Positions 1-64,000 of a stretch of DNA of 64,000 nt are shown piece after piece (the stretch's first letter is position 1; the number at the start of each line of letters is the position of its first letter). This stretch comes from Saprospira grandis (GTDB lineage Bacteria; Bacteroidota; Bacteroidia; Chitinophagales; Saprospiraceae), in the NCBI RefSeq assembly GCF_027594745.1, contig NZ_CP110854.1, forward strand, positions 1,116,241 through 1,180,240. Reading direction: 5' to 3'. The notes beneath the pieces were generated by a model. That model did not search any database, had not been told where the DNA came from, and worked only from the letters and a program-made list of their open reading frames with translations. Both the position numbers and the translations under genes were made by a program.

Positions 1-410
1 GCCCCTTTGATATGGGGATACTGCGGCAGGATTTCGGCAGCTAAGAGTTGGCCATTGCCGCCCCCGCCCAAACGCTGCCCCTTTTTGGCCTGTCTGGAGC
101 TGGGGTCTCCCCCCTGAATCATAAAGCCTTCAATCACCCGATGAAAAAGCAGGCTATCATAAAAGTTTTGGCGGATCAACTGCAGCATATTTTCTCTGTG
201 GCCGCTGGGCTCAAAATAGAGCTCCATCTTCATTTCGCCATAGGGCGTTTCTAGGGCCACCAAAGAAGAAAAGGGATCGGGAGCGGGAATTAGCAAACTG
301 CTATCTATAGCCGCTGTCTTAGGGCTAGAGCGGTCTTCAATCTCTAAAGGGCGATGGCAGGCACAAAAAAGCAAGAGCAGTAGGCCAAGCGGGTATAATT
401 TCTGTATCAT
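1..410 (-). CDS. Peptidyl-prolyl cis-trans isomerase, cyclophilin type (partial; C-terminus lies outside the window)
   Basis: Reverse-strand translation from ATG (comp 408-410) gives MIQKLYPLGLLLLLFCAC...FHRVIEGFMIQGG. The signal/lipoprotein-like N-terminus plus the cyclophilin signature FHRVIxGFMIQGGD identify it. Truncated by the window edge, so it is absent from the ORF track. Confidence 0.7.
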   Translation of the reverse strand, partial: MIQKLYPLGLLLLLFCACHRPLEIEDRSSPKTAAIDSSLLIPAPDPFSSLVALETPYGEMKMELYFEPSGHRENMLQLIRQNFYDSLLFHRVIEGFMIQGGDPSSRQAKKGQRLGGGGNGQLLAAEILPQYPHIKG

Positions 411-443
411 TAGCGGTATTTTGGCCCTAAAATACTAAGGCAA

Positions 444-824
444 ATGCAAAGCAAATTATTTCTATTTAGCTTTTTTCTATCTCTTCCCTTTTCGCTGCTG
501 GCCCAAAGCATCCAGCTGCTAGATGGTCCGGCGCCCGAACAGCCCTATGCGGAATTAGTGGCCGAAAGCTGGGATGAGCAAGGCGCCAATTTTGAAATCC
601 TCATTGAAAACAAAGGAAAGGCGATGCTACAAATTGATAGCATCGCCCTGAGTTGCGATTGTTTGACTTTGCGGCCTTATCATAACATTCCCTTGCCAGA
701 AGATGGCCGCCGCCGCTTTTTTATTCAATATAAAGGTCCCAAAAAGCCTTTTGATTTAATGGCCATTATTTATAGCAATGCCAAAAATCACCCCGCCTAT
801 TGGCTGCGCCTAAAACAGGACTAA
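444..824 (+). CDS. Small secreted protein (signal peptide; function unknown)
   Basis: ATG start; N-terminal hydrophobic signal LFLFSFFLSLPFSLLAQ; 126 aa. Confidence 0.5.
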   Translation: MQSKLFLFSFFLSLPFSLLAQSIQLLDGPAPEQPYAELVAESWDEQGANFEILIENKGKAMLQIDSIALSCDCLTLRPYHNIPLPEDGRRRFFIQYKGPKKPFDLMAIIYSNAKNHPAYWLRLKQD

Positions 825-1972
825 TCCAAAGCCTCTTTAGGGTAAACCGAACGCTGAATCACTTTCTCATAATAGGCCTCATACTGAGGCAGTATGTTTT
901 CTATCGAAAACTTTTTGGCATGTTCTAAGGCCGCCTTCTGGAATTCCTGATGCAGCCCTTCATCCTTGAGCAACTTAATGGCATTGGCGGCCATTTCATC
1001 TACCTCGCCCAAATCGGAGCAAAAGCCCGTCACCCCATGCAAATTGACTTCGGGCAAACCGCCCACATTGGTTGAAATTACGGGGACCTCACAGGCCATA
1101 GCCTCTAGGGCCGAAAGGCCAAAGCTCTCACTAGCCGAAGGCATAATAAAGAGGTCCGAAACGGCCAATAACTCTTCTACTGCATCTTGCTTACCCAAAA
1201 AGCGAATATCTGCACAAAGGCCCAATTCTCTACACAATTGTTCTAACTTTTGCCGCTCTGGCCCATCGCCAACCAACAGTAGCTTGGCAGGTAACTCGGC
1301 CCGAACCTGCGCAAAAATCTTAACCACATCCTCTACCCGCTTTACCTTGCGAAAATTAGAAATGTGAATCAATATTTTTTCGCCATGAGGCGCAATAGCT
1401 TTGCGAAAATGCTCTTTGTTCGAGCGCTTAAATCGGTCAAAATCAATGAAGTTATAAATGACCTCAATCTCTTGGTCCACCTCAAAGTTGGCATAAGTAT
1501 CTTTCCGCAAACTATCCGATACCGCCGTTACCCCATCCGATTTATTGATCGCAAAACTGACCACTGGCTCATAAACGGGCTGCTTGCCCACCAGCGTAAT
1601 ATCGGTCCCATGCAAGGTCGTCACAGTCGGAATATAAATGCCTTCTTGCAGCAATATTTTCTTGGCCATATAGGCCACCGAAGCATGCGGCACCGCATAA
1701 TGCACATGCAAAACGTCTAGTTGATCATATTTGACCACATCCACCAACTTAGAGGCCAGGGCCGTCTCATAAGGCGGATAATCAAAAAGAGGATAGTCTG
1801 CAAAACGAACCTCATTATAGACAATATTCTCATGAAATCCATCCAAACGAGCCGGAGGAGCATAGGTAATAAAATGAACTTTATGGCCTCTATCGGCTAG
1901 GCCTTTGCCCAATTCTGTGGCAACAACACCGCTACCTCCATAGGTAGGATAACAAACAATTCCTATTTTCAT
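821..1972 (-). CDS. bshA: GT4-family glycosyltransferase BshA (N-acetyl-alpha-D-glucosaminyl L-malate synthase, bacillithiol biosynthesis)
   Basis: 383 aa. N-terminus MKIGIVCYPTYGGSGVVATELGKGLADRGHKVHFITY is the characteristic BshA/GT4 start. The C-terminal GT-B fold sequence (ESFGLSALEAMACEVPVIST) is also present. Confidence 0.8.
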   Translation of the reverse strand: MKIGIVCYPTYGGSGVVATELGKGLADRGHKVHFITYAPPARLDGFHENIVYNEVRFADYPLFDYPPYETALASKLVDVVKYDQLDVLHVHYAVPHASVAYMAKKILLQEGIYIPTVTTLHGTDITLVGKQPVYEPVVSFAINKSDGVTAVSDSLRKDTYANFEVDQEIEVIYNFIDFDRFKRSNKEHFRKAIAPHGEKILIHISNFRKVKRVEDVVKIFAQVRAELPAKLLLVGDGPERQKLEQLCRELGLCADIRFLGKQDAVEELLAVSDLFIMPSASESFGLSALEAMACEVPVISTNVGGLPEVNLHGVTGFCSDLGEVDEMAANAIKLLKDEGLHQEFQKAALEHAKKFSIENILPQYEAYYEKVIQRSVYPKEALD

Positions 1973-2070
1973 AATGACGCTTCTGTATGCTTTGGCCTCA
2001 AGATAAGGCCCGACTTATAATAAACAAAAGCCCTAAAAGGTTTTTAAATGATGTTTAAGCGTATTCTGCT

Positions 2071-2348
2071 GTTTTGGGGCGTTACTCCTTTCAGTCGTCG
2101 AACTGCGGCTTGCAGCCTTGTTGTCGCCTCCCTTCGGTCGTCGGCGGTTACTCCCTTTGGTCGTCGAACTGCGAACTAAAGTTCTTGTTGTCGTTCCGCA
2201 GCTCGCTGCTGTTTTGGGGCCTCCCGCCTGCGGCGGGCGCTACGTTTCGCAGCTCGCAGGTCTGCTCGGCCCTGCGGCCTGACGGCCTTGGTCTGCGGCT
2301 ACGCCGCACTGCTGCACATCGCTAGGCCGGTTGGCGGCTTCGCCGCCT
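2071..2348. repeat. GC-rich interspersed repeat family, copy 1 (approximate bounds)
   Basis: Contains shared modules gcgctacgtttcgcagctcgcaggtctgctcggccctgcggcctgacggccttggtctgcgg...cactgctgcacatcgctaggcc. A near-identical copy is at 51342-51505. Confidence 0.85.
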
Positions 2349-2380
2349 AAACCCAAACCTTTGGTCCAGCAAGCTGTTTA

Positions 2381-2566
2381 ATGCAAAAAAAGATGAAGAA
2401 AGACCCTAGAAAAAAGCCTTGGAAAAAAGAGCAGCTCCCTTCCAAAATTTGTATACATTGCGGCCGCCCCTTCAACTGGAGAAAGAAGTGGGCAAAAAAC
2501 TGGGATGCTGTAAAATACTGCTCTAAAGCTTGCCGCAATGGAAAAACGCCTACAACTTCAAGATAG
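2381..2566 (+). CDS. DUF2256-type small zinc-ribbon protein
   Basis: 61 aa, lysine-rich, with motif CIHCGRPFNWRKKWAKNWDAVKYCSKACR (C..C...PF.WRKKW....W..VKYCS..C), typical of the DUF2256 family. Confidence 0.7.
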   Translation: MQKKMKKDPRKKPWKKEQLPSKICIHCGRPFNWRKKWAKNWDAVKYCSKACRNGKTPTTSR

Positions 2567-2987
2567 AATACTGAGCCAAAAATGGGGCTTTTATGTCTTG
2601 CTTTTCCTCCTGCTCTTAGGAGGCAGCTACCTCAACAGACTCCTCAAAGCGGGCATCTTTGGCTGGGCCCTGCTGGCCTTTGGCCTCTGGCAACTTAGCC
2701 GCTCTTTTCAACTGCAATTGCGTCTGGCCCAAAAAGAAATTATCCTAGAACGACAAATTTTTGGCCTGACCATCAAACGCAGAAGCTGCGCTTTCTCTCA
2801 AATGGAATGCTGGGAGCATGGCTGCCGCCTCCTCTTTTTTCAAAATGGCCAAAAATGCCTAGAACTCAGCTTTGAAGAGGAAGGGCTTCGCTGGGCCGAA
2901 AATAACTACCAAAGCCTATTGGCCCAAGCCAAAATAGGACAAGCCCTCTGGGGCAAAATTATGCAGTATTATGGCTTTTTGCGCTAA
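2538..2987 (+). CDS. Hypothetical membrane protein
   Basis: 149 aa ORF with two predicted TM helices. Overlaps the 3' end of the preceding small gene by 29 nt. No recognisable motif. Confidence 0.4.
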   Translation: MEKRLQLQDRILSQKWGFYVLLFLLLLGGSYLNRLLKAGIFGWALLAFGLWQLSRSFQLQLRLAQKEIILERQIFGLTIKRRSCAFSQMECWEHGCRLLFFQNGQKCLELSFEEEGLRWAENNYQSLLAQAKIGQALWGKIMQYYGFLR

Positions 2988-2997
2988 AACTGGCCCT

Positions 2998-3152
2998 TTA
3001 CAGCGGACAGGCGGCGAAGCCGCCGCAGGCCTAGCGATGTGCAGCAGTGGCCGAAGGCCAGACCAAGGCGGCAAAGCCGCCGCAGGGCCGAGCGAATAGC
3101 GAGCTGCGAAACGTAGCGCCGCAAGGCGAAGCCGCAGCGGAGGCCCCAAAAA
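2998..3152. repeat. GC-rich interspersed repeat family, copy 2 (opposite orientation)
   Basis: ggcggcgaagccgccgcaggcctagcgatgtgcagcagtggccgaaggccagaccaagg...cagggccgagcgaatagcgagctgcgaaacgtagcgcc; reverse complement of modules in copy 1. Confidence 0.85.
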
Positions 3153-3306
3153 ATCCAGATGAATATGGAAACTTAACATTTTCTTGAAACAGCCTAAGCC
3201 ATATTTCCTTAGAAAAAAGCGACCTTTGTCCTCAATTTTAAGCCTTTAAGTTGGTCTAATTTGGGCCACAAAAGGATTTCTTCGAATCAATTTACTTGCA
3301 GAACCT

Positions 3307-4794
3307 ATGGATATCAAAACCACTGCTGCCCCCTTTGAGGAGCACTTGAGCAAATGGCGCGAAAATGAAAAAACAGCCCTTGAACTTCAGCGCCTAGTTG
3401 GAGAACTGCGCTTTGATCGCTCTATTGAGATTGTCCTTTTCCGTCGAGATATTTATGATAGCCGCCCTAGCCAAATTATTAATGACCACCTTTTTGCCAA
3501 AAATTACGTCAAAAAGCCCATTACGGCTCAGATGAGTTTGGCCATTACCGAGGCCATTGCCAAATTGGACCTAGCCCCCTCTAAAATTGATATTGGGAAA
3601 TTGGCCACAGAATGGCTGAGCCTAGACCAAAGTGAAAGCCCTAGCCTAGAAGAGTTTGTGGCCGATCAGCTTAAGGATTTTGTGGGACAAACCGCCAAAG
3701 ATGCTCAGAATGTCAGCCCCAAAGATGTGGTGGTTTATGGTTTTGGTCGTATTGGTCGCCTAGCCGTTCGCATTCTTACCGAAATGATGGGCCGTGGCGA
3801 GCAACTTCGTCTGCGCGCCATCGTTTTGCGCCCCCGAAAAGGAGGCGATTTGGTGGCCGAACTCAATAAACGAGCCTCGCTTTTGCGCAAAGATTCTGTG
3901 CATGGCAAATTGAGAGGAACCGTGCAGGTGTTGCATAAAGAAAACCAACTCATTATTAATAGCTGTAAGGTGCAGATTATCTATGCCGCCCAGCCTGAAG
4001 ATATTGACTACCGAGAATATGGCATCAATGAGGCCCTCATTATTGATAGTACCGGGGCTTGGAAAGACCGTGAAGGCCTAAGCCGCCACCTTCGTCCGGG
4101 CGTAGATCGCGTGCTCTTTACCGCTCCCGCCAAAGGCATCAAAAATGTGGTCTATGGCATCAACCAAAGCGATTTGGACCTCAATAGCGAGGACGATAAA
4201 GTCGTTTGTGCCGCCTCTTGTACCACCAATGCTATTGCCCCCGTGCTCAAGGTGCTCAATGATAATTTTGGGATTGAAAAAGGCCATATGGAAACTATCC
4301 ATGCCTATACCAGCTCTCAGAATTTGCTGGATAACTACCACAAAAAAGAACGCCGTGGACGTGGAGCCGCCACTAATATGGTCATCACTTCTTCTGGAGC
4401 CAGCTCGGCCCTAAAAGAAGTATTGCCCGCCTTGACAGGTAAAATTACGGGCTCTTCTGTACGGGTACCTATTCCCGACGGTTCTGTGGCCATTATGACT
4501 CTCAACCTCGATAAGGCCATCAGCCTTGAGGAGCTCAACCAAGCTATGCGTCAGGCCTCTTTGCATGGCGACCTCTTTGAGCAAATTCAATACTCTACCT
4601 CTAAAGAGTTTGTTTCTGCCGATGTGATTGGCGCCCAAGCTTGCTCTGTTTATGATGCGCCCGCCAGCAAAATTTCTGCAGATGGCAAAACCATTACCAT
4701 CTATGTTTGGTACGATAACGAATATGGCTACACCCGCCAAGTACTTCGCCTGGCCAAATATGTGAGCCAAGTACGCCGCTATCACTACTACTAG
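3307..4794 (+). CDS. Glyceraldehyde-3-phosphate dehydrogenase family protein with ~140-aa N-terminal extension
   Basis: 495 aa. Rossmann motif VVVYGFGRIGRLAVR starts near residue 143. Catalytic-cysteine motif ASCTTNAIAPVLKVLNDNFGIEKGHMETIHAYTSSQ present. Confidence 0.8.
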   Translation: MDIKTTAAPFEEHLSKWRENEKTALELQRLVGELRFDRSIEIVLFRRDIYDSRPSQIINDHLFAKNYVKKPITAQMSLAITEAIAKLDLAPSKIDIGKLATEWLSLDQSESPSLEEFVADQLKDFVGQTAKDAQNVSPKDVVVYGFGRIGRLAVRILTEMMGRGEQLRLRAIVLRPRKGGDLVAELNKRASLLRKDSVHGKLRGTVQVLHKENQLIINSCKVQIIYAAQPEDIDYREYGINEALIIDSTGAWKDREGLSRHLRPGVDRVLFTAPAKGIKNVVYGINQSDLDLNSEDDKVVCAASCTTNAIAPVLKVLNDNFGIEKGHMETIHAYTSSQNLLDNYHKKERRGRGAATNMVITSSGASSALKEVLPALTGKITGSSVRVPIPDGSVAIMTLNLDKAISLEELNQAMRQASLHGDLFEQIQYSTSKEFVSADVIGAQACSVYDAPASKISADGKTITIYVWYDNEYGYTRQVLRLAKYVSQVRRYHYY

Positions 4795-4813
4795 ACGCTT
4801 GTCTTTATTGTAT

Positions 4814-4847
4814 AAAAAAAGGACTGCCTAAGGCAGTCCTTTTTTTG
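4814..4847. terminator. Bidirectional rho-independent terminator between convergent genes
   Basis: aaaaaaaGGACTGCCtaagGCAGTCCttttttt: perfect 8-bp stem with an A-run on one side and a T-run on the other. Confidence 0.75.
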
Positions 4848-4861
4848 TGCCCTACCAAGAG

Positions 4862-5278
4862 TTAACGCACAATATTTTCATGCAAAATGGCCAGCTGCTC
4901 TTTCTGGGCCAACCATTTTTTTAGGGCCAAAAAGCGAGCCTCTCGCTCAGTGCCCGAATAAATAGACAGCTCAATAACAAAGGGCCAATCTTGATAAGAG
5001 GAAAATAAAATCTTTTCTGGTTGATGATTCTGATAGACCGAAAAACTACTAAAAACCTCCTGATCAACCGACTGATAAATCTGCCCAAAAGAAGGCGATA
5101 CAGACAGCTGATAGCTCAACCCATACTGCTTTTCAAAAAGCGACAAAACGGTTTTTACATCCTCGGCCTTAGCGCCAATCTCTAAATAATACTCTACAGC
5201 TTCTGTCATACTACTGCTCGTTTGCGCCATTAAAATGCTGCTGCAAAATAATAGCAGGGGGATTAAAAAATTCTTCAT
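4862..5278 (-). CDS. Secreted hypothetical protein
   Basis: 138 aa; signal peptide MKNFLIPLLLFCSSILMAQ; ATG start. Confidence 0.5.
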   Translation of the reverse strand: MKNFLIPLLLFCSSILMAQTSSSMTEAVEYYLEIGAKAEDVKTVLSLFEKQYGLSYQLSVSPSFGQIYQSVDQEVFSSFSVYQNHQPEKILFSSYQDWPFVIELSIYSGTEREARFLALKKWLAQKEQLAILHENIVR

Positions 5279-5416
5279 ATTAACATTTTTGAGGTAAGGG
5301 GCTCAAAATAAAACATTTAGCAGAAAATTAAAAAACAAATACATTAACCGTATCAATCCTTGCAATTATAAACCTAAGCTATTAACTTAGCGATACATAA
5401 TAAAAACACAAAAATT

Positions 5417-6178
5417 ATGCATCGACTAATTATCTTTCTCCTCAGCTTTTTCCCGCTTCTTCTATTGGCCCAAATCAATACCGACCGCCCCACTCAATCC
5501 GAAAGCTCGGCCCTTGTTTTGCCCAAGCAACTACAGCTAGAGCTGGGCAGTAGCTGGCAGCAAGCCCCCGATTTACAGGCCTATCAATTGCCTGGTTTTT
5601 CTTGGCGCTACGGCCTCATTAAAGGCTTAGAATTGCGGGCCTTGGGGCAGCTGCAGCACCTTCGTCCTGAGCAAGAGCAGCTAAAAAACTACTGGAACCT
5701 TTCGGGCCTTCAGCTAGGCACAAAAATGCAGCTTTTTTCTAGCTCTTCTGGAGCTGCAGAAGGGGCTTGGGTCAGCCAAATAGCCCTTCCTGTGCAGACT
5801 TATGCGGGAGCGAGCAACTGGGCCTGGACCAACAAATTGGCCTTTAGCCATCAGCTCAATAGCCGACACAATTTGGCCTATAATCTGGGCACTCATTATG
5901 CCGAAGGGGGCCAACATAGCTTTAGCTACACCCTTTGCTGGTCCTATAGTTTGGCCAAGGGTTGGACCATTTTTCTAGAGCCTTATGGGCAGTTTTCGCC
6001 GCAAAACAATCCGCAACTTTGGGCCAATACGGGCCTCATTTATTTGCTCAATAACAACCTTCAGCTCGACTGTTCTTTTGGCCTAGACCTACAAACGGCC
6101 CAACAGTATTTTATTGGCCTAGGCCTCAGTAGCCGCTTTTTTGCCCCTTCCAAGGCTAAAGAAGAAGAGGAAGACTAG
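5417..6178 (+). CDS. Putative outer-membrane beta-barrel protein
   Basis: 253 aa. Signal peptide ending LLLAQ. Alternating hydrophobic/aromatic beta-strand-like segments. Unusual acidic tail KAKEEEED. Runs directly into repeat copy 3. Confidence 0.45.
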   Translation: MHRLIIFLLSFFPLLLLAQINTDRPTQSESSALVLPKQLQLELGSSWQQAPDLQAYQLPGFSWRYGLIKGLELRALGQLQHLRPEQEQLKNYWNLSGLQLGTKMQLFSSSSGAAEGAWVSQIALPVQTYAGASNWAWTNKLAFSHQLNSRHNLAYNLGTHYAEGGQHSFSYTLCWSYSLAKGWTIFLEPYGQFSPQNNPQLWANTGLIYLLNNNLQLDCSFGLDLQTAQQYFIGLGLSSRFFAPSKAKEEEED

Positions 6179-6185
6179 TTGTTTT

Positions 6186-6345
6186 CTTTTTTGGGGCTGC
6201 CCCGCCCTGCGGGCGGGTCGGGCTCTGTCGCAGCTCGCAGGGCTGCTCGGCCCTGCAGGCTTTTTCGCTTTGCTTCAAAAGCCTTGGGTCTGCCGCCTTG
6301 CGGCGGCCCTGCTTTCCATCCCTCAGCCGGGGCAGTTTTCTTCGC
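6186..6345. repeat. GC-rich interspersed repeat family, copy 3
   Basis: ttttttggggctgccccgccctgcgggcgggtcgggctctgtcgcagctcgcagggctgctcggccctgcagg...ctttccatccctcagccgg. Confidence 0.85.
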
Positions 6346-6381
6346 TCCAATGGTAATTTCTAGCCACAATCTCCCCCTTCT

Positions 6382-6861
6382 ATGCCCTATCTTATTTTTC
6401 TTTCCCTCTTCTTGAGCAGCTCTTTTCTTTTGGCCCAATTGCAGCCTCTACCCGAAGCGGGCGGAAAATTACTTCTTCAGGGAGATAGTCTATTTTATAT
6501 TGCGCCTAAAGCCAGTTATCTCTATCAAGCGGGGCAATTTATTGCCCTAAACAAAGCCCCAAAAGCGCCCAAAAAGAAACCTAGTCTGGCCTGGGGCGCC
6601 CAAGAGCGATACATTTTGGACCAAAGCCAAAACTTTCGAGCAGGCTATTGGGCCAAAGATCTGGACCAAAGCGAGGCCCTGCTCGAACAAAAGAAAGCCG
6701 AAAGCTGGCAGAGCTTTCGGCTTTTCCTTCCTCCTTATGAGGATGCTTACATTTATAGCCTAATAGAAAAAGAGGAGCAATTGTACCTCTGTCTCTATCT
6801 AGACGAACAACATTTTTTGCAACTTATTGCGGTAGAGCCGCCGCCTCCTTCTCTAAAATAG
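6382..6861 (+). CDS. Secreted hypothetical protein
   Basis: 159 aa; signal peptide; its 3' end overlaps the convergent FMO gene by ~38 nt. Confidence 0.45.
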   Translation: MPYLIFLSLFLSSSFLLAQLQPLPEAGGKLLLQGDSLFYIAPKASYLYQAGQFIALNKAPKAPKKKPSLAWGAQERYILDQSQNFRAGYWAKDLDQSEALLEQKKAESWQSFRLFLPPYEDAYIYSLIEKEEQLYLCLYLDEQHFLQLIAVEPPPPSLK

Positions 6862-8200
6862 AGCGGTAGGTGCTTGTATCTACACAGAAAGGCATATTGT
6901 CCTGCTTCAAGTATTTATAACCCGCAGTCATATCTGGGTTTGGACCAGCTTTTTTCGTCTTAAAGTCTAGGGCTTCGGCACAGCCTTGTTCTAATCCAGC
7001 AATAAAGTTGGCCACTAAGCGGGCTTGCTCTGCTCGGCCTTCCCAGCCTAAACCTACGGCTTCTACCATACCCAAAACAAAGAGGTTATCATATTGAGGG
7101 TGGAACATATTGAAGTAAAGCTTGGGCGCTCGTTCTTGCCAGTTCAGCTCCTTTTTGTCAATAAAAGGATAATCTAGCTTATAGCCAGTCGCCAACATCA
7201 AGATATCGTACTCTTCCTTTTGGCCATTTTTAAAATGGACCGTCTGCCCCTCAAATTTCTTAATGTCTCCACGAATGTTAATATCGCCTTGGCCAATATG
7301 CTGTAAAATCAGCGTATTCATTACTGGCCGAGACTCATACACCTTATGGTCTGGGGCTGGAAAACCAAAATTTTGAAGGTCGCCAACTACCCATTTGAGG
7401 AGCTTTCCGCCAATCCATTGCTGTAAAGGACGGGGCAGGCGCCATTTTCCGCCTAAGGTATCTGAGGGTTTGCCCATAATATATTTAGGGACAAAATAAT
7501 AGCCTCTACGGACAGAGACATCTACCTTGGGCGAACGGTGCGCCGCATCTACGGCAATATCGCAGCCACTGTTTCCAGCACCAATAATCAAGACCCGCTT
7601 ACCTTCAAAGATGGCCGCATTTTTATACTGCGAAGAATGCCAGATTTCTCCAGTAAACTCCCCTTTAAACTTGGGGTAATTGGGTTGGGCCAACATGCCA
7701 TTGGCAATAATGAGCCCCTTGTATAGATGGGTGGAACTTTGGCCATTTTGCTCTACCGTAATCTCCCACTGCTCTCCTTTTCTTTCGGTCTTGATCACCT
7801 TGGTCTGAAAAGAGTAGTGAGGATAAAGGTCAAACTCCTCGGCATAAGCCTGAAAATAGCTATACATCTCTCGATGAGAGGGATAGTCGGGCCAATGCTC
7901 TGGCATAGGGAAATCCTTGAATTCCGTTTGCTTTTTAGAAGAAATCAGGTGAGCTGACTCGTAGACAATGCTATTGGGATTATTGATATTCCATAATCCG
8001 CCAACATCTACACCTAGCTCAAAGCCATCAAAAGGAATTCCTTGTTCCTTGAGTGCTTTGGCCGCAGAAATCCCCGAAGGACCGGCACCAATAATAGCAT
8101 ATTTTTTTTCTGTTTGGAGGAGGGATTTGGGGCCGTGGACATTATTCTTGCGATTGGGCACAAATATATCGTTTTGGTGAAAGCGTAAGATGCTAGGCAT
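6824..8200 (-). CDS. Flavin-containing monooxygenase-like NAD(P)/FAD-binding oxidoreductase
   Basis: 458 aa. N-terminal dinucleotide-binding motif YAIIGAGPSGISAAKAL plus FMO-like GVDVGGLWN. Second GxGxxG motif VLIIGAGNSGCDIA. Confidence 0.8.
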   Translation of the reverse strand: MPSILRFHQNDIFVPNRKNNVHGPKSLLQTEKKYAIIGAGPSGISAAKALKEQGIPFDGFELGVDVGGLWNINNPNSIVYESAHLISSKKQTEFKDFPMPEHWPDYPSHREMYSYFQAYAEEFDLYPHYSFQTKVIKTERKGEQWEITVEQNGQSSTHLYKGLIIANGMLAQPNYPKFKGEFTGEIWHSSQYKNAAIFEGKRVLIIGAGNSGCDIAVDAAHRSPKVDVSVRRGYYFVPKYIMGKPSDTLGGKWRLPRPLQQWIGGKLLKWVVGDLQNFGFPAPDHKVYESRPVMNTLILQHIGQGDINIRGDIKKFEGQTVHFKNGQKEEYDILMLATGYKLDYPFIDKKELNWQERAPKLYFNMFHPQYDNLFVLGMVEAVGLGWEGRAEQARLVANFIAGLEQGCAEALDFKTKKAGPNPDMTAGYKYLKQDNMPFCVDTSTYRSILEKEAAALPQ

Positions 8201-8423
8201 CTGCGCTATAATAGACTTTCTGCCAATAGATAACGGTTTTCAAAAAAAAATGAAAATTTCTACCGTTAAAAAAATCTAATGAATTGAAAATATCGTAGTA
8301 GGCGACTTTTTTATAAAAAAGCTGTAGTGAGGGGTAACAAAACCTTAAGAATTGTCATCTATACAATATAGTCTTAGATAAATATGTACCTAAGACCTCT
8401 TATCTCACCTAAAGCTTAATTTA

Positions 8424-9488
8424 ATGTCTAGATTATTATTTTTACCCTTACTCTTATTCTTCTTCTACCAACCGGCAGAAGCTCAACTAATGAACCGTCT
8501 TAAGAATAAGGCAAAGGCTGGTGTTGCAGGCGTGAAGGCCCAACCCAAAGCCCCAGAAGATGTCAAAAAACTTTCTGTAGAAGAGCGTCGCGCACTTTAT
8601 GCAAAAAATGAAAACTACCAAGTTGTGGTTGGCAACCTGCGCTTTCCCGCCAAAGATGGCCGAGCAGAATCAGAGGTAGCAGGTGCGGCCTTTGCGGCCA
8701 AAATGCCCAATGCCAACTCTATTGACTTGGCTGCGCCCTTAGAGCAAGAAGATCTCATCAAGTTTGTGAGCTTTCCCGAAACTAAAGACTGGGTAGGTGC
8801 TGGCGAACAATTTTACTCTATTGTAGAAATGAGCTGCTTTATTTATGACCAAGAGGCTCAAAAAAGCTATAATCCCGGCCAATATCAAAAAGCGGGAAGA
8901 ATGCTACAAATGGCTGATGGTAGCTGGATCGTTTATGTGGTCCAAATGCAATCTGCCAGAGAGTTTGGCCCAGTAGAAATGGTAGCCGCTGGCGCAAAAA
9001 CAGAAGCCAAAGCCCAGGAGTTGTTCAAGGCCCAAAGCTCTATCGATAAAGCCGAGGCCGTAGAAGCTAAAATTAGAGCCTATATGGCTGCCGAAGAAGC
9101 CAAGCAACTAGAAGCCCGCCGACAGGCTGCCGCCAAAGTGCAAGTGCCTAAAAAAGGCGCTATGGATAAAAATAGCGACCTCCGCGCTTTGTCTAAAAAA
9201 TACTTGACTGAGCTTTGCGAAAAAGACGGCACTCCCCTACTCTATTTTCACCTAGAGTCTAATGACTGGACCCCCTACATGAACCAACTCACCTCTAAGC
9301 CTTTTTACCGCTGGTGTAAGGGTGCTTTTGTTCAGAAGAATAAAGATGGTAGCTGTATGCTTCATGGCTTTACGCTCAAGCAGCGTTATGTGGGTGGAAA
9401 ATACCATACAGAGATTGAATTTGGTGGCGTTATCCAGGGCCAAGTGCCTTATGGTAGCTACATCAGCTGCGATAATATTCCGAAATAA
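8424..9488 (+). CDS. Secreted hypothetical protein
   Basis: 354 aa; signal peptide LLFLPLLLFFFYQPAEAQ; no recognisable catalytic motif. Confidence 0.55.
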   Translation: MSRLLFLPLLLFFFYQPAEAQLMNRLKNKAKAGVAGVKAQPKAPEDVKKLSVEERRALYAKNENYQVVVGNLRFPAKDGRAESEVAGAAFAAKMPNANSIDLAAPLEQEDLIKFVSFPETKDWVGAGEQFYSIVEMSCFIYDQEAQKSYNPGQYQKAGRMLQMADGSWIVYVVQMQSAREFGPVEMVAAGAKTEAKAQELFKAQSSIDKAEAVEAKIRAYMAAEEAKQLEARRQAAAKVQVPKKGAMDKNSDLRALSKKYLTELCEKDGTPLLYFHLESNDWTPYMNQLTSKPFYRWCKGAFVQKNKDGSCMLHGFTLKQRYVGGKYHTEIEFGGVIQGQVPYGSYISCDNIPK

Positions 9489-9512
9489 TAGGTTTTCGGT
9501 TTGATGATGAAA

Positions 9513-9538
9513 AGGGAGCTTAGGCTCCCTTTTTTTTG
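9513..9538 (+). terminator. Rho-independent terminator
   Basis: AGGGAGCttagGCTCCCtttttttt immediately after the stop of the 8424..9488 gene. Confidence 0.75.
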
Positions 9539-9552
9539 GTCCATTTTTGCGC

Positions 9553-9712
9553 CTAGAGGAGCGAAGCGACTGGCCCAGCGCTGCGGAGTGGGTGGCCGAA
9601 GGCCAGACCCAAGCCGCCGCAGGCGGCTGCAGGGCCGAACAGACCTGTGAGCCCCGCAGCATAGCGGCGGCCGACCGAGGCGCAGCCGAGCCGGCCGCGG
9701 GCCCCAAAGCAT
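9553..9712. repeat. GC-rich interspersed repeat family, copy 4
   Basis: cccagcgctgcggagtgggtggccgaaggccagacccaagccgccgcaggcggctgcagggccgaacagacctgtgagccccgcagcatagcggcggccgac...; nearly identical to copy 19 (61693-61845). Confidence 0.85.
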
Positions 9713-9778
9713 AAAAAAATAACCAACCCTAATGCTAGAGTTGGTTATTCTTATGTCTAGAGAAGTAGAAAATTTATC

Positions 9779-11032
9779 CTAAAGACCAAAAGCCTTTTTG
9801 ATATCTTCTACACGGTCCAAACGCTCCCAAGTGAAGGTTTCCACTTGGCGTTTTTCCCAGCCCTGAGGCGTCAATACTTCTACCTCTTTCATTTCTGAAG
9901 GGCGGCCCATGTGACCATAAGCAGCAGTTTCAGAATAGATAGGATTGCGTAGGCCGAGGTTGCGAATTACGGCAGAAGGGCGAAGATCGAACAAAGAAGA
10001 AAGCGTTTTAGCGATTTCCCCATCGTTCATATCTACTTTGGCCGTGCCATAAGTGTCTACAAAAAGACCTACGGGCTCGGCTACACCAATGGCGTAAGCC
10101 ACCTGAACGAGTGCTTGATCAGCAACGCCGGCAGCCACCAAGTTTTTGGCAATGTGGCGAGTAGCATAAGCAGCAGAACGGTCTACTTTTGAAGGATCTT
10201 TACCAGAGAAAGCGCCACCACCGTGGGCACCTTTTCCACCATAAGTATCTACAATGATCTTGCGGCCGGTCAAACCAGCATCGCCATGAGGACCACCAAT
10301 AACGAACTTACCTGTGGGGTTGACGTGATAGATGATCTTGTCATCAAAAAGGGCCTGAATACGCTCGGGCAAGCTTGCTTTTACGCGGGGCACCAAGGTT
10401 TCGATCACATCCTTTTGGATTTGATCGCGCATGGCTTTTTCCTCTGCAAAATCGTCATGTTGTGTAGACAAAACGATCGTGTTGATGCGGATCGGCTGAT
10501 GGTCGTCATTGTACTCAATGGTTACCTGAGACTTGGCATCGGGGCGGAGGTAAGTCATTTCTTTACCCGCCTTGCGAATGTCTGCCAACTCTCTCAACAA
10601 ACGGTGAGAAAGGTCTAGGGCCAAAGGCATGTAGTTATCGGTTTCGTTGGTGGCAAAACCGAACATCATTCCTTGGTCACCAGCGCCCTGCTCCTCTTCT
10701 TCACGTCCCACATCTACGCCCTGCGCAATATCGGCAGATTGTTCGTGGATAGCAGACATGATTCCGCAAGAGTTGTAATCAAATTGATATTCAGCCTTAG
10801 TATAACCGATTTTATGCAAAGTTTTGCGAATCGCTTTTTGGATATCTACATAAGCTTCTGAGCGAACTTCACCGCCCACAACCACCAAACCTGTGGTCAC
10901 AAAGCTTTCACAGGCTACCTTAGAACTAGGATCATTGGCCAAAAAAGCATCTAGGATAGCATCTGAGATTTGGTCGGCTACTTTATCGGGATGCCCCTCA
11001 GAGACCGACTCTGATGTGAACAAATATGGCAT
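9779..11032 (-). CDS. metK: S-adenosylmethionine synthetase
   Basis: 417 aa; [29 protein letters not shown] and [19 protein letters not shown] motifs. Confidence 0.95.
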
Positions 11033-11197
11033 TATTTCTCGCTAATTTAAAGTTGTTCAAAAAATATGCAAAGGGCCAAATTTGTCTTTTGGGCGGCCTT
11101 CGCTTCATAAATGCAGCAAAGATATAAATTTCTGCAAAGGAAGTTAAGCCCGCCCCTATTTTGCTAGAAAAAAAGCTGAGGAACAAGCGCCAAGCAA

Positions 11198-12706
11198 TCA
11201 AAAATCAAAGGCCCGAGCAAAACAAGCCTCGGCCCAGTTTATTTCTTCCTGCTCAAAATGACGAAATTCTTTTTTTAAGGCTCTTTTTGATAAACGCCCC
11301 TGATTCTGTTTTAAAAATTGATGCAATAAACTTATTTCAGCATCTGAGAGCTCCATTTTTTCTAGCAGCCCTCTTTTAAAGCAATCATAAGCTGCCAAGT
11401 AAGCCAATTCTTTGGGAAGCAGTTCGGCCTTAATTTGCGCCAAACAACTACAAAAAAACTGAGCTTGCCGACTAACATCAAAGTAGCGATAGTAGTCTGC
11501 CGTCTCATTGCTAATCAAGACATTATGATCTGCCGATTCCCGCCATTCTATAAAAGATAAAACTGCAGCAGAATAGCTGCTGAGCGCCTGATGATATCCT
11601 TTTAAATCATTAAGTATAGCTGCTGATATAGGCCAAACAGAAGTCTGTACGCCCCTAGCCCCCAATATATGATGAAAAAGATAACGATGTAAACGCCCAT
11701 TTCCATCAACAAAAGGATGAATGAAGACAAAGGCAAAAGCCATTTCTGCAGCCAATAAAACCAAGGGAAACTCTTTCTCCTCTAAATATTCATAACTAGC
11801 CAAATAACAAGCTAATAGATCCTCTAGATCCGAAGCTTTTGCAGAAATATGCTCTGGCATCGGCTGCCCTGTTGCCCAATCATGCTCTCCTATAAATCCC
11901 TCTTGCTGACGTATACCTAATGCCCGCTTTTGCTTGCCCCCCAAAACAACAGTTTGCAACTCTTCTAATAAAGAAATCGACAAGGGCTGCTGCCCCGCTT
12001 GCCCCAACAAACGAGCCCAGGCCCAAGCCTGATTTGCCCTAGGCCGCTCTCCTTCTATAGAAAAGGAAGCCCTAGAATCTTTTAAGACTAAATAGGCGCT
12101 CGCTCGCTCCAAATCTGCGGAATTAAAATTATTCGTCCAGCTAGAAAAACCCTCTGCTATACAGTCATCTAGTTCTTGGCTCCGAAATATTAAAGGGCAA
12201 AAGCCTGGCAATCCTGGCAAATTATTCAAAATCCTATGCCGTGCAGAACGCTCTGGCCGAACCCCATACTGCAAATGCTCATCCAACAATAAGCAATAGT
12301 TTCCCCGCTTCAAATCATCTAAAGGCAAATGCTGGCCCATTAACCATTCATACAAAAACCAAATCTTTCGACTGTATTTCCCCCCTGGCGCCAAAGCCAA
12401 AAATGCTAATAGCTCTTTTTCTGCTATAGTCTCAAACAGCTTTTTGAAAAAAAGCAAGTTGATGCCTTCATATTTTAAAGCAAATACCAATTGCGACCAT
12501 AAATCATCCTCTGGCTGATAACGAACAGAAAAAACTCGCCAAGCTTCCGTTTCATATTGTCGATGCTTCAAACTAATTAAAGCCAATTTCTCAGGATAAG
12601 GAACTGCTAATCCTAAAGCATTGATAATAGCCCCATAACCCACTAAATAGCCCTCTTCAGCAGCAGCACGCCCCCGAAAAACAGTTATCCTTGATGAATA
12701 TTGCAT
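11198..12706 (-). CDS. Fic-family protein (AMPylase-type, class II with N-terminal inhibitory motif)
   Basis: 502 aa; canonical Fic motif HPFVDGNGRLHR; upstream SFSIEGE matching the (S/T)xxxE(G/N) inhibitory-helix motif. Confidence 0.85.
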   Translation of the reverse strand: MQYSSRITVFRGRAAAEEGYLVGYGAIINALGLAVPYPEKLALISLKHRQYETEAWRVFSVRYQPEDDLWSQLVFALKYEGINLLFFKKLFETIAEKELLAFLALAPGGKYSRKIWFLYEWLMGQHLPLDDLKRGNYCLLLDEHLQYGVRPERSARHRILNNLPGLPGFCPLIFRSQELDDCIAEGFSSWTNNFNSADLERASAYLVLKDSRASFSIEGERPRANQAWAWARLLGQAGQQPLSISLLEELQTVVLGGKQKRALGIRQQEGFIGEHDWATGQPMPEHISAKASDLEDLLACYLASYEYLEEKEFPLVLLAAEMAFAFVFIHPFVDGNGRLHRYLFHHILGARGVQTSVWPISAAILNDLKGYHQALSSYSAAVLSFIEWRESADHNVLISNETADYYRYFDVSRQAQFFCSCLAQIKAELLPKELAYLAAYDCFKRGLLEKMELSDAEISLLHQFLKQNQGRLSKRALKKEFRHFEQEEINWAEACFARAFDF

Positions 12707-12777
12707 ACAAAACAGCTTATTTTATGAAAAGTGCATACAATTTAAGGCTTAAGTTGTAAAAATACTATCATTAGTTT

Positions 12778-13095
12778 CTTTTTTTGGGGCTGCCCCGCCC
12801 TGCGGGCGGGTCGGGCTGTGTCGTGGCTCGCAGGTCTGCTCGGCCCTGCGGCGCAAAGCGCCTTGGTCTGCGGCTGCGCCGCCCCACTTTCCATCCCTCA
12901 GCCGATGCAGGCCAAGGCCTGCATAAAAGCGGCAGGCTATCGCCTATTTTAATATAAAGCGGGCCACAGCCCGCTTTGAATTGGACCAATTTGGCCCAGG
13001 CCGCCCGAGGGATTCCCCTAAGGAATCCCGCAGAGGGCTGAGTGGGCGGGTCATCAGTACGGATGAGGAGCGAAGCGAGGAATAGCGCTTTGGGC
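12778..13095. repeat. GC-rich interspersed repeat family, copy 5, plus S hairpin module
   Basis: tttttggggctgccccgccctgcgggcgggtcgggctgtgtcgtggctcgcaggtctgctcggccctgcgg... followed by gggattcccctaaggaatcccgcagagggctgagtgggcgggtc...gaggagcgaagcgagg. Confidence 0.85.
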
Positions 13096-13135
13096 CAACC
13101 AAAAGCAGAAAAGACTGTTTAAGGAAAAAAACGCC

Positions 13136-13531
13136 ATGAAAAAAGTAGAAAAAACCGAGGCCCAATGGAGGGCCCAACTTCAGCCAGAAGAGTACCGCAT
13201 TTTGCGACAAGCAGGTACCGAACGCCCCTTTACGGGAACCTATTACCAAGAAGAGCGCCCTGGCCAATATAGCTGCAAAGCCTGCAATTGGCCCCTCTTT
13301 GATGCCCAACAAAAATATCACTCGGGCTGTGGCTGGCCCAGCTTCTGGACCGAGCTAGGCAGCGCCAACATCATCCAACGGCCAGATTATAGCCATGGCA
13401 TGCAACGCATCGAGCTGCTTTGCCCCCAATGCGAATCGCATCTGGGCCATATCTTTAATGATGGGCCAGCCCCTACGGGCCTTCGCTATTGTATCAATTC
13501 GGCTAGCCTGAACTTTAGCCCCAAAGAATAA
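13136..13531 (+). CDS. msrB: Peptide-methionine (R)-S-oxide reductase
   Basis: 131 aa; CKACNWPLF...GCGWPSFW...CPQCESHLGHIFNDGP (SelR/MsrB signature). Confidence 0.9.
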   Translation: MKKVEKTEAQWRAQLQPEEYRILRQAGTERPFTGTYYQEERPGQYSCKACNWPLFDAQQKYHSGCGWPSFWTELGSANIIQRPDYSHGMQRIELLCPQCESHLGHIFNDGPAPTGLRYCINSASLNFSPKE

Positions 13532-13534
13532 GGT

Positions 13535-13700
13535 CCAAGGAGGAGGCGAAGCCGCCGAAAAGGCGCGCAGCGCCTCGGCTGAGGGGCTGTAGCAGGGCCG
13601 CCAAAGGCGGCAGACCAAAGCGCTGAAAGCGCTGCAGGGCCGAGCGAACAGCGAGCTGCGCAATGGCCCGACCCGAGCGAAGCGAGGGGCAGCCCCAAAT
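13535..13700. repeat. GC-rich interspersed repeat family, copy 6
   Basis: gaggcgaagccgccg...cagggccgagcgaacagcgagctgcgcaatggcccgacccgagcgaagcgaggggcagccccaaa (reverse-oriented). Confidence 0.85.
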
Positions 13701-13704
13701 CCTC

Positions 13705-14184
13705 CTACAACTTAATTTCAGTCAGAATTTCCCATTCATTGGGCCGAGGAGCCGTATGCACCAGCTGCAGGCGGTCAAAATGTAGCGGAATCGTCTGGCC
13801 CTTGCTTTCTTCATTAAAAATGGGCAGGGCCCCATACAAAAAGCTCAGCTGTGGCACAAAAGGATGCAACTCCAGATGTTCAAAAAGCTGCTGGGCCTCC
13901 GCTCGGAGCTGGTCGATCTTAGAATTTGCTTGCTTATTAAGAAAAAGGCAGCGATAATAGGCCTCTAGCTCGCCACAGGGATGAAAATCTAGGGCAATGG
14001 GCAGTAGCTCCTCGGCCCAAGCCGCCAACTTTGGCGCAAGCAGCTCGGCTGGCTCTAGTAAGCCAGACAAAAGCGTTAGGTGGGGGCAAAAACGCGGCGA
14101 ATCATCTAAGCTCGATAGGGCCTTAATGTGTTGGGCCAACTGCCGATAAGCCTGATGATTAGGGATTAACCAAAGAGAAAGCAT
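13705..14184 (-). CDS. Putative 2H-phosphoesterase superfamily protein (LigT/cyclic phosphodiesterase-like)
   Basis: 159 aa with an HLTL (H-x-T-x) motif and a second HTAP segment; size and motif spacing fit the 2H fold but this is weak. Confidence 0.4.
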   Translation of the reverse strand: MLSLWLIPNHQAYRQLAQHIKALSSLDDSPRFCPHLTLLSGLLEPAELLAPKLAAWAEELLPIALDFHPCGELEAYYRCLFLNKQANSKIDQLRAEAQQLFEHLELHPFVPQLSFLYGALPIFNEESKGQTIPLHFDRLQLVHTAPRPNEWEILTEIKL

Positions 14185-14309
14185 AGCAAATTGTGATTAG
14201 GGAAAGGAAGATACAAACTTATTAGGGAAAATTACCCCCCTCTTCGGTCCTTAAAGAGTTTTGTTTAAATTTGCGGGCAATTTCATCTCCTCAAATACAG
14301 GCTTTTATC

Positions 14310-15509
14310 ATGCTCAACATCATCTTATTTAGTAATGAGGCCCAACGCATCCGTTTGCGCCCATTTAGTTATAGCCGCCCCATTGGCGCTTTTCGTTTGG
14401 GGATAGACTGCTTGGCGGAAAAATGGCAGGCCTTGCTTGGCGGAGAGGTCTCGCATTTTACGGCCCCTTATTTGGCCCAAAAATATCCCTGCCAATTTGA
14501 AGAGGAAAACTTATTGGTTCGGGCTACCGTCCTTCCCTCTGCAGATTTGATTTTGGCCATTGAGCAGCTTCAACTGGGCGAAAGCCTAGCCGATGCCCAA
14601 GGGCAATCTATTGCTTTGAAGCTGAACTGCCTAGCGGCCCAACAATATTTGGCGGGCCAATTGCTCGAGCCGCCCATTCAGCAAAACTACCTAGGCGAAT
14701 TAGTCGAGTTAAAAGGACCTTGGGACCTCTTTCAGCTCAATGATGATCAGCTTCGGCAAGACTTTGATCGCCTGAAGGGCCAGGGCCAAAAACTTTCGGC
14801 TAGCAACCGTTTGATTGGGCCAGAAGATCAGCTCTATATTCATCCAAGCGCCCATGTAGAAGGCAGTATTTTGAATACCCAAACGGGGCCTATCTATATT
14901 GGTCCCAAGGCTCAGGTATTAGAGGGATGTATGTTGCGTGGACCGATTGCGCTAAACGAGGGGGCCGTCCTGAAAATGGGTGCTAAGGTCTATGGCGCAA
15001 CAACTCTGGGCCCTTATGCTAAAATGGGCGGAGAAATCAGTAATGTCAATGTCTTTGGCTACTCGAACAAAGGACATGACGGATTTTTGGGCAATGCCGT
15101 TTTGGGCGAATGGTGCAACCTGGGTGCAGATACCAATAGCTCCAACCTCAAAAACAACTATGGTAAAGTCAAAGTATGGAACTACGCCCAAGAGCAATTT
15201 GAGCAAACCGACTTACAATTTTGTGGGCTGCTGATGGGCGACCACAGCAAAACGGGCATCAATAGTATGCTCAATACGGCCACTACCGTAGGCTTTTCGG
15301 CCAACCTCTACGGGGCCGACTTCCCCGAAAAGTTTATCCCTTCTTTTGCCTGGGGCAGCAAAAACAACTGGCAAAGCTATAGCCTCGATAAAGCCATGCA
15401 AACCGCAGAGCGGATGATGCAACGCCGCAATATCCCCTTTGATGAAAAAGAAAGCCAGCTTTTTGAACAGCTTTTCCTACGGACCAAAAACTATCGAAAA
15501 TGGGAGTAG
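14310..15509 (+). CDS. Putative sugar-phosphate nucleotidyltransferase with C-terminal left-handed beta-helix (GlmU-like family)
   Basis: The ORF-track start at 14271 is TTG; first ATG at 14310 (MLNIILFSNE). C-terminal hexapeptide-repeat-like region (GDHSKTGINSMLNTATTVGFSANLYG). Confidence 0.55.
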   Translation: MLNIILFSNEAQRIRLRPFSYSRPIGAFRLGIDCLAEKWQALLGGEVSHFTAPYLAQKYPCQFEEENLLVRATVLPSADLILAIEQLQLGESLADAQGQSIALKLNCLAAQQYLAGQLLEPPIQQNYLGELVELKGPWDLFQLNDDQLRQDFDRLKGQGQKLSASNRLIGPEDQLYIHPSAHVEGSILNTQTGPIYIGPKAQVLEGCMLRGPIALNEGAVLKMGAKVYGATTLGPYAKMGGEISNVNVFGYSNKGHDGFLGNAVLGEWCNLGADTNSSNLKNNYGKVKVWNYAQEQFEQTDLQFCGLLMGDHSKTGINSMLNTATTVGFSANLYGADFPEKFIPSFAWGSKNNWQSYSLDKAMQTAERMMQRRNIPFDEKESQLFEQLFLRTKNYRKWE

Positions 15510-16165
15510 CCGTCACAAAAAAGCCCAACTTCTTAAAAAAAATAGCCAGCTACTTCTATAGCTTCCTTTTAGAGCAGGCAGAAAGCCCCATTAGCGGCCC
15601 TCTAGAACTGCACTACCGCCAAGGGCGCTATATGTTGAGTACAGCCCATGCAATTTATTCTTATGAAGACCTCTATCACAATTTTCGGCTAGCTTTTGAC
15701 TACCTGCAGCCCGAAAAAAAAGGCATCCAATCGGTCCTTATTTTAGGTTTTGCCATGGGCAGTATTTGTCAGCTCCTTGAAAATAGAGGACTAAAAGCCA
15801 ACTACTTAGGAGTAGAAATCGATCCCATCATCATCAGTTGGAGTGAACGCTATATTTTAAGCGAATTATCGGCTAATATTTGCATTCAACAAGCTGATGC
15901 GGCCAAGTTTTTGCAAAAAAACACAGACAAGTTTGAGCTGATACTCATTGACCTATTTGTAGATAATCAGGTCCCTGAAGCCTTCAGAACCATAGACTTT
16001 CTACAAAATATTCAGGAACATTTAGCCCCAAATGGGCATATAATATACAACAGTATGTCCGATCAAAAGGGACATACAGCATTTTTGGAACAATTTCGGC
16101 AAGTCTTTCCGAAAATGCACAGCCTAGAAATTGGAAAGAACCAGCTCCTTTTTAATTTTGCATAA
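15500..16165 (+). CDS. Spermidine synthase-like SAM-dependent methyltransferase-fold protein
   Basis: 221 aa; SAM-fold GVEIDPIII...LILIDLFVD; start overlaps the previous stop by 10 nt. Confidence 0.6.
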   Translation: MGVAVTKKPNFLKKIASYFYSFLLEQAESPISGPLELHYRQGRYMLSTAHAIYSYEDLYHNFRLAFDYLQPEKKGIQSVLILGFAMGSICQLLENRGLKANYLGVEIDPIIISWSERYILSELSANICIQQADAAKFLQKNTDKFELILIDLFVDNQVPEAFRTIDFLQNIQEHLAPNGHIIYNSMSDQKGHTAFLEQFRQVFPKMHSLEIGKNQLLFNFA

Positions 16166-16459
16166 TAAGCTGTCACAAATATTAGGCATTTCACCTAAGT
16201 GTAGATTAAAAAATCATTAGGGTGATTGAGGCTCTTGGCAAATAGACTTTTATTCCTTATTTTTAATTAAATTAAAATAAAATTCTGAGCTACCTAGCAG
16301 TTAGCTAATAAGAAATAGCTGCAAAAAGCCGCCTAATTGCAATTAATTTCTCAAAACTCTTAATTTTCACGATATTCATTGGCTCAATAGCCCCCAAAAC
16401 ACTCTAAGTCAAGATAGAAATAAAGACAGAAAATCGACACACTTAATATTTTAGGGAAT

Positions 16460-17539
16460 ATGAAAGCACTGTACAACCAATCACTCTTTAGTTTGCTGCT
16501 CCTTTGCAGCCTGCTGTTTTTAGGGAGCAGCTCTAAGCTAGAGGCCAACGACAAGTTTTTCGATTACCTGCCCAAGTACCGTAAGTTCAATTCCAATTAT
16601 CAGATTGATAAGATTGAATACCGAGAAAAACGCACGGTAATTTACTTCCGCTTTGTGGTGGAAGAAGATAATAATGTAGCCTTTTATAGCGGCTCTCACC
16701 CCAATGCCTGGTACCTGCGTACACCTCCTCGTATGCGAGGCATTGAGGTGCAGTTCAAATTGATGGAAATCACCGACATCCGCGTCAATAATGAGGTAAA
16801 AGTAGATATCCTCAAAGATATTCCAGAAATCGAATACGAAATGAAAAGAGGCGATGTAGTGACCTGCGAAATGCACTTTGCCCGCATCCCCCACTATATC
16901 CGTATGCTCGACCTTATTGAAGGTGCCGACGGAGATATGGATAACGACCGCTTCAATTGTTTCGATATTCTCATCAAAACGGCTCAAAGCCCTCTGCTCG
17001 GAAAAGAAAGCGAGGCCCAAAAGAACACCCAACGCTTTGAGTCTACCTTTACTTACCTGCAACCCAAAACTGCTAGCCAACCCCTAGCCGCCAAAGAAGA
17101 CAGCCCCAAAGAAGCAAATAATACACATATGGCCGAGCCGATCGACTATCGCCCTCAAGCCATGACAGACCTAGCCGATATCCGCTGCAATAAACGGGTG
17201 ATTCTTCCTTCTATATCTTTTAAAGAAGATGCGGTAAACTTCAACGGAAGAGTCCGCGCTATGCAGGATATCAAAACACTTCGCCAATATCTAGAAAATT
17301 ATCCCTCGGCGATTATTCGCCTACACGGACATACCGATATCTTTGGCGATGATATTCGAAATCTTCAACTCTCTAGAGAACGGGCCATGGCCGTTAAACT
17401 AGAACTAGTCAAAATGGGCATCGACCGCGATCGTATCGAGATCCTATTCTACGGAGGAAGACAACCCCTCCAAGGCCTAGAAGAAGGCGGTGTAGCAAAC
17501 AGAAGGGTGGAAGCAGAAGCCATCTGTACCGACCAATAA
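16460..17539 (+). CDS. OmpA-family protein (C-terminal OmpA/MotB peptidoglycan-binding domain)
   Basis: 359 aa. Signal peptide. C-terminal LHGHTDIFGDDIRNLQLSRERAMAVKLELVKMGIDRDRIEI is an OmpA-like signature. Confidence 0.75.
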   Translation: MKALYNQSLFSLLLLCSLLFLGSSSKLEANDKFFDYLPKYRKFNSNYQIDKIEYREKRTVIYFRFVVEEDNNVAFYSGSHPNAWYLRTPPRMRGIEVQFKLMEITDIRVNNEVKVDILKDIPEIEYEMKRGDVVTCEMHFARIPHYIRMLDLIEGADGDMDNDRFNCFDILIKTAQSPLLGKESEAQKNTQRFESTFTYLQPKTASQPLAAKEDSPKEANNTHMAEPIDYRPQAMTDLADIRCNKRVILPSISFKEDAVNFNGRVRAMQDIKTLRQYLENYPSAIIRLHGHTDIFGDDIRNLQLSRERAMAVKLELVKMGIDRDRIEILFYGGRQPLQGLEEGGVANRRVEAEAICTDQ

Positions 17540-17560
17540 GCCAGACTATTCCGCAATCAA

Positions 17561-17597
17561 AAGCAGCTATTCCTATTCAGGAATAGCTGCTTTTTTC
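17561..17597 (+). terminator. Rho-independent terminator after OmpA-family gene
   Basis: AAGCAGCTATTCCtattcaGGAATAGCTGCTTttttt (13-bp perfect stem + T-run). Confidence 0.8.
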
Positions 17598-17713
17598 GTT
17601 TAGGGTTTCCCCTAGTTTTGCAAAGACTAGGGTTTCCCCTAACAAAAGAGAAAAGCCTAGGGTATATATTTGTATCACAAGCAAAATCCCTCTCCCACCT
17701 TAAATCTTTTGTT

Positions 17714-18064
17714 ATGCGATTAGCTATGGAAAAAGTGGGTAGTCTGTTTTTTTACCTCCTTAAGGACTACCTCTATCAAACCCTCTCCCCCATTAGACTC
17801 TATACCAAAGTATACCTAATTGATAATCAATCTGATTATTCGCTGACGATTGTGGGATGGAAAGATGGACAGAAAACACAGGAATTTATTCCCCTTGGCC
17901 CCAACGGACAACTCAATCTTCAAGACAGCCAAAGATATTGTAAAACTAGCCTCGGCCAGTCTGTATCTGTCTTTATCAATGGCTGCTATACCAGCAAACG
18001 CATCAAATATATCAACGGACAAGCGACCCTAATTATCAAGAATTCAGATTACTCATCCTTTTAA
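17714..18064 (+). CDS. Hypothetical protein
   Basis: The ORF-track start 17618 is TTG; first ATG at 17714 (MRLAMEKV...). No recognisable motifs. Confidence 0.3.
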   Translation: MRLAMEKVGSLFFYLLKDYLYQTLSPIRLYTKVYLIDNQSDYSLTIVGWKDGQKTQEFIPLGPNGQLNLQDSQRYCKTSLGQSVSVFINGCYTSKRIKYINGQATLIIKNSDYSSF

Positions 18065-18073
18065 TCGTTCATT

Positions 18074-18883
18074 ATGCAAATTAAAGAAGAGATCCAAGCC
18101 TGGAACGAGATCCGAAATAGCCAAAAAGGCTTTCAGTTCTTGCAAGCAGGTAGCGGATTCACCCTCTCTAAAGAGGAGTTCCTACAATGGAATAGCAGCT
18201 CAGATTATGTTCACCTCTACCTAGCCAATCAAAATGATGCGCTCTGCTTCTATCTTATTGATGATTATCATGATCAGGCCCAAGAGTATATCCTAGGCCA
18301 AACCATTTTCAAAAAGCAGTTTATTCATCCCACGATAACCGCTAAGCAACAGCCTCCTCTAGCAAAACAAACAAACAATCTCCTTATCCAATTTCTTCAA
18401 GAGCTCAATAGCCGACTACAAGCAGCTAGCAATAGCTCTCTCGAGCAACAAAAACAAAGTCTAGAAGAAGGCTGCAAAAAGATCCTAGACCAAATCAATT
18501 CACCCCTAGCCCTCAGCCAATTTCAACAGGCTATTCAGAACCAAATAGATGCCGTGATCCCCAGCTTCCGCTGGCTGATGTTCTCCCCCCAATGGTTCGA
18601 GGAATTGGCCCAAGCCGAAAAGGTGGTGCAGGCCTTCAAAATCCCTTTCCAAGATTTTAAATTCCTCTTCGAGGAGCATGATAGCCAAGAGGCCTTCCTC
18701 TTTTTTGGCCTGAAAGATACCCCCAAAGAAGATTTTTCGACCACTATTGATGTCTTTCTAAGCCAATACGACCCCAATAAGAAAAGTAGCGAGGAGATTA
18801 GCTTTGTTCTAGCCAATCGCACGGCAGATATTAGCACGCCTTGCCCCCCTTACCATACCTACGACCTCCCCCTGCTTAATTAG
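18074..18883 (+). CDS. Hypothetical protein
   Basis: 269 aa ORF in coding-like composition, ATG start 10 nt after the previous stop. Confidence 0.4.
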   Translation: MQIKEEIQAWNEIRNSQKGFQFLQAGSGFTLSKEEFLQWNSSSDYVHLYLANQNDALCFYLIDDYHDQAQEYILGQTIFKKQFIHPTITAKQQPPLAKQTNNLLIQFLQELNSRLQAASNSSLEQQKQSLEEGCKKILDQINSPLALSQFQQAIQNQIDAVIPSFRWLMFSPQWFEELAQAEKVVQAFKIPFQDFKFLFEEHDSQEAFLFFGLKDTPKEDFSTTIDVFLSQYDPNKKSSEEISFVLANRTADISTPCPPYHTYDLPLLN

Positions 18884-19033
18884 GTCCAGCCCCAATACCT
18901 ACTTTTTATGCTTTTTGTTCTCCCCCTAGCCCTAGGCCGCTCGAAAAGGGCTAATAAACTTTAGCTCGCCTAAGACTAGACAAAAAGCATATTTTAAGTA
19001 CATTAGCCCCAATCAAATTGGGGCTTTTTACTT

Positions 19034-19687
19034 ATGATGGAATGGATAAATTTACTAGGCCGATTGATTGCCGTCTCCGCTATCGTCATCCTAACGCTGG
19101 GCGGCCTGCTCTCAATCACTACAAAACCATACGCAGAGAAAAACTGGACCCTCACTTACCTCTTTTTCTTGCTCGCCACCGAAGGCCTCGCTAGTTATAT
19201 TGGCTTTTATCGGCAAGAAAGCGTCTTCTTTATGTTTATCCTCTCTTTTTTCCTGCATTTCTCTTTTCTCAATCTCTACTATAACCATTTTCTCTTTCAA
19301 CATCCGCCCCAAAAAACCCTACTCACCGCTAGCCTCGGCCTGCTGCCCTTTCTCCTCTTTGTTTTGCCCGAACCCTACTACCAGTTATTCCGATACTATG
19401 ACCGCCTGCCCTTCTCTTTCTCCATTATGCTCGCTAGCCTGCTCTATTTCTACCAGTTGGTCAGCGGAAAAAGAACCTACGAAAAGCCAACGGCCTTTCT
19501 CAACGCCAGTATTCTCCTCTTTTTTAGCCTCGATGCCTTTTTGGCCCTAGCTACAGAGTACCTGATTCACGAAAACCTGATTTTAGTCTCTGGCTTTTGG
19601 ACCATCAGAGCCATTTGCCTCCAATTATTCTATAGCGCTTTAATTTATCACGGATGGGCCCGCAGCAAAATGCCTCTACAGTTCTAA
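19034..19687 (+). CDS. Multi-pass (6-7 TM) membrane protein, possibly the sensory domain of the adjacent histidine kinase
   Basis: 217 aa, almost entirely hydrophobic helices. Its 3' end overlaps the kinase ORF start by 34 nt in a different frame. Confidence 0.5.
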   Translation: MMEWINLLGRLIAVSAIVILTLGGLLSITTKPYAEKNWTLTYLFFLLATEGLASYIGFYRQESVFFMFILSFFLHFSFLNLYYNHFLFQHPPQKTLLTASLGLLPFLLFVLPEPYYQLFRYYDRLPFSFSIMLASLLYFYQLVSGKRTYEKPTAFLNASILLFFSLDAFLALATEYLIHENLILVSGFWTIRAICLQLFYSALIYHGWARSKMPLQF

Positions 19688-20400
19688 TCCTCCTCGCTCT
19701 AGGGACCATTATCCTAGGGACCCTCCTCGGCCTGCTCTTTTTCTTCCTCCGGATCCACCTCAAAAGAATTAAAGCCGCCGAAGAAGAAAAACACCGCCTC
19801 GAGATTAACCACCAAAAAGCCTTGGCCTCGGCTACTGTAGAGATTCAGGAAAGAGAACGCGCCCGTATCGCAGAAGAATTACATGACGATCTTATCGCCC
19901 AACTTTACCGAATTAAGCTCTCTAACTTTAATCCACAAATCAACCAGATGCTCAAAATGAGTATCCAAAAGGCCCGCAACCTCTCTCACGATCTTAGCCC
20001 CCCTATGATTGATCAGGTAAATATGGAAACGATTCTGCTCGATTTTATCGAGCCCTTCCGACAAAAATATCAAATTCAATCTAATCTCAATGATGGCAAT
20101 AATAAAGAGCTGCCCAAGGAGGCTAAGCTCCAACTCTTCCGCATTTTTCAAGAACTCATTACCAATATTGATAAACATGCCGCGGCTAAGCAGATAGATA
20201 TTTATTACCGCTATCGCCATAATTATTTGGCCCTCCTCCTCCGCGATGATGGCCTAGGCTTTAAGGCCGAACAACAAAATGGCCTAGGCCTAAAGAATAT
20301 TGCCATGCGCAGCCAAATCCTAAACGGTCAATTTAAGTTTAAACCCAATTCTCCAAACGGAACTACTTTTACTTTCCTACATTATGAGCCAAACAACTAA
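19654..20400 (+). CDS. Sensor histidine kinase (HisKA_3/NarL-type H-box + HATPase_c)
   Basis: 248 aa; one TM helix, then H-box ERARIAEELHDDLIAQL and the ATPase region (DLSPPMID...GLGLKNIAMR). Confidence 0.8.
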   Translation: MGPQQNASTVLILLALGTIILGTLLGLLFFFLRIHLKRIKAAEEEKHRLEINHQKALASATVEIQERERARIAEELHDDLIAQLYRIKLSNFNPQINQMLKMSIQKARNLSHDLSPPMIDQVNMETILLDFIEPFRQKYQIQSNLNDGNNKELPKEAKLQLFRIFQELITNIDKHAAAKQIDIYYRYRHNYLALLLRDDGLGFKAEQQNGLGLKNIAMRSQILNGQFKFKPNSPNGTTFTFLHYEPNN

Positions 20401-21079
20401 GATTAAGATCGCCATTACCGACGACGACTCTCTGGTCGTCCAACTACTCACCGAATATCTAGAGAAGTTCTCTCCCCTTCCCTGCCAAGTCATTCTCCAG
20501 GCCTATAGTGGCCAAGAGTTTATAGAAAAGACCAAGCTCCCTAGCTTCCAAGAGGTCGATATTATCTTGCTCGATATGCGGATGAAGGAGGGCGACGGCC
20601 TTTGGGTGCTCAATGAATTGAGTAAGCAGTCTTTTTCGGCCAAGATTATTGTGCTCACGTCTTACTATAAAACGGCCTACATTGGCCAGATGATGAGCCT
20701 TGGGGCCCATGCCTTTTTGCCCAAAGAGATTGATAAGGAGCAATTAGTGGAAATTATCCAGGAGGTCCAGCAAAAGGGCCATTATTTTAGCAGCGAGCAG
20801 ATGCAGTCGCTCCGCTCGCAAATTACGGCCAAATCGCCTAAGTTACAGCTCGATCCCAGTAGCCAGATTAGTCCCCGAGAGCTAGAGGTGCTCCAACTGA
20901 TTGCCCAGCAATATACCAATAAGGAGATTGCCGAAAAGCTCTGCCTGACGGTCAAGACCATTGAGGCCCATAAAAGTAATTTGCTGGCCAAAACGGGCTC
21001 TAAGAATGCGGTGGGCCTAGTGGTCTATGCCATCGAACAGGGCCTGATTAAGGCCAGCGATTGTATCCGCCTCAATTAG
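20384..21079 (+). CDS. Response regulator, NarL/FixJ family (REC + LuxR-type HTH)
   Basis: 231 aa; REC domain IKIAITDDDSLV...ILLDMRM; C-terminal SPRELEVLQLIAQQYTNKEIAEKLCLTVKTIEAHKSNLLAKTG LuxR HTH. Confidence 0.85.
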   Translation: MSQTTKIKIAITDDDSLVVQLLTEYLEKFSPLPCQVILQAYSGQEFIEKTKLPSFQEVDIILLDMRMKEGDGLWVLNELSKQSFSAKIIVLTSYYKTAYIGQMMSLGAHAFLPKEIDKEQLVEIIQEVQQKGHYFSSEQMQSLRSQITAKSPKLQLDPSSQISPRELEVLQLIAQQYTNKEIAEKLCLTVKTIEAHKSNLLAKTGSKNAVGLVVYAIEQGLIKASDCIRLN

Positions 21080-21120
21080 TGTTTTTGGCCCTTTGGGCTG
21101 TTTGTTTTTTATTTTTTCCT

Positions 21121-21612
21121 TTTGGGGCCCGCGGCCCAGGCAGGCCTAGGGCCTGCCTGGGCCGCCGCTATGCTGCGCGGCTCGCTGTTCGCTCGGCCCA
21201 TCGCTTTTTCGCTTTGCTCAAAAGCTCGGTCTGGCCTGCGGCCACCGCTGCGCAGCGCTGGGCCGCTCGGCCTTTTAGCTTGGCCAGTTCTTTCTGCTGC
21301 GGCCCCCTTGGCCCCTCCTTTTAAATGGTATTCGTCGCTGCGCTCCTCATCCGTCTATATGTCCCCGCCCACCCACCCCTCTACGGGATTCCCTAAGGAA
21401 TCCCTCGGGATGGCTGGACCAATTCCTGCACCTCCTCCCCCACTAAATAGGCGGCTTCGCCGCCTCTGGCCCAAAGGGACAGAACGGCCTAGTGATGCGG
21501 CGGGGTGGCCCGAAGGGCCAGACCCAGGCGGCGCAGCCGCCGCAGGGCCGAGCAGACCTGCGAGCCCCAAAGCGTAACGGCGCAAGGCGAAGCCGCAGCG
21601 CAGGCCCCAACT
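21121..21612. repeat. GC-rich interspersed repeat family, composite copy 7 (forward module + S hairpin module + reverse module)
   Basis: ~490 bp between convergent genes; contains ...gctcgctgttcgctcggcc..., gggattccctaaggaatccctcggg, and ...cagggccgagcagacctgcgagcc... modules in opposite orientations. Confidence 0.85.
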
Positions 21613-21659
21613 CCTTCCCTCAGAAAAATAGCGAAAATAAAACACAAAACCTCTAACCC

Positions 21660-22790
21660 CTAGCGCCCAACATAAGCCGCCAGCGCCTCCAACAAAGCCG
21701 AAATATCCCCCAAATCCATATCCGCCCGCAAGCAAATGCGCAGGCGTTCCTGCCCCCTAGGCACCGTAGGGTATCGAATGGGACGCAGATCAAAACCCTG
21801 CCCCTCCAAATACTCCGAAAGGGCCAAAACCTCCCGATTTCCTGGCCAAAAAATAGCCTGAATCGGTCCCTGATTGGCCGTCAAAATAGTCGAAAGGGCC
21901 AGTTTTTCCCTTAAGGCCAAATAATGGGCTAAACGCTGCTGCAGTTCGGCCCGCAGCCGCGCCCCCTCCCGCTCCAGATAGCGATAAACCAAGCGCAAAT
22001 GCCCAATCTGAGGCAAAGACATGGCCGTACTATAGATCAAAGGACGGGCAAAATTGATGAGATACTGCCGCAGGATCGAGCTGCCCAAAATCACCGCCCC
22101 ATGGCTGCCCACCGCCTTGCCAAAGGTATGCAAACGGGCAAAAATGCGCTGGCTCAGGCCTAATTCCTGAACTAAACCGCCCCCATTTGGACCAAAACAG
22201 GCCGTCGCATGCGCCTCATCAACCAAAAGGGCCGCCCCATAACGCTCCGCCAAATCGGCCAAGGCCCCCAAAGGCGCCCGATCGCCATCCATGGAATAAA
22301 GCGACTCCACCCAAATGTAGCGCAGCCCCTTGGGCGCAAGCGCCAACTGCCTCTCCAAATCCTGCAAATCATTGTGCGCAAAGGCAAAAGCCTGCCCCTT
22401 GGCCAACTTTAAGGCATCATGCAAACTCGCATGGGCCAAGGCATCATAATATAAGGTATCGCCCCGCTGCAAAAGGGCCGAAACCAAACCCAAATTGCCC
22501 AGATAGCCCGTGTTGAACAGCAAAGCCGTTTCCGCCTCATGGAATTGGGCCAACTGCTGCTCCAACTCCAACATAGCAGGATGATGGCCCGAAAGCAAAC
22601 GGGAACCCGTGGCCCCCATTTGCTCATATTTTTCTTGCCCCAACTGCAAAAGGAGCTCCCGATTCCTAGCCAAGCCCAAATAGTCATTAGAGCTAAAGCT
22701 AATGAGCTCTGGCCGATGGCGCAAACTGCGTTGCATCCCCCGCTTCGCATAGGCCGCAAGGCGCTCTTGCAGCCGTTCTTCATGCTTCAT
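21660..22790 (-). CDS. bioF: Alpha-oxoamine synthase, most likely 8-amino-7-oxononanoate synthase (BioF/Kbl/SPT family, PLP-dependent)
   Basis: 376 aa; class-II aminotransferase fold; LLVDEAHATACFGPNGGG and HTFGKAVGSHGAVILGS (PLP-lysine region). Confidence 0.7.
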   Translation of the reverse strand: MKHEERLQERLAAYAKRGMQRSLRHRPELISFSSNDYLGLARNRELLLQLGQEKYEQMGATGSRLLSGHHPAMLELEQQLAQFHEAETALLFNTGYLGNLGLVSALLQRGDTLYYDALAHASLHDALKLAKGQAFAFAHNDLQDLERQLALAPKGLRYIWVESLYSMDGDRAPLGALADLAERYGAALLVDEAHATACFGPNGGGLVQELGLSQRIFARLHTFGKAVGSHGAVILGSSILRQYLINFARPLIYSTAMSLPQIGHLRLVYRYLEREGARLRAELQQRLAHYLALREKLALSTILTANQGPIQAIFWPGNREVLALSEYLEGQGFDLRPIRYPTVPRGQERLRICLRADMDLGDISALLEALAAYVGR

Positions 22791-22793
22791 GAC

Positions 22794-25124
22794 TTACTCA
22801 ATTCTGGCTACCGTATTGACCGCATCCAAGTTCTTAATCGACATAATAATCTGCTTGAGCTGGTCCTTATTTTGCACCATCAAACTAATCCGTCCTTCAA
22901 AATGACCCTCTAGGCCCTCCATAGAAAATGAACGCATATTGACGCCCAACTCATTGGTAATGATGTTAGACAACTGCTGCACCACCCCCATATCATCCAT
23001 GCCCGTAATCAAGAGATCGGCCACAAAAGAGGTTTCGCCAGACTCTACCCACTCCGCCTTTTTTATCCGATAGCCATAAGTGGCCTGCATATGCTCGGCA
23101 TTGGGGCAGGTGGTCCGATGAATTTTCAAGCCATGCTTAGAAGTCACATAAGCAAAGATATCATCGCCCATAACGGGATTGCAGCAGGTGGCCAAAGAGT
23201 AGGTATAATTGCTGGCATCTTCGCCATCTACCATCAATTTGGGCTTCTTAAACTGCTTACGACTAGCCAAGGGACGTAGTTTGGGGCCCTTGGGCTTTTC
23301 TATCTGTGCAATTTCTTCCCTAGGCGTATCGGCCAACTCTGGAAACAGCTTTCCCTGCTCTTGCCGCAAAAGCTTAATCTCATTTAAGTTGTACTGTCCC
23401 TGATAAATGCCATAATAAAGAGCAGGGCGATTCTCTAGGCCGTAGTATTTGACCAGTACGTCTATATTCTCATCGGCATCTAGCTTGAGGGTTTTCAGTT
23501 TGCGCTCTAGGGTTTCTTTGCCCAAGGCCCCCAACTTCATGCGCTCTTCACGGAGCGCCTGACGGATCTTATGTCTGGCCCGTCCTGTCTCCACCATCTT
23601 CAACCAACCCTCTGAGGGCTTTTGGTTCGGGCTGGTCACCACCCTCAATTGGTCCCCATTTCGGAGGCGATAGCTAAGAGGAACAATCTTTTCGGCCACC
23701 TTGACCGCCTTACAATGATAGCCCACCTCCGAGTGAATATCAAAGGCAAAATCTAGGGCCGTGGCTCCTTTAGGGAAAAAGCGGAGGTCCCCCTTGGGCG
23801 TAAATACATAAACCTCCTCGGCAAAAAGGTTCGACTTAAAGCTGTTTAGAAACTCAATGGCATTGGTTTCTGGATTCTCCAGCATTTCTCGGGCTTTGGT
23901 CAGCCAGCGCTCAAAGGTGCTGCTTTGGCTCGACTTAACGCCCTTGTATTTCCAGTGTGCCGCAAAGCCCATTTCGGCAATCTCATCCATGCGCTCCGAG
24001 CGAATTTGCACCTCGACAAAGCGGCCCTTTGGCCCCATAACTGTCGTATGCAAAGATTCATAGCCATTGGTCTTTGGCATAGATACCCAATCTTTTAGGC
24101 GTTCGGGCACGGGAGTGTAGTAATCGGTAATGATAGAATAGACATTCCAACAGGCAGCCTTTTCTCTTTCAATGGGTAAATCTAAAACAATCCGAATAGC
24201 AAAGAAATCATATATCTCCTCAAAGGCCAGTTGCTTCTTCTTGAGTTTGTTGTTAATGGAAGAAATGGATTTGGCTCGGCCAAAGATGCGGGCCTTATAG
24301 CCTGCAGCTTCTACAGCCTTGCGCACGGGAGCAATAAAATCCTCTATATAAGCCTCTCTTTCGTCCTTGGTTTCTTGTAATTTCTTGACAATGTCTTGGT
24401 ACTCTGTAGGCTCGATGATCTTCATGACCAAATCTTCCATTTCCGTCTTTATGGAGTAGAAACCCAGACGGTGGGCCAAAGGCGCATAGGTATAAGAGGT
24501 TTCTGAAGCAATCTTTAGCTGCTTATGATGAGGCATAGCGCCTAGGGTCCGCATATTATGTAGGCGGTCCGCCATCTTAATTAGGACCACCCGCACATCC
24601 TTGGCAATGGTCAAGAGGATCTTTTTAAAGTTTTCGGCCTGTGGGCTACTCATTTTATCGCCCTGTACATTATTGGCATTGGCAATGCCCGAAAACTTGG
24701 TCAGGCCATCTACAATAGAACTTACCTTTTGGCCAAACAATAACCGAATTTGGGCTAAAGTCACCTCCGTATCTTCTACCACATCATGCATAAGGGCCGC
24801 TTTGATAGAGCGAGGGGCCAAGCCCAACTCATCAGCACAAATACGGGCTACCTCTATAGGATGCAGAATATAAGGCTCTCCCGACTTTCGTCTTTGGCCC
24901 GCATGCGCCCGAAAAGCTAAAGTAAAAGCCAGACGCATTTCTCTTTCTTCCTCTGGGGGGTAGTCCATCCGCAGGCTGCCTAGCAAATGCTCAAAGGCCG
25001 CATAGACTTCTTTTTCTTCATCGGCATTGAGATCGGTGGTTGGGTCTGGCAAATTTAAAGGCGCCAGCTTTTCTTCTATATAGTCTACCATAGTCTTATT
25101 CTTTTTGTACAGGGCCCTACTCAT
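22794..25124 (-). CDS. relA: Bifunctional (p)ppGpp synthetase/hydrolase (RelA/SpoT homologue)
   Basis: 776 aa. HD hydrolase (HDVVEDT), RelA/SpoT synthetase, TGS and C-terminal ACT regions all recognisable. Stop is 3 nt upstream of the bioF ATG. Confidence 0.9.
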   Translation of the reverse strand: MSRALYKKNKTMVDYIEEKLAPLNLPDPTTDLNADEEKEVYAAFEHLLGSLRMDYPPEEEREMRLAFTLAFRAHAGQRRKSGEPYILHPIEVARICADELGLAPRSIKAALMHDVVEDTEVTLAQIRLLFGQKVSSIVDGLTKFSGIANANNVQGDKMSSPQAENFKKILLTIAKDVRVVLIKMADRLHNMRTLGAMPHHKQLKIASETSYTYAPLAHRLGFYSIKTEMEDLVMKIIEPTEYQDIVKKLQETKDEREAYIEDFIAPVRKAVEAAGYKARIFGRAKSISSINNKLKKKQLAFEEIYDFFAIRIVLDLPIEREKAACWNVYSIITDYYTPVPERLKDWVSMPKTNGYESLHTTVMGPKGRFVEVQIRSERMDEIAEMGFAAHWKYKGVKSSQSSTFERWLTKAREMLENPETNAIEFLNSFKSNLFAEEVYVFTPKGDLRFFPKGATALDFAFDIHSEVGYHCKAVKVAEKIVPLSYRLRNGDQLRVVTSPNQKPSEGWLKMVETGRARHKIRQALREERMKLGALGKETLERKLKTLKLDADENIDVLVKYYGLENRPALYYGIYQGQYNLNEIKLLRQEQGKLFPELADTPREEIAQIEKPKGPKLRPLASRKQFKKPKLMVDGEDASNYTYSLATCCNPVMGDDIFAYVTSKHGLKIHRTTCPNAEHMQATYGYRIKKAEWVESGETSFVADLLITGMDDMGVVQQLSNIITNELGVNMRSFSMEGLEGHFEGRISLMVQNKDQLKQIIMSIKNLDAVNTVARIE

Positions 25125-25424
25125 CCAAAAATTTGATCCTCGGCCACCGCTTGCTCTTTTGCTTTCTTCTTTTAATAGAAAATCTTTCTATTACAGAAAA
25201 AAATGCCCCTGCCCTAGCCTATAGGCTAAGCAGAGCACAACAACAAAAAAGAAATTTAGAGAGAAGCCCTTGCTTTTCCAAACTTTTTTAAGCTATTGTC
25301 TGCATCACTATATATTATATGTATAAAAGAAATAGGAAGCGCTGCTTTTTTGCCCCTAAGTCAATGGATGAATAAAGCAGAAAACTCTTTTTATCAGCGG
25401 ACTAGCATCCCTTAGGCAAAAAAC

Positions 25425-25745
25425 AAGGCGCCAGAGGCCTCTGGATTGTTACATTTGGCTCTGGGGATTCCCCAGAGGCGTCTGGATCGTTACATTTAGC
25501 TCCGGGGATTCCCCAGAGGCATCTGGATCGTTACATTTAGCTCCGGGGATTCCCCAGAGGCATCTGGATCGTTACATTTAGCTCCGGGGATTCCCCAGAG
25601 GCGTCTGGATCGTTACATTTAGCTCCGGGGATTCCCCAGAGGCATCTGGATCGTTACATTTAGCTCCGGGGATTCCCCAGAGGCGTCTGGATCGTTACAT
25701 TTAGCTCTGGCGTGGCGCTGAAGCCATCTGGATCGCTACATCATC
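25425..25745. repeat. Tandem repeat, 41-bp unit x ~7.5
   Basis: Unit tctggatcgttacatttagctccggggattccccagaggc(a/g). Phase checked at 25481, 25522, 25563, 25604, 25645, 25686, 25727. No unique spacers. Confidence 0.9.
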
Positions 25746-25913
25746 ATCTATAGCCTCCACTTCCGTAACGACTACAAAAACAGCCTTAATTTTTCTACGT
25801 AAACAATAAAAGTTAAAAAAGTTGTGTTTTTTTCTGCAAAAGACTTGACCTTATAAAATCGTTTACCTATATTTATAACGTCAACTAATTAGTAAACTAA
25901 TAAACGCAATCCA

Positions 25914-26897
25914 ATGGTAGAAACTACTGGATGGATCAAGACGGAAAACTTCGTCTATACGACCACCAAAGAAAACAAAAAGAAGATGTACCTTTTAGCG
26001 AAGGATCATGTTCACAAATTGACAGAAAAAGCGAGCAGCGATCCTGTCATTCAAGACATCTTGAACTTTATTCTCCCTGCCTATGAGGACTTTCTTCTTC
26101 AGTATCGTAAGAATACGGTAGAGAAAAGAGATTATCATCAGAAGACAGCAGCATTTGAAGATCTAATTGCCCAATTGTCTGGCGTTGAAATTCGCCGCTG
26201 GGATGTTGAAATTCAGATGACCTATGATATTGCTACAAATGACTACCGTCTATTTCTTCCCTACGGACGAGAGCCCTTCCAAAAAGGGACCTATGATATG
26301 CGCATTGAGGCAGTCATGACCTTGGGAGATTTGTTGAGCGCCGATCCGCAGCTTCAGGGCTTGGGGGCTCGTGTACTTGCCTTTGGCCAGCAGCTAGATG
26401 ATCTTCGTGGCCAGCAGCAGGGAGTAGAAGGTAATAACGATGACAATGTAGATGATTTGGAAGCCAAGCGTGAAGAGCTCGCTATTATACTTTATGGTGC
26501 TTTTGCTCGCCTATTGGCCCATTATTACCGTACGCCCAAGCGGGTAGATAACTTTTATGAGCTCAAGTATTTCCGCCGCAGCCGAAATAGCAGCCAAGAG
26601 CAAGAAGAAGAAAACGACAACTTTAGCAACTTTGAAGTGGCTCTGAGTCCTGGCAGCAGCCAGCAGCAACTAGAGGGCCTACTTATTGGTGGCGAGCGCT
26701 TGCGTTTGCAGCATATTAGCGGAGAGCCCGTCTTGTACTACTTCTTGGTTAATTCTAGCGATAGCCCAGGCCAACAGTATGAGTTGCAGCCCAACCAAAG
26801 CGTTGAAGTGATTGTCCCGCTTGGCCATCGTCTTATTGTGCTAGAGAATCCTAGCCGCCGAGACAGCCTTGTCGAGATTGAGCTCCTGCCTAGCTAG
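25914..26897 (+). CDS. Hypothetical protein
   Basis: 327 aa ATG-initiated ORF with coding-like composition and an acidic low-complexity segment; no known motif. Confidence 0.5.
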   Translation: MVETTGWIKTENFVYTTTKENKKKMYLLAKDHVHKLTEKASSDPVIQDILNFILPAYEDFLLQYRKNTVEKRDYHQKTAAFEDLIAQLSGVEIRRWDVEIQMTYDIATNDYRLFLPYGREPFQKGTYDMRIEAVMTLGDLLSADPQLQGLGARVLAFGQQLDDLRGQQQGVEGNNDDNVDDLEAKREELAIILYGAFARLLAHYYRTPKRVDNFYELKYFRRSRNSSQEQEEENDNFSNFEVALSPGSSQQQLEGLLIGGERLRLQHISGEPVLYYFLVNSSDSPGQQYELQPNQSVEVIVPLGHRLIVLENPSRRDSLVEIELLPS

Positions 26898-27033
26898 GCT
26901 TAGCAACAGAACAGCCATCCAAGACTATGGATGGCTTTTTCTTTGTTTGGGTCTTTGGCCCAAGAGCTGGCTCAAAAAGAAAGCGGCCTAGGAGAAATTC
27001 TCCTAGGCCGCTACTTATTATGGTCCTATTGCT

Positions 27034-28848
27034 TTAATCTAGCTTTAATTCAAAAGGCAGGCGCATTTGTGGTCCTTGCATGCTTCGCAAGTCTTTTACC
27101 TGCTTCATCCAGATCAAAAGCTCGGGATCTAGATCTTGAAGCAATTGATTTTTCTGCCATTCGGTCGGCGAGAAATCAACTTTTTTGCCTCCCGTCAAGC
27201 TTTCCATCAGCTCTTCTTCAAAGTTTTTGATCTTGGGGTAATGCACGGCATCATAGCTTTCACCCAAATTGGCCAAGGCGGCAGCTTCTGTAATAGCGGC
27301 ATCTAGGCCCGCAAGGCTATCGACCAATCCAATTTCTAGAGCGGCAGTGCCCAGCCATACACGGCCCTGAGCAATGCTATCTACATGGGCGCGCTTGAGG
27401 CCACGGCCCTCGCTCACTCGGTTTTTGAACAAGTCGTAAATCTCCTCAATAGATTGGGTAATGATGGCCCCCTCCTCTTCATTGAAGGCGTAATATTGGC
27501 CCATATCCCGACTCATGATCGAGAACTTGCCCGTTTTTACGGTATCCATGGTCAAGCCCAACTTCTCTTCATAGAGGCCGCGCATATTGGGAATCATACC
27601 GAATACCCCAATTGAACCCGTAATCGTATTGCTTTCGGCAAAGATTTTATCCGAGTTAGAGGCAATATAATAGCCGCCCGAAGCCGCTACATCTCCCATA
27701 GAGGTCACGACCTTAATCCCCTGTTCTTTGGCCAACTCAATTTCTCTCCAGATGACCTCAGAGGCAAAGGCAGAGCCCCCACCAGAATTTACTCGCAAAA
27801 CAATAGCTTTTACCTTATCATCTTCACGGATTTCACGGATGGTGCGGGCATAGAACTCGCCCCCAATACTCCCGCGATCGCCTTCGCCATCAACGATGCT
27901 TCCTTCTGCAAAGATGACGGCTACCTTATCCGAGCCCGCAGAGCGTTCCCGCAAGGCCTTTTTCTTGATATCATAGTAGCCAGAAAGGCCCACAAACTTC
28001 AGTTTGGCCTTTTTGTCATCCTGAATCCCGACTAGCTCACGCAACTCCTTAATGACTTCATCCTTATACTTCAGGGCATCTACCATACCGTATTGTAGGG
28101 CCGCATTGGCATTGCGAATCTTAGCCTGATTGGCCAATTGATATAGACTATCGGCAGAGATGCCACGGCTCTCGCCAATGACCTCCAAATACTGCATATA
28201 GGCCCCATTGAGGTACTCTCGCACTTGCTTGCGGTTGGCCTCGCTCATATCCGTTCTGCGGAAAGGCTCGGTAGCGCTCTTAAATTTTCCTGCATAGTAG
28301 ATCTGTGCTTTTACACCCAGCTTATCCATTAGGCCCTTATAGTACATAATTTGTCCCCCAAAGCCCATGAAATCAATACCGCCCATAGGGTGCAAATACA
28401 ACTTATCTGCGGCAGAGGCCAGGTAGTAAGTAGACTGTGAATAGCTATTGGCATAGCCCAAGACAAACTTCCCTGAGGCCTGAAAATCGGCTAGGGCTTC
28501 GCGGACCTTTTTCATGCTAGCAAAACCACCGGGGCTGCTCTTGGGAGAAAGGTAAATCCCCTTGATATTGGGGTCCTCCTTGGCTAGGGCAATCAAGGCC
28601 AAAAGGTCGGCTAGACCTACATTCTCGGCAAAGAGGCTTTCTAGGTCGGTGGCCCCACTTTTGTCCAAATTATTGCTCAATTCTGGAACAGCGGCCCCAA
28701 AATCTAGCTTCAAGATGCTGTTTTCCTCCACCTTGGGGTCGCCGGGCTGGTTGAGCAGCACAATGGTCATAATAATAGCCCCTAAACCAAAGAGACCAAC
28801 AATGGTCCCGAAGCAGGAAGCAAAAAACTCACGGATAAAATTCTTCAT
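27034..28848 (-). CDS. sppA: Signal peptide peptidase SppA, 67K type (protease IV)
   Basis: 604 aa; N-terminal TM helix; two tandem ClpP/crotonase-fold S49 domains (GSIVDGEG...SGGGSAFASE and SMGDVAASGGYYIA). Confidence 0.85.
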   Translation of the reverse strand: MKNFIREFFASCFGTIVGLFGLGAIIMTIVLLNQPGDPKVEENSILKLDFGAAVPELSNNLDKSGATDLESLFAENVGLADLLALIALAKEDPNIKGIYLSPKSSPGGFASMKKVREALADFQASGKFVLGYANSYSQSTYYLASAADKLYLHPMGGIDFMGFGGQIMYYKGLMDKLGVKAQIYYAGKFKSATEPFRRTDMSEANRKQVREYLNGAYMQYLEVIGESRGISADSLYQLANQAKIRNANAALQYGMVDALKYKDEVIKELRELVGIQDDKKAKLKFVGLSGYYDIKKKALRERSAGSDKVAVIFAEGSIVDGEGDRGSIGGEFYARTIREIREDDKVKAIVLRVNSGGGSAFASEVIWREIELAKEQGIKVVTSMGDVAASGGYYIASNSDKIFAESNTITGSIGVFGMIPNMRGLYEEKLGLTMDTVKTGKFSIMSRDMGQYYAFNEEEGAIITQSIEEIYDLFKNRVSEGRGLKRAHVDSIAQGRVWLGTAALEIGLVDSLAGLDAAITEAAALANLGESYDAVHYPKIKNFEEELMESLTGGKKVDFSPTEWQKNQLLQDLDPELLIWMKQVKDLRSMQGPQMRLPFELKLD

Positions 28849-28887
28849 AGATGATTGATTTATTAGATATGTTCTTTTTCTAATGAT

Positions 28888-29110
28888 TTGGGGCTGCCCC
28901 GCCCTCCGGGCGGGTCGGGCTGTGTCAGGGCTCGCTATTCGCTCGGCCCTGCGCGGGCTACGCCCGCTGGGTCTGGCCTTCGGCCACCCTTTTCCATCCC
29001 TCAGCCTCTGCGGCTAAAGCCGCAGCCAAGCGACATAGCGCTTTGCGCTATGGGCTAAGATGCTGGGCTGGGGCCCAGCATATCGGCGGCTTCGCCGCCT
29101 CTTTGGGCCA
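28888..29110. repeat. GC-rich interspersed repeat family, copy 8
   Basis: tttggggctgccccgccctccgggcgggtcgggctgtgtcagggctcgctattcgctcggccctgcgcggg...ttttccatccctcagcc. Confidence 0.85.
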
Positions 29111-29216
29111 AAAAGGCCGCCTTGCTCAATTCATTAGAGAAAATAGTCAAAGTTTTTGGGACAAAAAAAGGGCTGCCCCTAAAAGTCGACAGCCCCACAG
29201 ATATTTCGGACAAAAC

Positions 29217-29993
29217 TTAGTGCCCTTTAAAATTGGGCGCACGTTTCTCCAAGAAAGCCGAGGCCCCTTCCTTAAAGTCTTCGGTATTCACGGCATTGGC
29301 AAACTCGATTACTTCTTTCTCGAAGCCGCCCTTGCTAAAGTGGCTATTGACACATTCGATCACTTTTTGGATAGCGATAGGGGCTTTAGTAGCAATCTTC
29401 TCTAGGAGTTCTTTGGCCTTAGCGACCTCCTCTCCTGCGGGCGTGACATAATTCAGCAAGCCGAGGCGGTAAGCCTCTTCGGCCTTAATCATATCGCCGG
29501 TCATGAGTAATTCGATGGCTTTGGTTTTGCCCAAGTATTGGATCAAGCGTTGGGTTCCGCCATAGCCGGGGATAATGCCCAGATTTACTTCGGGTTGGCC
29601 AAAGCGGGCCTTCTCGCTAGCGACACGAAGGTGGCAAGCCATAGCCAGCTCACAGCCACCGCCCAAGGCAAAACCATTGATGGCAGCGACAACAGGAACC
29701 TTAAACTCTTCAATCAAAAAGAAAATATCTTGGCCATGTTGGGCCATCTCCAAACCAGCCTGAGCGTCTAGTCCAGTAAACTCGCTAATATCGGCACCCG
29801 CCACAAAAGACTTGGGGCCTGCTCCAGTAAGGACCACCCCTTTAAGGCCTTCTACGGCTAGGGCATCTTGGCCAAAAAACTGCTTGAGCTCCTTCAAAGT
29901 TTGTTGATTGAGGGCATTGAGCGCTTTAGGGCGATTGATAGTTAGTGTAATGATGCCGTTTTCTTCAACGGCCAAAAGATTCTGATAAGTCAT
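29217..29993 (-). CDS. Enoyl-CoA hydratase/isomerase (crotonase family)
   Basis: True start is the ATG at comp 29991-29993 (MTYQNLLAVEENGIITLTINRPKALNALN...). The ORF-track extension to 30371 reads through repeat copy 9 and is an artefact. Confidence 0.8.
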   Translation of the reverse strand: MTYQNLLAVEENGIITLTINRPKALNALNQQTLKELKQFFGQDALAVEGLKGVVLTGAGPKSFVAGADISEFTGLDAQAGLEMAQHGQDIFFLIEEFKVPVVAAINGFALGGGCELAMACHLRVASEKARFGQPEVNLGIIPGYGGTQRLIQYLGKTKAIELLMTGDMIKAEEAYRLGLLNYVTPAGEEVAKAKELLEKIATKAPIAIQKVIECVNSHFSKGGFEKEVIEFANAVNTEDFKEGASAFLEKRAPNFKGH

Positions 29994-30040
29994 AATGATA
30001 TCTGATTGATCAAATGGATGTTTTTCTATTGTGCTGCGTC

Positions 30041-30185
30041 TAGAGGCGGGCCCAGCCCGCCGGCCTAGCGATGGTAGGCAGTGCGGCGCAGCCGCAGACC
30101 CAGGCGCTGAAAGCGCCGCAGGGCCGAGCGAATAGCGAGCTGCCGAACGTAGCGCCGACGAGCGAAGCGAGGCGGAGGCCCCAAA
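30041..30185. repeat. GC-rich interspersed repeat family, copy 9
   Basis: ggcgggcccagcccgccggcctagcgatggtaggcagtgcggcgcagccgcagacccaggcgctgaaagcgccgcagggccgagcgaatagcgagctgccgaacgtagcgccgacgagcgaagcgaggcggaggccccaaa. Confidence 0.85.
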
Positions 30186-30192
30186 CAGAAGG

Positions 30193-32598
30193 CTATCGCT
30201 TTCTTTGCCAGAACAGCAAGCCCCCAAAGATAAGAAAGCCGAGCAAACTCCCCAAGAGGGCGGGCTGCCAATAAGGGGGCGAAAACTGCAATTCGATTTG
30301 GTGCTGGCCTGCAGGCAGCGGAAGGGCCATAAAACCCAGTTGGGCCCGATAAATCGGCTGCGCCTCCCCATTGACCAAAAGTTGCCAATTTGGATCGAAG
30401 GGAATGGAGAGGAAGAGGGCTGCGGGCTGCTCTAAGGCTATTTCGCCTTGGAGCTGCTTTTGGCCCAACTTACTCCAACGAACGACTTGGCGACTTCGGT
30501 TGGCGACATCTTGGCCCAGCTCATTTGGGCCATAAGCCTGAGGGTTGAGATTATTCAGGGGGTTATCCTGCAGAGCAGTAAAAGCCCCTAGATCCTCTTG
30601 GGCCAGCACCAAAGTTTTGAGCAAAGCCATCTGTTGTCTAATTGATTGATTATCCTTGGGCAGGGCCTCCCATTGCTTTTCCGAGCATTTTGTATCGTAA
30701 GTGAAGCCTAGGGGGAGAAACATACTATTCTTCCAGATCTTGACGGCCCCCACACTATCTTGCAAAACATAAAAGAAAGGATTGACAGGCTCCTTAGCCA
30801 GCCAATACTTGCTGCTAGCTAGGACCTGCAACAAAGGCCGTTGGCGAATGCCGGGGGCCCAGCGGGTTTGGTTTTCGTCCTGGGGATCAATCACTGCAGT
30901 TTTGGCCAAAAAGCGGATATAATTCTTTTGGTTGAAAGAGTGATAAGAGGAGGAGCCCTTGAAGTTTTGGACCTTGGCATCATTGAGGCCATTGTGCATA
31001 GCGGGGCTAGAACTATACATCTTCTCTATGCGGTAAAAGCCAGAGTCTTGGGCTTCAATTTTGGCCAAAGCGGCTATGCTCTCATCTTGGTAGCCTATAT
31101 TTTTGGACCATTCTTCTTTGCTGATCATTTGTCGGTCGCTGCTATACACCTGCTTAGCCGAGAAAATCAGCTCGGCCAAAAAGAGCAGGGCCAGAAAACC
31201 AAAGGCCTGCAAGCGATATTTTTCAACGGCTAGGGCCGCAATGGCTAGCGCGCCCCCCAGCAAAAAGATAAAGAGCAGATTCTGCAAAGGCTGATCGACC
31301 TGTACCTCTTTGGCCGATAGAAAAGGGACATAGAGCAGAGCCGCCCAAAAGACCAGGCTAAAAATGAGCAGCCAAATATTCGGCTTGGCCCCCTGCAACA
31401 GCTTAGAGAGTCCCTTTAGGGCCAAAAGCAGCAAGCCCGTGGCCACAAAAAGCGAGTAAATGCGGTAATAATTTCCTGCGTACAGCCAAATGCTATATCG
31501 GAAAAAGGGAATAAAAAGCGGGAGCAAGAGTAAAATCAAGGCGGCCAAGCTCAGGTAGCGTTGCTTGCCCTTTTGGAAAAAGAGCGCTTGGGGCAAAAGC
31601 AAGAGCAAAGGGAGAGCGATATAGAGGCTAGGGGCCTCTAGGTAATTATTCCAGCCCTTATAGGCCAGAACATTTTGACCATTGGGCAACTGCTCATAGG
31701 CGGCCCCAAAGAAAAAGTTGGGCGAAAAGAGTCGGCCAAGGATCGTCAGGGCCTCCGCCTTTTGGGTACTGCCGAAGCCTTCCTGCATCAATTGGGCAAA
31801 AAAGGCGGATTCTCCACCCACACGGGGGCTGTTGAGAATTTGGTCAATAGTACTAATTAGGAGGACCGAGCTCATGAGTAGGCCAGCCGCTCCCCAGATC
31901 ATTAGCCAGAGGTAGAGTTGGATAATGGCTTTTTTATCTTTCTCCCCCAACTCCAAGAGGCGAAAAACGCTATAAACGCCTACAAAGAGGCCAATAATAT
32001 AGAGATCTACAGGCATATTGAGGGCCAAGAAAAAGACCGAAAGGCCGAAAGTCTCTCCTTTTTGTTTGGCCAGCAGGCGCTCGAAACCCCAGAGGCAAAG
32101 CGCCATAAAAACGGCTTGAGTGCTGAAGACATACCAGCCTGCGCCGATGAGCAGAAAGCCAGAGAAAGCGAAGGCCAGTCCCCCCGCCATTTGGGCCAGG
32201 GGCGCCAACTGTCTATAGCCTAAAAAGCGAAAGAAAAAGAAAGCCGCCAAAAGCAGCTTGAGTGCTTCCATCCAAGCGATGCCATAGGCCAGTTGTTTTG
32301 GGCCGAGGAGATAGAGCGGCCATTGGAAAGGGTCGCCTAGGCTAAGGGGGAGAATATTTTGCCCCATTCCTTGTTGGAAAGACCAAGTAGGGAGCCCCTC
32401 TTTTTGGAGATAGTCTGCTACATGATGGAGTTGGGGATAAAACACATTAAGCGTATCGCTTCCAATATCTTTAAAGAGGAAAAGATTTGGGCCAAAGAGA
32501 AAAGCGCTAAAGGCCAGCAGAAGCAAGATAGTCGTCAGGCCCAAAAAGATATAGGTTTTATGGGGCAGCCATTTTTGGGGAATAAGCGAAGAGGACAT
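30193..32598 (-). CDS. YfhO-family polytopic membrane protein (putative glycosyl-transfer protein)
   Basis: 801 aa; >10 predicted TM helices in the N-terminal two thirds and a large C-terminal extracytoplasmic domain, the YfhO architecture. Confidence 0.65.
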   Translation of the reverse strand: MSSSLIPQKWLPHKTYIFLGLTTILLLLAFSAFLFGPNLFLFKDIGSDTLNVFYPQLHHVADYLQKEGLPTWSFQQGMGQNILPLSLGDPFQWPLYLLGPKQLAYGIAWMEALKLLLAAFFFFRFLGYRQLAPLAQMAGGLAFAFSGFLLIGAGWYVFSTQAVFMALCLWGFERLLAKQKGETFGLSVFFLALNMPVDLYIIGLFVGVYSVFRLLELGEKDKKAIIQLYLWLMIWGAAGLLMSSVLLISTIDQILNSPRVGGESAFFAQLMQEGFGSTQKAEALTILGRLFSPNFFFGAAYEQLPNGQNVLAYKGWNNYLEAPSLYIALPLLLLLPQALFFQKGKQRYLSLAALILLLLPLFIPFFRYSIWLYAGNYYRIYSLFVATGLLLLALKGLSKLLQGAKPNIWLLIFSLVFWAALLYVPFLSAKEVQVDQPLQNLLFIFLLGGALAIAALAVEKYRLQAFGFLALLFLAELIFSAKQVYSSDRQMISKEEWSKNIGYQDESIAALAKIEAQDSGFYRIEKMYSSSPAMHNGLNDAKVQNFKGSSSYHSFNQKNYIRFLAKTAVIDPQDENQTRWAPGIRQRPLLQVLASSKYWLAKEPVNPFFYVLQDSVGAVKIWKNSMFLPLGFTYDTKCSEKQWEALPKDNQSIRQQMALLKTLVLAQEDLGAFTALQDNPLNNLNPQAYGPNELGQDVANRSRQVVRWSKLGQKQLQGEIALEQPAALFLSIPFDPNWQLLVNGEAQPIYRAQLGFMALPLPAGQHQIELQFSPPYWQPALLGSLLGFLIFGGLLFWQRKR

Positions 32599-32714
32599 AA
32601 GGCGAAGAATTAGGGAAGCCCATTATGCTAGGGGCTTCCGTTGCGCTAAAATTGACTAAAAAAAGGCCCTTCTCAGCCAAGAGAAGAGCCTATAGAAAAG
32701 ATTGCTTGTTATAA

Positions 32715-33182
32715 CTAGTTAGAGCGTTTGTTGGCCAAATAGCTTACTCGGCGGAAGTTGGCTCTACGCAGCTCTGTTTTTACATCGGTGATGAGTCCCA
32801 TTTTCACTTCCCCATCAATTTTCATGGCACAAGTCATTTCGTTGTGGCGTTCGGGGTTAATGGCCGAACGTTCTACATTGACAAACTGCATGATATCATC
32901 AGGAGTAGCAAAAGCATCGTTGAGTTGGATCTTAGGAGCCGAACCAAACTGAGCTTGATAAACGGGAGAAGGAGGACCGATGAAGATATGGCTCACCATA
33001 GATTTTTTCTCTAGCTTTTGTAGTTCAGTAGCTTGAGGAATTCTGACGCGCACCTTTACATCTGCATCACGCATTTTTGTTACTACCATAAAGAAACAGA
33101 GCAACATAAAAACGATATCGGGTAAAGAGGCGGTGGTGATACCGGGGGCATCCTTCTTTTTATTCTTCTTAAATTTAGACAT
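32715..33182 (-). CDS. exbD: Biopolymer transport protein ExbD/TolR
   Basis: 155 aa; N-terminal basic segment, then single TM LPDIVFMLLCFFMVV; ExbD family. Confidence 0.8.
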   Translation of the reverse strand: MSKFKKNKKKDAPGITTASLPDIVFMLLCFFMVVTKMRDADVKVRVRIPQATELQKLEKKSMVSHIFIGPPSPVYQAQFGSAPKIQLNDAFATPDDIMQFVNVERSAINPERHNEMTCAMKIDGEVKMGLITDVKTELRRANFRRVSYLANKRSN

Positions 33183-33200
33183 GGTCTAGTGGTTTAAGAT

Positions 33201-33734
33201 TTAATCAAATCGAGTGGGCTCCGCTTCAGAGAGGAACTTGGGATAATCCTCACGGATAGCCATACGGTCTTCTTTTTCGAGGGTTTGGTATGGGCGGCCA
33301 AAGCGGCGCTGGGCTTCTGACTCCCAAATGGCATTATAGGCAGCTTGTAGTTCGTTGTAGACCCCTAGGTAGGTAGAGTAATCAGTTCCATCATCATTTT
33401 GCAGCGAGATCACAGCTGCTTTGGGGTTATCTGACATAGTAGGGTCAGAACCATTGTTGGTGATAAAACGGATAGCTTTTTCCTTAAGGCTTTCTACAGG
33501 AAAGCCGGGCTCTCCTTCTACAGCAAGCTGATTGGCCCCATTGATGACCACTTCTAGAACGTTACGAGAGTTTTTATCCTGAGGTTCTGGGGGTTCATCT
33601 ACCCATTGGGGGAGAGTCACCTGTAGTCCAGAATCCGTTTGAATAGTCGTAGTAACGAGGAAGAAAACCAAAAGCAGGAAGGCGATATCGGCCATAGAGC
33701 CTGCGTTGATTTCTGGGATTTGTCTTTCAGCCAT
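33201..33734 (-). CDS. exbD: Biopolymer transport protein ExbD/TolR (second paralogue)
   Basis: 177 aa; [29 protein letters not shown]... Confidence 0.8.
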
Positions 33735-33752
33735 AATTCTTGATTTCTATGA

Positions 33753-34235
33753 TTATGATTTAATGGTATCCCAAACTGCGGAGAAGACCCAGGCAGCAAT
33801 ACTGAGGAAAATCATGACCACAGCGAATAGGAGGAGGCCATCGACAAAAGCGACATCGCCAGCTTCTAGGTGGTGGTTATGGTTTCCTTGAAAGACTACC
33901 AATTCTTCGGCAGTGGGAGTAGTACCCATTGCTTTAGTGACAAAGAAAACAACCAACATTGCTCCGGCGGTAGCTAGGAACTTGATTGATTCTTTGATAT
34001 TGAACGCCATGTAGAGAATAGGGCCTACAATAGCGACAATAGAGCAGATAGCAATGAGTAGATAAGTAATATTTAGCGCAGGGTTGAAGATTCCTGAAGC
34101 ATAAAGCGTAGGCCGATCTGCTTCTTCTGGAAAACCTCCAACGATTGCGAAGATAGAGATGAGAGACAATAAGGCACCTAAAGAGAAGCTAATTGTCACC
34201 CCATGCTTTTTCAAAAACTGATATGCACCGTTCAT
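33753..34235 (-). CDS. Four-TM membrane protein of unknown function embedded in exbB-exbD cluster
   Basis: 160 aa with four hydrophobic helices. Sits 19 nt upstream of exbD and 40 nt downstream of exbB. Confidence 0.45.
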   Translation of the reverse strand: MNGAYQFLKKHGVTISFSLGALLSLISIFAIVGGFPEEADRPTLYASGIFNPALNITYLLIAICSIVAIVGPILYMAFNIKESIKFLATAGAMLVVFFVTKAMGTTPTAEELVVFQGNHNHHLEAGDVAFVDGLLLFAVVMIFLSIAAWVFSAVWDTIKS

Positions 34236-34275
34236 AAGGCATTTCTGATTTTTGGATGTGAATGGAGAAAATCAA

Positions 34276-35160
34276 TTAGGCTTCTTTGCCATTATTGTTG
34301 TAGCCGTTATCTAGGAGGATGTCAATCATAGAGATTGTAGCATCTTCCATTTTGTTAGATAGAGAGTCTACTTTGTTGGTAATCAAGTTGTAGAAAATCT
34401 GAAGGATAATCGCTGTGATCAGACCGAATACGGTAGTCAAAAGGGCTACTTTAATACCACCTGCTACATCAGAGGGGCGGATATCACCAGCGGCTTCGAT
34501 CGCATCAAAGGCTGAGATCATACCGATTACCGTACCCATAAAGCCCAACATGGGAGCAAGAGCGATAAATAGCGCCAACCAAACCAAGCCTTTTTCTAGG
34601 AGGCCCATTTGTACGCTACCGTTAGAAACGATGGCTTTTTCTACAGCGTCTAGGCCGTTATCTACGCGGCGGAGGCCTTCTCCGAGTACTTCGGCGGTGG
34701 GGCCAGGAGTAGCTTTGCAAAGCTCGTGAGCACCTGCAATATCGTTGGCGCGAACATGGTCCTCAATTTTGGTCAACAACTTTTTGGTGTTGATAGTGGC
34801 CAAGCTAAGCGTGATGATACGCTCAATAGCTACAGCCAAACCAAGGATCAAACAAACCAATACGAAGGTCATGAATTCCCAACCTCCATCAATATAGTAT
34901 TTCTTAATTTGCTGGTAGAAAGTTACTTTCTCAGTTTCAGCATCTGCAGTTTCTACATCAGCGCCCGTTTCTTCGGGGGCGGCTTCAGGAGTTTCTTCAA
35001 GAGTAGCAGCAGTATCGGCTCCCTCTTCTGGAGTTCCTTCTTCTACTTGTTCAGTAGGGTCGCCGTCGTTATCAGCGGGAGGATCTTGGGCATAAAGCGC
35101 CGTGGTTGAAATCGTTGCTCCCAAAACAAGCACAAGCAACAAAGCAAACAATCTTTTCAT
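34276..35160 (-). CDS. exbB: MotA/TolQ/ExbB proton-channel protein with signal peptide and acidic N-terminal extension
   Basis: 294 aa; signal peptide, then ~70-aa D/E/T/P-rich segment, then the MotA/TolQ/ExbB core (three TM; GLLEKGLVWLALFIALAPMLGFMGTVIGMISAF). Confidence 0.8.
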   Translation of the reverse strand: MKRLFALLLVLVLGATISTTALYAQDPPADNDGDPTEQVEEGTPEEGADTAATLEETPEAAPEETGADVETADAETEKVTFYQQIKKYYIDGGWEFMTFVLVCLILGLAVAIERIITLSLATINTKKLLTKIEDHVRANDIAGAHELCKATPGPTAEVLGEGLRRVDNGLDAVEKAIVSNGSVQMGLLEKGLVWLALFIALAPMLGFMGTVIGMISAFDAIEAAGDIRPSDVAGGIKVALLTTVFGLITAIILQIFYNLITNKVDSLSNKMEDATISMIDILLDNGYNNNGKEA

Positions 35161-35306
35161 AATAGATGTGCGATTTAACAGTTTTTCGGAAAATTACTTT
35201 TCGTCTTTACCAAGAAGCAAGAAATTACTTCTTAGAAAGCAGCTTTAAAGTTAAAGTGTAGTTGAAAATTTGAGCGCCTAAATTACTTCAGGCGCTCGGG
35301 AATTAG

Positions 35307-35393
35307 CGGAGAGAGCGGGATTCGAACCCGCGGTACCCGTAAAGGCACACACGCTTTCCAGGCGTGCCCGTTCGACCGCTCCGGCACCTCTCC
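35307..35393 (-). tRNA. tRNA-Ser(GGA): tRNA-Ser (anticodon GGA)
   Basis: The reverse complement GGAGAGGTGCCGGAGCGGTCGAACGGGCACGCCTGGAAAGCGTGTGTGCCTTTACGGGTACCGCGGGTTCGAATCCCGCTCTCTCCG folds as a class-II (long variable arm) tRNA. The anticodon loop is CT-GGA-AA. Confidence 0.85.
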
Positions 35394-35664
35394 TGTTCTT
35401 TCCTCTGCCCTCGGGGCTTTCGGAACCGCACAAAATTTGTAAAATAAAGTTATAAAACAAAATTTTTTTTAAGCCTAAATTAACAAGCGCCTTTTTTTAG
35501 CTTCCATTTTGCTTTATTTCCTTCATTTTCAGGAGCCGCCTAATTTCCTCTTATCCTTAGCCTTTTGGGCCAATATTTGTTTTATAGACGCCTCTTTTTC
35601 AAAAAGGGGTGTGCGCCCCCTCTTTTTTTTCTAAAAAACTGATTTGGAGTAGCTCCTTGCGTTT

Positions 35665-35810
35665 GGGGAGGGCCGAAGGCCCGACGGCCTAGCGATGTGC
35701 AGCAGTGGCCCGCAGGGCCAGACCAAAGCGCTTTAGCGCTGCAGGGCCGAGCGAAGAGCGAGCTGCGAAACGTAGCGCCGACGAGCGTAGCGAGGCGGAG
35801 GCCCCAAAAC
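35665..35810. repeat. GC-rich interspersed repeat family, copy 10
   Basis: ggccgaaggcccgacggcctagcgatgtgcagcagtggcccgcagggccagaccaaagcgctttagcgctgcagggccgagcgaagagcgagctgcgaaacgtagcgccgacgagcgtagcgaggcggaggccccaaaa. Confidence 0.85.
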
Positions 35811-35837
35811 AAAAACGACCTACTCCAAATCATCATC

Positions 35838-36932
35838 TTAAAGGGTTCCTCTTAGCTCTTGCTCCCGCTCGATGGCTTCAAACAAGGCCTTGAAGTTTCC
35901 TTTGCCAAAAGATTGGGCGCCACAACGCTGAATGATTTCATAGAAAACGGTGGGGCGATCCTGTACCGGCTTAGTAAAAATCTGTAGCAAATAGCCATCT
36001 TCATCTCGGTCGATCAAAATATTGAGTTTTTTCAACTCTTCCAAATCCTCTTCAATTTTGCCTACCCGATCCAAGACCGTATCATAGTAATTATCGGGCA
36101 CATAAAGGAAGTCTACCCCATTGGCTCTCAACTGACTAACGGTCTCAATGATATTGTCGGTAGCCACGGCAATATGTTGCACGCCACCGCCCTGATAAAA
36201 GTCAATGTACTCCTCAATTTGCGACTTCTTACGGCCTTCGGCGGGCTCGTTAATCGGAAACTTCACATAGCCGTTTCCATTAGATACCACCTTACTCATT
36301 AGGGCCGTATACTCGGTAGAAATATCATTATCATCAAAGGTAATCAGGAGGTTAAAGCCCATCACTTTTTGGTAGTATTCTACCCATTTATTCATCTCGC
36401 CCCAACCGACATTGCCTACGCAATGGTCAATATATTTTAGGCCGACAGGCTGGATTTTCATAGGGCTTTCTTTGGCCATATAGCCCGGCATAAATGCGCC
36501 CTTATAATTTTTGCGCTCGACAAAAGTGTGCACGGTTTCGCCATAAGTATAAATACCGGCTAGCTTCACTTCTCCATCTTCATCGCTCAAAGTTTTAGGC
36601 TCAAAAGCCGATTTTGCCCCTCTTTCTAGGGCCACTTTATAGGCATTTTCTGCATCATCTACCCAAAGGGCCAAGGTTTTCACCCCATCGCCATGCTTTT
36701 TCACATGCTCCGCCACGGGATGATCGGGCACTAGAGCCGAAGTCAAAAGCAAGCGGATTTTGCCCTGCTCCAATACATAGGTACAAAGCTCCTTATCGCC
36801 AGTCTCCAACCCTCTATAAGCCACCAACTTATAGCCAAAAGCCGTTTGATAATAGTGGGCCGATTGCTTGGCATTTCCCACATAAAACTCCACATGATCG
36901 GTCCCCAACAGGGGCATTGCATCTTGGTTCAT
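35838..36932 (-). CDS. hppD: 4-hydroxyphenylpyruvate dioxygenase
   Basis: 364 aa; two VOC/glyoxalase-fold modules with MPLLGTDHVEFYVGNAKQSAHYY N-terminus and the C-terminal iron-binding region (HIAVATDNI...FYEIIQR). Confidence 0.9.
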   Translation of the reverse strand: MNQDAMPLLGTDHVEFYVGNAKQSAHYYQTAFGYKLVAYRGLETGDKELCTYVLEQGKIRLLLTSALVPDHPVAEHVKKHGDGVKTLALWVDDAENAYKVALERGAKSAFEPKTLSDEDGEVKLAGIYTYGETVHTFVERKNYKGAFMPGYMAKESPMKIQPVGLKYIDHCVGNVGWGEMNKWVEYYQKVMGFNLLITFDDNDISTEYTALMSKVVSNGNGYVKFPINEPAEGRKKSQIEEYIDFYQGGGVQHIAVATDNIIETVSQLRANGVDFLYVPDNYYDTVLDRVGKIEEDLEELKKLNILIDRDEDGYLLQIFTKPVQDRPTVFYEIIQRCGAQSFGKGNFKALFEAIEREQELRGTL

Positions 36933-37005
36933 GTTACTGTTTTTTTTAACGTATTTAGATGATCTTGCTGTTCAGCGCCTAAACTTAAGGAATTTTTAGC
37001 GCTTT

Positions 37006-37250
37006 TTACTGTTTTTTGGGGCTGCCCCTTCCGCCGGGTTAAAACCCAGCGCAAAGCGGCATCGCTTTGCGAGCTTATACAAAATGAGGGTTAAAACCCT
37101 CATGAATTATCGGCCGGGTCGGGCTGTGTCGTGGCTCGCAGGTCTGCTCGGCCCTGCGGGGCTTTCGCTTCGCTTCAGCCCCTGGGTCTGCGGCTTCGCC
37201 GCCCCACTTTCCATCCCTCAGCCAGCGGCGGCTTTGCCGCCTGTAGGACC
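37006..37250. repeat. GC-rich interspersed repeat family, copy 11, interrupted by a ~75-bp insert
   Basis: ttttttggggctgcccc|ttccgccgggttaaaacccagcgcaaagcggcatcgctttgcgagcttatacaaaatgagggttaaaaccctcatgaattatc|ggccgggtcgggctgtgtcgtggctcgcaggtctgctcggccctgcgg... Confidence 0.8.
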
Positions 37251-38905
37251 TAAAAATCTTGTCCTCGCTCTAGCATATTCCAACGCAAACCTAGGCGGCC
37301 CCAAAGCGCCTGCGGGCTTTCTGTTAGACCAGTTATCTTTTCTTGGCGGAAAGATAGGCCCAGGTCTACAAATAAATTGTGGCGCAGCTGATAACTGCCC
37401 AATAGATCCAGATATAATAAATGAGTGGCCAGCCCCTGCCCTATTTGGTTGCCATACTCCTGTTCTCTCGTAATATAGGAAAGGTGGATATTGCTGCCCC
37501 AATTGCTGCCGCTGCTATCCTGCCCATAAAAGGCATAGGTACATTGGGCCCGAAGCTGCAGTTTGGGCATTGGCTGATAGCGAATAATGGCCAAAAACTC
37601 TCTAAAGTTGGCCCCTAGCGGATGGGCCAAAGGCTGATTATAATGCGTATAACTAGCCGAGCTATCTCTAAAGGTATAGGTATAGGGACGAACCGTATTA
37701 AACTCCAATTGCAGATCTAGACGATTGATATTGGCTACATTTCGGTATTTGAGGCCCAATTGCAGACCCTGTTTGTTGGCCCACCAGCCCCCATTGGCCG
37801 CAGAAGGCGAACGGAAGACCTCTGAAAACACAAACTCATCAATGACCACTTGTCCATAAAAGGCAAAGCGCCGCAGAAAATCCCAGCGAAAATTTAGGCC
37901 CAGCATAGCATTATCTGGGCTGCCTAGGCCTTGCTCTACCGCCCGATAAAAAATAAGGGGATTGAGATATTGCAACTCAAACCCTTGCTCTCTACCGAAA
38001 ACGATGGCCTCAAACAAGCCAATTTGTAGGTTTTTGCTCAGTTTGAGGTCCAGATAATGCGCTGCCAAATACTTTTTGGGATAGAGCCCATTGGCTACAG
38101 GCGCATGATCCTGCGTCAATTCTGCAAAGATATTGCGGTAATGAAAGCGCCAAATGCGAGTATCTAATTGCAGATAAAAATAATTGTTTGAGAAATCGGA
38201 CAAGAGCAAAGAGCGGTGCCCATCGCCAATAAAATGGCGGCCATGGCCCAAGCGGGCCGAGATATAGGGCATAATCTGAAAACCAATATGTCCCTGGGCC
38301 AATAGATAATCTACCCCATCTTCTGGGGCATCGGTCAGTTGGCTATCATAGACCTTATAAAAGCCCGCCCCGGGCACTGCCCCAAACTCACTAATTCGGT
38401 TTTGGATATGGCGGGGAAAAGCTGCCTGATTTTCGGTAAGGGTTGTCGAAAAAAACAAGCGTTTAGCAATATCCCCCTCTAGGCGCAAGCCTCTACGGTT
38501 GAGGAAAAGCAGGTTTTGGCTTCCATCTTCTAGGCGCTCCCCTCCTGCTTGCAGATGCAATAAAGGATTGACCGAAAAATAGAAATCGCCAGTTTGCAAG
38601 GCATATAGATTGGCCTTTTGTCTGTAGAAATGCGACCAAAAACTTTTGGGTGCGGGGGCCAGGCTATCCCAAAGGGCATTATCGGCTAAAAGATAGCTAG
38701 AGTCTGGACTTTGGCTGGCCAGCTTGCGCAGATCGCTGCGCAAAAAGGGCCGCAGGCTGCTATGTGGTCCTTCCAATTGCGGGGCAAGGGTCTGTGCTCG
38801 GTCCAAATAATCATCGGCAGGGCCCTGCAGGGGGCTATATTGGCTAGTTTGGGCCCAAACACTGGCCGAAAGCAGCAAGGGCAGAAAATAAATGAGCGCT
38901 TTCAT
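37250..38905 (-). CDS. Putative outer-membrane beta-barrel protein (large)
   Basis: 551 aa; signal peptide LLLSASVWAQ; amphipathic beta-strand pattern; terminal residue Phe (…ERGQDF), typical of BAM-dependent OMPs. Confidence 0.5.
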   Translation of the reverse strand: MKALIYFLPLLLSASVWAQTSQYSPLQGPADDYLDRAQTLAPQLEGPHSSLRPFLRSDLRKLASQSPDSSYLLADNALWDSLAPAPKSFWSHFYRQKANLYALQTGDFYFSVNPLLHLQAGGERLEDGSQNLLFLNRRGLRLEGDIAKRLFFSTTLTENQAAFPRHIQNRISEFGAVPGAGFYKVYDSQLTDAPEDGVDYLLAQGHIGFQIMPYISARLGHGRHFIGDGHRSLLLSDFSNNYFYLQLDTRIWRFHYRNIFAELTQDHAPVANGLYPKKYLAAHYLDLKLSKNLQIGLFEAIVFGREQGFELQYLNPLIFYRAVEQGLGSPDNAMLGLNFRWDFLRRFAFYGQVVIDEFVFSEVFRSPSAANGGWWANKQGLQLGLKYRNVANINRLDLQLEFNTVRPYTYTFRDSSASYTHYNQPLAHPLGANFREFLAIIRYQPMPKLQLRAQCTYAFYGQDSSGSNWGSNIHLSYITREQEYGNQIGQGLATHLLYLDLLGSYQLRHNLFVDLGLSFRQEKITGLTESPQALWGRLGLRWNMLERGQDF

Positions 38906-38914
38906 GAAAACGAA

Positions 38915-39538
38915 TTAGAGCGTAAAGATAGCCCGCAGGCTAAACATATAGGGATTAAAATAAGTATCCTTGCGGATATTCATAGGGGCTCTTTGCCAGC
39001 GAACATTGAGGCCCCAATTTTTGGTAAAATAAAAGGTCAGGTCGGCCACAATCATGACATAATCCTTTCGAAAATTATCAATTACAGCAGGGTCATCTTG
39101 TCCATTGATAGCTACAGTAGCATTAAGGATACGATTATAGGAAAGGCCTGCCCCAAACTGCATACGGTGGTAGCTATCCTTGCCATCTTCTGTGGAAATT
39201 TCCCAATCTTTGAGTAAGATAAGGACCGGCACCTCTATATTATTAAGGTGTAGATAAAAGTTGCGGGGCGCTCCCTGAAGAGAAGGCGACTGGCTACCTT
39301 GCTGAGAAAAAAGAATCTCTACCCCTAGGTCCCAAATAGGCGCCAAACGGGCCGTTCCTCTTGCGCCAAGGTTTAGGCCGGGCTTGGTATAGCCTGCGGC
39401 ATCATCGCCATCTATTTGGGCCATATTTACCCCAGCAATAATGCTAGCCGAAAAGCGATTCTGATAATCTGAAGACTGCGCTAGAAGCGGTAAGGTCCCC
39501 ATCCATAAGATAAGAAAGCATAAGATATTAAGTCGCAT
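38915..39538 (-). CDS. Small outer-membrane beta-barrel protein (OmpA-like/porin-like barrel family)
   Basis: 207 aa; signal peptide PLLAQ; alternating hydrophobic pattern; aromatic-rich C-terminus. Confidence 0.5.
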   Translation of the reverse strand: MRLNILCFLILWMGTLPLLAQSSDYQNRFSASIIAGVNMAQIDGDDAAGYTKPGLNLGARGTARLAPIWDLGVEILFSQQGSQSPSLQGAPRNFYLHLNNIEVPVLILLKDWEISTEDGKDSYHRMQFGAGLSYNRILNATVAINGQDDPAVIDNFRKDYVMIVADLTFYFTKNWGLNVRWQRAPMNIRKDTYFNPYMFSLRAIFTL

Positions 39539-39611
39539 AGTAAATATTTTAGCGTGAAAGCCTCAAAATACTGCGCTTTTAGGGGATTGGGAAGGCGGGG
39601 GCTATTTTTTA

Positions 39612-39659
39612 TCGTTTTGGAAAATAGAAACGGTCTATAGGCTCTTCCCTATAGACCGT
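39612..39659 (-). terminator. Rho-independent terminator at the 3' end of the AT-rich island operon
   Basis: Forward strand reads ggaaaatagaaACGGTCTATAGGctcttcCCTATAGACCGT. This is a 12-bp perfect stem directly after the stop at 39663, with a U-rich tract in the minus-strand sense. Confidence 0.65.
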
Positions 39660-39662
39660 TGG

Positions 39663-39929
39663 TTAGGACTTTAAATATGTTTTATTATTAAGTGCTACAA
39701 GCATTCTTTCAATTATTTCAGCCATTAAATCACCTAATAATAGCTTGTAATCGTTATAGTCTTTCTGATCGATTTTAGAAGCTGTAAGTACCTCAACTCC
39801 ATGTGCTATACGATTTCGACTGTCTAACAAACTCTTTAGGTCTCTTTCCAAAAAATGTCTGGCTCCTGATAAACCTTTATGGACCTTTGAAAACTTTTCA
39901 ATACCAAATAAAATCAAGCGATCATTCAT
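39663..39929 (-). CDS. Small protein with HEPN-like Rx4HG motif (island ORF C)
   Basis: The ORF-track start at 39944 is TTG; first ATG at comp 39927-29 (MNDRLILFG...). Contains LLDSRNRIAHG (R-x4-H-G), the HEPN RNase signature position. AT-rich codon usage. Confidence 0.4.
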   Translation of the reverse strand: MNDRLILFGIEKFSKVHKGLSGARHFLERDLKSLLDSRNRIAHGVEVLTASKIDQKDYNDYKLLLGDLMAEIIERMLVALNNKTYLKS

Positions 39930-39970
39930 GACCTTAAATCCCAAATTACTATTTGTGTTAATTATAGTGT

Positions 39971-40387
39971 TTAACCTAATTGGGTCGCTGTAACAGTAGT
40001 TTCAAATTTTTGGTAGAATCTAATTTTCTGAGCTATTCTTTGAGGAGAATTAACCAATTGGCTAACCTGATCTTCAAGATGACGGACAACAATGCTATCT
40101 AAAAGATCAAATAATTCCACCTTCACGCTTATCATTTCTTGATTTAAGAAGGAAATATATTCTGCAAGTAAATTTTGAAAAAAACCTTCCCAAGCAGCAT
40201 AGAGCATAGCTATAGATTGCTGAGAAAGTATATTTTGCTGAACTTCTTTGAACGCTCCCCTAGTAGGCTTAATAAATGAAATATCTTCAATTTCTCTAAA
40301 TAGCTTCAAATAACTATCTAGTAAGATTTCAGTCGTTTGCTTAAAATCGTCTATTGTCATTTGTTTATTATTTCTAAATGCTATCAC
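39971..40387 (-). CDS. Hypothetical alpha-helical protein (island ORF B)
   Basis: 138 aa. First codon is GTG overlapping the DUF262 stop (GTGA junction); first ATG is 27 nt downstream. It is in a different frame from ORF C, with a 26-nt gap between them. Confidence 0.4.
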   Translation of the reverse strand: MIAFRNNKQMTIDDFKQTTEILLDSYLKLFREIEDISFIKPTRGAFKEVQQNILSQQSIAMLYAAWEGFFQNLLAEYISFLNQEMISVKVELFDLLDSIVVRHLEDQVSQLVNSPQRIAQKIRFYQKFETTVTATQLG

Positions 40388-41529
40388 TCGCTAAATAAAG
40401 AGACTGCTCTTGTCAAACGATTTCTTGTTCGACTTCTAGAATTTGAAGCAGAGCCTGAGGCCTGTCTAAAAACTGCATCTTCTTTTAATTCCTCTATTTT
40501 TCTTCTTAGGGCATCATAGTCATCTACAAAGCGTTCAAAGTTTTGCTCTACGCCTATACAAATACCATCAAATAAAGCAGGAGTAAACTGGCCGCTCTGA
40601 TTTTTAAAAATATTCTCATCCCCTAATTCCAACAAAAGATTAAACACCTTTTCAAAATTTGATACAAAAGGCTCCTTCTCAAAAGATGGATCTTTTGAGA
40701 GCTTTTGCATGAAGTTATCTAAGAAAACCTCCATTTTATCGCTAATAGATTGATGCCTACCATTAGAGTAAGCTAAAAACCTTAAGACCAACTCTTGATT
40801 ATATAATTCTTGTTTTTTAGCAGCAGATAGCTGGTTTCCAACTAGACGCAGAAAACTATCCTTCTGGCTTAACTCTAAGAGCATATCCGCTACCCTTACC
40901 CCATTATCCTCTGTCCGAAAAATAGCATTCCTAATTTCTTGTGGTTTCAACTTACTTCCGCCTGAGTTTAAGCGCTTAAACAGCTCAAACTTCATACTCC
41001 TACCAGTATTTGATCTTAGTATTTCTACTCGGCAGACTGCTCGTTTAATATTCAACTGCAACTTTCGGGGTAAATCATAAAACCCATAACCTTCTAAAGC
41101 GGGTAACAAAATAGCCTTAGCTAACTTCCATTTGTTCATGCCTCCCTCAGTTACATGCTCCTCAGCTTCATCCTCATCCTCTAAACGAGTTGTTATTGAA
41201 TAATTTTCAGATTCTGACAAATGCCCTAAAAAAGAAATAATGGTTGCTGACCGCTGCAAACCATCAATGATTTCCCAACCTCCATCTTCTACTTCTGCTA
41301 CAAAAATAGGGGGAATAGGAATAGCCAGTAAGATGGACTCTATCAAGGCTGTTTTCTGGTCCTCTGTCCAACGGTACAAACGCTGGTATTCTGGTCGGAT
41401 GATTAGTTCATTATCACGATACATATTAACCAGCTCCCCAAAAGAAAGGTCCATCCTTTCTGTAGATATTTCACTCCGTTTATTAGCTACTTGTTGTTCT
41501 AAATCTTCTTCTCTTATTTGTTGAGCCAT
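40384..41529 (-). CDS. DUF262 (ParB/Srx-like N-terminal domain) protein
   Basis: 381 aa; IRPEYQRLYRW...QKTALIESILLAIPIPPIFV...WEIIDGLQRSATI matches the DUF262 hallmark (xYQRxYxW ... PIP ... DGQQR). No obvious C-terminal His-Me/HNH (DUF1524) motif. Confidence 0.8.
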   Translation of the reverse strand: MAQQIREEDLEQQVANKRSEISTERMDLSFGELVNMYRDNELIIRPEYQRLYRWTEDQKTALIESILLAIPIPPIFVAEVEDGGWEIIDGLQRSATIISFLGHLSESENYSITTRLEDEDEAEEHVTEGGMNKWKLAKAILLPALEGYGFYDLPRKLQLNIKRAVCRVEILRSNTGRSMKFELFKRLNSGGSKLKPQEIRNAIFRTEDNGVRVADMLLELSQKDSFLRLVGNQLSAAKKQELYNQELVLRFLAYSNGRHQSISDKMEVFLDNFMQKLSKDPSFEKEPFVSNFEKVFNLLLELGDENIFKNQSGQFTPALFDGICIGVEQNFERFVDDYDALRRKIEELKEDAVFRQASGSASNSRSRTRNRLTRAVSLFSE

Positions 41530-41832
41530 AACTTATTTTTTAGTTTCTCTAATAGTTAAATATAGGGCATTTTGTACTTTTTTCCAACAAAAACTAATAA
41601 TAAGAAAGGCGGGGGCTGTTTTTTATTGATGGTTTTGCCTTTTCTGCGCCTAGGCGCAGGAAAGGGGAAAGACAAAGTTTTAAACAGCCCCCCATAGCTA
41701 GAAATGGATTGATTAACTAACTGAGAAAGATAAAAGGCCAAAAGATTTCAATCCATGCGGGTTTTAACCCGCATGCCATAAAAAATATTGCGGAGCAATA
41801 CCTTGCTTGCTGTAGGTTTCAACCTACAGTAA

Positions 41833-41958
41833 ACGGCCTAGCGATGTGGAGGGGTGGCCGAAGGCCAGACCGAGGAGCGGAGCGACGAAGGGCCGAGCAG
41901 ACCTGCGAGCCCCGCAACGTAGCGCCGACGAGCGCAGCGAGGCGGAGGCCCCAAAACA
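41833..41958. repeat. GC-rich interspersed repeat family, copy 12
   Basis: ggcctagcgatgtggaggggtggccgaaggccagaccgaggagcggagcgacgaagggccgagcagacctgcgagccccgcaacgtagcgccgacgagcgcagcgaggcggaggccccaaaa. Confidence 0.85.
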
Positions 41959-42009
41959 TCCCAATAGGCACAAAAAAAAAGCTGAATAACTCTAAAGTTA
42001 TTCAGCTTT

Positions 42010-42085
42010 TGGTCGGGATGACTGGACTTGAACCAGCGACCACTCGCCCCCCAGACGAGTACTCTACCAACTGAGCTACATCCCG
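42010..42085 (-). tRNA. tRNA-Pro(GGG): tRNA-Pro (anticodon GGG), CCA encoded
   Basis: The reverse complement CGGGATGTAGCTCAGTTGGTAGAGTACTCGTCTGGGGGGCGAGTGGTCGCTGGTTCAAGTCCAGTCATCCCGACCA has a 7-bp acceptor stem (CGGGATG/CATCCCG). Anticodon stem CTCGT/GCGAG with loop CTGGGGG. Confidence 0.75.
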
Positions 42086-42165
42086 ATTCGCTAGTAGCGT
42101 TGTTGTTTGTGGTCACAAATATAGGGCAATATTTTTAAGATCCAAACTTCTAGCGATTATTTTTT

Positions 42166-43344
42166 CTAATTTCCTCCAAAAACATCTCGGAGACGGTCCA
42201 AAAAGCCCTTTCTACCGCCTTTTTCCTTGGCATTGGGAATGAAATTTTTGCTGTCGCGCATTTTTTCTAAAGCACGGCGCTCATCCGAAGACACATTTTT
42301 AGGCACCCAAACCTTAACATGAATGAGCTGATCGCCCTGGCCATATCCTCTTAGAGAAGGGAGCCCCTTGCCTCTTAGACGGAAGACCTTGCCGCCCTCG
42401 GTGCCCGCAGGTAACGTCACCTTGACCTTGCCCGTTAGGGTGGGGACCTCCACGGCGGTACCTAGGACCAAATCGGCAAAGTTGACGTCTAGCTCATAAT
42501 GAATATTATTGCCATCTCGAGCAAAGAGCTCATGCTCTTTTTCTTGGATATTGATGAGCAGATCGCCAGCAGGACCACCATTCATGCCCGCATTTCCTTT
42601 GCCATGCATAGAAAGCTGTAGGCCTTCCGATACCCCAGCAGGGATGTCAATCTCTAGGGTTTCTTCGCCATAAGTACGGCCCTCGCCTCCACAGCTGCCG
42701 CATTTGCTCGTAATGCTTTTTCCAGAGCCATTACATTGGGGACAAGCCACGGTGGTTTGCATTTGGCCCAAAAAGGTGTTTTGCACCCGACGCACATAGC
42801 CGCTGCCATTACAGCCACTACAGGTCTTGATTGAACTGCTATCTTTGGCCCCTGAGCCGCCACAGCTAGCACAATTGACGTACTTCTTAACCTTAATCTT
42901 CTTTTTGGCGCCCTTGGCAATTTCTTCTAAGGTTAGGCCAACCCGAATACGAAGATTAGAGCCTTTTTGGCCGCCTGCAGCCCTACGGCCACGGCCCCCT
43001 TGCTGCTGACCAAAGAAGTCGAAACCGCCTCCTCCGCCACCACCAAAGATGTCGCTAAACTGAGAGAAAATATCTTCCATAGAGAAGCCGCCTGCACCGC
43101 CAGGTCCAGCGCCCTGATTCACGCCAGCATGCCCATAACGGTCATAAGCTGCCCGCTTTTGGTCATCATTGAGCACCTCATAGGCTTCGGCTGCCTCCTT
43201 AAATTTTTCTTCTGCCTCGGGGTTATCGGGGTTGCGGTCTGGGTGGTACTTCATGGCCACCTTGCGGTAGGCCTTTTTGAGTTGCGCCTTTTCCACATTC
43301 CGATCTACGCCCAACACTTCATAATAATCTCTTTTCTGCGCCAT
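42166..43344 (-). CDS. dnaJ: Molecular chaperone DnaJ
   Basis: 392 aa; J domain DYYEVLGV...YHPDRNP; G/F-rich region; four CxxCxGxG zinc-finger repeats. Confidence 0.95.
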
Positions 43345-43362
43345 GACTCTTTATCTTCTTTT

Positions 43363-43920
43363 TTATTGGCCCACTACAACCTTAGCGTAGCGGATGATTT
43401 TTTCATTCAAAATGTATCCTTTTTCCACGGTATCAATCACCTTGCCCTTGAGCTCTTCTGTGGGAGCGGGCACCTTAGTGAGGGCCTCATGAAAATCGGG
43501 ATCAAAGGCTTGGCCAGTAGATTCCATTTCTTCCAATCCTTTTTGGGCCAAGGCTTTTTTCATTTTTTCATAAATGAGCATAATGCCATCATCTAGCTCT
43601 TGGCCAGCTTTTACCGCCCGATCAAAATCATCGAGTACGGGCAAAAGCGACTTAATCGTATCGGCCGCAGCAGTTTGGATCAGCTGCAGTTTTTCTCTGG
43701 CATTGCGCTTTCTAAAGTTGTCAAACTCAGCATAAATACGCAGGTATTTATCCTTCATTTCGGCCAGTTCTTGGGCCAATTTTTCTTTTTCGTCTTTGGG
43801 AGCTGCCGTTTCCTTCACAGTCTCCTCTTCCTGAGTTTGTGCATCTGCTTGCAACTGCTCTTCTTGCTGCTGTTGCTCCTCCTGAGGATCTAGTTGTTCC
43901 TCCTGCTTCTTTTCTTCCAT
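43363..43920 (-). CDS. grpE: Nucleotide exchange factor GrpE
   Basis: 185 aa; acidic Q/E-rich N-terminus, then the GrpE core (YLRIYAEFDNFRKR...). Confidence 0.9.
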   Translation of the reverse strand: MEEKKQEEQLDPQEEQQQQEEQLQADAQTQEEETVKETAAPKDEKEKLAQELAEMKDKYLRIYAEFDNFRKRNAREKLQLIQTAAADTIKSLLPVLDDFDRAVKAGQELDDGIMLIYEKMKKALAQKGLEEMESTGQAFDPDFHEALTKVPAPTEELKGKVIDTVEKGYILNEKIIRYAKVVVGQ

Positions 43921-44091
43921 GATAATATATATATAGTATGACGGTGTTTAAACGATTTCACTTTGGCCCTTGTCAAGTTTTTTGCCAGCCGCAAGATAAA
44001 GACATCTTGTCAGTTTTTTCTTGCTTTTTGGCAGTTTGTCAGTTTAGCCTGACAGGCCGAGGGGGAGCCATTATTTTTTTATTGATTTTTT

Positions 44092-44411
44092 TGGGGCCTC
44101 CGCAGCTTCGCTGCGGCGCTACGTTTCGCAGCTCGCTATTCGCTCGGCCCTTCGCCAGCAAGCTGGCTCGGTCTGGCCCTGCGGGCCACTGCTACACATC
44201 GCTAGGCCATGAACGAGCGCAGCGAGCTGCGCCCAGCAGGCGGCAAAGCCGCCGCAAAGGCGCGAAGCGCCTCGGCTGAGGGATGGATAGGGTGGGCCGC
44301 AGGGCCAGACCCAAGTTTTTTGAAGCGAAGCGAAAAAAACTGCAGGGCCGAGCAGACCTGCGAGCCCGGCACAGCCCGACCCAAGGCCGTAGGCCGCAGG
44401 GGCAGCCCCAA
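44092..44411. repeat. GC-rich interspersed repeat family, composite copy 13 (forward module then reverse module)
   Basis: ggggcctccgcagcttcgctgcggcgctacgtttcgcagctcgctattcgctcggccc... then ...cagggccgagcagacctgcgagcccggcacagcccgacccaaggccgtaggccgcaggggcagccccaaa. Confidence 0.85.
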
Positions 44412-44500
44412 ATAAAACTTCTTAAATTCCTGTTAAAGCCCTAAGTTTGTCCCCTCCTATTTAGATCAAGAGTGAGCAACTCATTTTAAAAAAACAAACT

Positions 44501-45115
44501 ATGCGTTTATTTCAAATCGGGCTATTTTTGGCCCTCTTTTCTGGTGTTTTCCTTTTTTCTTGCCAAGATAATGCCCCTCAACAAAGCGAGGGCGAAGCAA
44601 CGGTAGCCGCCGATAGCAGCCAGGAGGAAAGCAGCGCCTCGCCTAGCCCCTTGAGCCCTGAAGAGCAATTGGCCAAGATGGAGCCCGCCGCCCAAGCCGA
44701 AATGGCCAAGCTCAATGAAACGGCCTGCGCTTGCCTGCAAGAACATGCCGAGGCCATCACTAATTTTACCGATAAGGCCCTGCCCGCTATTGCCGAAGCC
44801 AAAGAAAAAGGAGGGGTTAGCCTAATGGAAGTTCTGGGCCCCTTGATGCCCGATATGCGCAAGATGAAAGGCTATCGCGAATGTGGCAGCCAGGCAGATA
44901 GTAGCATCAATCAAAACCTAATTGATGAGGCCATGGCCAAAATTTTGGGCGAAAATATGGACCCCAAAGCCGCTAGCGAAAGCAAAATAGCCATTATGAA
45001 CGCCCAACTCAAACAAAACTGTCCCGATGGTTTTGCCATTCAGGAAAAAATTACCGCCTTTGCCGAGGCTGGCCAAAGCTTGCAAGGAGAGCAGCCCGCT
45101 GCCCCTCATAAATAG
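44501..45115 (+). CDS. Putative lipoprotein (function unknown)
   Basis: 204 aa; lipobox-like GVFLFSCQ; low-complexity S/E/A-rich linker. Confidence 0.5.
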   Translation: MRLFQIGLFLALFSGVFLFSCQDNAPQQSEGEATVAADSSQEESSASPSPLSPEEQLAKMEPAAQAEMAKLNETACACLQEHAEAITNFTDKALPAIAEAKEKGGVSLMEVLGPLMPDMRKMKGYRECGSQADSSINQNLIDEAMAKILGENMDPKAASESKIAIMNAQLKQNCPDGFAIQEKITAFAEAGQSLQGEQPAAPHK

Positions 45116-45133
45116 GCCTTGAAGTAGAACACT

Positions 45134-45163
45134 GGCTAGTGATTTTTATCGCTAGCCTTTTTT
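45134..45163 (+). terminator. Rho-independent terminator
   Basis: GGCTAGTGAtttttaTCGCTAGCCtttttt after the lipoprotein gene. Confidence 0.7.
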
Positions 45164-45206
45164 GGGGCAAAAAAAAACCTCCAAGCCAAAAGCTTGAAGG
45201 TTAAAG

Positions 45207-45279
45207 TGGTTTCGGGCGGACTCGAACCGCCGACACACGGATTTTCAGTCCGATGCTCTACCAGCTGAGCTACGAAACC
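45207..45279 (-). tRNA. tRNA-Phe(GAA): tRNA-Phe (anticodon GAA)
   Basis: Reverse complement GGTTTCGTAGCTCAGCTGGTAGAGCATCGGACTGAAAATCCGTGTGTCGGCGGTTCGAGTCCGCCCGAAACCA; anticodon loop ACTGAAAAT. Confidence 0.9.
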
Positions 45280-45484
45280 AGCTGTTTTTGTTTTGCGTGG
45301 CACAAATATAAGGCAGTTTTTTAAACTTCCAAAGGTTTTCTGAAAAAAACTATACTTTTTTGTGAATTCAGAGCCTGGCCTTAAAGTTTTTTAAAAATTT
45401 AAGATTAGTGAGGCCTTTTATTAAATTTGCGCAAGTCCTTTTTTGCCCAAAAATGTTTGGTCTCATCCTTAGAATTTAAAATCT

Positions 45485-46702
45485 ATGTACTTAAAAAGAT
45501 GGAGTGTACTGGCCCTACTCCTTTGTTTTGGCCTGTTGAATAATAGTTGCGATAATGAAGTTGATGTAGTTGGCGACTGGAAAGAGGTGCCTATTGTTTA
45601 TGGCGTAATTAACCCTCTGCCTTTATTTTCGCCTATGGAGCCGCACTATATTCGTATTGAAAAGGCCTTTTTGGACCCTCGTACGGATGCCTTTCAGATT
45701 GCGCAGCGGGCCGACTCCCTTTATTATGGTCCTTTTGACCTAGAAGTAATTTTGTATGAGCAAACGCAGCAGGGCTCTCAGATCATTAACACTCCTCTAG
45801 ATACTTTTGAGCGGGTAAATGCCACAGATGAAGGCTTTGCGGACCGAGAAGAGGGTATTTTTGCGGCTAGTCCCAACTATATTTATAAGAGTGATGCCGT
45901 TTTGCCTGTAGGCCGTTACCTTATGCTCAAGGTGAAGAACTTGGCTACGGGCAAAGAGTATGATATATATACAAAGAGCATTCAGCCTGGCAGTCGTGAT
46001 TTTACCGACTCGACCTTTAATGAGTTTAGAGTGACCACACCCTCGACGAGTTTGGGGATTAAGTGGGCCAACTATGACCAGGGCAGCCAAGACTGGATTT
46101 TTAGAGATATCCGCTTCAACTGGGCCACCCCAAGCGATGCGGCTATTTATGATCTTTCACTAGATATTCATTATTATGAATTTGAGGTAGACCAAAGCCA
46201 AACGGGCGAGCCCGAGATTCCTGGAACTCGAGTACGTAAAACCCTCAAGTGGACCCCCTTCCGCTCTGTTTTGGCCTCGGGTACTTCAGCGCCTAGAGGA
46301 CTCTGCAATCTTTGTCCACAAACCTATGAACGCTTTATTGAAGGCGATGGAACCGTGGCCCAAGAAATCAATGGCGAGAGCTTCTTCCGCTATTTGGCCA
46401 ACAACCTATCGAGTACTACGGATAATAATATTCGCCGCTGCTTTAGCGAATTGGATATTCGGGTAGATGCCGCTGGCGTAGAGCTGGCCAACTACCTCAA
46501 GGCCAATGCAGCCAACCAAAGCCTAGTGGGTGGACTGTTTCCGGCAGAGCCCTACACAAATGTTCCTGATGGCTATGGCATTTTTACCACAAAAATGTTT
46601 ACCACTAGAAAAGGCTATGAATTAGACGATGAAGTTTTGGAGTACCTCAAATTTGGGGAAATCACTCGAAATCTTGGTTTTAGAGATTATAGCTGCAACT
46701 AA
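45485..46702 (+). CDS. Putative lipoprotein (function unknown)
   Basis: 405 aa; lipobox LLNNSC; no catalytic motif recognised. Confidence 0.5.
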   Translation: MYLKRWSVLALLLCFGLLNNSCDNEVDVVGDWKEVPIVYGVINPLPLFSPMEPHYIRIEKAFLDPRTDAFQIAQRADSLYYGPFDLEVILYEQTQQGSQIINTPLDTFERVNATDEGFADREEGIFAASPNYIYKSDAVLPVGRYLMLKVKNLATGKEYDIYTKSIQPGSRDFTDSTFNEFRVTTPSTSLGIKWANYDQGSQDWIFRDIRFNWATPSDAAIYDLSLDIHYYEFEVDQSQTGEPEIPGTRVRKTLKWTPFRSVLASGTSAPRGLCNLCPQTYERFIEGDGTVAQEINGESFFRYLANNLSSTTDNNIRRCFSELDIRVDAAGVELANYLKANAANQSLVGGLFPAEPYTNVPDGYGIFTTKMFTTRKGYELDDEVLEYLKFGEITRNLGFRDYSCN

Positions 46703-46710
46703 AATATAAA

Positions 46711-46735
46711 AGGCCCTTTGGAGGGCCTTTTTTTA
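46711..46735 (+). terminator. Rho-independent terminator
   Basis: AGGCCCtttggaGGGCCTttttttt. Confidence 0.75.
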
Positions 46736-46966
46736 TGCCCTGCAAGCCAGGCCGCCAAGCAATCACTGACAAGAGAGCGGACAAAAACTGAAAAAATGGC
46801 AGCTTGTCAGGCCAAAATGCGGGCAAAAACAGCCGATTTGGCAAAAAAAAGGGCAAAAAAGAGAATAAATTCTGTTGGTACAAGCCTTGATCTTAGGGCA
46901 GTGTCGCTCAATGAGGCGAACAACAATAATTGACTATCAAACTAACAAATTCAATATCTACAAGTT

Positions 46967-48871
46967 ATGGGTAAGATTATAGGAATCGACTTAGGAACTA
47001 CCAACTCCTGCGTATCTGTAATGGAAGGAAACGAACCTGTAGTGATTACCAACGAAGAGGGTAAGCGCACTACGCCTTCTGTTATTGGTTTTTTGGATAA
47101 TGGCGAACGCAAAATCGGTGACCCCGCTAAGCGTCAGGCAATTACCAACCCGCACAAAACAATCATGTCTATCAAGCGCTTTATGGGCTTGCGCCACAGC
47201 GAAGCTGGCGATGATGTGAATCAGGTCCCCTATGAAATTTTGAAAGGGGCCAACGATACTATTCGTGTAAAAATTGACGACCGCGAATATAGCCCGCAAG
47301 AAATTTCGGCCATGACGCTACAAAAAATGAAGCGCATTGCAGAAGAGTACTTGGGCCAAGAAGTGACTGAAGCTGTAGTTACTGTACCTGCTTACTTTAA
47401 CGACTCTCAGCGTCAAGCCACTAAAGAAGCTGGCGAAATTGCCGGACTAAAAGTTCGTCGTATCATCAACGAACCCACTGCCGCAGCTCTTGCTTACGGT
47501 ATGGATAAGGCTGATGAGGATGTAACTATCGCTGTTTATGACCTTGGTGGAGGAACTTTTGACGTATCTATCCTTGAACTAGGCGGCGGCGTTTTTGAAG
47601 TAAAATCAACAAATGGTGATACGCACCTTGGTGGTGACGACTTTGACCGTGTGATCATGGACTGGCTCATTAGCGAGTTCAAACAACAAGAAGGTATTGA
47701 CCTTAGCAAAAATGCAGAGGCCATCCAACGTCTAAAAGAAGCTTCAGAAAAAGCTAAGATTGAGCTTTCTGGTGGTTCTTCTACAGACATCAACCTTCCT
47801 TATATCTCTTTCAATGAAAGTGGCGCTAAGCACTTGGTCCGCCAATTGAGCCGCTCTAAATTTGAGCAACTCATTAGCGATTTGGTACAGCGTACTCTTA
47901 CGCCCTGCCAAAAAGCACTAGATGATGCTGGCCTTTCTATCGGCGATATTGATGAGATTATTCTAGTGGGTGGTTCTACTCGTATTCCTGCCATTCAGGA
48001 AGCTGTAGAAAAATTCTTCAACAAGAAGCCCAATAAGAGCGTAAACCCCGATGAAGTAGTGGCCGTAGGTGCTGCTATCCAAGGTGGTGTATTGACTGGT
48101 GAGGTGAAAGATGTTCTTCTCCTAGATGTTACTCCCCTTTCTTTGGGTATCGAAACTTATGGTGGTGTATTCACTCGCCTAGTTGAGGCCAACACGACTA
48201 TCCCTAAGCGTGCTTCTCAGGTATTCTCTACCGCTCAAGATAACCAGCCTTCTGTAGAGATCCACGTTTTGCAAGGAGAGCGCCCCATGGCCAACCAAAA
48301 CCGCACAATCGGTCGCTTCCAGCTAGAGGGTATCCCCGCTATGCGCAAAGGTGAACCTCAAATTGAAGTAGTTTTTGACATTGACTCTAACGGTATCCTT
48401 AGCGTTTCTGCTAAAGAGAAAACGACCGGAAAAGAACAGAAGATCCGCATCGAGGCTTCTACTGGCCTTTCTCAAGAGGAAATCGATAAGATGAAGCAAG
48501 AAGCCGAGGCCAATGCCGAAGCCGACCGCCAAGCTCGCGAAAAAGTAGATAAGCTCAATGAGGCCGACTCTATCATCTACCAAACAGAACGTCAGATGAC
48601 AGAACATGGCGAGAAATTGCCCGAAAACCTCAAAGCCGATATCGAAAAAGCGGTAACTGAACTTAAAGCAGCTCATCAAGCACAAGACCTAGATGCCATC
48701 AATAAAGGGATCGAGGCCGTAAATAACGCTTGGGCTGCAGCTAGCCAGCAAATGGGTGGACAGCCCGGCGCCGGTGGCCCCGAAGCAGGCCCCCAAGGCC
48801 CCGCCAATGACGGCCAAGCCGGTGGCGATGATGTAACCGATGTAGAATTTGAAGAGGTAGACAATAAGTAG
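46967..48871 (+). CDS. dnaK: Molecular chaperone DnaK (Hsp70)
   Basis: 634 aa; [30 protein letters not shown] Hsp70 signatures; C-terminal G/A/Q-rich tail. Confidence 0.97.
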
Positions 48872-48898
48872 TCGCCTACTCAAAAACTCCAATAATGA

Positions 48899-48931
48899 GG
48901 CGAGTCAACTTAGGTTGACTCGCCTTTTTTA
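48899..48931 (+). terminator. Rho-independent terminator after dnaK
   Basis: GGCGAGTCAACttagGTTGACTCGCCttttttt. Confidence 0.8.
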
Positions 48932-48978
48932 TGTCTTGGCTGTCTATTCTTTATTATCTTTGGACCAAAATCTAACTT

Positions 48979-49629
48979 ATGGCGACATCCCCCAGGCTCC
49001 GCTACTTTCTGCTTATACCTATGCTAATTTATTTCCTTTTCCTCTTTTGGTTCCACTGGATTCAGCCCAAAACGCCAACTAAAGCCGAGAAAATTGCGGC
49101 CAATAATGAAGCTATTGCCGCCTATGTCGAACGCTTCCACCCTCTCGCTATTGCCGAGATGCACAGACTAGGCGTGCCCGCTAGTATTACCCTGGCCCAA
49201 GGTATCCTAGAGTCTCAATACGGAAAAAGCGAATTGGCCCAACAAGCCAATAATCACTTCGGCATGAAGTGCGGCGGCAACTGGGATGGCGATAGCTACT
49301 CTAAGTTTACCGGAGAATGGAATAATGAAGCCCAATCTTACCGCCAATTGGCCTGCTTCCGCGTTTTTGATTCTGCCGAAGCCTCTTTTAGAGCACATTC
49401 CGACTTCCTGCGCTACCGCAAGTATTACCAAAAGCTCTTTCTCCTCCCCTCCAAAGATTATAAGGCCTGGGCCAAAGGCTTACAAGCCGCAGGCTATGCC
49501 ACAGACCCCAAATATCCCGATAAACTCATTTCTCTCATCGAACGATTTGAGCTGGACCAATATGATCAGCTCCTGCTCCGCCCAGAATCACCCTGGGTGC
49601 TGGCTCCAGATACCCTCTCTTTCGACTAA
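48979..49629 (+). CDS. Glucosaminidase-domain protein (mannosyl-glycoprotein endo-beta-N-acetylglucosaminidase / FlgJ-like family)
   Basis: 216 aa; N-terminal TM/signal; ASITLAQGILESQYGKSELAQQANNHFGMKC matches the glucosaminidase (GH73-like) signature. Confidence 0.7.
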   Translation: MATSPRLRYFLLIPMLIYFLFLFWFHWIQPKTPTKAEKIAANNEAIAAYVERFHPLAIAEMHRLGVPASITLAQGILESQYGKSELAQQANNHFGMKCGGNWDGDSYSKFTGEWNNEAQSYRQLACFRVFDSAEASFRAHSDFLRYRKYYQKLFLLPSKDYKAWAKGLQAAGYATDPKYPDKLISLIERFELDQYDQLLLRPESPWVLAPDTLSFD

Positions 49630-49641
49630 CGATTATATGCT

Positions 49642-51336
49642 ATGCGCTTGCTCTCTTTTTTTGCCCTTTTCTTGCTCCTCGCCTGCCAAAATGAATCCCA
49701 AAAAGCGGAGCTGCTCATCTTTAATGGCCCTATTTATACCCTAGATAGTAGCCAAGCTCAGGTCGAAGCCCTGGCCGTAGCCAATGGGAAAATTATCGCT
49801 CTCGGAAATTGGAGCGATATCCAAAAGTATCAAAGCCCTAGTACCGAACTGCTCGATCTTAAGGGCAAAACCCTGATTCCCGCCTTTGTTGAAAGCCATG
49901 CCCATATTCTGGGCCTAGGGCAGTTTAAACGAGAACTGGACCTCAGCCAAGTCAAAAGCTATGAGGAGCTGATCCAATTGGTCCAAGAACAAGCTGCCAA
50001 AACGCCAAAAGGCGAATGGATTCTTGGCCGCGCCTGGCATCAAAGTAAATGGGACTCTCTCCCCTTTTCTATCAAAGGCTACCAAACGCATGATGCCCTC
50101 AGCCAAGCCGTCCCCGATCATCCCGTTTTGCTGATGCACGCTAGCGCCCACGCCCTAATGGCCAACGAAAAAGCCATGCAGTTGGCGGGCCTAACTCCCG
50201 AAACCCAAATGAATGAAGAAGGCGAGATTATCCGCTTTCCCAATGGCCGCCCCACAGGCATTTTTACCGAAAATGCCATGTCGATAATTAAGCAGGCCCT
50301 GCCGCCCGCCGATGAAAATAGCCGCTACCAAGATCTACAAGCGGGTATCCAAGAGGCCCTTAGCTACGGTATTGGCAGCCTGCAAGATGCAGGCTCCGAT
50401 TCTGCCGCTATTGCGCTTTACCGAAAAGCCCTGGCCCAAAATGAACTCCCGCTCCGCCTTTGGGTAATGCTGGCCTATAATAATTATGCTGCCGAGGTCC
50501 AAGGCCAAGACGATCCTTTCCTAGAAAAATGGCTGAAAAAAGGCCCCGAAAAAGGCGATTTTCTCAGTATCGGAGGCATTAAGCTTTATGCCGATGGCGC
50601 CCTAGGCTCTAGAGGCGCTTGGATGCTCGAGGAGTATAGCGACCGAGCTGGCCATTTTGGCCACCCTACTCTCCCCCTGAAAACCATTGAGAAGATTGCC
50701 GAAAAAGCCCTGCTGGCCGACTTCCAACTCTGTACTCACGCCATCGGCGACCGCGCCAACCGAGAGCTGCTCAATATTTATGAACGGGTCCTAAAAGCCC
50801 AACCCCAAGCCGCCAAAGACCACCGCTTCCGAATTGAACATGCCCAACATATTGCCCCCCAAGATATTCCCCGCTTTGCCCAGCTAGATGTTATTGCCTC
50901 GGTCCAAGGGATCCACTTTTCTTCCGATCGCCCCTGGGCCCAAAGCCGCCTAGGCCGCCTGCGCATCGCTATGGGCGCCTACCGCTGGAAACAATTGCTG
51001 GACTCTGGCGCCAAACTGATTAACGGCACCGATGCCCCCGTCGAGTCGATCAATCCGATCGCCTGCTTTTATAGCCTAGTCAGCCGCCAAGCCAATGATG
51101 GCCAAGTCTATGAAGCCGACCAAAAGCTGAGCCGCCTGCAGGCCCTAAAGGCCTATACCCTAGATGCCGCCTATGGCGCTTTTCAAGAAAAGGAAAAAGG
51201 CAGCCTAGAGCTCGGAAAGTTTGCCGATTTTGCCATCCTTTCCCAAGATATTATGCAGGTCCCGCTCCAAGATATTCCCCAAACTAAGGTCCTGCAAACT
51301 ATTGTAGATGGTAAAACGGTCTATTTGAGGGAGTAG
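49642..51336 (+). CDS. Amidohydrolase-family metal-dependent hydrolase (Amidohydro_3-type, secreted/lipoprotein)
   Basis: 564 aa. Signal/lipobox LLLACQ. Metal-binding HAH motif near the N-terminus of the barrel (FVESHAHIL). Distal HA.GD and GTD.P motifs. Confidence 0.7.
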   Translation: MRLLSFFALFLLLACQNESQKAELLIFNGPIYTLDSSQAQVEALAVANGKIIALGNWSDIQKYQSPSTELLDLKGKTLIPAFVESHAHILGLGQFKRELDLSQVKSYEELIQLVQEQAAKTPKGEWILGRAWHQSKWDSLPFSIKGYQTHDALSQAVPDHPVLLMHASAHALMANEKAMQLAGLTPETQMNEEGEIIRFPNGRPTGIFTENAMSIIKQALPPADENSRYQDLQAGIQEALSYGIGSLQDAGSDSAAIALYRKALAQNELPLRLWVMLAYNNYAAEVQGQDDPFLEKWLKKGPEKGDFLSIGGIKLYADGALGSRGAWMLEEYSDRAGHFGHPTLPLKTIEKIAEKALLADFQLCTHAIGDRANRELLNIYERVLKAQPQAAKDHRFRIEHAQHIAPQDIPRFAQLDVIASVQGIHFSSDRPWAQSRLGRLRIAMGAYRWKQLLDSGAKLINGTDAPVESINPIACFYSLVSRQANDGQVYEADQKLSRLQALKAYTLDAAYGAFQEKEKGSLELGKFADFAILSQDIMQVPLQDIPQTKVLQTIVDGKTVYLRE

Positions 51337-51341
51337 GATTT

Positions 51342-51505
51342 GGGGCGTTACTCCTTTCAGTCGTCGAACTGCGGACTAAAGTCCTTGTTGTCGCTGCGGC
51401 TTCGCCTTGCGGCGCTACGTTCCGCAGCTCGCTATTCGCTCGGCCCTGCGGCCTGACGGCCTTGGTCTGCGGCTTCGCCGCACTGCTACACATCGCTAGG
51501 CCGCT
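51342..51505. repeat. GC-rich interspersed repeat family, copy 14
   Basis: tttggggcgttactcctttcagtcgtcgaactgcggactaaagtccttgttgtcgctgcggcttcgccttgcggcgctacgttccgcagctcgctattcgctcggccctgcgg...; near-duplicate of copy 1. Confidence 0.85.
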
Positions 51506-51585
51506 CATCTGCCTTTTTCTAGCTTAAGTTTCTTCTTTGGCGGCTGGGTTGTTTTGGCCCCATGGGCTAAAGCCCATTTGCGGCA

Positions 51586-52005
51586 AGCTATTCTGCAACT
51601 ACAAAATGGCATCTTACAGTTGCGCTAAGCTATTCTGCAATTGCAAAACGGCATATTACAGTTGCGCTAAGCTATTCTGCAACTGCAAAACGGCATCTTA
51701 CAGTTGCGCTAAGCTATTCTGCAACTGCAAAATGGCATATTACAGTTGCGGCAAGCTATTCTGCAACTACAAAACGGCATCTTACAGTTGCGGCAAGCTA
51801 TTCTGCAACTGCAAAATGGCATATTACAGTTGCGGCAAGCTATTCTGCAACTACAAAATGGCATATTACAGTTGCGCTAAGCTATTCTGCAACTGCAAAA
51901 CGGCATATTACAGTTGCGCTAAGCTATTCTGCAACTGCAAAACGGCATATTACAGTTGCGCTAAGCTATTCGCAATTTGTGAAATGGCATTTGTTTGGGC
52001 CTTAG
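51586..52005. repeat. Tandem repeat, 42-bp unit x ~10, each unit with an internal 7-bp inverted repeat
   Basis: Unit agctattctgcaact(a/g)caaaa(t/c)ggcat(c/a)ttacagttgcg(c/g)(t/c)a. Phase checked at 51586, 51628, 51670, 51712, 51754, 51796, 51838, 51880, 51922, 51964. Internal stem GCAACTG...CAGTTGC. Spanned by a 158-aa ORF (51537..52013) that is probably not a real gene. Confidence 0.9.
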
Positions 52006-52084
52006 CTGGCTAGGATTTGGCCAATCATCGCCTAGGGACAAGCCCCTAGGCAGCAAAAAGGGCAAACAAAAAAGCCCAGCCACT

Positions 52085-52175
52085 CCCCTAAGGGATTCCT
52101 TAGGGAATCCCGCAGAGGGGTGGGTGGGCGGGTTATATTGCGAATGAGGAGCGCAGCGACGAATACCGCTTTTGG
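52085..52175. repeat. S hairpin module of the repeat family (third occurrence)
   Basis: agggattccttagggaatcccgcagaggggtgggtgggcgggttatattgcgaatgaggagcgcagcgacgaataccgc; compare 12985-13095 and 21335-21430. Confidence 0.8.
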
Positions 52176-52195
52176 GCCTCCTCAAGAGCAGCGCA

Positions 52196-53377
52196 TTAGG
52201 CTAATTTTTGAACGGCAGTACTCGCATCTCCATAGTTTTGGCCGGGCGCAACGCTAAGTAGATTAACGCCAGGTTTTTTACCTGGGGCAAAGCTGCCTAG
52301 TTCCTCCTCAAAGCCGAGGGCTTCGGCACCGTTTAGGGTGGCCCATTGCAAGAGTGTCTCAAAAGGGACATAAGACTGGTAGCGGCGGATAGTCTTTATC
52401 TCTTCTAGAATAGAGAGGGACCAATTAGAGGTAAGGCTATCGGTGCCTAAACAAACCTTAGCGCCTTTTTTCAAAAATGCCTGATAATTGGGCAAGCGAT
52501 TTTCGATATAGAGATTGGCATTGGGGCAGCTGGCCCAATAAACCGATTTGCCCCAGCTTTTGGCAAAAGCAATATCCTGCTCAGAAGTAAGGGTATTATG
52601 CACAAAAAGCGTTCGTTGTTCGGGGTCCATTTGCGAGAGGGCATAATGAATGGCCGTGCGGCCATTAGGCTGGAATTGGTCCAGAGAAAAACCAAACTGC
52701 CCATAAAAATCGACAAAGCCGCCTGTTCCTGTCAGGAAAAGTTCTTGTTCTGGAGGCGTCTCTTGATTGTGAATACTTACCGTATGGGCTTCTCCTTGGT
52801 TGGCGGCATTGATGCGCTCGAACAATTGGGGAGAAACAGAATAAGGGGCATGAGGCACCATCACCTTTTTGCTGCCTTCTGCTAGGGGGAGTGCATCATA
52901 AACGGCCTTATATTTTTCAAATTCGGCCTCGGCATTGGCGGCTTGTAAAAAATCGAAGCATTCGACAAAGCTATAATAGCGCAGGCGGCCCTTGGCCTTT
53001 TGGGAAAAGGTATCGGGAACATTGGTAATATCGCCTACGGCCACAATACCATTCGCAATCATTTGGTCCTCGGCCCAAGCGATAGCCTCGGCAATTTCGG
53101 TTTCGGGCGCATTGCGTCTAGACACCACCTGCTTAATAAAGTCGATGAGGCCCGTGCCCGTTTCTACTTTACCCAGCATATGAGAGAGCTCCAAATGGCA
53201 ATGGGCATTAATAAAGCCTGGGACCAAAATCCCTTCATGGATCTCGATCTCTTCATCGGGATAATTGGCCCTTTGGCCTATTTCTAGGATGCGGCCCTCA
53301 TCATCAAGGACCAAAACGCCCTCTTTGATGGGGGCTTCGCTAATTGGGTAAATATAATCGGCGCTTATTTTTCTCAT
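52196..53377 (-). CDS. Amidohydrolase-family protein (chlorohydrolase/nucleoside-deaminase-like)
   Basis: The ORF-track start 53404 is TTG; first ATG at comp 53375-77 ([16 protein letters not shown]...). [14 protein letters not shown] metal-binding motif; distal HxH...D pattern of the amidohydrolase TIM barrel. Confidence 0.7.
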
Positions 53378-53443
53378 GGTATATGTCTTTAATTTGAGGG
53401 GCAAAAATAGCTAAAACTATTGATTTTATCCTTAAAAATGCGG

Positions 53444-53590
53444 TGGACAGGCGGCGAAGCCGCCGCAGGCTGAGGGATGGACAGCAGTGGCCGTCAGGCC
53501 AGACCCAGCCGCCGCAGGCGGCGCAGGGCCGAGCGAAGAGCGAGCTGCGACACAGCCCGACCCGAGCGAAGCGAGGGGCAGCCCCAAAAT
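53444..53590. repeat. GC-rich interspersed repeat family, copy 16
   Basis: gacaggcggcgaagccgccgcaggctgagggatggacagcagtggccgtcaggccagacccagccgccgcaggcggcgcagggccgagcgaagagcgagctgcgacacagcccgacccgagcgaagcgaggggcagccccaaaa. Confidence 0.85.
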
Positions 53591-53634
53591 AGCGGCATAA
53601 AAAAAGCCTCCCTAGGGAAGCTTTTCCTTAATAT

Positions 53635-54678
53635 TTAGAGCAGCCTTAATTTCTCGGGGCCACAGCCTAATTCATCGGCTAGATGGCCGCCATTTTCGCA
53701 GAGGGGGAGCAACTCCTCCTGGAGGAAAGGCTGCACCTTAGGCTGGATTGATTTGGGGTAGAGCAGATGTAGATTGGGGCCTGCATCTAGGGTAAAATAG
53801 AGGGGGAAATTCGTTTGTTGGCGCCAATCTCGGACCTTCTCGATCAGGGCCAAACTATTGGGCTGCATCAGCAAATAAGAAGGGCGAGAAGTCATCATGA
53901 GAGCGTGTAGCATCAGGGCCTCTTCCTCGGCAATTTGGCCAAAGGTGGCCCAATCGCCAGCTTGGAGAGCGGGCAAAAGTTTGCCCAAATTCTCCTCCGC
54001 CAATTGGTAGCGAAGGGGGGCAAAAGGGTTGCCCTCCATCAGTTTGTGGCCGGCAGTACTAGAGACCGACTTCTCAGCCTGGCTCACCAGCAAAATAGTA
54101 TCTTGGACCGCCTTAAAATCATCATGCAGGAGCTCGCCGCAGGGGCTAGCCCAAAGATTAGAGCTCCCCTTTAGCTGCTTAGACTCGCCCCAAGAGGCGG
54201 CCATAGGGTAAAGCGATCGGCAGGCAGAGCCAGAGCCCAGTCGGGCAAAATAGCTGGCCTTTTGCCAAAACTCGGCCTGATCGGAAGCGGGGCCAAGGCC
54301 CAATTCGGCCGCCATATCGCAGAGGCAGAGGGCCAGAGCGCTCATGCTAGAAGCGGAGGAAGCGATGCCCGCAGAATGGGGAAAAGAATTCTTAGAATCC
54401 AGTTCTAGGGCGTATTCATCGAGAAAAGGCAGCTCTTCGAGAATGCTTTCTAGAAAACCCTGAATACGTTGGGCAAAAGCTGGTTTTTCTTGGCCTTCAA
54501 ACAAAAAGCGCAACTGAATACCGCCCTTAGCTTTGGGGCTATAGCGGAGGGTCGTTTGGCTATAGGCGGCAGAAAGCGTAAAGCTTAGCGAAGCATTTTT
54601 GGGAAGTTGGCGGCCGTATTTGCCCCAATACTTAATAATGGCAATATTGGAGGGGCTTTTCCAGCAAGTTTGATTCAT
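53635..54678 (-). CDS. mvaD: Diphosphomevalonate decarboxylase (mevalonate pathway, GHMP-kinase fold)
   Basis: 347 aa. N-terminal SPSNIAIIKYWGKY is the hallmark MVD motif. GHMP ATP-binding region GIASSASSMSALAL. Confidence 0.85.
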   Translation of the reverse strand: MNQTCWKSPSNIAIIKYWGKYGRQLPKNASLSFTLSAAYSQTTLRYSPKAKGGIQLRFLFEGQEKPAFAQRIQGFLESILEELPFLDEYALELDSKNSFPHSAGIASSASSMSALALCLCDMAAELGLGPASDQAEFWQKASYFARLGSGSACRSLYPMAASWGESKQLKGSSNLWASPCGELLHDDFKAVQDTILLVSQAEKSVSSTAGHKLMEGNPFAPLRYQLAEENLGKLLPALQAGDWATFGQIAEEEALMLHALMMTSRPSYLLMQPNSLALIEKVRDWRQQTNFPLYFTLDAGPNLHLLYPKSIQPKVQPFLQEELLPLCENGGHLADELGCGPEKLRLL

Positions 54679-54685
54679 GATATAC

Positions 54686-56188
54686 TTATTTTGATGTTGA
54701 TTCAGGGGCTTCCATAAAGCTTTGGGGCTCTAGAAAAGCAAATTGATAATATCTGAAATAAAGGGATTGCAGACCGAGAAATAGGCGGCCATCCTCTAGG
54801 GGGTAGCTCAATTCGGGACAGAGCAACTCATCTTTAAATTCGTAAGATAATAACTGTTTCTCTTTTAGCTTGCCTTGGGCATCTATTTGGGCTAGGTAGG
54901 CGCCTGATTCGCGGCCATAGAGGCCTCGATTGAAGAGCAGATACAGCTTGTCGGCCTTCTCCCAAAGGTAAGGGCGTAAAAAGCTAGCCTTAGACTTGGG
55001 AAAAGAGTTATGTTTGAGGATACTCTGCTCCCAGAGTAGCTCTCCAGCTTCAGAGAAGCAGAGCAGAAAAATATTGTGGCTTTTAAAGTTATGAATGCCA
55101 TAGGGACGTTCTTCAGCTAGGAGGATCAAGCGACCATCGGCCAGTTGTCGGAAGCTAATCGTTTTGTAATTGCGCAGCTCTGTTTTCTCCTTAATTCGCC
55201 CTAACTTCCGATGCAATAATCGGGATTTTAGCGAGTCGGAAAAGGACTGCTTATACTTTTTGAGCACCTGATTTCGGGCGGCATTTATCTTAATAAAAAA
55301 ATAGCCAGCTTGTTTATAATATTTTTTCTGCGAGTAGAGGCCCGTCCAATAAATATTGCCCTCCTCATCAAAGAGGAGCTCCATTTCATTGTAGAAAAAC
55401 TCGCCTAATTTGGGCGTAAAGCGCACAAACTCCTCCGCTTTTTGGCCCACAAAAAAGACCAGAGGGTCTGCCGTCACCTTTTTGAGTTGATAAGAGCGTT
55501 TTTCTCTAAACTGATCGCTCAGAATAGCCACCACCCCTTGATTACTAATTTTTAGTTTTTGAATGGCAATCACTCTTTTTCCGCTTTGGTTGGGAGAAAG
55601 GTCTAGCTTGCGCTCCCAAAGCAGCTGAAGACTGGCATCGAGCACCCGCAGGCGGATGCTATTGGTAAGTCCCCGAATATCTTCAATATCGCCTTCTTCC
55701 TCATAATCGTAAAGCAGCAATTTGCTCCCATCTGGAGAAAGGACAAAATTGCCTCGGTAGAGGCGCTCTGTCATATTAAAGGGAGGAATCAGGGCAATGC
55801 TATCGGGAGATAAGCGAAAACTATCGGGCAAAATTTCTTTGGCATAGAGGCTCACATCCTCATAGCGCTGAAGAGCCTTATTGTCTATATAGTAGGAATA
55901 GAGCAAATAGTTTTTGTCCTGAATGTGCATGGCTCCGCCATATTTTCGCTTTCGGTCGCTTGAAATATAGCGGCCCTTTAGCTTGAGCTGCCCATCGTAA
56001 ATTTCGGTTTCGGCCTTATCGAATTGCTTATTAAAGCGCAAAATCTGAAAGCGATTCTCCTCATACTCTAAAAGCGCATAGGTTTTATAGTTACCTAATC
56101 GCTCTTGGCGCTCGCCCAAAAATAGCCCTTGTGCGCCCAAGAATAAAGGGAAAAAGCTAATCAATAATAGAAGTATAATTTTATGCAT
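54686..56188 (-). CDS. Secreted hypothetical protein
   Basis: 500 aa; signal peptide ILLLLISFFPLFLGAQG; Y/K/L-rich, repetitive beta-rich character; no catalytic motif recognised. Confidence 0.5.
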   Translation of the reverse strand: MHKIILLLLISFFPLFLGAQGLFLGERQERLGNYKTYALLEYEENRFQILRFNKQFDKAETEIYDGQLKLKGRYISSDRKRKYGGAMHIQDKNYLLYSYYIDNKALQRYEDVSLYAKEILPDSFRLSPDSIALIPPFNMTERLYRGNFVLSPDGSKLLLYDYEEEGDIEDIRGLTNSIRLRVLDASLQLLWERKLDLSPNQSGKRVIAIQKLKISNQGVVAILSDQFREKRSYQLKKVTADPLVFFVGQKAEEFVRFTPKLGEFFYNEMELLFDEEGNIYWTGLYSQKKYYKQAGYFFIKINAARNQVLKKYKQSFSDSLKSRLLHRKLGRIKEKTELRNYKTISFRQLADGRLILLAEERPYGIHNFKSHNIFLLCFSEAGELLWEQSILKHNSFPKSKASFLRPYLWEKADKLYLLFNRGLYGRESGAYLAQIDAQGKLKEKQLLSYEFKDELLCPELSYPLEDGRLFLGLQSLYFRYYQFAFLEPQSFMEAPESTSK

Positions 56189-56364
56189 GTATAGATGATT
56201 TGATGTAAATGTACAGACTTCTTATAGAAGTCTAAACTTAGCCCTAAAGCAAATAGATGAATCTCTGGAACAATCTGGTGGTTTTAAATTAACCAAGCAA
56301 AAGAGAAACTAATTTTGATCTTTTACATTTACCAGACTTTCTATTTATCAAAATCCTTTCTAGA

Positions 56365-56679
56365 ATGATTGGTATTTTTATACTTATTGGCGTTATTCGC
56401 AATTATTGGAACTTAGCAAAAGCTAGAGGCAAGAATGCTTATTTATGGGCATTTCTATCTTTTATTATTTATTATGGCTTAATGCTACTCATGGCCATCG
56501 CCATTATGTTTTTCCTAGGAGATTATATTGAAGAAGATACCGCCTCTGAGTTCCTCTTCAATTTAGTTATTGGTATTCTATCTTTACTTTTCACTTATTT
56601 ACTAGGCCCAGTCCTTATTAAAGATGATAAGGCCCTCTCTTTGGAGGAGCAAAACGACATCTTAGATGCTGGCCTTTAA
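56365..56679 (+). CDS. Small 3-TM membrane protein, paralogue 1 of tandem array (C-terminal ...NDILDAGL)
   Basis: 104 aa; shared loop motif KNAYLWAF; C-terminal tail NDILDAGL. Confidence 0.55.
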   Translation: MIGIFILIGVIRNYWNLAKARGKNAYLWAFLSFIIYYGLMLLMAIAIMFFLGDYIEEDTASEFLFNLVIGILSLLFTYLLGPVLIKDDKALSLEEQNDILDAGL

Positions 56680-56688
56680 ATTATCATT

Positions 56689-57012
56689 ATGATCATACTC
56701 ACTATTATCCTTGCAGGCGCCCTAGCCATTGGCAAATGGTATTGGGATAGCGCCGCCGAGCAATCCCTGCCCAAACTCAAATGGCTACTCATTGGTATGG
56801 GCCTATTTATTGGCAGCTATATCCTCATCGGGATAGTGGTCTCCCTAGTTTTTCAGTTCGTTTTTGGCGATCTGGCCATTGGTATACATGAAATTGGCAA
56901 AATTCTTATTACCGCCTCTTTGGCTATTAGTGTCTGCAAATGGGGCAACAAACGCTGGCTAGAAAATTATAGCCCTCCCCAAAAATCAGATATCTTAGAT
57001 GCGGATATATAA
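56689..57012 (+). CDS. Small 3-TM membrane protein, paralogue 2 (C-terminal SDILDADI)
   Basis: 107 aa; loop LPKLKWLLIG; ends ...PPQKSDILDADI. Confidence 0.55.
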   Translation: MIILTIILAGALAIGKWYWDSAAEQSLPKLKWLLIGMGLFIGSYILIGIVVSLVFQFVFGDLAIGIHEIGKILITASLAISVCKWGNKRWLENYSPPQKSDILDADI

Positions 57013-57023
57013 ACCAGTTTCCT

Positions 57024-57335
57024 ATGCAATTGACTATTTATTTACTCCTGTTCTCTTTTTTTCTGACCTTAGTTCTTTACGGACATTACCGCCTCAAAGC
57101 TCAAGCTGCTAGACTAAATCCAGAAATTTGGGGCCTAGCTGGCCCCATGCTTTTCTTTGGCCTCAATCATTACCTCAGCCTGCTCATTATTGCCCTTCGG
57201 GAGAGCATCAGTAATATTGATTTATTTCTCGCCCTCAGTATAGCAGGCAGCCTTCTTAGCTTTGCGGCCATTTTCTTTATGGCCCCTTACCTAATTTCTA
57301 CGGTCCAAACAACAGCAGAACATGAACGCGATTAG
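57024..57335 (+). CDS. Small 3-TM membrane protein, paralogue 3 (lacks the conserved tail)
   Basis: 103 aa; loop LNPEIWGLAG; ends ...TTAEHERD; overlaps the next paralogue by 14 nt. Confidence 0.5.
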   Translation: MQLTIYLLLFSFFLTLVLYGHYRLKAQAARLNPEIWGLAGPMLFFGLNHYLSLLIIALRESISNIDLFLALSIAGSLLSFAAIFFMAPYLISTVQTTAEHERD

Positions 57336-57672
57336 CCCCCAGCTCCTCACTTATATCCTTAGCCTAATCAGCCTATTTTACTATGCTTCTCTTGCCCCTA
57401 AACACAGCAAGAACACCTTACTATGGGCAGCTTTTGGCTTTCTTTTTCAGACGGGCCTCTCTATCCTTTTCATCCTATTCAGTAAGGTATTTATCGCCCT
57501 ATTCAAAATCCTTTCTTGGCCCATCAATGATTATTGGGCGATTGGCCTGCTCCTTCTCCCCCTAATCGCCTGCGTCCTTAGCCTTAAGCTGGCCCCTTCT
57601 TTTGTTGCGCCCCAAGCAAAAGGCCCCGCTCCTTCCTCCTCCAATTCAGATATTCTAGATGCGGATATTTAG
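57322..57672 (+). CDS. Small 3-TM membrane protein, paralogue 4 (C-terminal SDILDADI)
   Basis: 116 aa; loop SKNTLLWAAFG; ends ...SSSNSDILDADI. The tail is conserved at nucleotide level with paralogue 2 (cagatat(c/t)(t/c)tagatgcggatat). Confidence 0.55.
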   Translation: MNAISPQLLTYILSLISLFYYASLAPKHSKNTLLWAAFGFLFQTGLSILFILFSKVFIALFKILSWPINDYWAIGLLLLPLIACVLSLKLAPSFVAPQAKGPAPSSSNSDILDADI

Positions 57673-57835
57673 GGGCCCGCGGCCGCCCTTTATATAGGGG
57701 CGGCCGCCGCTAGGCTACGCCGCTCGCAAGTCTGCTCGGCCCTGCAGCCCTGCGGGCTTTGGTCTGGCCCTTCGGGCCACGGCTGCGCAGCGCTGGGCCA
57801 TTTGGCCCTGCGGGCCAAGGGGGCTTCGCCCCCTA
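57672..57835. repeat. GC-rich interspersed repeat family, copy 17
   Basis: ggggcccgcggccgccctttatataggggcggccgccgctaggctacgccgctcgcaagtctgctcggccctgcagccctgcgggctttggtctggcccttcgggccacggctgcgcagcgctgggcc. Confidence 0.8.
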
Positions 57836-57864
57836 CATTCCTAAACCTAGCATAAAACACGCCC

Positions 57865-58239
57865 ATGATCAACTACTATGCTTATTACATCCCCTTCCTA
57901 CTTATGCTTGGCCTCAACTTTTATTTCTACAGAAAGAAAGCCATTCGCTACAATAAAAATCCACTAAATTGGGGACTTATTGGTCTTCTTATCTATTACG
58001 TTTGCTTTGAACTGCTCTTTCAGCTCGCCCATTTGTTATTTGCAGTTGTTGGCTACGGATACATTTTTTACACAGAGCAGTTTTCAGAAAAAGAAGAGGG
58101 ACCTCAGGTTATGTATATTCTACTTTATAGTCGCCAAGCAATAGCCTTCCTTTCCGCCTTATGGCTAAGTTTGCGCATAGGAGAATTCCTTATCCGCCCT
58201 AGTAAAAATCAGTCTAATGCCGACAATCAACAGCCCTAG
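57865..58239 (+). CDS. Small 3-TM membrane protein, divergent paralogue 5
   Basis: 124 aa; loop NKNPLNWGLIG shares the KNxxxW(G/A) motif with the four upstream paralogues. Confidence 0.45.
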   Translation: MINYYAYYIPFLLMLGLNFYFYRKKAIRYNKNPLNWGLIGLLIYYVCFELLFQLAHLLFAVVGYGYIFYTEQFSEKEEGPQVMYILLYSRQAIAFLSALWLSLRIGEFLIRPSKNQSNADNQQP

Positions 58240-58265
58240 GCCATCTGCTAAAAAGGACTGCTGCC

Positions 58266-59291
58266 CTAAGACAACCTTCTCGCTGTCTTCCTCCTATCTA
58301 TCTTGCTCTTCCCTAAGGTCCGCAATAAGCTCCCATAAGCAAAGGCCGATTTTAATTTTTGCTCCCCAGACCGTATCCGCATTTCTTCCATCGGAAAGCG
58401 CTGTATATGCCGCCCCAACTGCATTTCTTCCTTAATCCCCGCCCCGCCAAAACTAAGGTCCAAATTGGCCCGATCAAAAAAATCTAGCCCCACTTCATGG
58501 TCCGTAAAAGGAAAAGCAAAAGCCCGAATAGGCTGCGGCAGCCAAGCTGCCAACTGCTGCTGGTTTTTCTCGGTCTGATGCAATTGCTCTTCTAACGAAA
58601 GCTTTTTGTATAAAGGATGATCCCAACTATGCCCGCCTACACTAAACCCCATACTTTGCAGGGCTTTTAGCTCTTCTAGCTTTAAATAAGGTTGTTTTTG
58701 GGCCAAAAAGTCAGGGACCGAACAGCCAATTCGATCCGCCCAAGCCAAAAGTTCGCCTTCCTGAGCATGCCCCACCGAAAAAAGTAAGTCTGCTTCTTTG
58801 GTCCCCAAGGCTTTTCGCTCTTCCAAATGGCTGTAAATCAAAGCCACCAAATGCCTAAACATCAAGCACTTATTATCAATAAAAGCCCCATTGATAAAAA
58901 AAGTAGCAGGAACCCCCAAACGCAACAAAATAGGCGCAATAACATGATAACAACTACTCAGGCCATCATCAAAACTCAAATGAAAAAATGGCTTTCGAGC
59001 AGGGCGACCCGCTTCTACCCAAGCCAACAGTTCGCCTAAATCTATGGGCTCAAAATGGGCCAAAATGAGCTTTAGCTCGGCCTCAAATTGCTGAGGCGAA
59101 ATAAGCGGATAAAGGGGCGAAATATGGGGCTGCGGCTCCGCTTCTACCGCATGATAAAAGGGAAAAAACGCCTCTACCTTTGCTTTTTCTTGCCAAAAAG
59201 AAAGGGAAAAGGCCTGAGCCAATTGGTCCAGACCTTTTTTCATATTATTCTTTATCCAAGGCCCTAAGCCTTCTCTTTGGGCATAGTACAT
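58266..59291 (-). CDS. Polysaccharide deacetylase (NodB-homology, CE4) family protein
   Basis: 341 aa. Fragment 1: HLSFDDGLSS. Fragment 2: VGGHSWDHP. These are the CE4 Asp-Asp and His-His motif regions. Confidence 0.7.
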   Translation of the reverse strand: MYYAQREGLGPWIKNNMKKGLDQLAQAFSLSFWQEKAKVEAFFPFYHAVEAEPQPHISPLYPLISPQQFEAELKLILAHFEPIDLGELLAWVEAGRPARKPFFHLSFDDGLSSCYHVIAPILLRLGVPATFFINGAFIDNKCLMFRHLVALIYSHLEERKALGTKEADLLFSVGHAQEGELLAWADRIGCSVPDFLAQKQPYLKLEELKALQSMGFSVGGHSWDHPLYKKLSLEEQLHQTEKNQQQLAAWLPQPIRAFAFPFTDHEVGLDFFDRANLDLSFGGAGIKEEMQLGRHIQRFPMEEMRIRSGEQKLKSAFAYGSLLRTLGKSKIDRRKTARRLS

Positions 59292-59614
59292 TGGCCATTA
59301 AATATTGCTCCTTGTTCAACCTGCAATCGCTCACAGTCAATATCTCCTTTCAATTGAGCCGAAGCCTGCAAATAGACCAAAGCACTGGCTTTTACATTCC
59401 CCTTGCTCTCGCCCTCAGAAATCATTTCTTTGCAGTTAATCTGGCCCATCACCTTGCTTTTAGGCGCCATCACTAGGCGGCCCCCACAAGAAATTGTTCC
59501 ATGCACCTCTCCTTCCAAACGAATGTTGGCATTGGTCTCTAAACTCCCCTCGATAATGGTCCCCTGCGCCAAAATACATACATCCTTGGCGCCAATAGCT
59601 TTCTTCTCTTCCAT
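59264..59614 (-). CDS. Bactofilin (polymer-forming cytoskeletal protein, DUF583)
   Basis: 116 aa. Repetitive beta-helix pattern (GTIIEGSLETNANIRLEGEVHGTISCGGRLVMAPKSKVMGQINC). 28-nt overlap with the downstream deacetylase gene. Confidence 0.75.
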   Translation of the reverse strand: MEEKKAIGAKDVCILAQGTIIEGSLETNANIRLEGEVHGTISCGGRLVMAPKSKVMGQINCKEMISEGESKGNVKASALVYLQASAQLKGDIDCERLQVEQGAIFNGQCTMPKEKA

Positions 59615-59679
59615 AAAATTAGTTCAAATTTGGTCTTTAAGATAAGAACTTCTCCTTAATAGGCCAAGTTTTTCCTCCT

Positions 59680-59835
59680 TTTGGGGCTGCCCCGCCCTGC
59701 GGGCGGGTCGGGCTGTGTCGTGGCTCGCAGGTCTGCTCGGCCCTGCGCAAAATTTCGCTAGGCTCATTTTGCTGGGTCTGCGGCTGCGCCGCCCCACTTT
59801 CCATCCCTCAGCCGAGGCGCTCCGCGCCTGCAAAA
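59680..59835. repeat. GC-rich interspersed repeat family, copy 18
   Basis: ttttggggctgccccgccctgcgggcgggtcgggctgtgtcgtggctcgcaggtctgctcggccctgcgc...ccccactttccatccctcagccgaggcgctccgcgcctgc; near-identical to copy 5. Confidence 0.85.
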
Positions 59836-59846
59836 CGCAGTTGGAC

Positions 59847-60605
59847 CTATTTCAGGCCCCGCTTTTCACAAATCGTATCATAGGCCTCTTGCAAACGCTT
59901 AAACTTAGACTCCCCCACTTTCTGAAATTCCTCTCCCAAACTCGCCAAACTATCCGGATGATACTTCTTCACCATCTTGCGATAGGCCGCCTTTAATTGG
60001 GCATCAGAGGCAGAAGGGGGCAACTCTAAAATCTTATAATGGCTGTCCATTTCATCATAAAACATCGCCTTAATCGATACAAAATCACTATGCGGTAGGT
60101 CCAACTCCAAGCTAATGCGCTTGATGGTATCCACCTCCACCTGGTCAATACTATAATCTGCATTGGCAATGCCAAACAGAAAATAGAGCATCTGCAAGCG
60201 GGTTTCATAGCTACTGCTCAAATAAATCTGCCGACAAGTTTTGGCCATATCCCAATCTTGCTCTAAGGCCGCACTCAAAATGCCCATATATTCTTGCAAG
60301 TTATCTTGGCCAAACTGCTCGACCAAAAACTTTTGAATATAGCTCAGCTCCAACTCTTCTACTTCTCCATCTGATTTGACCACCGCCGCGGCCAAGATGA
60401 GGGAGCTCAAAATAAAGTTGATGCTGTCGTTGGGTTGTGGCAATTGTTTTTTGCGCCTTTTTGGGCCTCTCCCCCCTCCTTTTTGAAGCAGTATATCTAG
60501 AAAAAAGCCAATACCTAAACCCAGCAAAAGACCAATTGGAAAGTAGAGCAAGCCACCCAACAGCAAGCCTAGAATCTTCCCTATATGTTGTTTTAGTATC
60601 TTCAT
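59847..60605 (-). CDS. DjlA-like membrane co-chaperone (N-terminal TM, TerB-like middle, C-terminal J domain)
   Basis: 252 aa; TM helices at the N-terminus; C-terminal J domain YKILELPPSASDAQLKAAYRKMVKKYHPD. Confidence 0.7.
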   Translation of the reverse strand: MKILKQHIGKILGLLLGGLLYFPIGLLLGLGIGFFLDILLQKGGGRGPKRRKKQLPQPNDSINFILSSLILAAAVVKSDGEVEELELSYIQKFLVEQFGQDNLQEYMGILSAALEQDWDMAKTCRQIYLSSSYETRLQMLYFLFGIANADYSIDQVEVDTIKRISLELDLPHSDFVSIKAMFYDEMDSHYKILELPPSASDAQLKAAYRKMVKKYHPDSLASLGEEFQKVGESKFKRLQEAYDTICEKRGLK

Positions 60606-60610
60606 CTATG

Positions 60611-61642
60611 CTATTTTTTACCCAAGGACCAACTTTGCTGCAGCCACTCACTACTTTTTTGCCACCATTCTACAAAGGGCTGGCTTTTTTCTTCCGTTTC
60701 GGCCAATTGCTCTAAAATGGGTTGTTCGGCGCTGGGGTTTTGCTCTTCGCTCAGGATAGCCAAAAAGCGACTAATTTTGTCTATGGCCTGTTGGGCCTCT
60801 GGCACATAGGCCCAAGCAAACTGCCAAACATGCGGCATGCCCTCCCAAAGGTCCACCCAAATTTTGGCCCCAGCAGCCGCCGCTTTTTCTCCTAAGCGGC
60901 GGCTATCATCTAATAAAATTTCATCTGTACCGACCTGGACCAAAATCGGGGCCGTATCTTTCCAGTCTCCAAACAAAGGAGAAACCAAAGGCGACTTAGG
61001 ATCTGCCGAGCCATAATAAGACCTGGCCCAACTACCTGCATGCTCGGCCCGCAGAATCGGATCATTTTTTTGGCAACGCTCTAGGCTATCTCCAGACAAA
61101 GTCAGATCGGTCCAGGGCGAAAGCACCACGGCCCCCAAAGGCTGCGGCAGCTCCAAGCTTTTTAGTTTTAGTAGCAGACTAAGGACCAGCCCTCCCCCAG
61201 CCGAATCGCCCATAAAAAATATATCTTTTGGTCCATAGCCTTGGTCCAATAAATAATGATAAGCAGAAAGGGCATCATCTAGGCCAGCAGGAAAAGGATG
61301 CTCCGGCGCCAAGCGATAATTTACACTTAAAGCGGGAATGCCCGACTGCGAGACAATTTTGCCCACCAAGGCCCGATGCGCCCTAGCCGAGCCCAACAAA
61401 AAGCCCCCACCATGCAGGTATAAAATGATTTTTGGGTTCTTTTCTGCAGAAGGATGACAAAATTCGGCCGAGCAAGTAGGCAGCTCAACTTCTTGGTAAT
61501 GCAAGCCCTTGGGGGCGGGCAAACGACAAAGGGCTTTATCATGCTCTAGGCGCATTCGGTCAATATCATCTAAATAGATGAGACTCATTTGGCGCATAGC
61601 ACGCATGGCATATTTTACAAAAGTGGATTGTATACTTGGCAT
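60611..61642 (-). CDS. Alpha/beta-hydrolase fold esterase/lipase (Abhydrolase_3, HGGG + GDSAG)
   Basis: 343 aa; oxyanion-hole motif YLHGGGFLLG; nucleophile elbow GDSAGGGL; distal His in ...MPHVWQFAW. Confidence 0.8.
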   Translation of the reverse strand: MPSIQSTFVKYAMRAMRQMSLIYLDDIDRMRLEHDKALCRLPAPKGLHYQEVELPTCSAEFCHPSAEKNPKIILYLHGGGFLLGSARAHRALVGKIVSQSGIPALSVNYRLAPEHPFPAGLDDALSAYHYLLDQGYGPKDIFFMGDSAGGGLVLSLLLKLKSLELPQPLGAVVLSPWTDLTLSGDSLERCQKNDPILRAEHAGSWARSYYGSADPKSPLVSPLFGDWKDTAPILVQVGTDEILLDDSRRLGEKAAAAGAKIWVDLWEGMPHVWQFAWAYVPEAQQAIDKISRFLAILSEEQNPSAEQPILEQLAETEEKSQPFVEWWQKSSEWLQQSWSLGKK

Positions 61643-61692
61643 AATTCTGACTTAATTAAACGCATAATAGACCTAAAGCATCAAAAAGGGCC

Positions 61693-61845
61693 ATGGCCCA
61701 GCGCTGCGGAGCGGGTGGCCGAAGGCCAGACCAAAGGCAGGCTGCGCCTGCCTGCAGGGCCGAGCAGACCTGCGAGCCCCGCAGCATAGCGGCGGCCGAC
61801 CTAGGCGCAGCCTAGCCGGCCGCGGGCCCCAAAAAAAACGAAATC
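61693..61845. repeat. GC-rich interspersed repeat family, copy 19
   Basis: cccagcgctgcggagcgggtggccgaaggccagaccaaaggcaggctgcgcctgcctgcagggccgagcagacctgcgagccccgcagcatagcggcggccgacctaggcgcagcctagccggccgcgggccccaaaa; near-identical to copy 4. Confidence 0.85.
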
Positions 61846-61990
61846 GTATAGGGCTTTAAGTCTTTAGAAACAGAAAAATAACAAAGATAAAGAAGGCGCA
61901 GTTAAAAAATCGGTTATTTTACTTTTCAGCACCCCAGTTGCGCCTTATCTTTTGCCAGCTAATTGAGTTTCACCTAATTTAATAGAACTT

Positions 61991-63997
61991 ATGCCAAACT
62001 TATTAAAACTTGCCCTACTGGCCCTCCTCTTCTTGCCGCTTCATTTGAGCGCTCAAGACTCGGATGGCCTTTATAATGTCAATATGAAATTTTATCATCT
62101 CGACTTGTATATAGACATCGACAAGCCCCAAATTAAGGGCTCGGTCTATATTGAGTTTGTGGCCGTGAAGGACCAAATAGACGAGCTCTACTTGGACCTT
62201 GGCGAGGGGATGAAAATAAGTAAAATTGATGGGGCCAGCGCTTTTGAGCGAGAAGGAGAGGAAATTCTAGTCAAATTATCGGGCCGCCCATTACGCAAAG
62301 AAGAAAGAGGCAAAATTACGGTTCATTATGAGGGCGTTCCGCAAAACGAACAGCTGGATGTAGACGGAGAAACCGTGACCAAGGGCCTATTAGTTAAAAA
62401 CCGTGGAAAAGATAAATTTCAGAGTCGCTTAGTTGCCCTAGCGGCCTATCCGCAGGCGGGTTACCGCTGGTTTCCCTGCCGCAGAGGTATTGGCGACAAA
62501 GTCGATTCGGTTTATGTAGATGTGACGATTCCCGTTCGTTTTAGTACGGCTATGGTGCAAGAAAAAGAGCGCAAAATTCCTTATACGGCTGTTTCTAATG
62601 GCGTTTTGGAAGGGACCGAAATCTTGGAAGATGGCAAAAAAAGAAAGTTCAAATGGCGGCATCGCCACCGCATTGCCCCCCATCATTTGACCATAGCCAT
62701 CTCTAATTTTGCAAAAATGGAAGTGGAGTACAAGGCCAAGGGCTACAGCTTCCCGATCAACTTTTATATCTTTCCCGAGCATCTAGAAGAGGCCAATGCC
62801 ACCATCAATCGCTCTAAGGAAATTATGGCTTGTTTGAGCCGTACCTTTGGCCCCTACCCCTATAAAGATGAGGGCTTTAGCGTGATTGAGCTGGGCTTGC
62901 CCTTAGGCTTGGACGGTATGCCCACCCAAACCGCCGTTTTGGTAGAAGACCTCAAGAGTTTTCATATGTACCAAGTGGTGCACCAAGCCGCCAATATGTG
63001 GTTTGGCAATCATATTTCGCCAGAAGCTTGGCAGGATGCCTGGATCACCGAAGCCCTAGCCACCTATGCCGAGGCCACTTGGCAGGAGTATAAGCGGGGG
63101 CTCAATGTTTACCAAATCATTTTGGACCAAAAAGAATACTATGAGGGCGGCAAACTCTATCTGGACAATATCAATGAGTACTCTCAAGAACGCCTTTCTA
63201 AAAAGGGAATGTACGTCATTCACATGCTCCGGGGCATTATGGGCGATGAGTATTTTTATGAAACCCTAAAGGGAATTACAGAGCTCAAAAGAGGCAAAAG
63301 CACTTATCTGAGCACCCAGCGCTTTAGAGAAATTTGTGAATATTACGCCAGCGAAAATGAGCCCAAGGACTTTAAATACTTCTTTGACCAATGGGTCTTT
63401 GGCGAGTACTACCCCACTTATAAGGTAGAATATGAAAAAACCCGCAGCGGCGTCAATCTTCGGGTCCTACAAGAAAAAGTAGAGGGCCAAAAACAGTTTT
63501 TCGAGATGCCCGCCCGCATCCGCTTTACCCTAGAAGATGGCAGCACTGTAGAAAAGGTTGTGCAACTCAAAGCCCTAGCCGATCAAACGATAGAAATTGA
63601 GCTCGATAAAGACTTTAATCAACTTGAGTTCGATCCCTTCAACTGGATTTTCAAGGACCTCCAATATAGCCGAGAAATCTTGTCTGGCCGCAGCCCCATT
63701 GAAAACATGAGCATCAAGACCAGCCAGGGCCGCCGCAAAATTGCCCTCAGTTTTGAGAGCCCCAAAAAGCAAAATATCGAGATTCAGCTCATTCAAAAAG
63801 CCAATGGCGTAGATATTCTGGAGGATAAAATTCTCCAAAGCCAAGAAATCAAAAAGGTAAAAGGCAAAAAAGAGCTCAGCTTCAAATTGCCTGTTCCGCC
63901 CAAAAGCCGAGGCGTTTTTGAGCTCAAAATTATCGGGAAATCAGATATTTTCTCTAAAACAATTCGCGTGACGCAATTAGAAAAGCGCTTTAAGTAA
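61991..63997 (+). CDS. Secreted M1-peptidase-like protein with a non-canonical zinc-binding motif
   Basis: 668 aa; signal peptide. VHQAANMWFGN...WITEALATYAE aligns to the M1 HExxH-x-WFGN...WLNEGFAxY region. The catalytic Glu and the second His are replaced (HQAAN). Confidence 0.55.
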   Translation: MPNLLKLALLALLFLPLHLSAQDSDGLYNVNMKFYHLDLYIDIDKPQIKGSVYIEFVAVKDQIDELYLDLGEGMKISKIDGASAFEREGEEILVKLSGRPLRKEERGKITVHYEGVPQNEQLDVDGETVTKGLLVKNRGKDKFQSRLVALAAYPQAGYRWFPCRRGIGDKVDSVYVDVTIPVRFSTAMVQEKERKIPYTAVSNGVLEGTEILEDGKKRKFKWRHRHRIAPHHLTIAISNFAKMEVEYKAKGYSFPINFYIFPEHLEEANATINRSKEIMACLSRTFGPYPYKDEGFSVIELGLPLGLDGMPTQTAVLVEDLKSFHMYQVVHQAANMWFGNHISPEAWQDAWITEALATYAEATWQEYKRGLNVYQIILDQKEYYEGGKLYLDNINEYSQERLSKKGMYVIHMLRGIMGDEYFYETLKGITELKRGKSTYLSTQRFREICEYYASENEPKDFKYFFDQWVFGEYYPTYKVEYEKTRSGVNLRVLQEKVEGQKQFFEMPARIRFTLEDGSTVEKVVQLKALADQTIEIELDKDFNQLEFDPFNWIFKDLQYSREILSGRSPIENMSIKTSQGRRKIALSFESPKKQNIEIQLIQKANGVDILEDKILQSQEIKKVKGKKELSFKLPVPPKSRGVFELKIIGKSDIFSKTIRVTQLEKRFK

Positions 63998-64000
63998 TTC

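Follow-up and report, generated by a model that had tools for sequence, protein, structure and literature searches.

Five neighbouring open reading frames on the plus strand of the Saprospira grandis chromosome, all annotated as hypothetical, constitute an operon-like array of deeply diverged paralogues belonging to a previously uncatalogued inner-membrane protein family. In our preferred reading, to which we assign a probability of about 0.4, the five products would be co-expressed membrane adaptors or oligomer subunits whose cytoplasmic tail acts as a docking motif. In Bacteroidota this acidic tail probably docks a partner inside the cell.

The array lies in the 64,000-nt stretch of DNA analysed here (the window, to which all positions refer). 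Five plus-strand ORFs had been listed in a preliminary description made from the sequence alone, and each is present exactly as listed: p1 (56365-56679; 104 aa), with three transmembrane (TM) helices and the most canonical family member of the array; p2 (56689-57012; 107 aa), highly conserved within Saprospira; p3 (57024-57335; 103 aa); p4 (57322-57672; 116 aa); and p5 (57865-58239; 124 aa), with a longer periplasmic loop. The gaps measure 9 nt between p1 and p2, 11 nt between p2 and p3 and 192 nt between p4 and p5, and p3 and p4 overlap by 14 nt. The -7 consensus of Bacteroidota sigma-A promoters is TAnnTTTG, and a scan of positions 56150-58300 with this pattern returned four matches, three of them inside p3 and p5. 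The sole intergenic match, TAATTTTG (56310-56317, plus strand), is located 48 nt upstream of the p1 start and represents a candidate promoter box. Because of the 9- and 11-nt gaps, the 14-nt overlap, the single -7-like box upstream of p1 and a gene order that recurs in three other Saprospira lineages, the five genes, closely packed and in part overlapping, are likely to be co-expressed. Most of the p4-p5 spacer is occupied by a copy (57673-57836, plus strand) of a GC-rich, strongly structured dispersed repeat found 11 times in the window, with a minimum free energy of -107.8 kcal/mol (z -3.9). It has no match in Rfam, and literature searches on it returned nothing. This repeat does not belong to the protein family and may terminate or attenuate transcription ahead of p5.

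Mutual identity among p1-p5 is only 16-27%, and pairwise comparisons provide weak evidence of relatedness, with block-shuffle p values from 0.002 to 0.36 and hhalign P values from 5e-4 to 0.28; the best hhalign alignment of every pair, however, centres on the same Y..A....KN...W region. A family HMM was then built from 43 non-Saprospira proteins, with no Saprospira sequence included, and searched against 2024 ORFs from all loci, 205 of them window ORFs of at least 60 aa. All five array proteins were retrieved (E-values of 2.7e-14 for p1, 3.1e-6 for p2, 1.6e-4 for p3, 2.4e-4 for p4 and 1.8e-6 for p5) and no other window ORF of that size was matched. Since an independent HMM matches exactly these five of 205 window ORFs, p1-p5 belong to one family, and the term paralogous used in the preliminary description was justified, as were the KNxxxW(G/A)-like first-loop motifs quoted there, every one of which was found in the five proteins. 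The further proposal of a locally amplified, diversifying family was borne out only in part. Local diversification is evident from the divergence of the p1, p3 and p4 orthologues and from a substitution hotspot in p1 (see below), but recent duplication is not, since for each array paralogue the closer relatives are family members of other phyla or orders and not the neighbouring copies. Indeed, the CKWGNKRW sequence that follows TM3 in p2 shares the K-W-x-x-K-R-W feature of a distinct subfamily (L028, P0040, P0046, L051 and L056).

Family members are proteins of ~90-125 aa with three TM helices, occurring in Bacteroidota, Planctomycetota and Proteobacteria and encoded, outside Saprospira, mostly by a lone single-copy gene. 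TM1 starts from residue 1-2 and is followed by a short basic loop carrying A18, N24 and W28, by a TM2 that begins with W-(G/A)-x-Φ-G-x-x-x-(Y/F)(Y/F), and by an acidic variable second loop, TM3 and a polar linker. In an alignment of 50 sequences A18 is invariant, and W28 and G32 are found in at least 90% of members. The array proteins agree with this definition in length, number of helices, basic loop 1 and acidic loop 2, and the signature Ala and Trp are present in all five; p1 lacks G32, and p2 has Pro-Lys in place of Lys-Asn. Distant loci were gathered with a hand-built degenerate DNA pattern, which gave 59 matches in genomes, and an exhaustive profile search independently found distant relatives of ~100 aa sharing the N-terminal motif. 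When p4, the alignment of the five paralogues or a 21-sequence alignment served as query in word-indexed homologue searches, only Saprospira orthologues were retrieved, such an index not reaching distant relatives. No match to p1-p5 or to the family was found in Pfam, NCBIfam, PADLOC, PHROG or PDB, in keeping with the initial impression that no described family was involved, and literature searches on the array proteins returned nothing. The analysis thus defines a family of small membrane proteins found in at least three phyla yet absent from Pfam, NCBIfam and PDB, and provides an alignment of it together with its signature positions and a DNA pattern for further searches.

The three hydrophobic helices noted at the outset were recovered in all five proteins, in p1 from an AlphaFold (AF2) model (helices 2-20, 25-51 and 59-84 plus a low-confidence tail helix; mean pLDDT 81) and in p2-p5 from hydropathy and alignment. 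When the p1 model was compared by fold with PDB and BFVD, no match had E below 1, and a profile search against PDB sequences retrieved only chance BAX matches at about E 0.7-0.9. Loop 1 contains 2.3 K+R in 10 residues and loop 2 contains 2.0 D+E versus 0.9 K+R. Relatives P0048, L064 and L052 carry zinc-ribbon or TPR domains fused after TM3. On account of this charge distribution and of these C-terminal fusions, the predicted family topology has the N-terminus outside, and loop 1 and the C-terminus in the cytoplasm. Dual-topology pairing of the EmrE or Fluc type was rejected, the K/R bias being the same in all five proteins.

As the preliminary description had pointed out, three of the five proteins share a C-terminal tail, which reads NDILDAGL in p1 (56653-56676) and SDILDADI in both p2 (56986-57009) and p4 (57646-57669), all on the plus strand; p3 and p5 are without this ΦLD tail and end in AEHERD and in a conserved NADNQQP, respectively. 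A degenerate DNA pattern for the tail and stop codon gave three matches in the window versus none in 100 shuffles. Conservation at nucleotide level, also claimed, does not exceed what identical amino acids would yield, given that 4 of the 9 p2/p4 codons (stop included) differ, all synonymously. For the same reason, recent gene conversion was rejected as the source of the identical p2 and p4 tails. DILDADI cannot be considered a Saprospira peculiarity either, being the local form of a tail motif found across the Bacteroidota members of the family. In these members only, the linker ends in an acidic-hydrophobic [DEN]-Φ-L-D-x-[DN]-Φ, of which (S/N)DILDA(D/G)(I/L) is the array version. When tail-bearing members were defined by [DENS]-Φ-Φ-D among the 14 C-terminal residues, the motif was present in 18 of 28 members from Bacteroidota and in 0 of 19 others (Fisher p = 6e-6); p1, p2 and p4 carry it, and p3 and p5 do not. 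Outside the family, only two of the 2024 ORFs from all loci have such an ending. The distant relatives found by the profile search have tails that include DDILDADL, KILDADLMK, DLLDSNL and DLLDSDL.

The tail is the best-conserved block of p1 and p4, whose orthologues are overall only 39% and 49% identical, respectively, and the sister-lineage p4 orthologue retains it as SDILDADL. Together with the purely synonymous p2/p4 differences, this points to selection acting on the tail. The expectation that the tail would recur in orthologous arrays was therefore borne out for p1 and p4 and failed for the p2 orthologue of one sister lineage (L004), where the tail has degenerated in an otherwise well-conserved protein (83% overall). 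The motif is loosely defined, and in some Flavobacteriales members the ΦLD core is found up to 16 residues from the C-terminus. As the core is not always terminal, a free carboxylate is not required; for this reason, and with the tail placed in the cytoplasm by the predicted topology, a C-terminal ligand of the PDZ or tail-specific-protease type is unlikely.

Within Saprospira, the p1, p3 and p4 proteins are 39-55% identical to their sister-lineage orthologues, versus 82-98% for the products of the flanking genes. Whole-gene dN/dS is below 1 in all five array genes (0.18-0.35 versus the sister lineage and 0.03-0.67 versus strain Lewin) and, judging from these ratios, the array genes are real genes under purifying selection. 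Residues 39-64 of p1, corresponding to outer TM2 and the periplasmic loop, form a segment that is hypervariable among strains of S. grandis, with 19.5 non-synonymous versus 2.5 synonymous differences and a local dN/dS of 2.66, a value not significantly above 1 (p = 0.15); non-synonymous changes are in excess inside this segment relative to the rest of the gene (p = 5e-9). In strain Lewin p5 is split by an IS3-family element, so that at least this subunit is dispensable in culture.

In the docking reading that we prefer, the tail would act as a short linear motif on a flexible tether that recruits a cytoplasmic partner specific to Bacteroidota or is recognised by it. The TM core, with a small-x-x-small motif in TM2, would pack into homo- or hetero-oligomers, an arrangement suggested only by this GxxG-like motif and by the gene spacing. 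Subunits having a common cytoplasmic face but differing periplasm-facing segments would then assemble or act together, with p3 and p5 as tail-less variants in the array. Counted against the docking model were the tail-less p3 and p5, the degenerated p2 tail in the sister lineage, the loosely defined and not always terminal motif, the IS-disrupted p5 of strain Lewin and the lack of a conserved neighbour pointing to a partner. A bolder version, which we consider unlikely, would see in the family a new class of modular inner-membrane adaptors. Here the conserved cytoplasmic face (loop 1 and the ΦLDxDΦ tail) would plug into a Bacteroidota-specific machine, and the periplasm-facing half of TM2, loop 2 and TM3 would form a variable reader. 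The array would supply alternative readers, or the subunits of a hetero-oligomer, as a co-expressed panel, with an external ligand, toxin or phage imposing diversifying selection on p1.

The array might alternatively be an immunity or exclusion cassette, collecting specificities that neutralise membrane-acting toxins (bacteriocins, contact-dependent or type VI secretion effectors) or block phage entry, a resemblance already raised in the preliminary description. Small multi-TM proteins in tandem, p1, p3 and p4 diverging 5-10 times faster than the flanking genes, a non-synonymous hotspot within the species in the periplasm-facing loop of p1 and the dispensability of p5 in strain Lewin are all consistent with it. 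The neighbourhood is not. The array is flanked by genes for mevalonate decarboxylase, a secreted 500-aa protein without assigned function, a polysaccharide deacetylase, a bactofilin and a TerB-DnaJ protein, and no toxin, secretion, phage or defence gene was found beside it. Neither were toxin, phage or defence genes found beside about 45 homologues in other genomes, most of which stand alone among unrelated housekeeping genes. Clustering of the neighbours of these loci yielded none common to more than four of them, so that guilt by association fails for this family. With the local dN/dS of p1 not significantly above 1, and with a conserved cytoplasmic tail that would be unexpected for a purely membrane or periplasmic immunity role, this explanation appears distinctly improbable. 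Known small inner-membrane immunity proteins against pore-forming bacteriocins or in polymorphic-toxin loci are likewise small and multi-TM, sometimes in tandem and with fast-evolving exposed segments; the array family differs from them in lacking an adjacent toxin, in its tail and in being mostly single-copy elsewhere.

Holin-like or other pore- or channel-forming activity, with the charged cytoplasmic tail regulating timing as in class I holins, has a rather low probability in our judgement. Class I holins (lambda S105 type) have ~100 aa, three TM helices, an N-out/C-in orientation and a charged cytoplasmic C-terminus, a layout shared by the family, and the GxxG-like motif in TM2 would suit oligomerisation. 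The resemblance stops at the layout, however. Two of 50 relatives hit Phage_holin_3_6, both below threshold (E 0.045 or worse, which is also the best related Pfam hit), some low-ranking, non-significant BFVD matches (E 1.3 or worse) are annotated as holins, and p1-p5 have no match among the curated holin families of Pfam and PHROGs. There is no lysis cassette, endolysin or prophage nearby, the neighbours of the array being housekeeping genes, and over three phyla the family is retained as a chromosomal gene. A set of 2.9 million viral contigs contains no match to the family DNA pattern, versus the 59 in genomes, and no relative of p1 was found in viral contigs, a result that speaks against phage exclusion as well.

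A third alternative links the proteins to envelope glycan or polyprenyl-phosphate-linked sugar metabolism, as accessory subunits acting with a GT-C-type glycosyltransferase and with the neighbouring deacetylase and bactofilin. In the sister-lineage loci L003 and L004, there is a 23-nt overlap between the p5 stop and an intact gene for a multi-TM, PMT_2-like membrane glycosyltransferase (385 aa; Pfam score of 25.7 bits, cut-off 26.1), an arrangement suggestive of translational coupling. Deacetylase and bactofilin genes lie immediately downstream of the array in all Saprospira loci, and several family members show recurrent sub-threshold hits to TM regions of STT3, OST3 and GtrA. The PMT_2-like gene is, however, deleted in both the window strain and Lewin, where the array is retained. 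In the window about 1.08 kb is missing, and a scar at 58217-58290 (plus strand; blastn break 58248/58291) preserves the first ~11 codons (MPTINSPRPSA). Moreover, deacetylase and bactofilin are encoded on the opposite strand, homologues in other genomes share no glycosyltransferase neighbour, and all Pfam hits fall under the cut-off, with at most 4-6 of 50 members matching any one family. We therefore regard such a role as quite doubtful.

Of the curated families with weak hits, GtrA (PF04138) ranks first in Pfam for p1 (E 0.049; 14.3 bits, cut-off 26.1) and is hit by no other array protein. The TM domain of these GtrA-like polyprenyl-phosphate-sugar translocases is similar in size but has four TM helices, and membership in this GtrA/DPMS domain family was rejected on the score, which is under the gathering threshold, and on the three helices of the array family. 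DUF3792/TIGR04086, comprising ~115-aa membrane proteins without assigned function, is the commonest sub-threshold Pfam/NCBIfam hit of the family, with six of 50 members matching weakly over loop 1 and TM2 at 14-20 bits against cut-offs of 30-31 (best 19.6 versus 31.3). Membership was rejected, every hit being below the curated cut-off, and p1-p5 did not match it even at E ≤ 1. An assignment to Mrp-type small antiporter subunits was rejected because no Pfam hit supports it.

The tail itself could be read differently, as a C-terminal degron, recognised by an AAA+ protease of the cytoplasm or membrane, that would confer regulated turnover instead of recruiting a partner. Its conservation, its exposure, terminal or nearly so, on a flexible linker and its restriction to one phylum would agree with this, as would tail loss without gene loss (p3, p5 and p2 in L004), which would be expected of a tail that only adjusts protein levels. 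Most known bacterial C-degrons are non-polar (e.g., ssrA ...LAA), whereas the array motif is acidic and, in several members, not terminal, and no protease gene linked to the family was found. A degron is accordingly given little credence here. For the preferred docking reading, a phylum-restricted linear motif offers an experimental handle, in that a tail peptide (e.g., PSSSNSDILDADI) could be used as bait for a Bacteroidota-specific cytoplasmic partner, and the Saprospira array provides natural variants in which the motif could be dissected, namely tailed, tail-less, with degenerated tail and IS-disrupted. Should an already known machine for envelope synthesis, for motility or secretion, or for proteolysis prove to be the partner, the family would represent a new regulatory layer; should there be none, it would be one more conserved protein without assigned function.

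The closest parallels for the tail are the SSB C-terminal tip, the FtsZ C-terminal peptide and the Hsp70 EEVD, all acidic-hydrophobic docking peptides on flexible linkers. Like these, the array tail is a short acidic and hydrophobic motif at or near the C-terminus, placed after a low-complexity linker and conserved while the linker varies; unlike them, it has another sequence, is carried by a membrane protein and is not always strictly terminal.

Five consecutive plus-strand ORFs had been placed here by the preliminary description, and all of them were found exactly so positioned. Numbered p1 to p5 from 5' to 3', they are p1 (56365–56679, 104 aa), p2 (56689–57012, 107 aa), p3 (57024–57335, 103 aa), p4 (57322–57672, 116 aa) and p5 (57865–58239, 124 aa), and their products (WBM75516–WBM75520) are all annotated as "hypothetical protein". 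Gaps of 9 and 11 nt separate p1 from p2 and p2 from p3, p3 and p4 overlap by 14 nt, and p5 follows p4 after a 192-nt spacer. Between genes, the Bacteroidota -7 box (TAnnTTTG) is matched at a single site, 48 nt upstream of p1, consistent with a single transcript spanning p1–p4 and possibly also p5. The first-loop motifs quoted for the five proteins are all present, and three do carry the described C-terminal tail, NDILDAGL in p1 and SDILDADI in p2 and p4; the last residues are AEHERD in p3 and NADNQQP in p5. A degenerate DNA pattern covering the tail and its stop codon matched three times in the window versus none in 100 shuffles. The tails, said to be conserved even at nucleotide level, are indeed alike, but no more than identical residues give. 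Between p2 and p4, 4 of the 9 tail codons differ, every change being synonymous, which argues for selection on the tail peptide and against recent gene conversion.

The p4–p5 spacer holds one copy (57673–57836; MFE -107.8 kcal/mol, z -3.9) of a GC-rich dispersed repeat of ~165–190 nt, present in 11 copies in the 64 kb, with the other cores at 2252, 6233, 9629, 12826, 21542, 37134, 41887, 44342, 59723 and 61754. Its hairpins are separated by conserved single-stranded linkers (TTTGGGGCC, GGCTCGCAGGTCTGCTCGGCCCTGC, GGTCTG and CATCxCTxxGCC), and their stems differ in sequence among copies with complementarity kept. An Rfam search of 50000–64000 returned no match for the repeat, which resembles a REP/MITE-like or structured-RNA element, very abundant in Saprospira.

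Direct pairwise evidence for paralogy is thin: identities among p1–p5 are 16–27%, block-shuffle p values 0.002 to 0.36 and hhalign P values 5e-4 to 0.28, with the Y..A....KN...W region at the centre of the best hhalign alignment for every pair. What decided the matter lay outside Saprospira. An exhaustive HMMER search with a Saprospira profile retrieved distant ~100-aa proteins with the same N-terminal motif, their tails including DDILDADL, KILDADLMK, DLLDSNL, DLLDSDL and NILDHNID. The signature derived from these relatives (M1, [FY]14, A18, W28-[GA]-x-[ILV]-G32, then [FY][FY]) was recast as a degenerate DNA pattern, with ~9 chance matches estimated from its information content, and scanned over one genome per GTDB species, giving 59 matches, ~45 of which encode family members. 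A family HMM was built from 43 sequences, none from Saprospira, and searched against 2024 ORFs of at least 60 aa from the window and all compared loci. Among the 205 window ORFs it matched p1–p5 and no other (E-values 2.7e-14, 3.1e-6, 1.6e-4, 2.4e-4 and 1.8e-6, respectively), so that the five belong to one family, and the proposed paralogy holds, though deeply diverged. The suggested local amplification is not recent: for every paralogue, scores against members from other taxa exceed those against its array neighbours. After TM3, p2 also has the K-W-x-x-K-R-W feature found in a distinct subfamily (L028, P0040, P0046, L051, L056). Outside Saprospira the gene is usually single-copy; three Flavobacteriales MAGs (L035, L041, L044) have it as a tandem pair, and two Methylococcaceae MAGs have a second, unlinked copy. 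The five-gene array was seen in Saprospira only.

Members of the family are 90–125 aa long. TM1 starts at residue 1–2 and is followed by a basic loop of ~10 residues in which one Ala is invariant and one Asn conserved; TM2 starts with W-(G/A)-x-Φ-G-x-x-x-(Y/F)(Y/F), where Φ is hydrophobic, and often ends in Pro; the second, acidic loop varies in both length and sequence, and TM3 leads into basic residues and a polar linker. The three hydrophobic helices originally noted agree with the AlphaFold model of p1 (long helices 2–20, 25–51 and 59–84; mean pLDDT 81), in which the tail forms a low-confidence helix. Loop charges (2.3 K+R in loop 1; 2.0 D+E versus 0.9 K+R in loop 2) and C-terminal fusions to zinc ribbons (P0048, L064), TPR repeats (L052) or an extra TM helix plus a large domain (P0044, L062) point to an N-out/C-in topology, which would make the tail cytoplasmic. 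Its members come from Bacteroidota (Saprospiraceae, Flavobacteriales, Cytophagales, Chitinophagales), Planctomycetota and Proteobacteria (Methylococcaceae, Rhodospirillaceae and others), together with single Acidobacteriaceae and unclassified MAGs. As the preliminary description supposed, no curated family covers these proteins: Pfam and NCBIfam gave scattered sub-threshold matches only, the most-matched model, DUF3792, reaching at most 6 of 50 members, and nothing significant came from PADLOC, PHROGs, a profile search of PDB sequences or Foldseek against PDB and BFVD. These are undescribed, multi-phylum, three-TM inner-membrane proteins.

The array, with the same flanking genes, is also present in strain Lewin (L071, CP002831.1), Saprospira sp. 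CCB-QB6 and several metagenomic Saprospira lineages (L001, L003–L005, L072). Against the sister lineage L004, dN/dS is 0.18–0.35 for p1–p5 versus 0.02–0.11 for flanking genes; p1–p5 are thus coding genes under purifying but relaxed selection. Identity to the L004 orthologues is 39% for p1, 55% for p3, 49% for p4, 83% for p2 and 92% for p5 (neighbouring genes 82–98%). Between the window strain and Lewin, p1 residues 39–64 (outer TM2 and periplasmic loop) differ by 19.5 non-synonymous and 2.5 synonymous changes, with dN/dS 2.66 there (dN > dS not significant, p = 0.15) and 0.10–0.23 in the remainder; synonymous divergence is even along the gene, and non-synonymous changes are in excess inside the loop compared with outside it (p = 5e-9). 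The dS of p5 against L004 (4848–5222) is unusually low, 0.15, compared with 0.3–1.8 for neighbouring genes, which suggests that this segment has recently recombined or been transferred between lineages. There is turnover of whole genes in the array too. In Lewin, an IS3-family element (9725–10830; HTH_Tnp_1 orfA and rve orfB), inserted at window ~58050, breaks p5 into pieces of 67 and 70 aa, and another rve transposase is found upstream of the locus. In L003 and L004, a gene for a 385-aa multi-TM PMT_2-like (GT-C type) membrane glycosyltransferase overlaps the p5 stop (L004 5200–6357); it is deleted in S. grandis, where its first ~11 codons survive at 58217–58249 (scar 58217–58290).

Upstream and divergent from the array lie a conserved 500-aa secreted protein gene (54686–56188, minus strand; signal peptide MHKIILLLLISFFPLFLGAQ) and then mevalonate diphosphate decarboxylase. 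In all Saprospira loci the former is divergent from the array; it has no match in Pfam, PHROG or PADLOC and was not found beside family members of other taxa. Downstream and convergent are a polysaccharide deacetylase (58266–59291, minus), a bactofilin (59264–59614, minus), a TerB-DnaJ protein and an alpha/beta hydrolase. The bactofilin gene runs 28 nt into the start of the deacetylase gene, an arrangement suggestive of a conserved operon; bactofilin is preceded, on the same strand, by the TerB-DnaJ (DjlA-like) gene, and the three may form a cell-shape or envelope module in the helical, filamentous S. grandis. Neighbour clustering over ~45 loci found no gene common to more than four of them.

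The array had been likened to immunity or phage-exclusion cassettes, a less likely reading that lacks its defining context: genes for toxins, secretion, phage or defence are absent around it, a scan of 2.9 million viral contigs with the family DNA pattern gave 0 matches, and no viral relatives of p1 were found. A holin-like pore and an accessory role in a glycan pathway are likewise less likely, each lacking its defining context.

A [DENS]-Φ-Φ-D core occurs within the last 14 residues of 18 of 28 Bacteroidota members versus 0 of 19 others (Fisher p = 6e-6), and looser versions (e.g., GLLDQDL, GFLDSGL, KVLDQE) are seen in several more; SDILDADI is the local form of a family-wide motif restricted to that phylum. 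In orthologous Saprospira arrays the tail is kept in p1 and p4, where it is among the best-conserved blocks of these fast-evolving proteins, but has degenerated in the otherwise well-conserved (83%) L004 p2. Among the 2024 ORFs, only two that lie outside the family end similarly, so the tail is not a general sorting signal. Since the core lies 1 to 16 residues from the C-terminal end, the free carboxylate is probably not what is recognised. A degron, whose defining context is also absent, is less likely than a short linear docking motif, to which the tail's anatomy corresponds: an acidic-hydrophobic motif is conserved while the polar tether that bears it varies, and both would lie on the cytoplasmic side.

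Our preferred, still tentative reading (probability about 0.4) is that p1–p5 would be co-expressed membrane adaptors or oligomer subunits, with the cytoplasmic face and docking tail in common and the periplasmic side different. The family is truly missing from the catalogues, and its tail is a testable peptide motif, for which the tails of SSB, FtsZ and Hsp70 are analogues.
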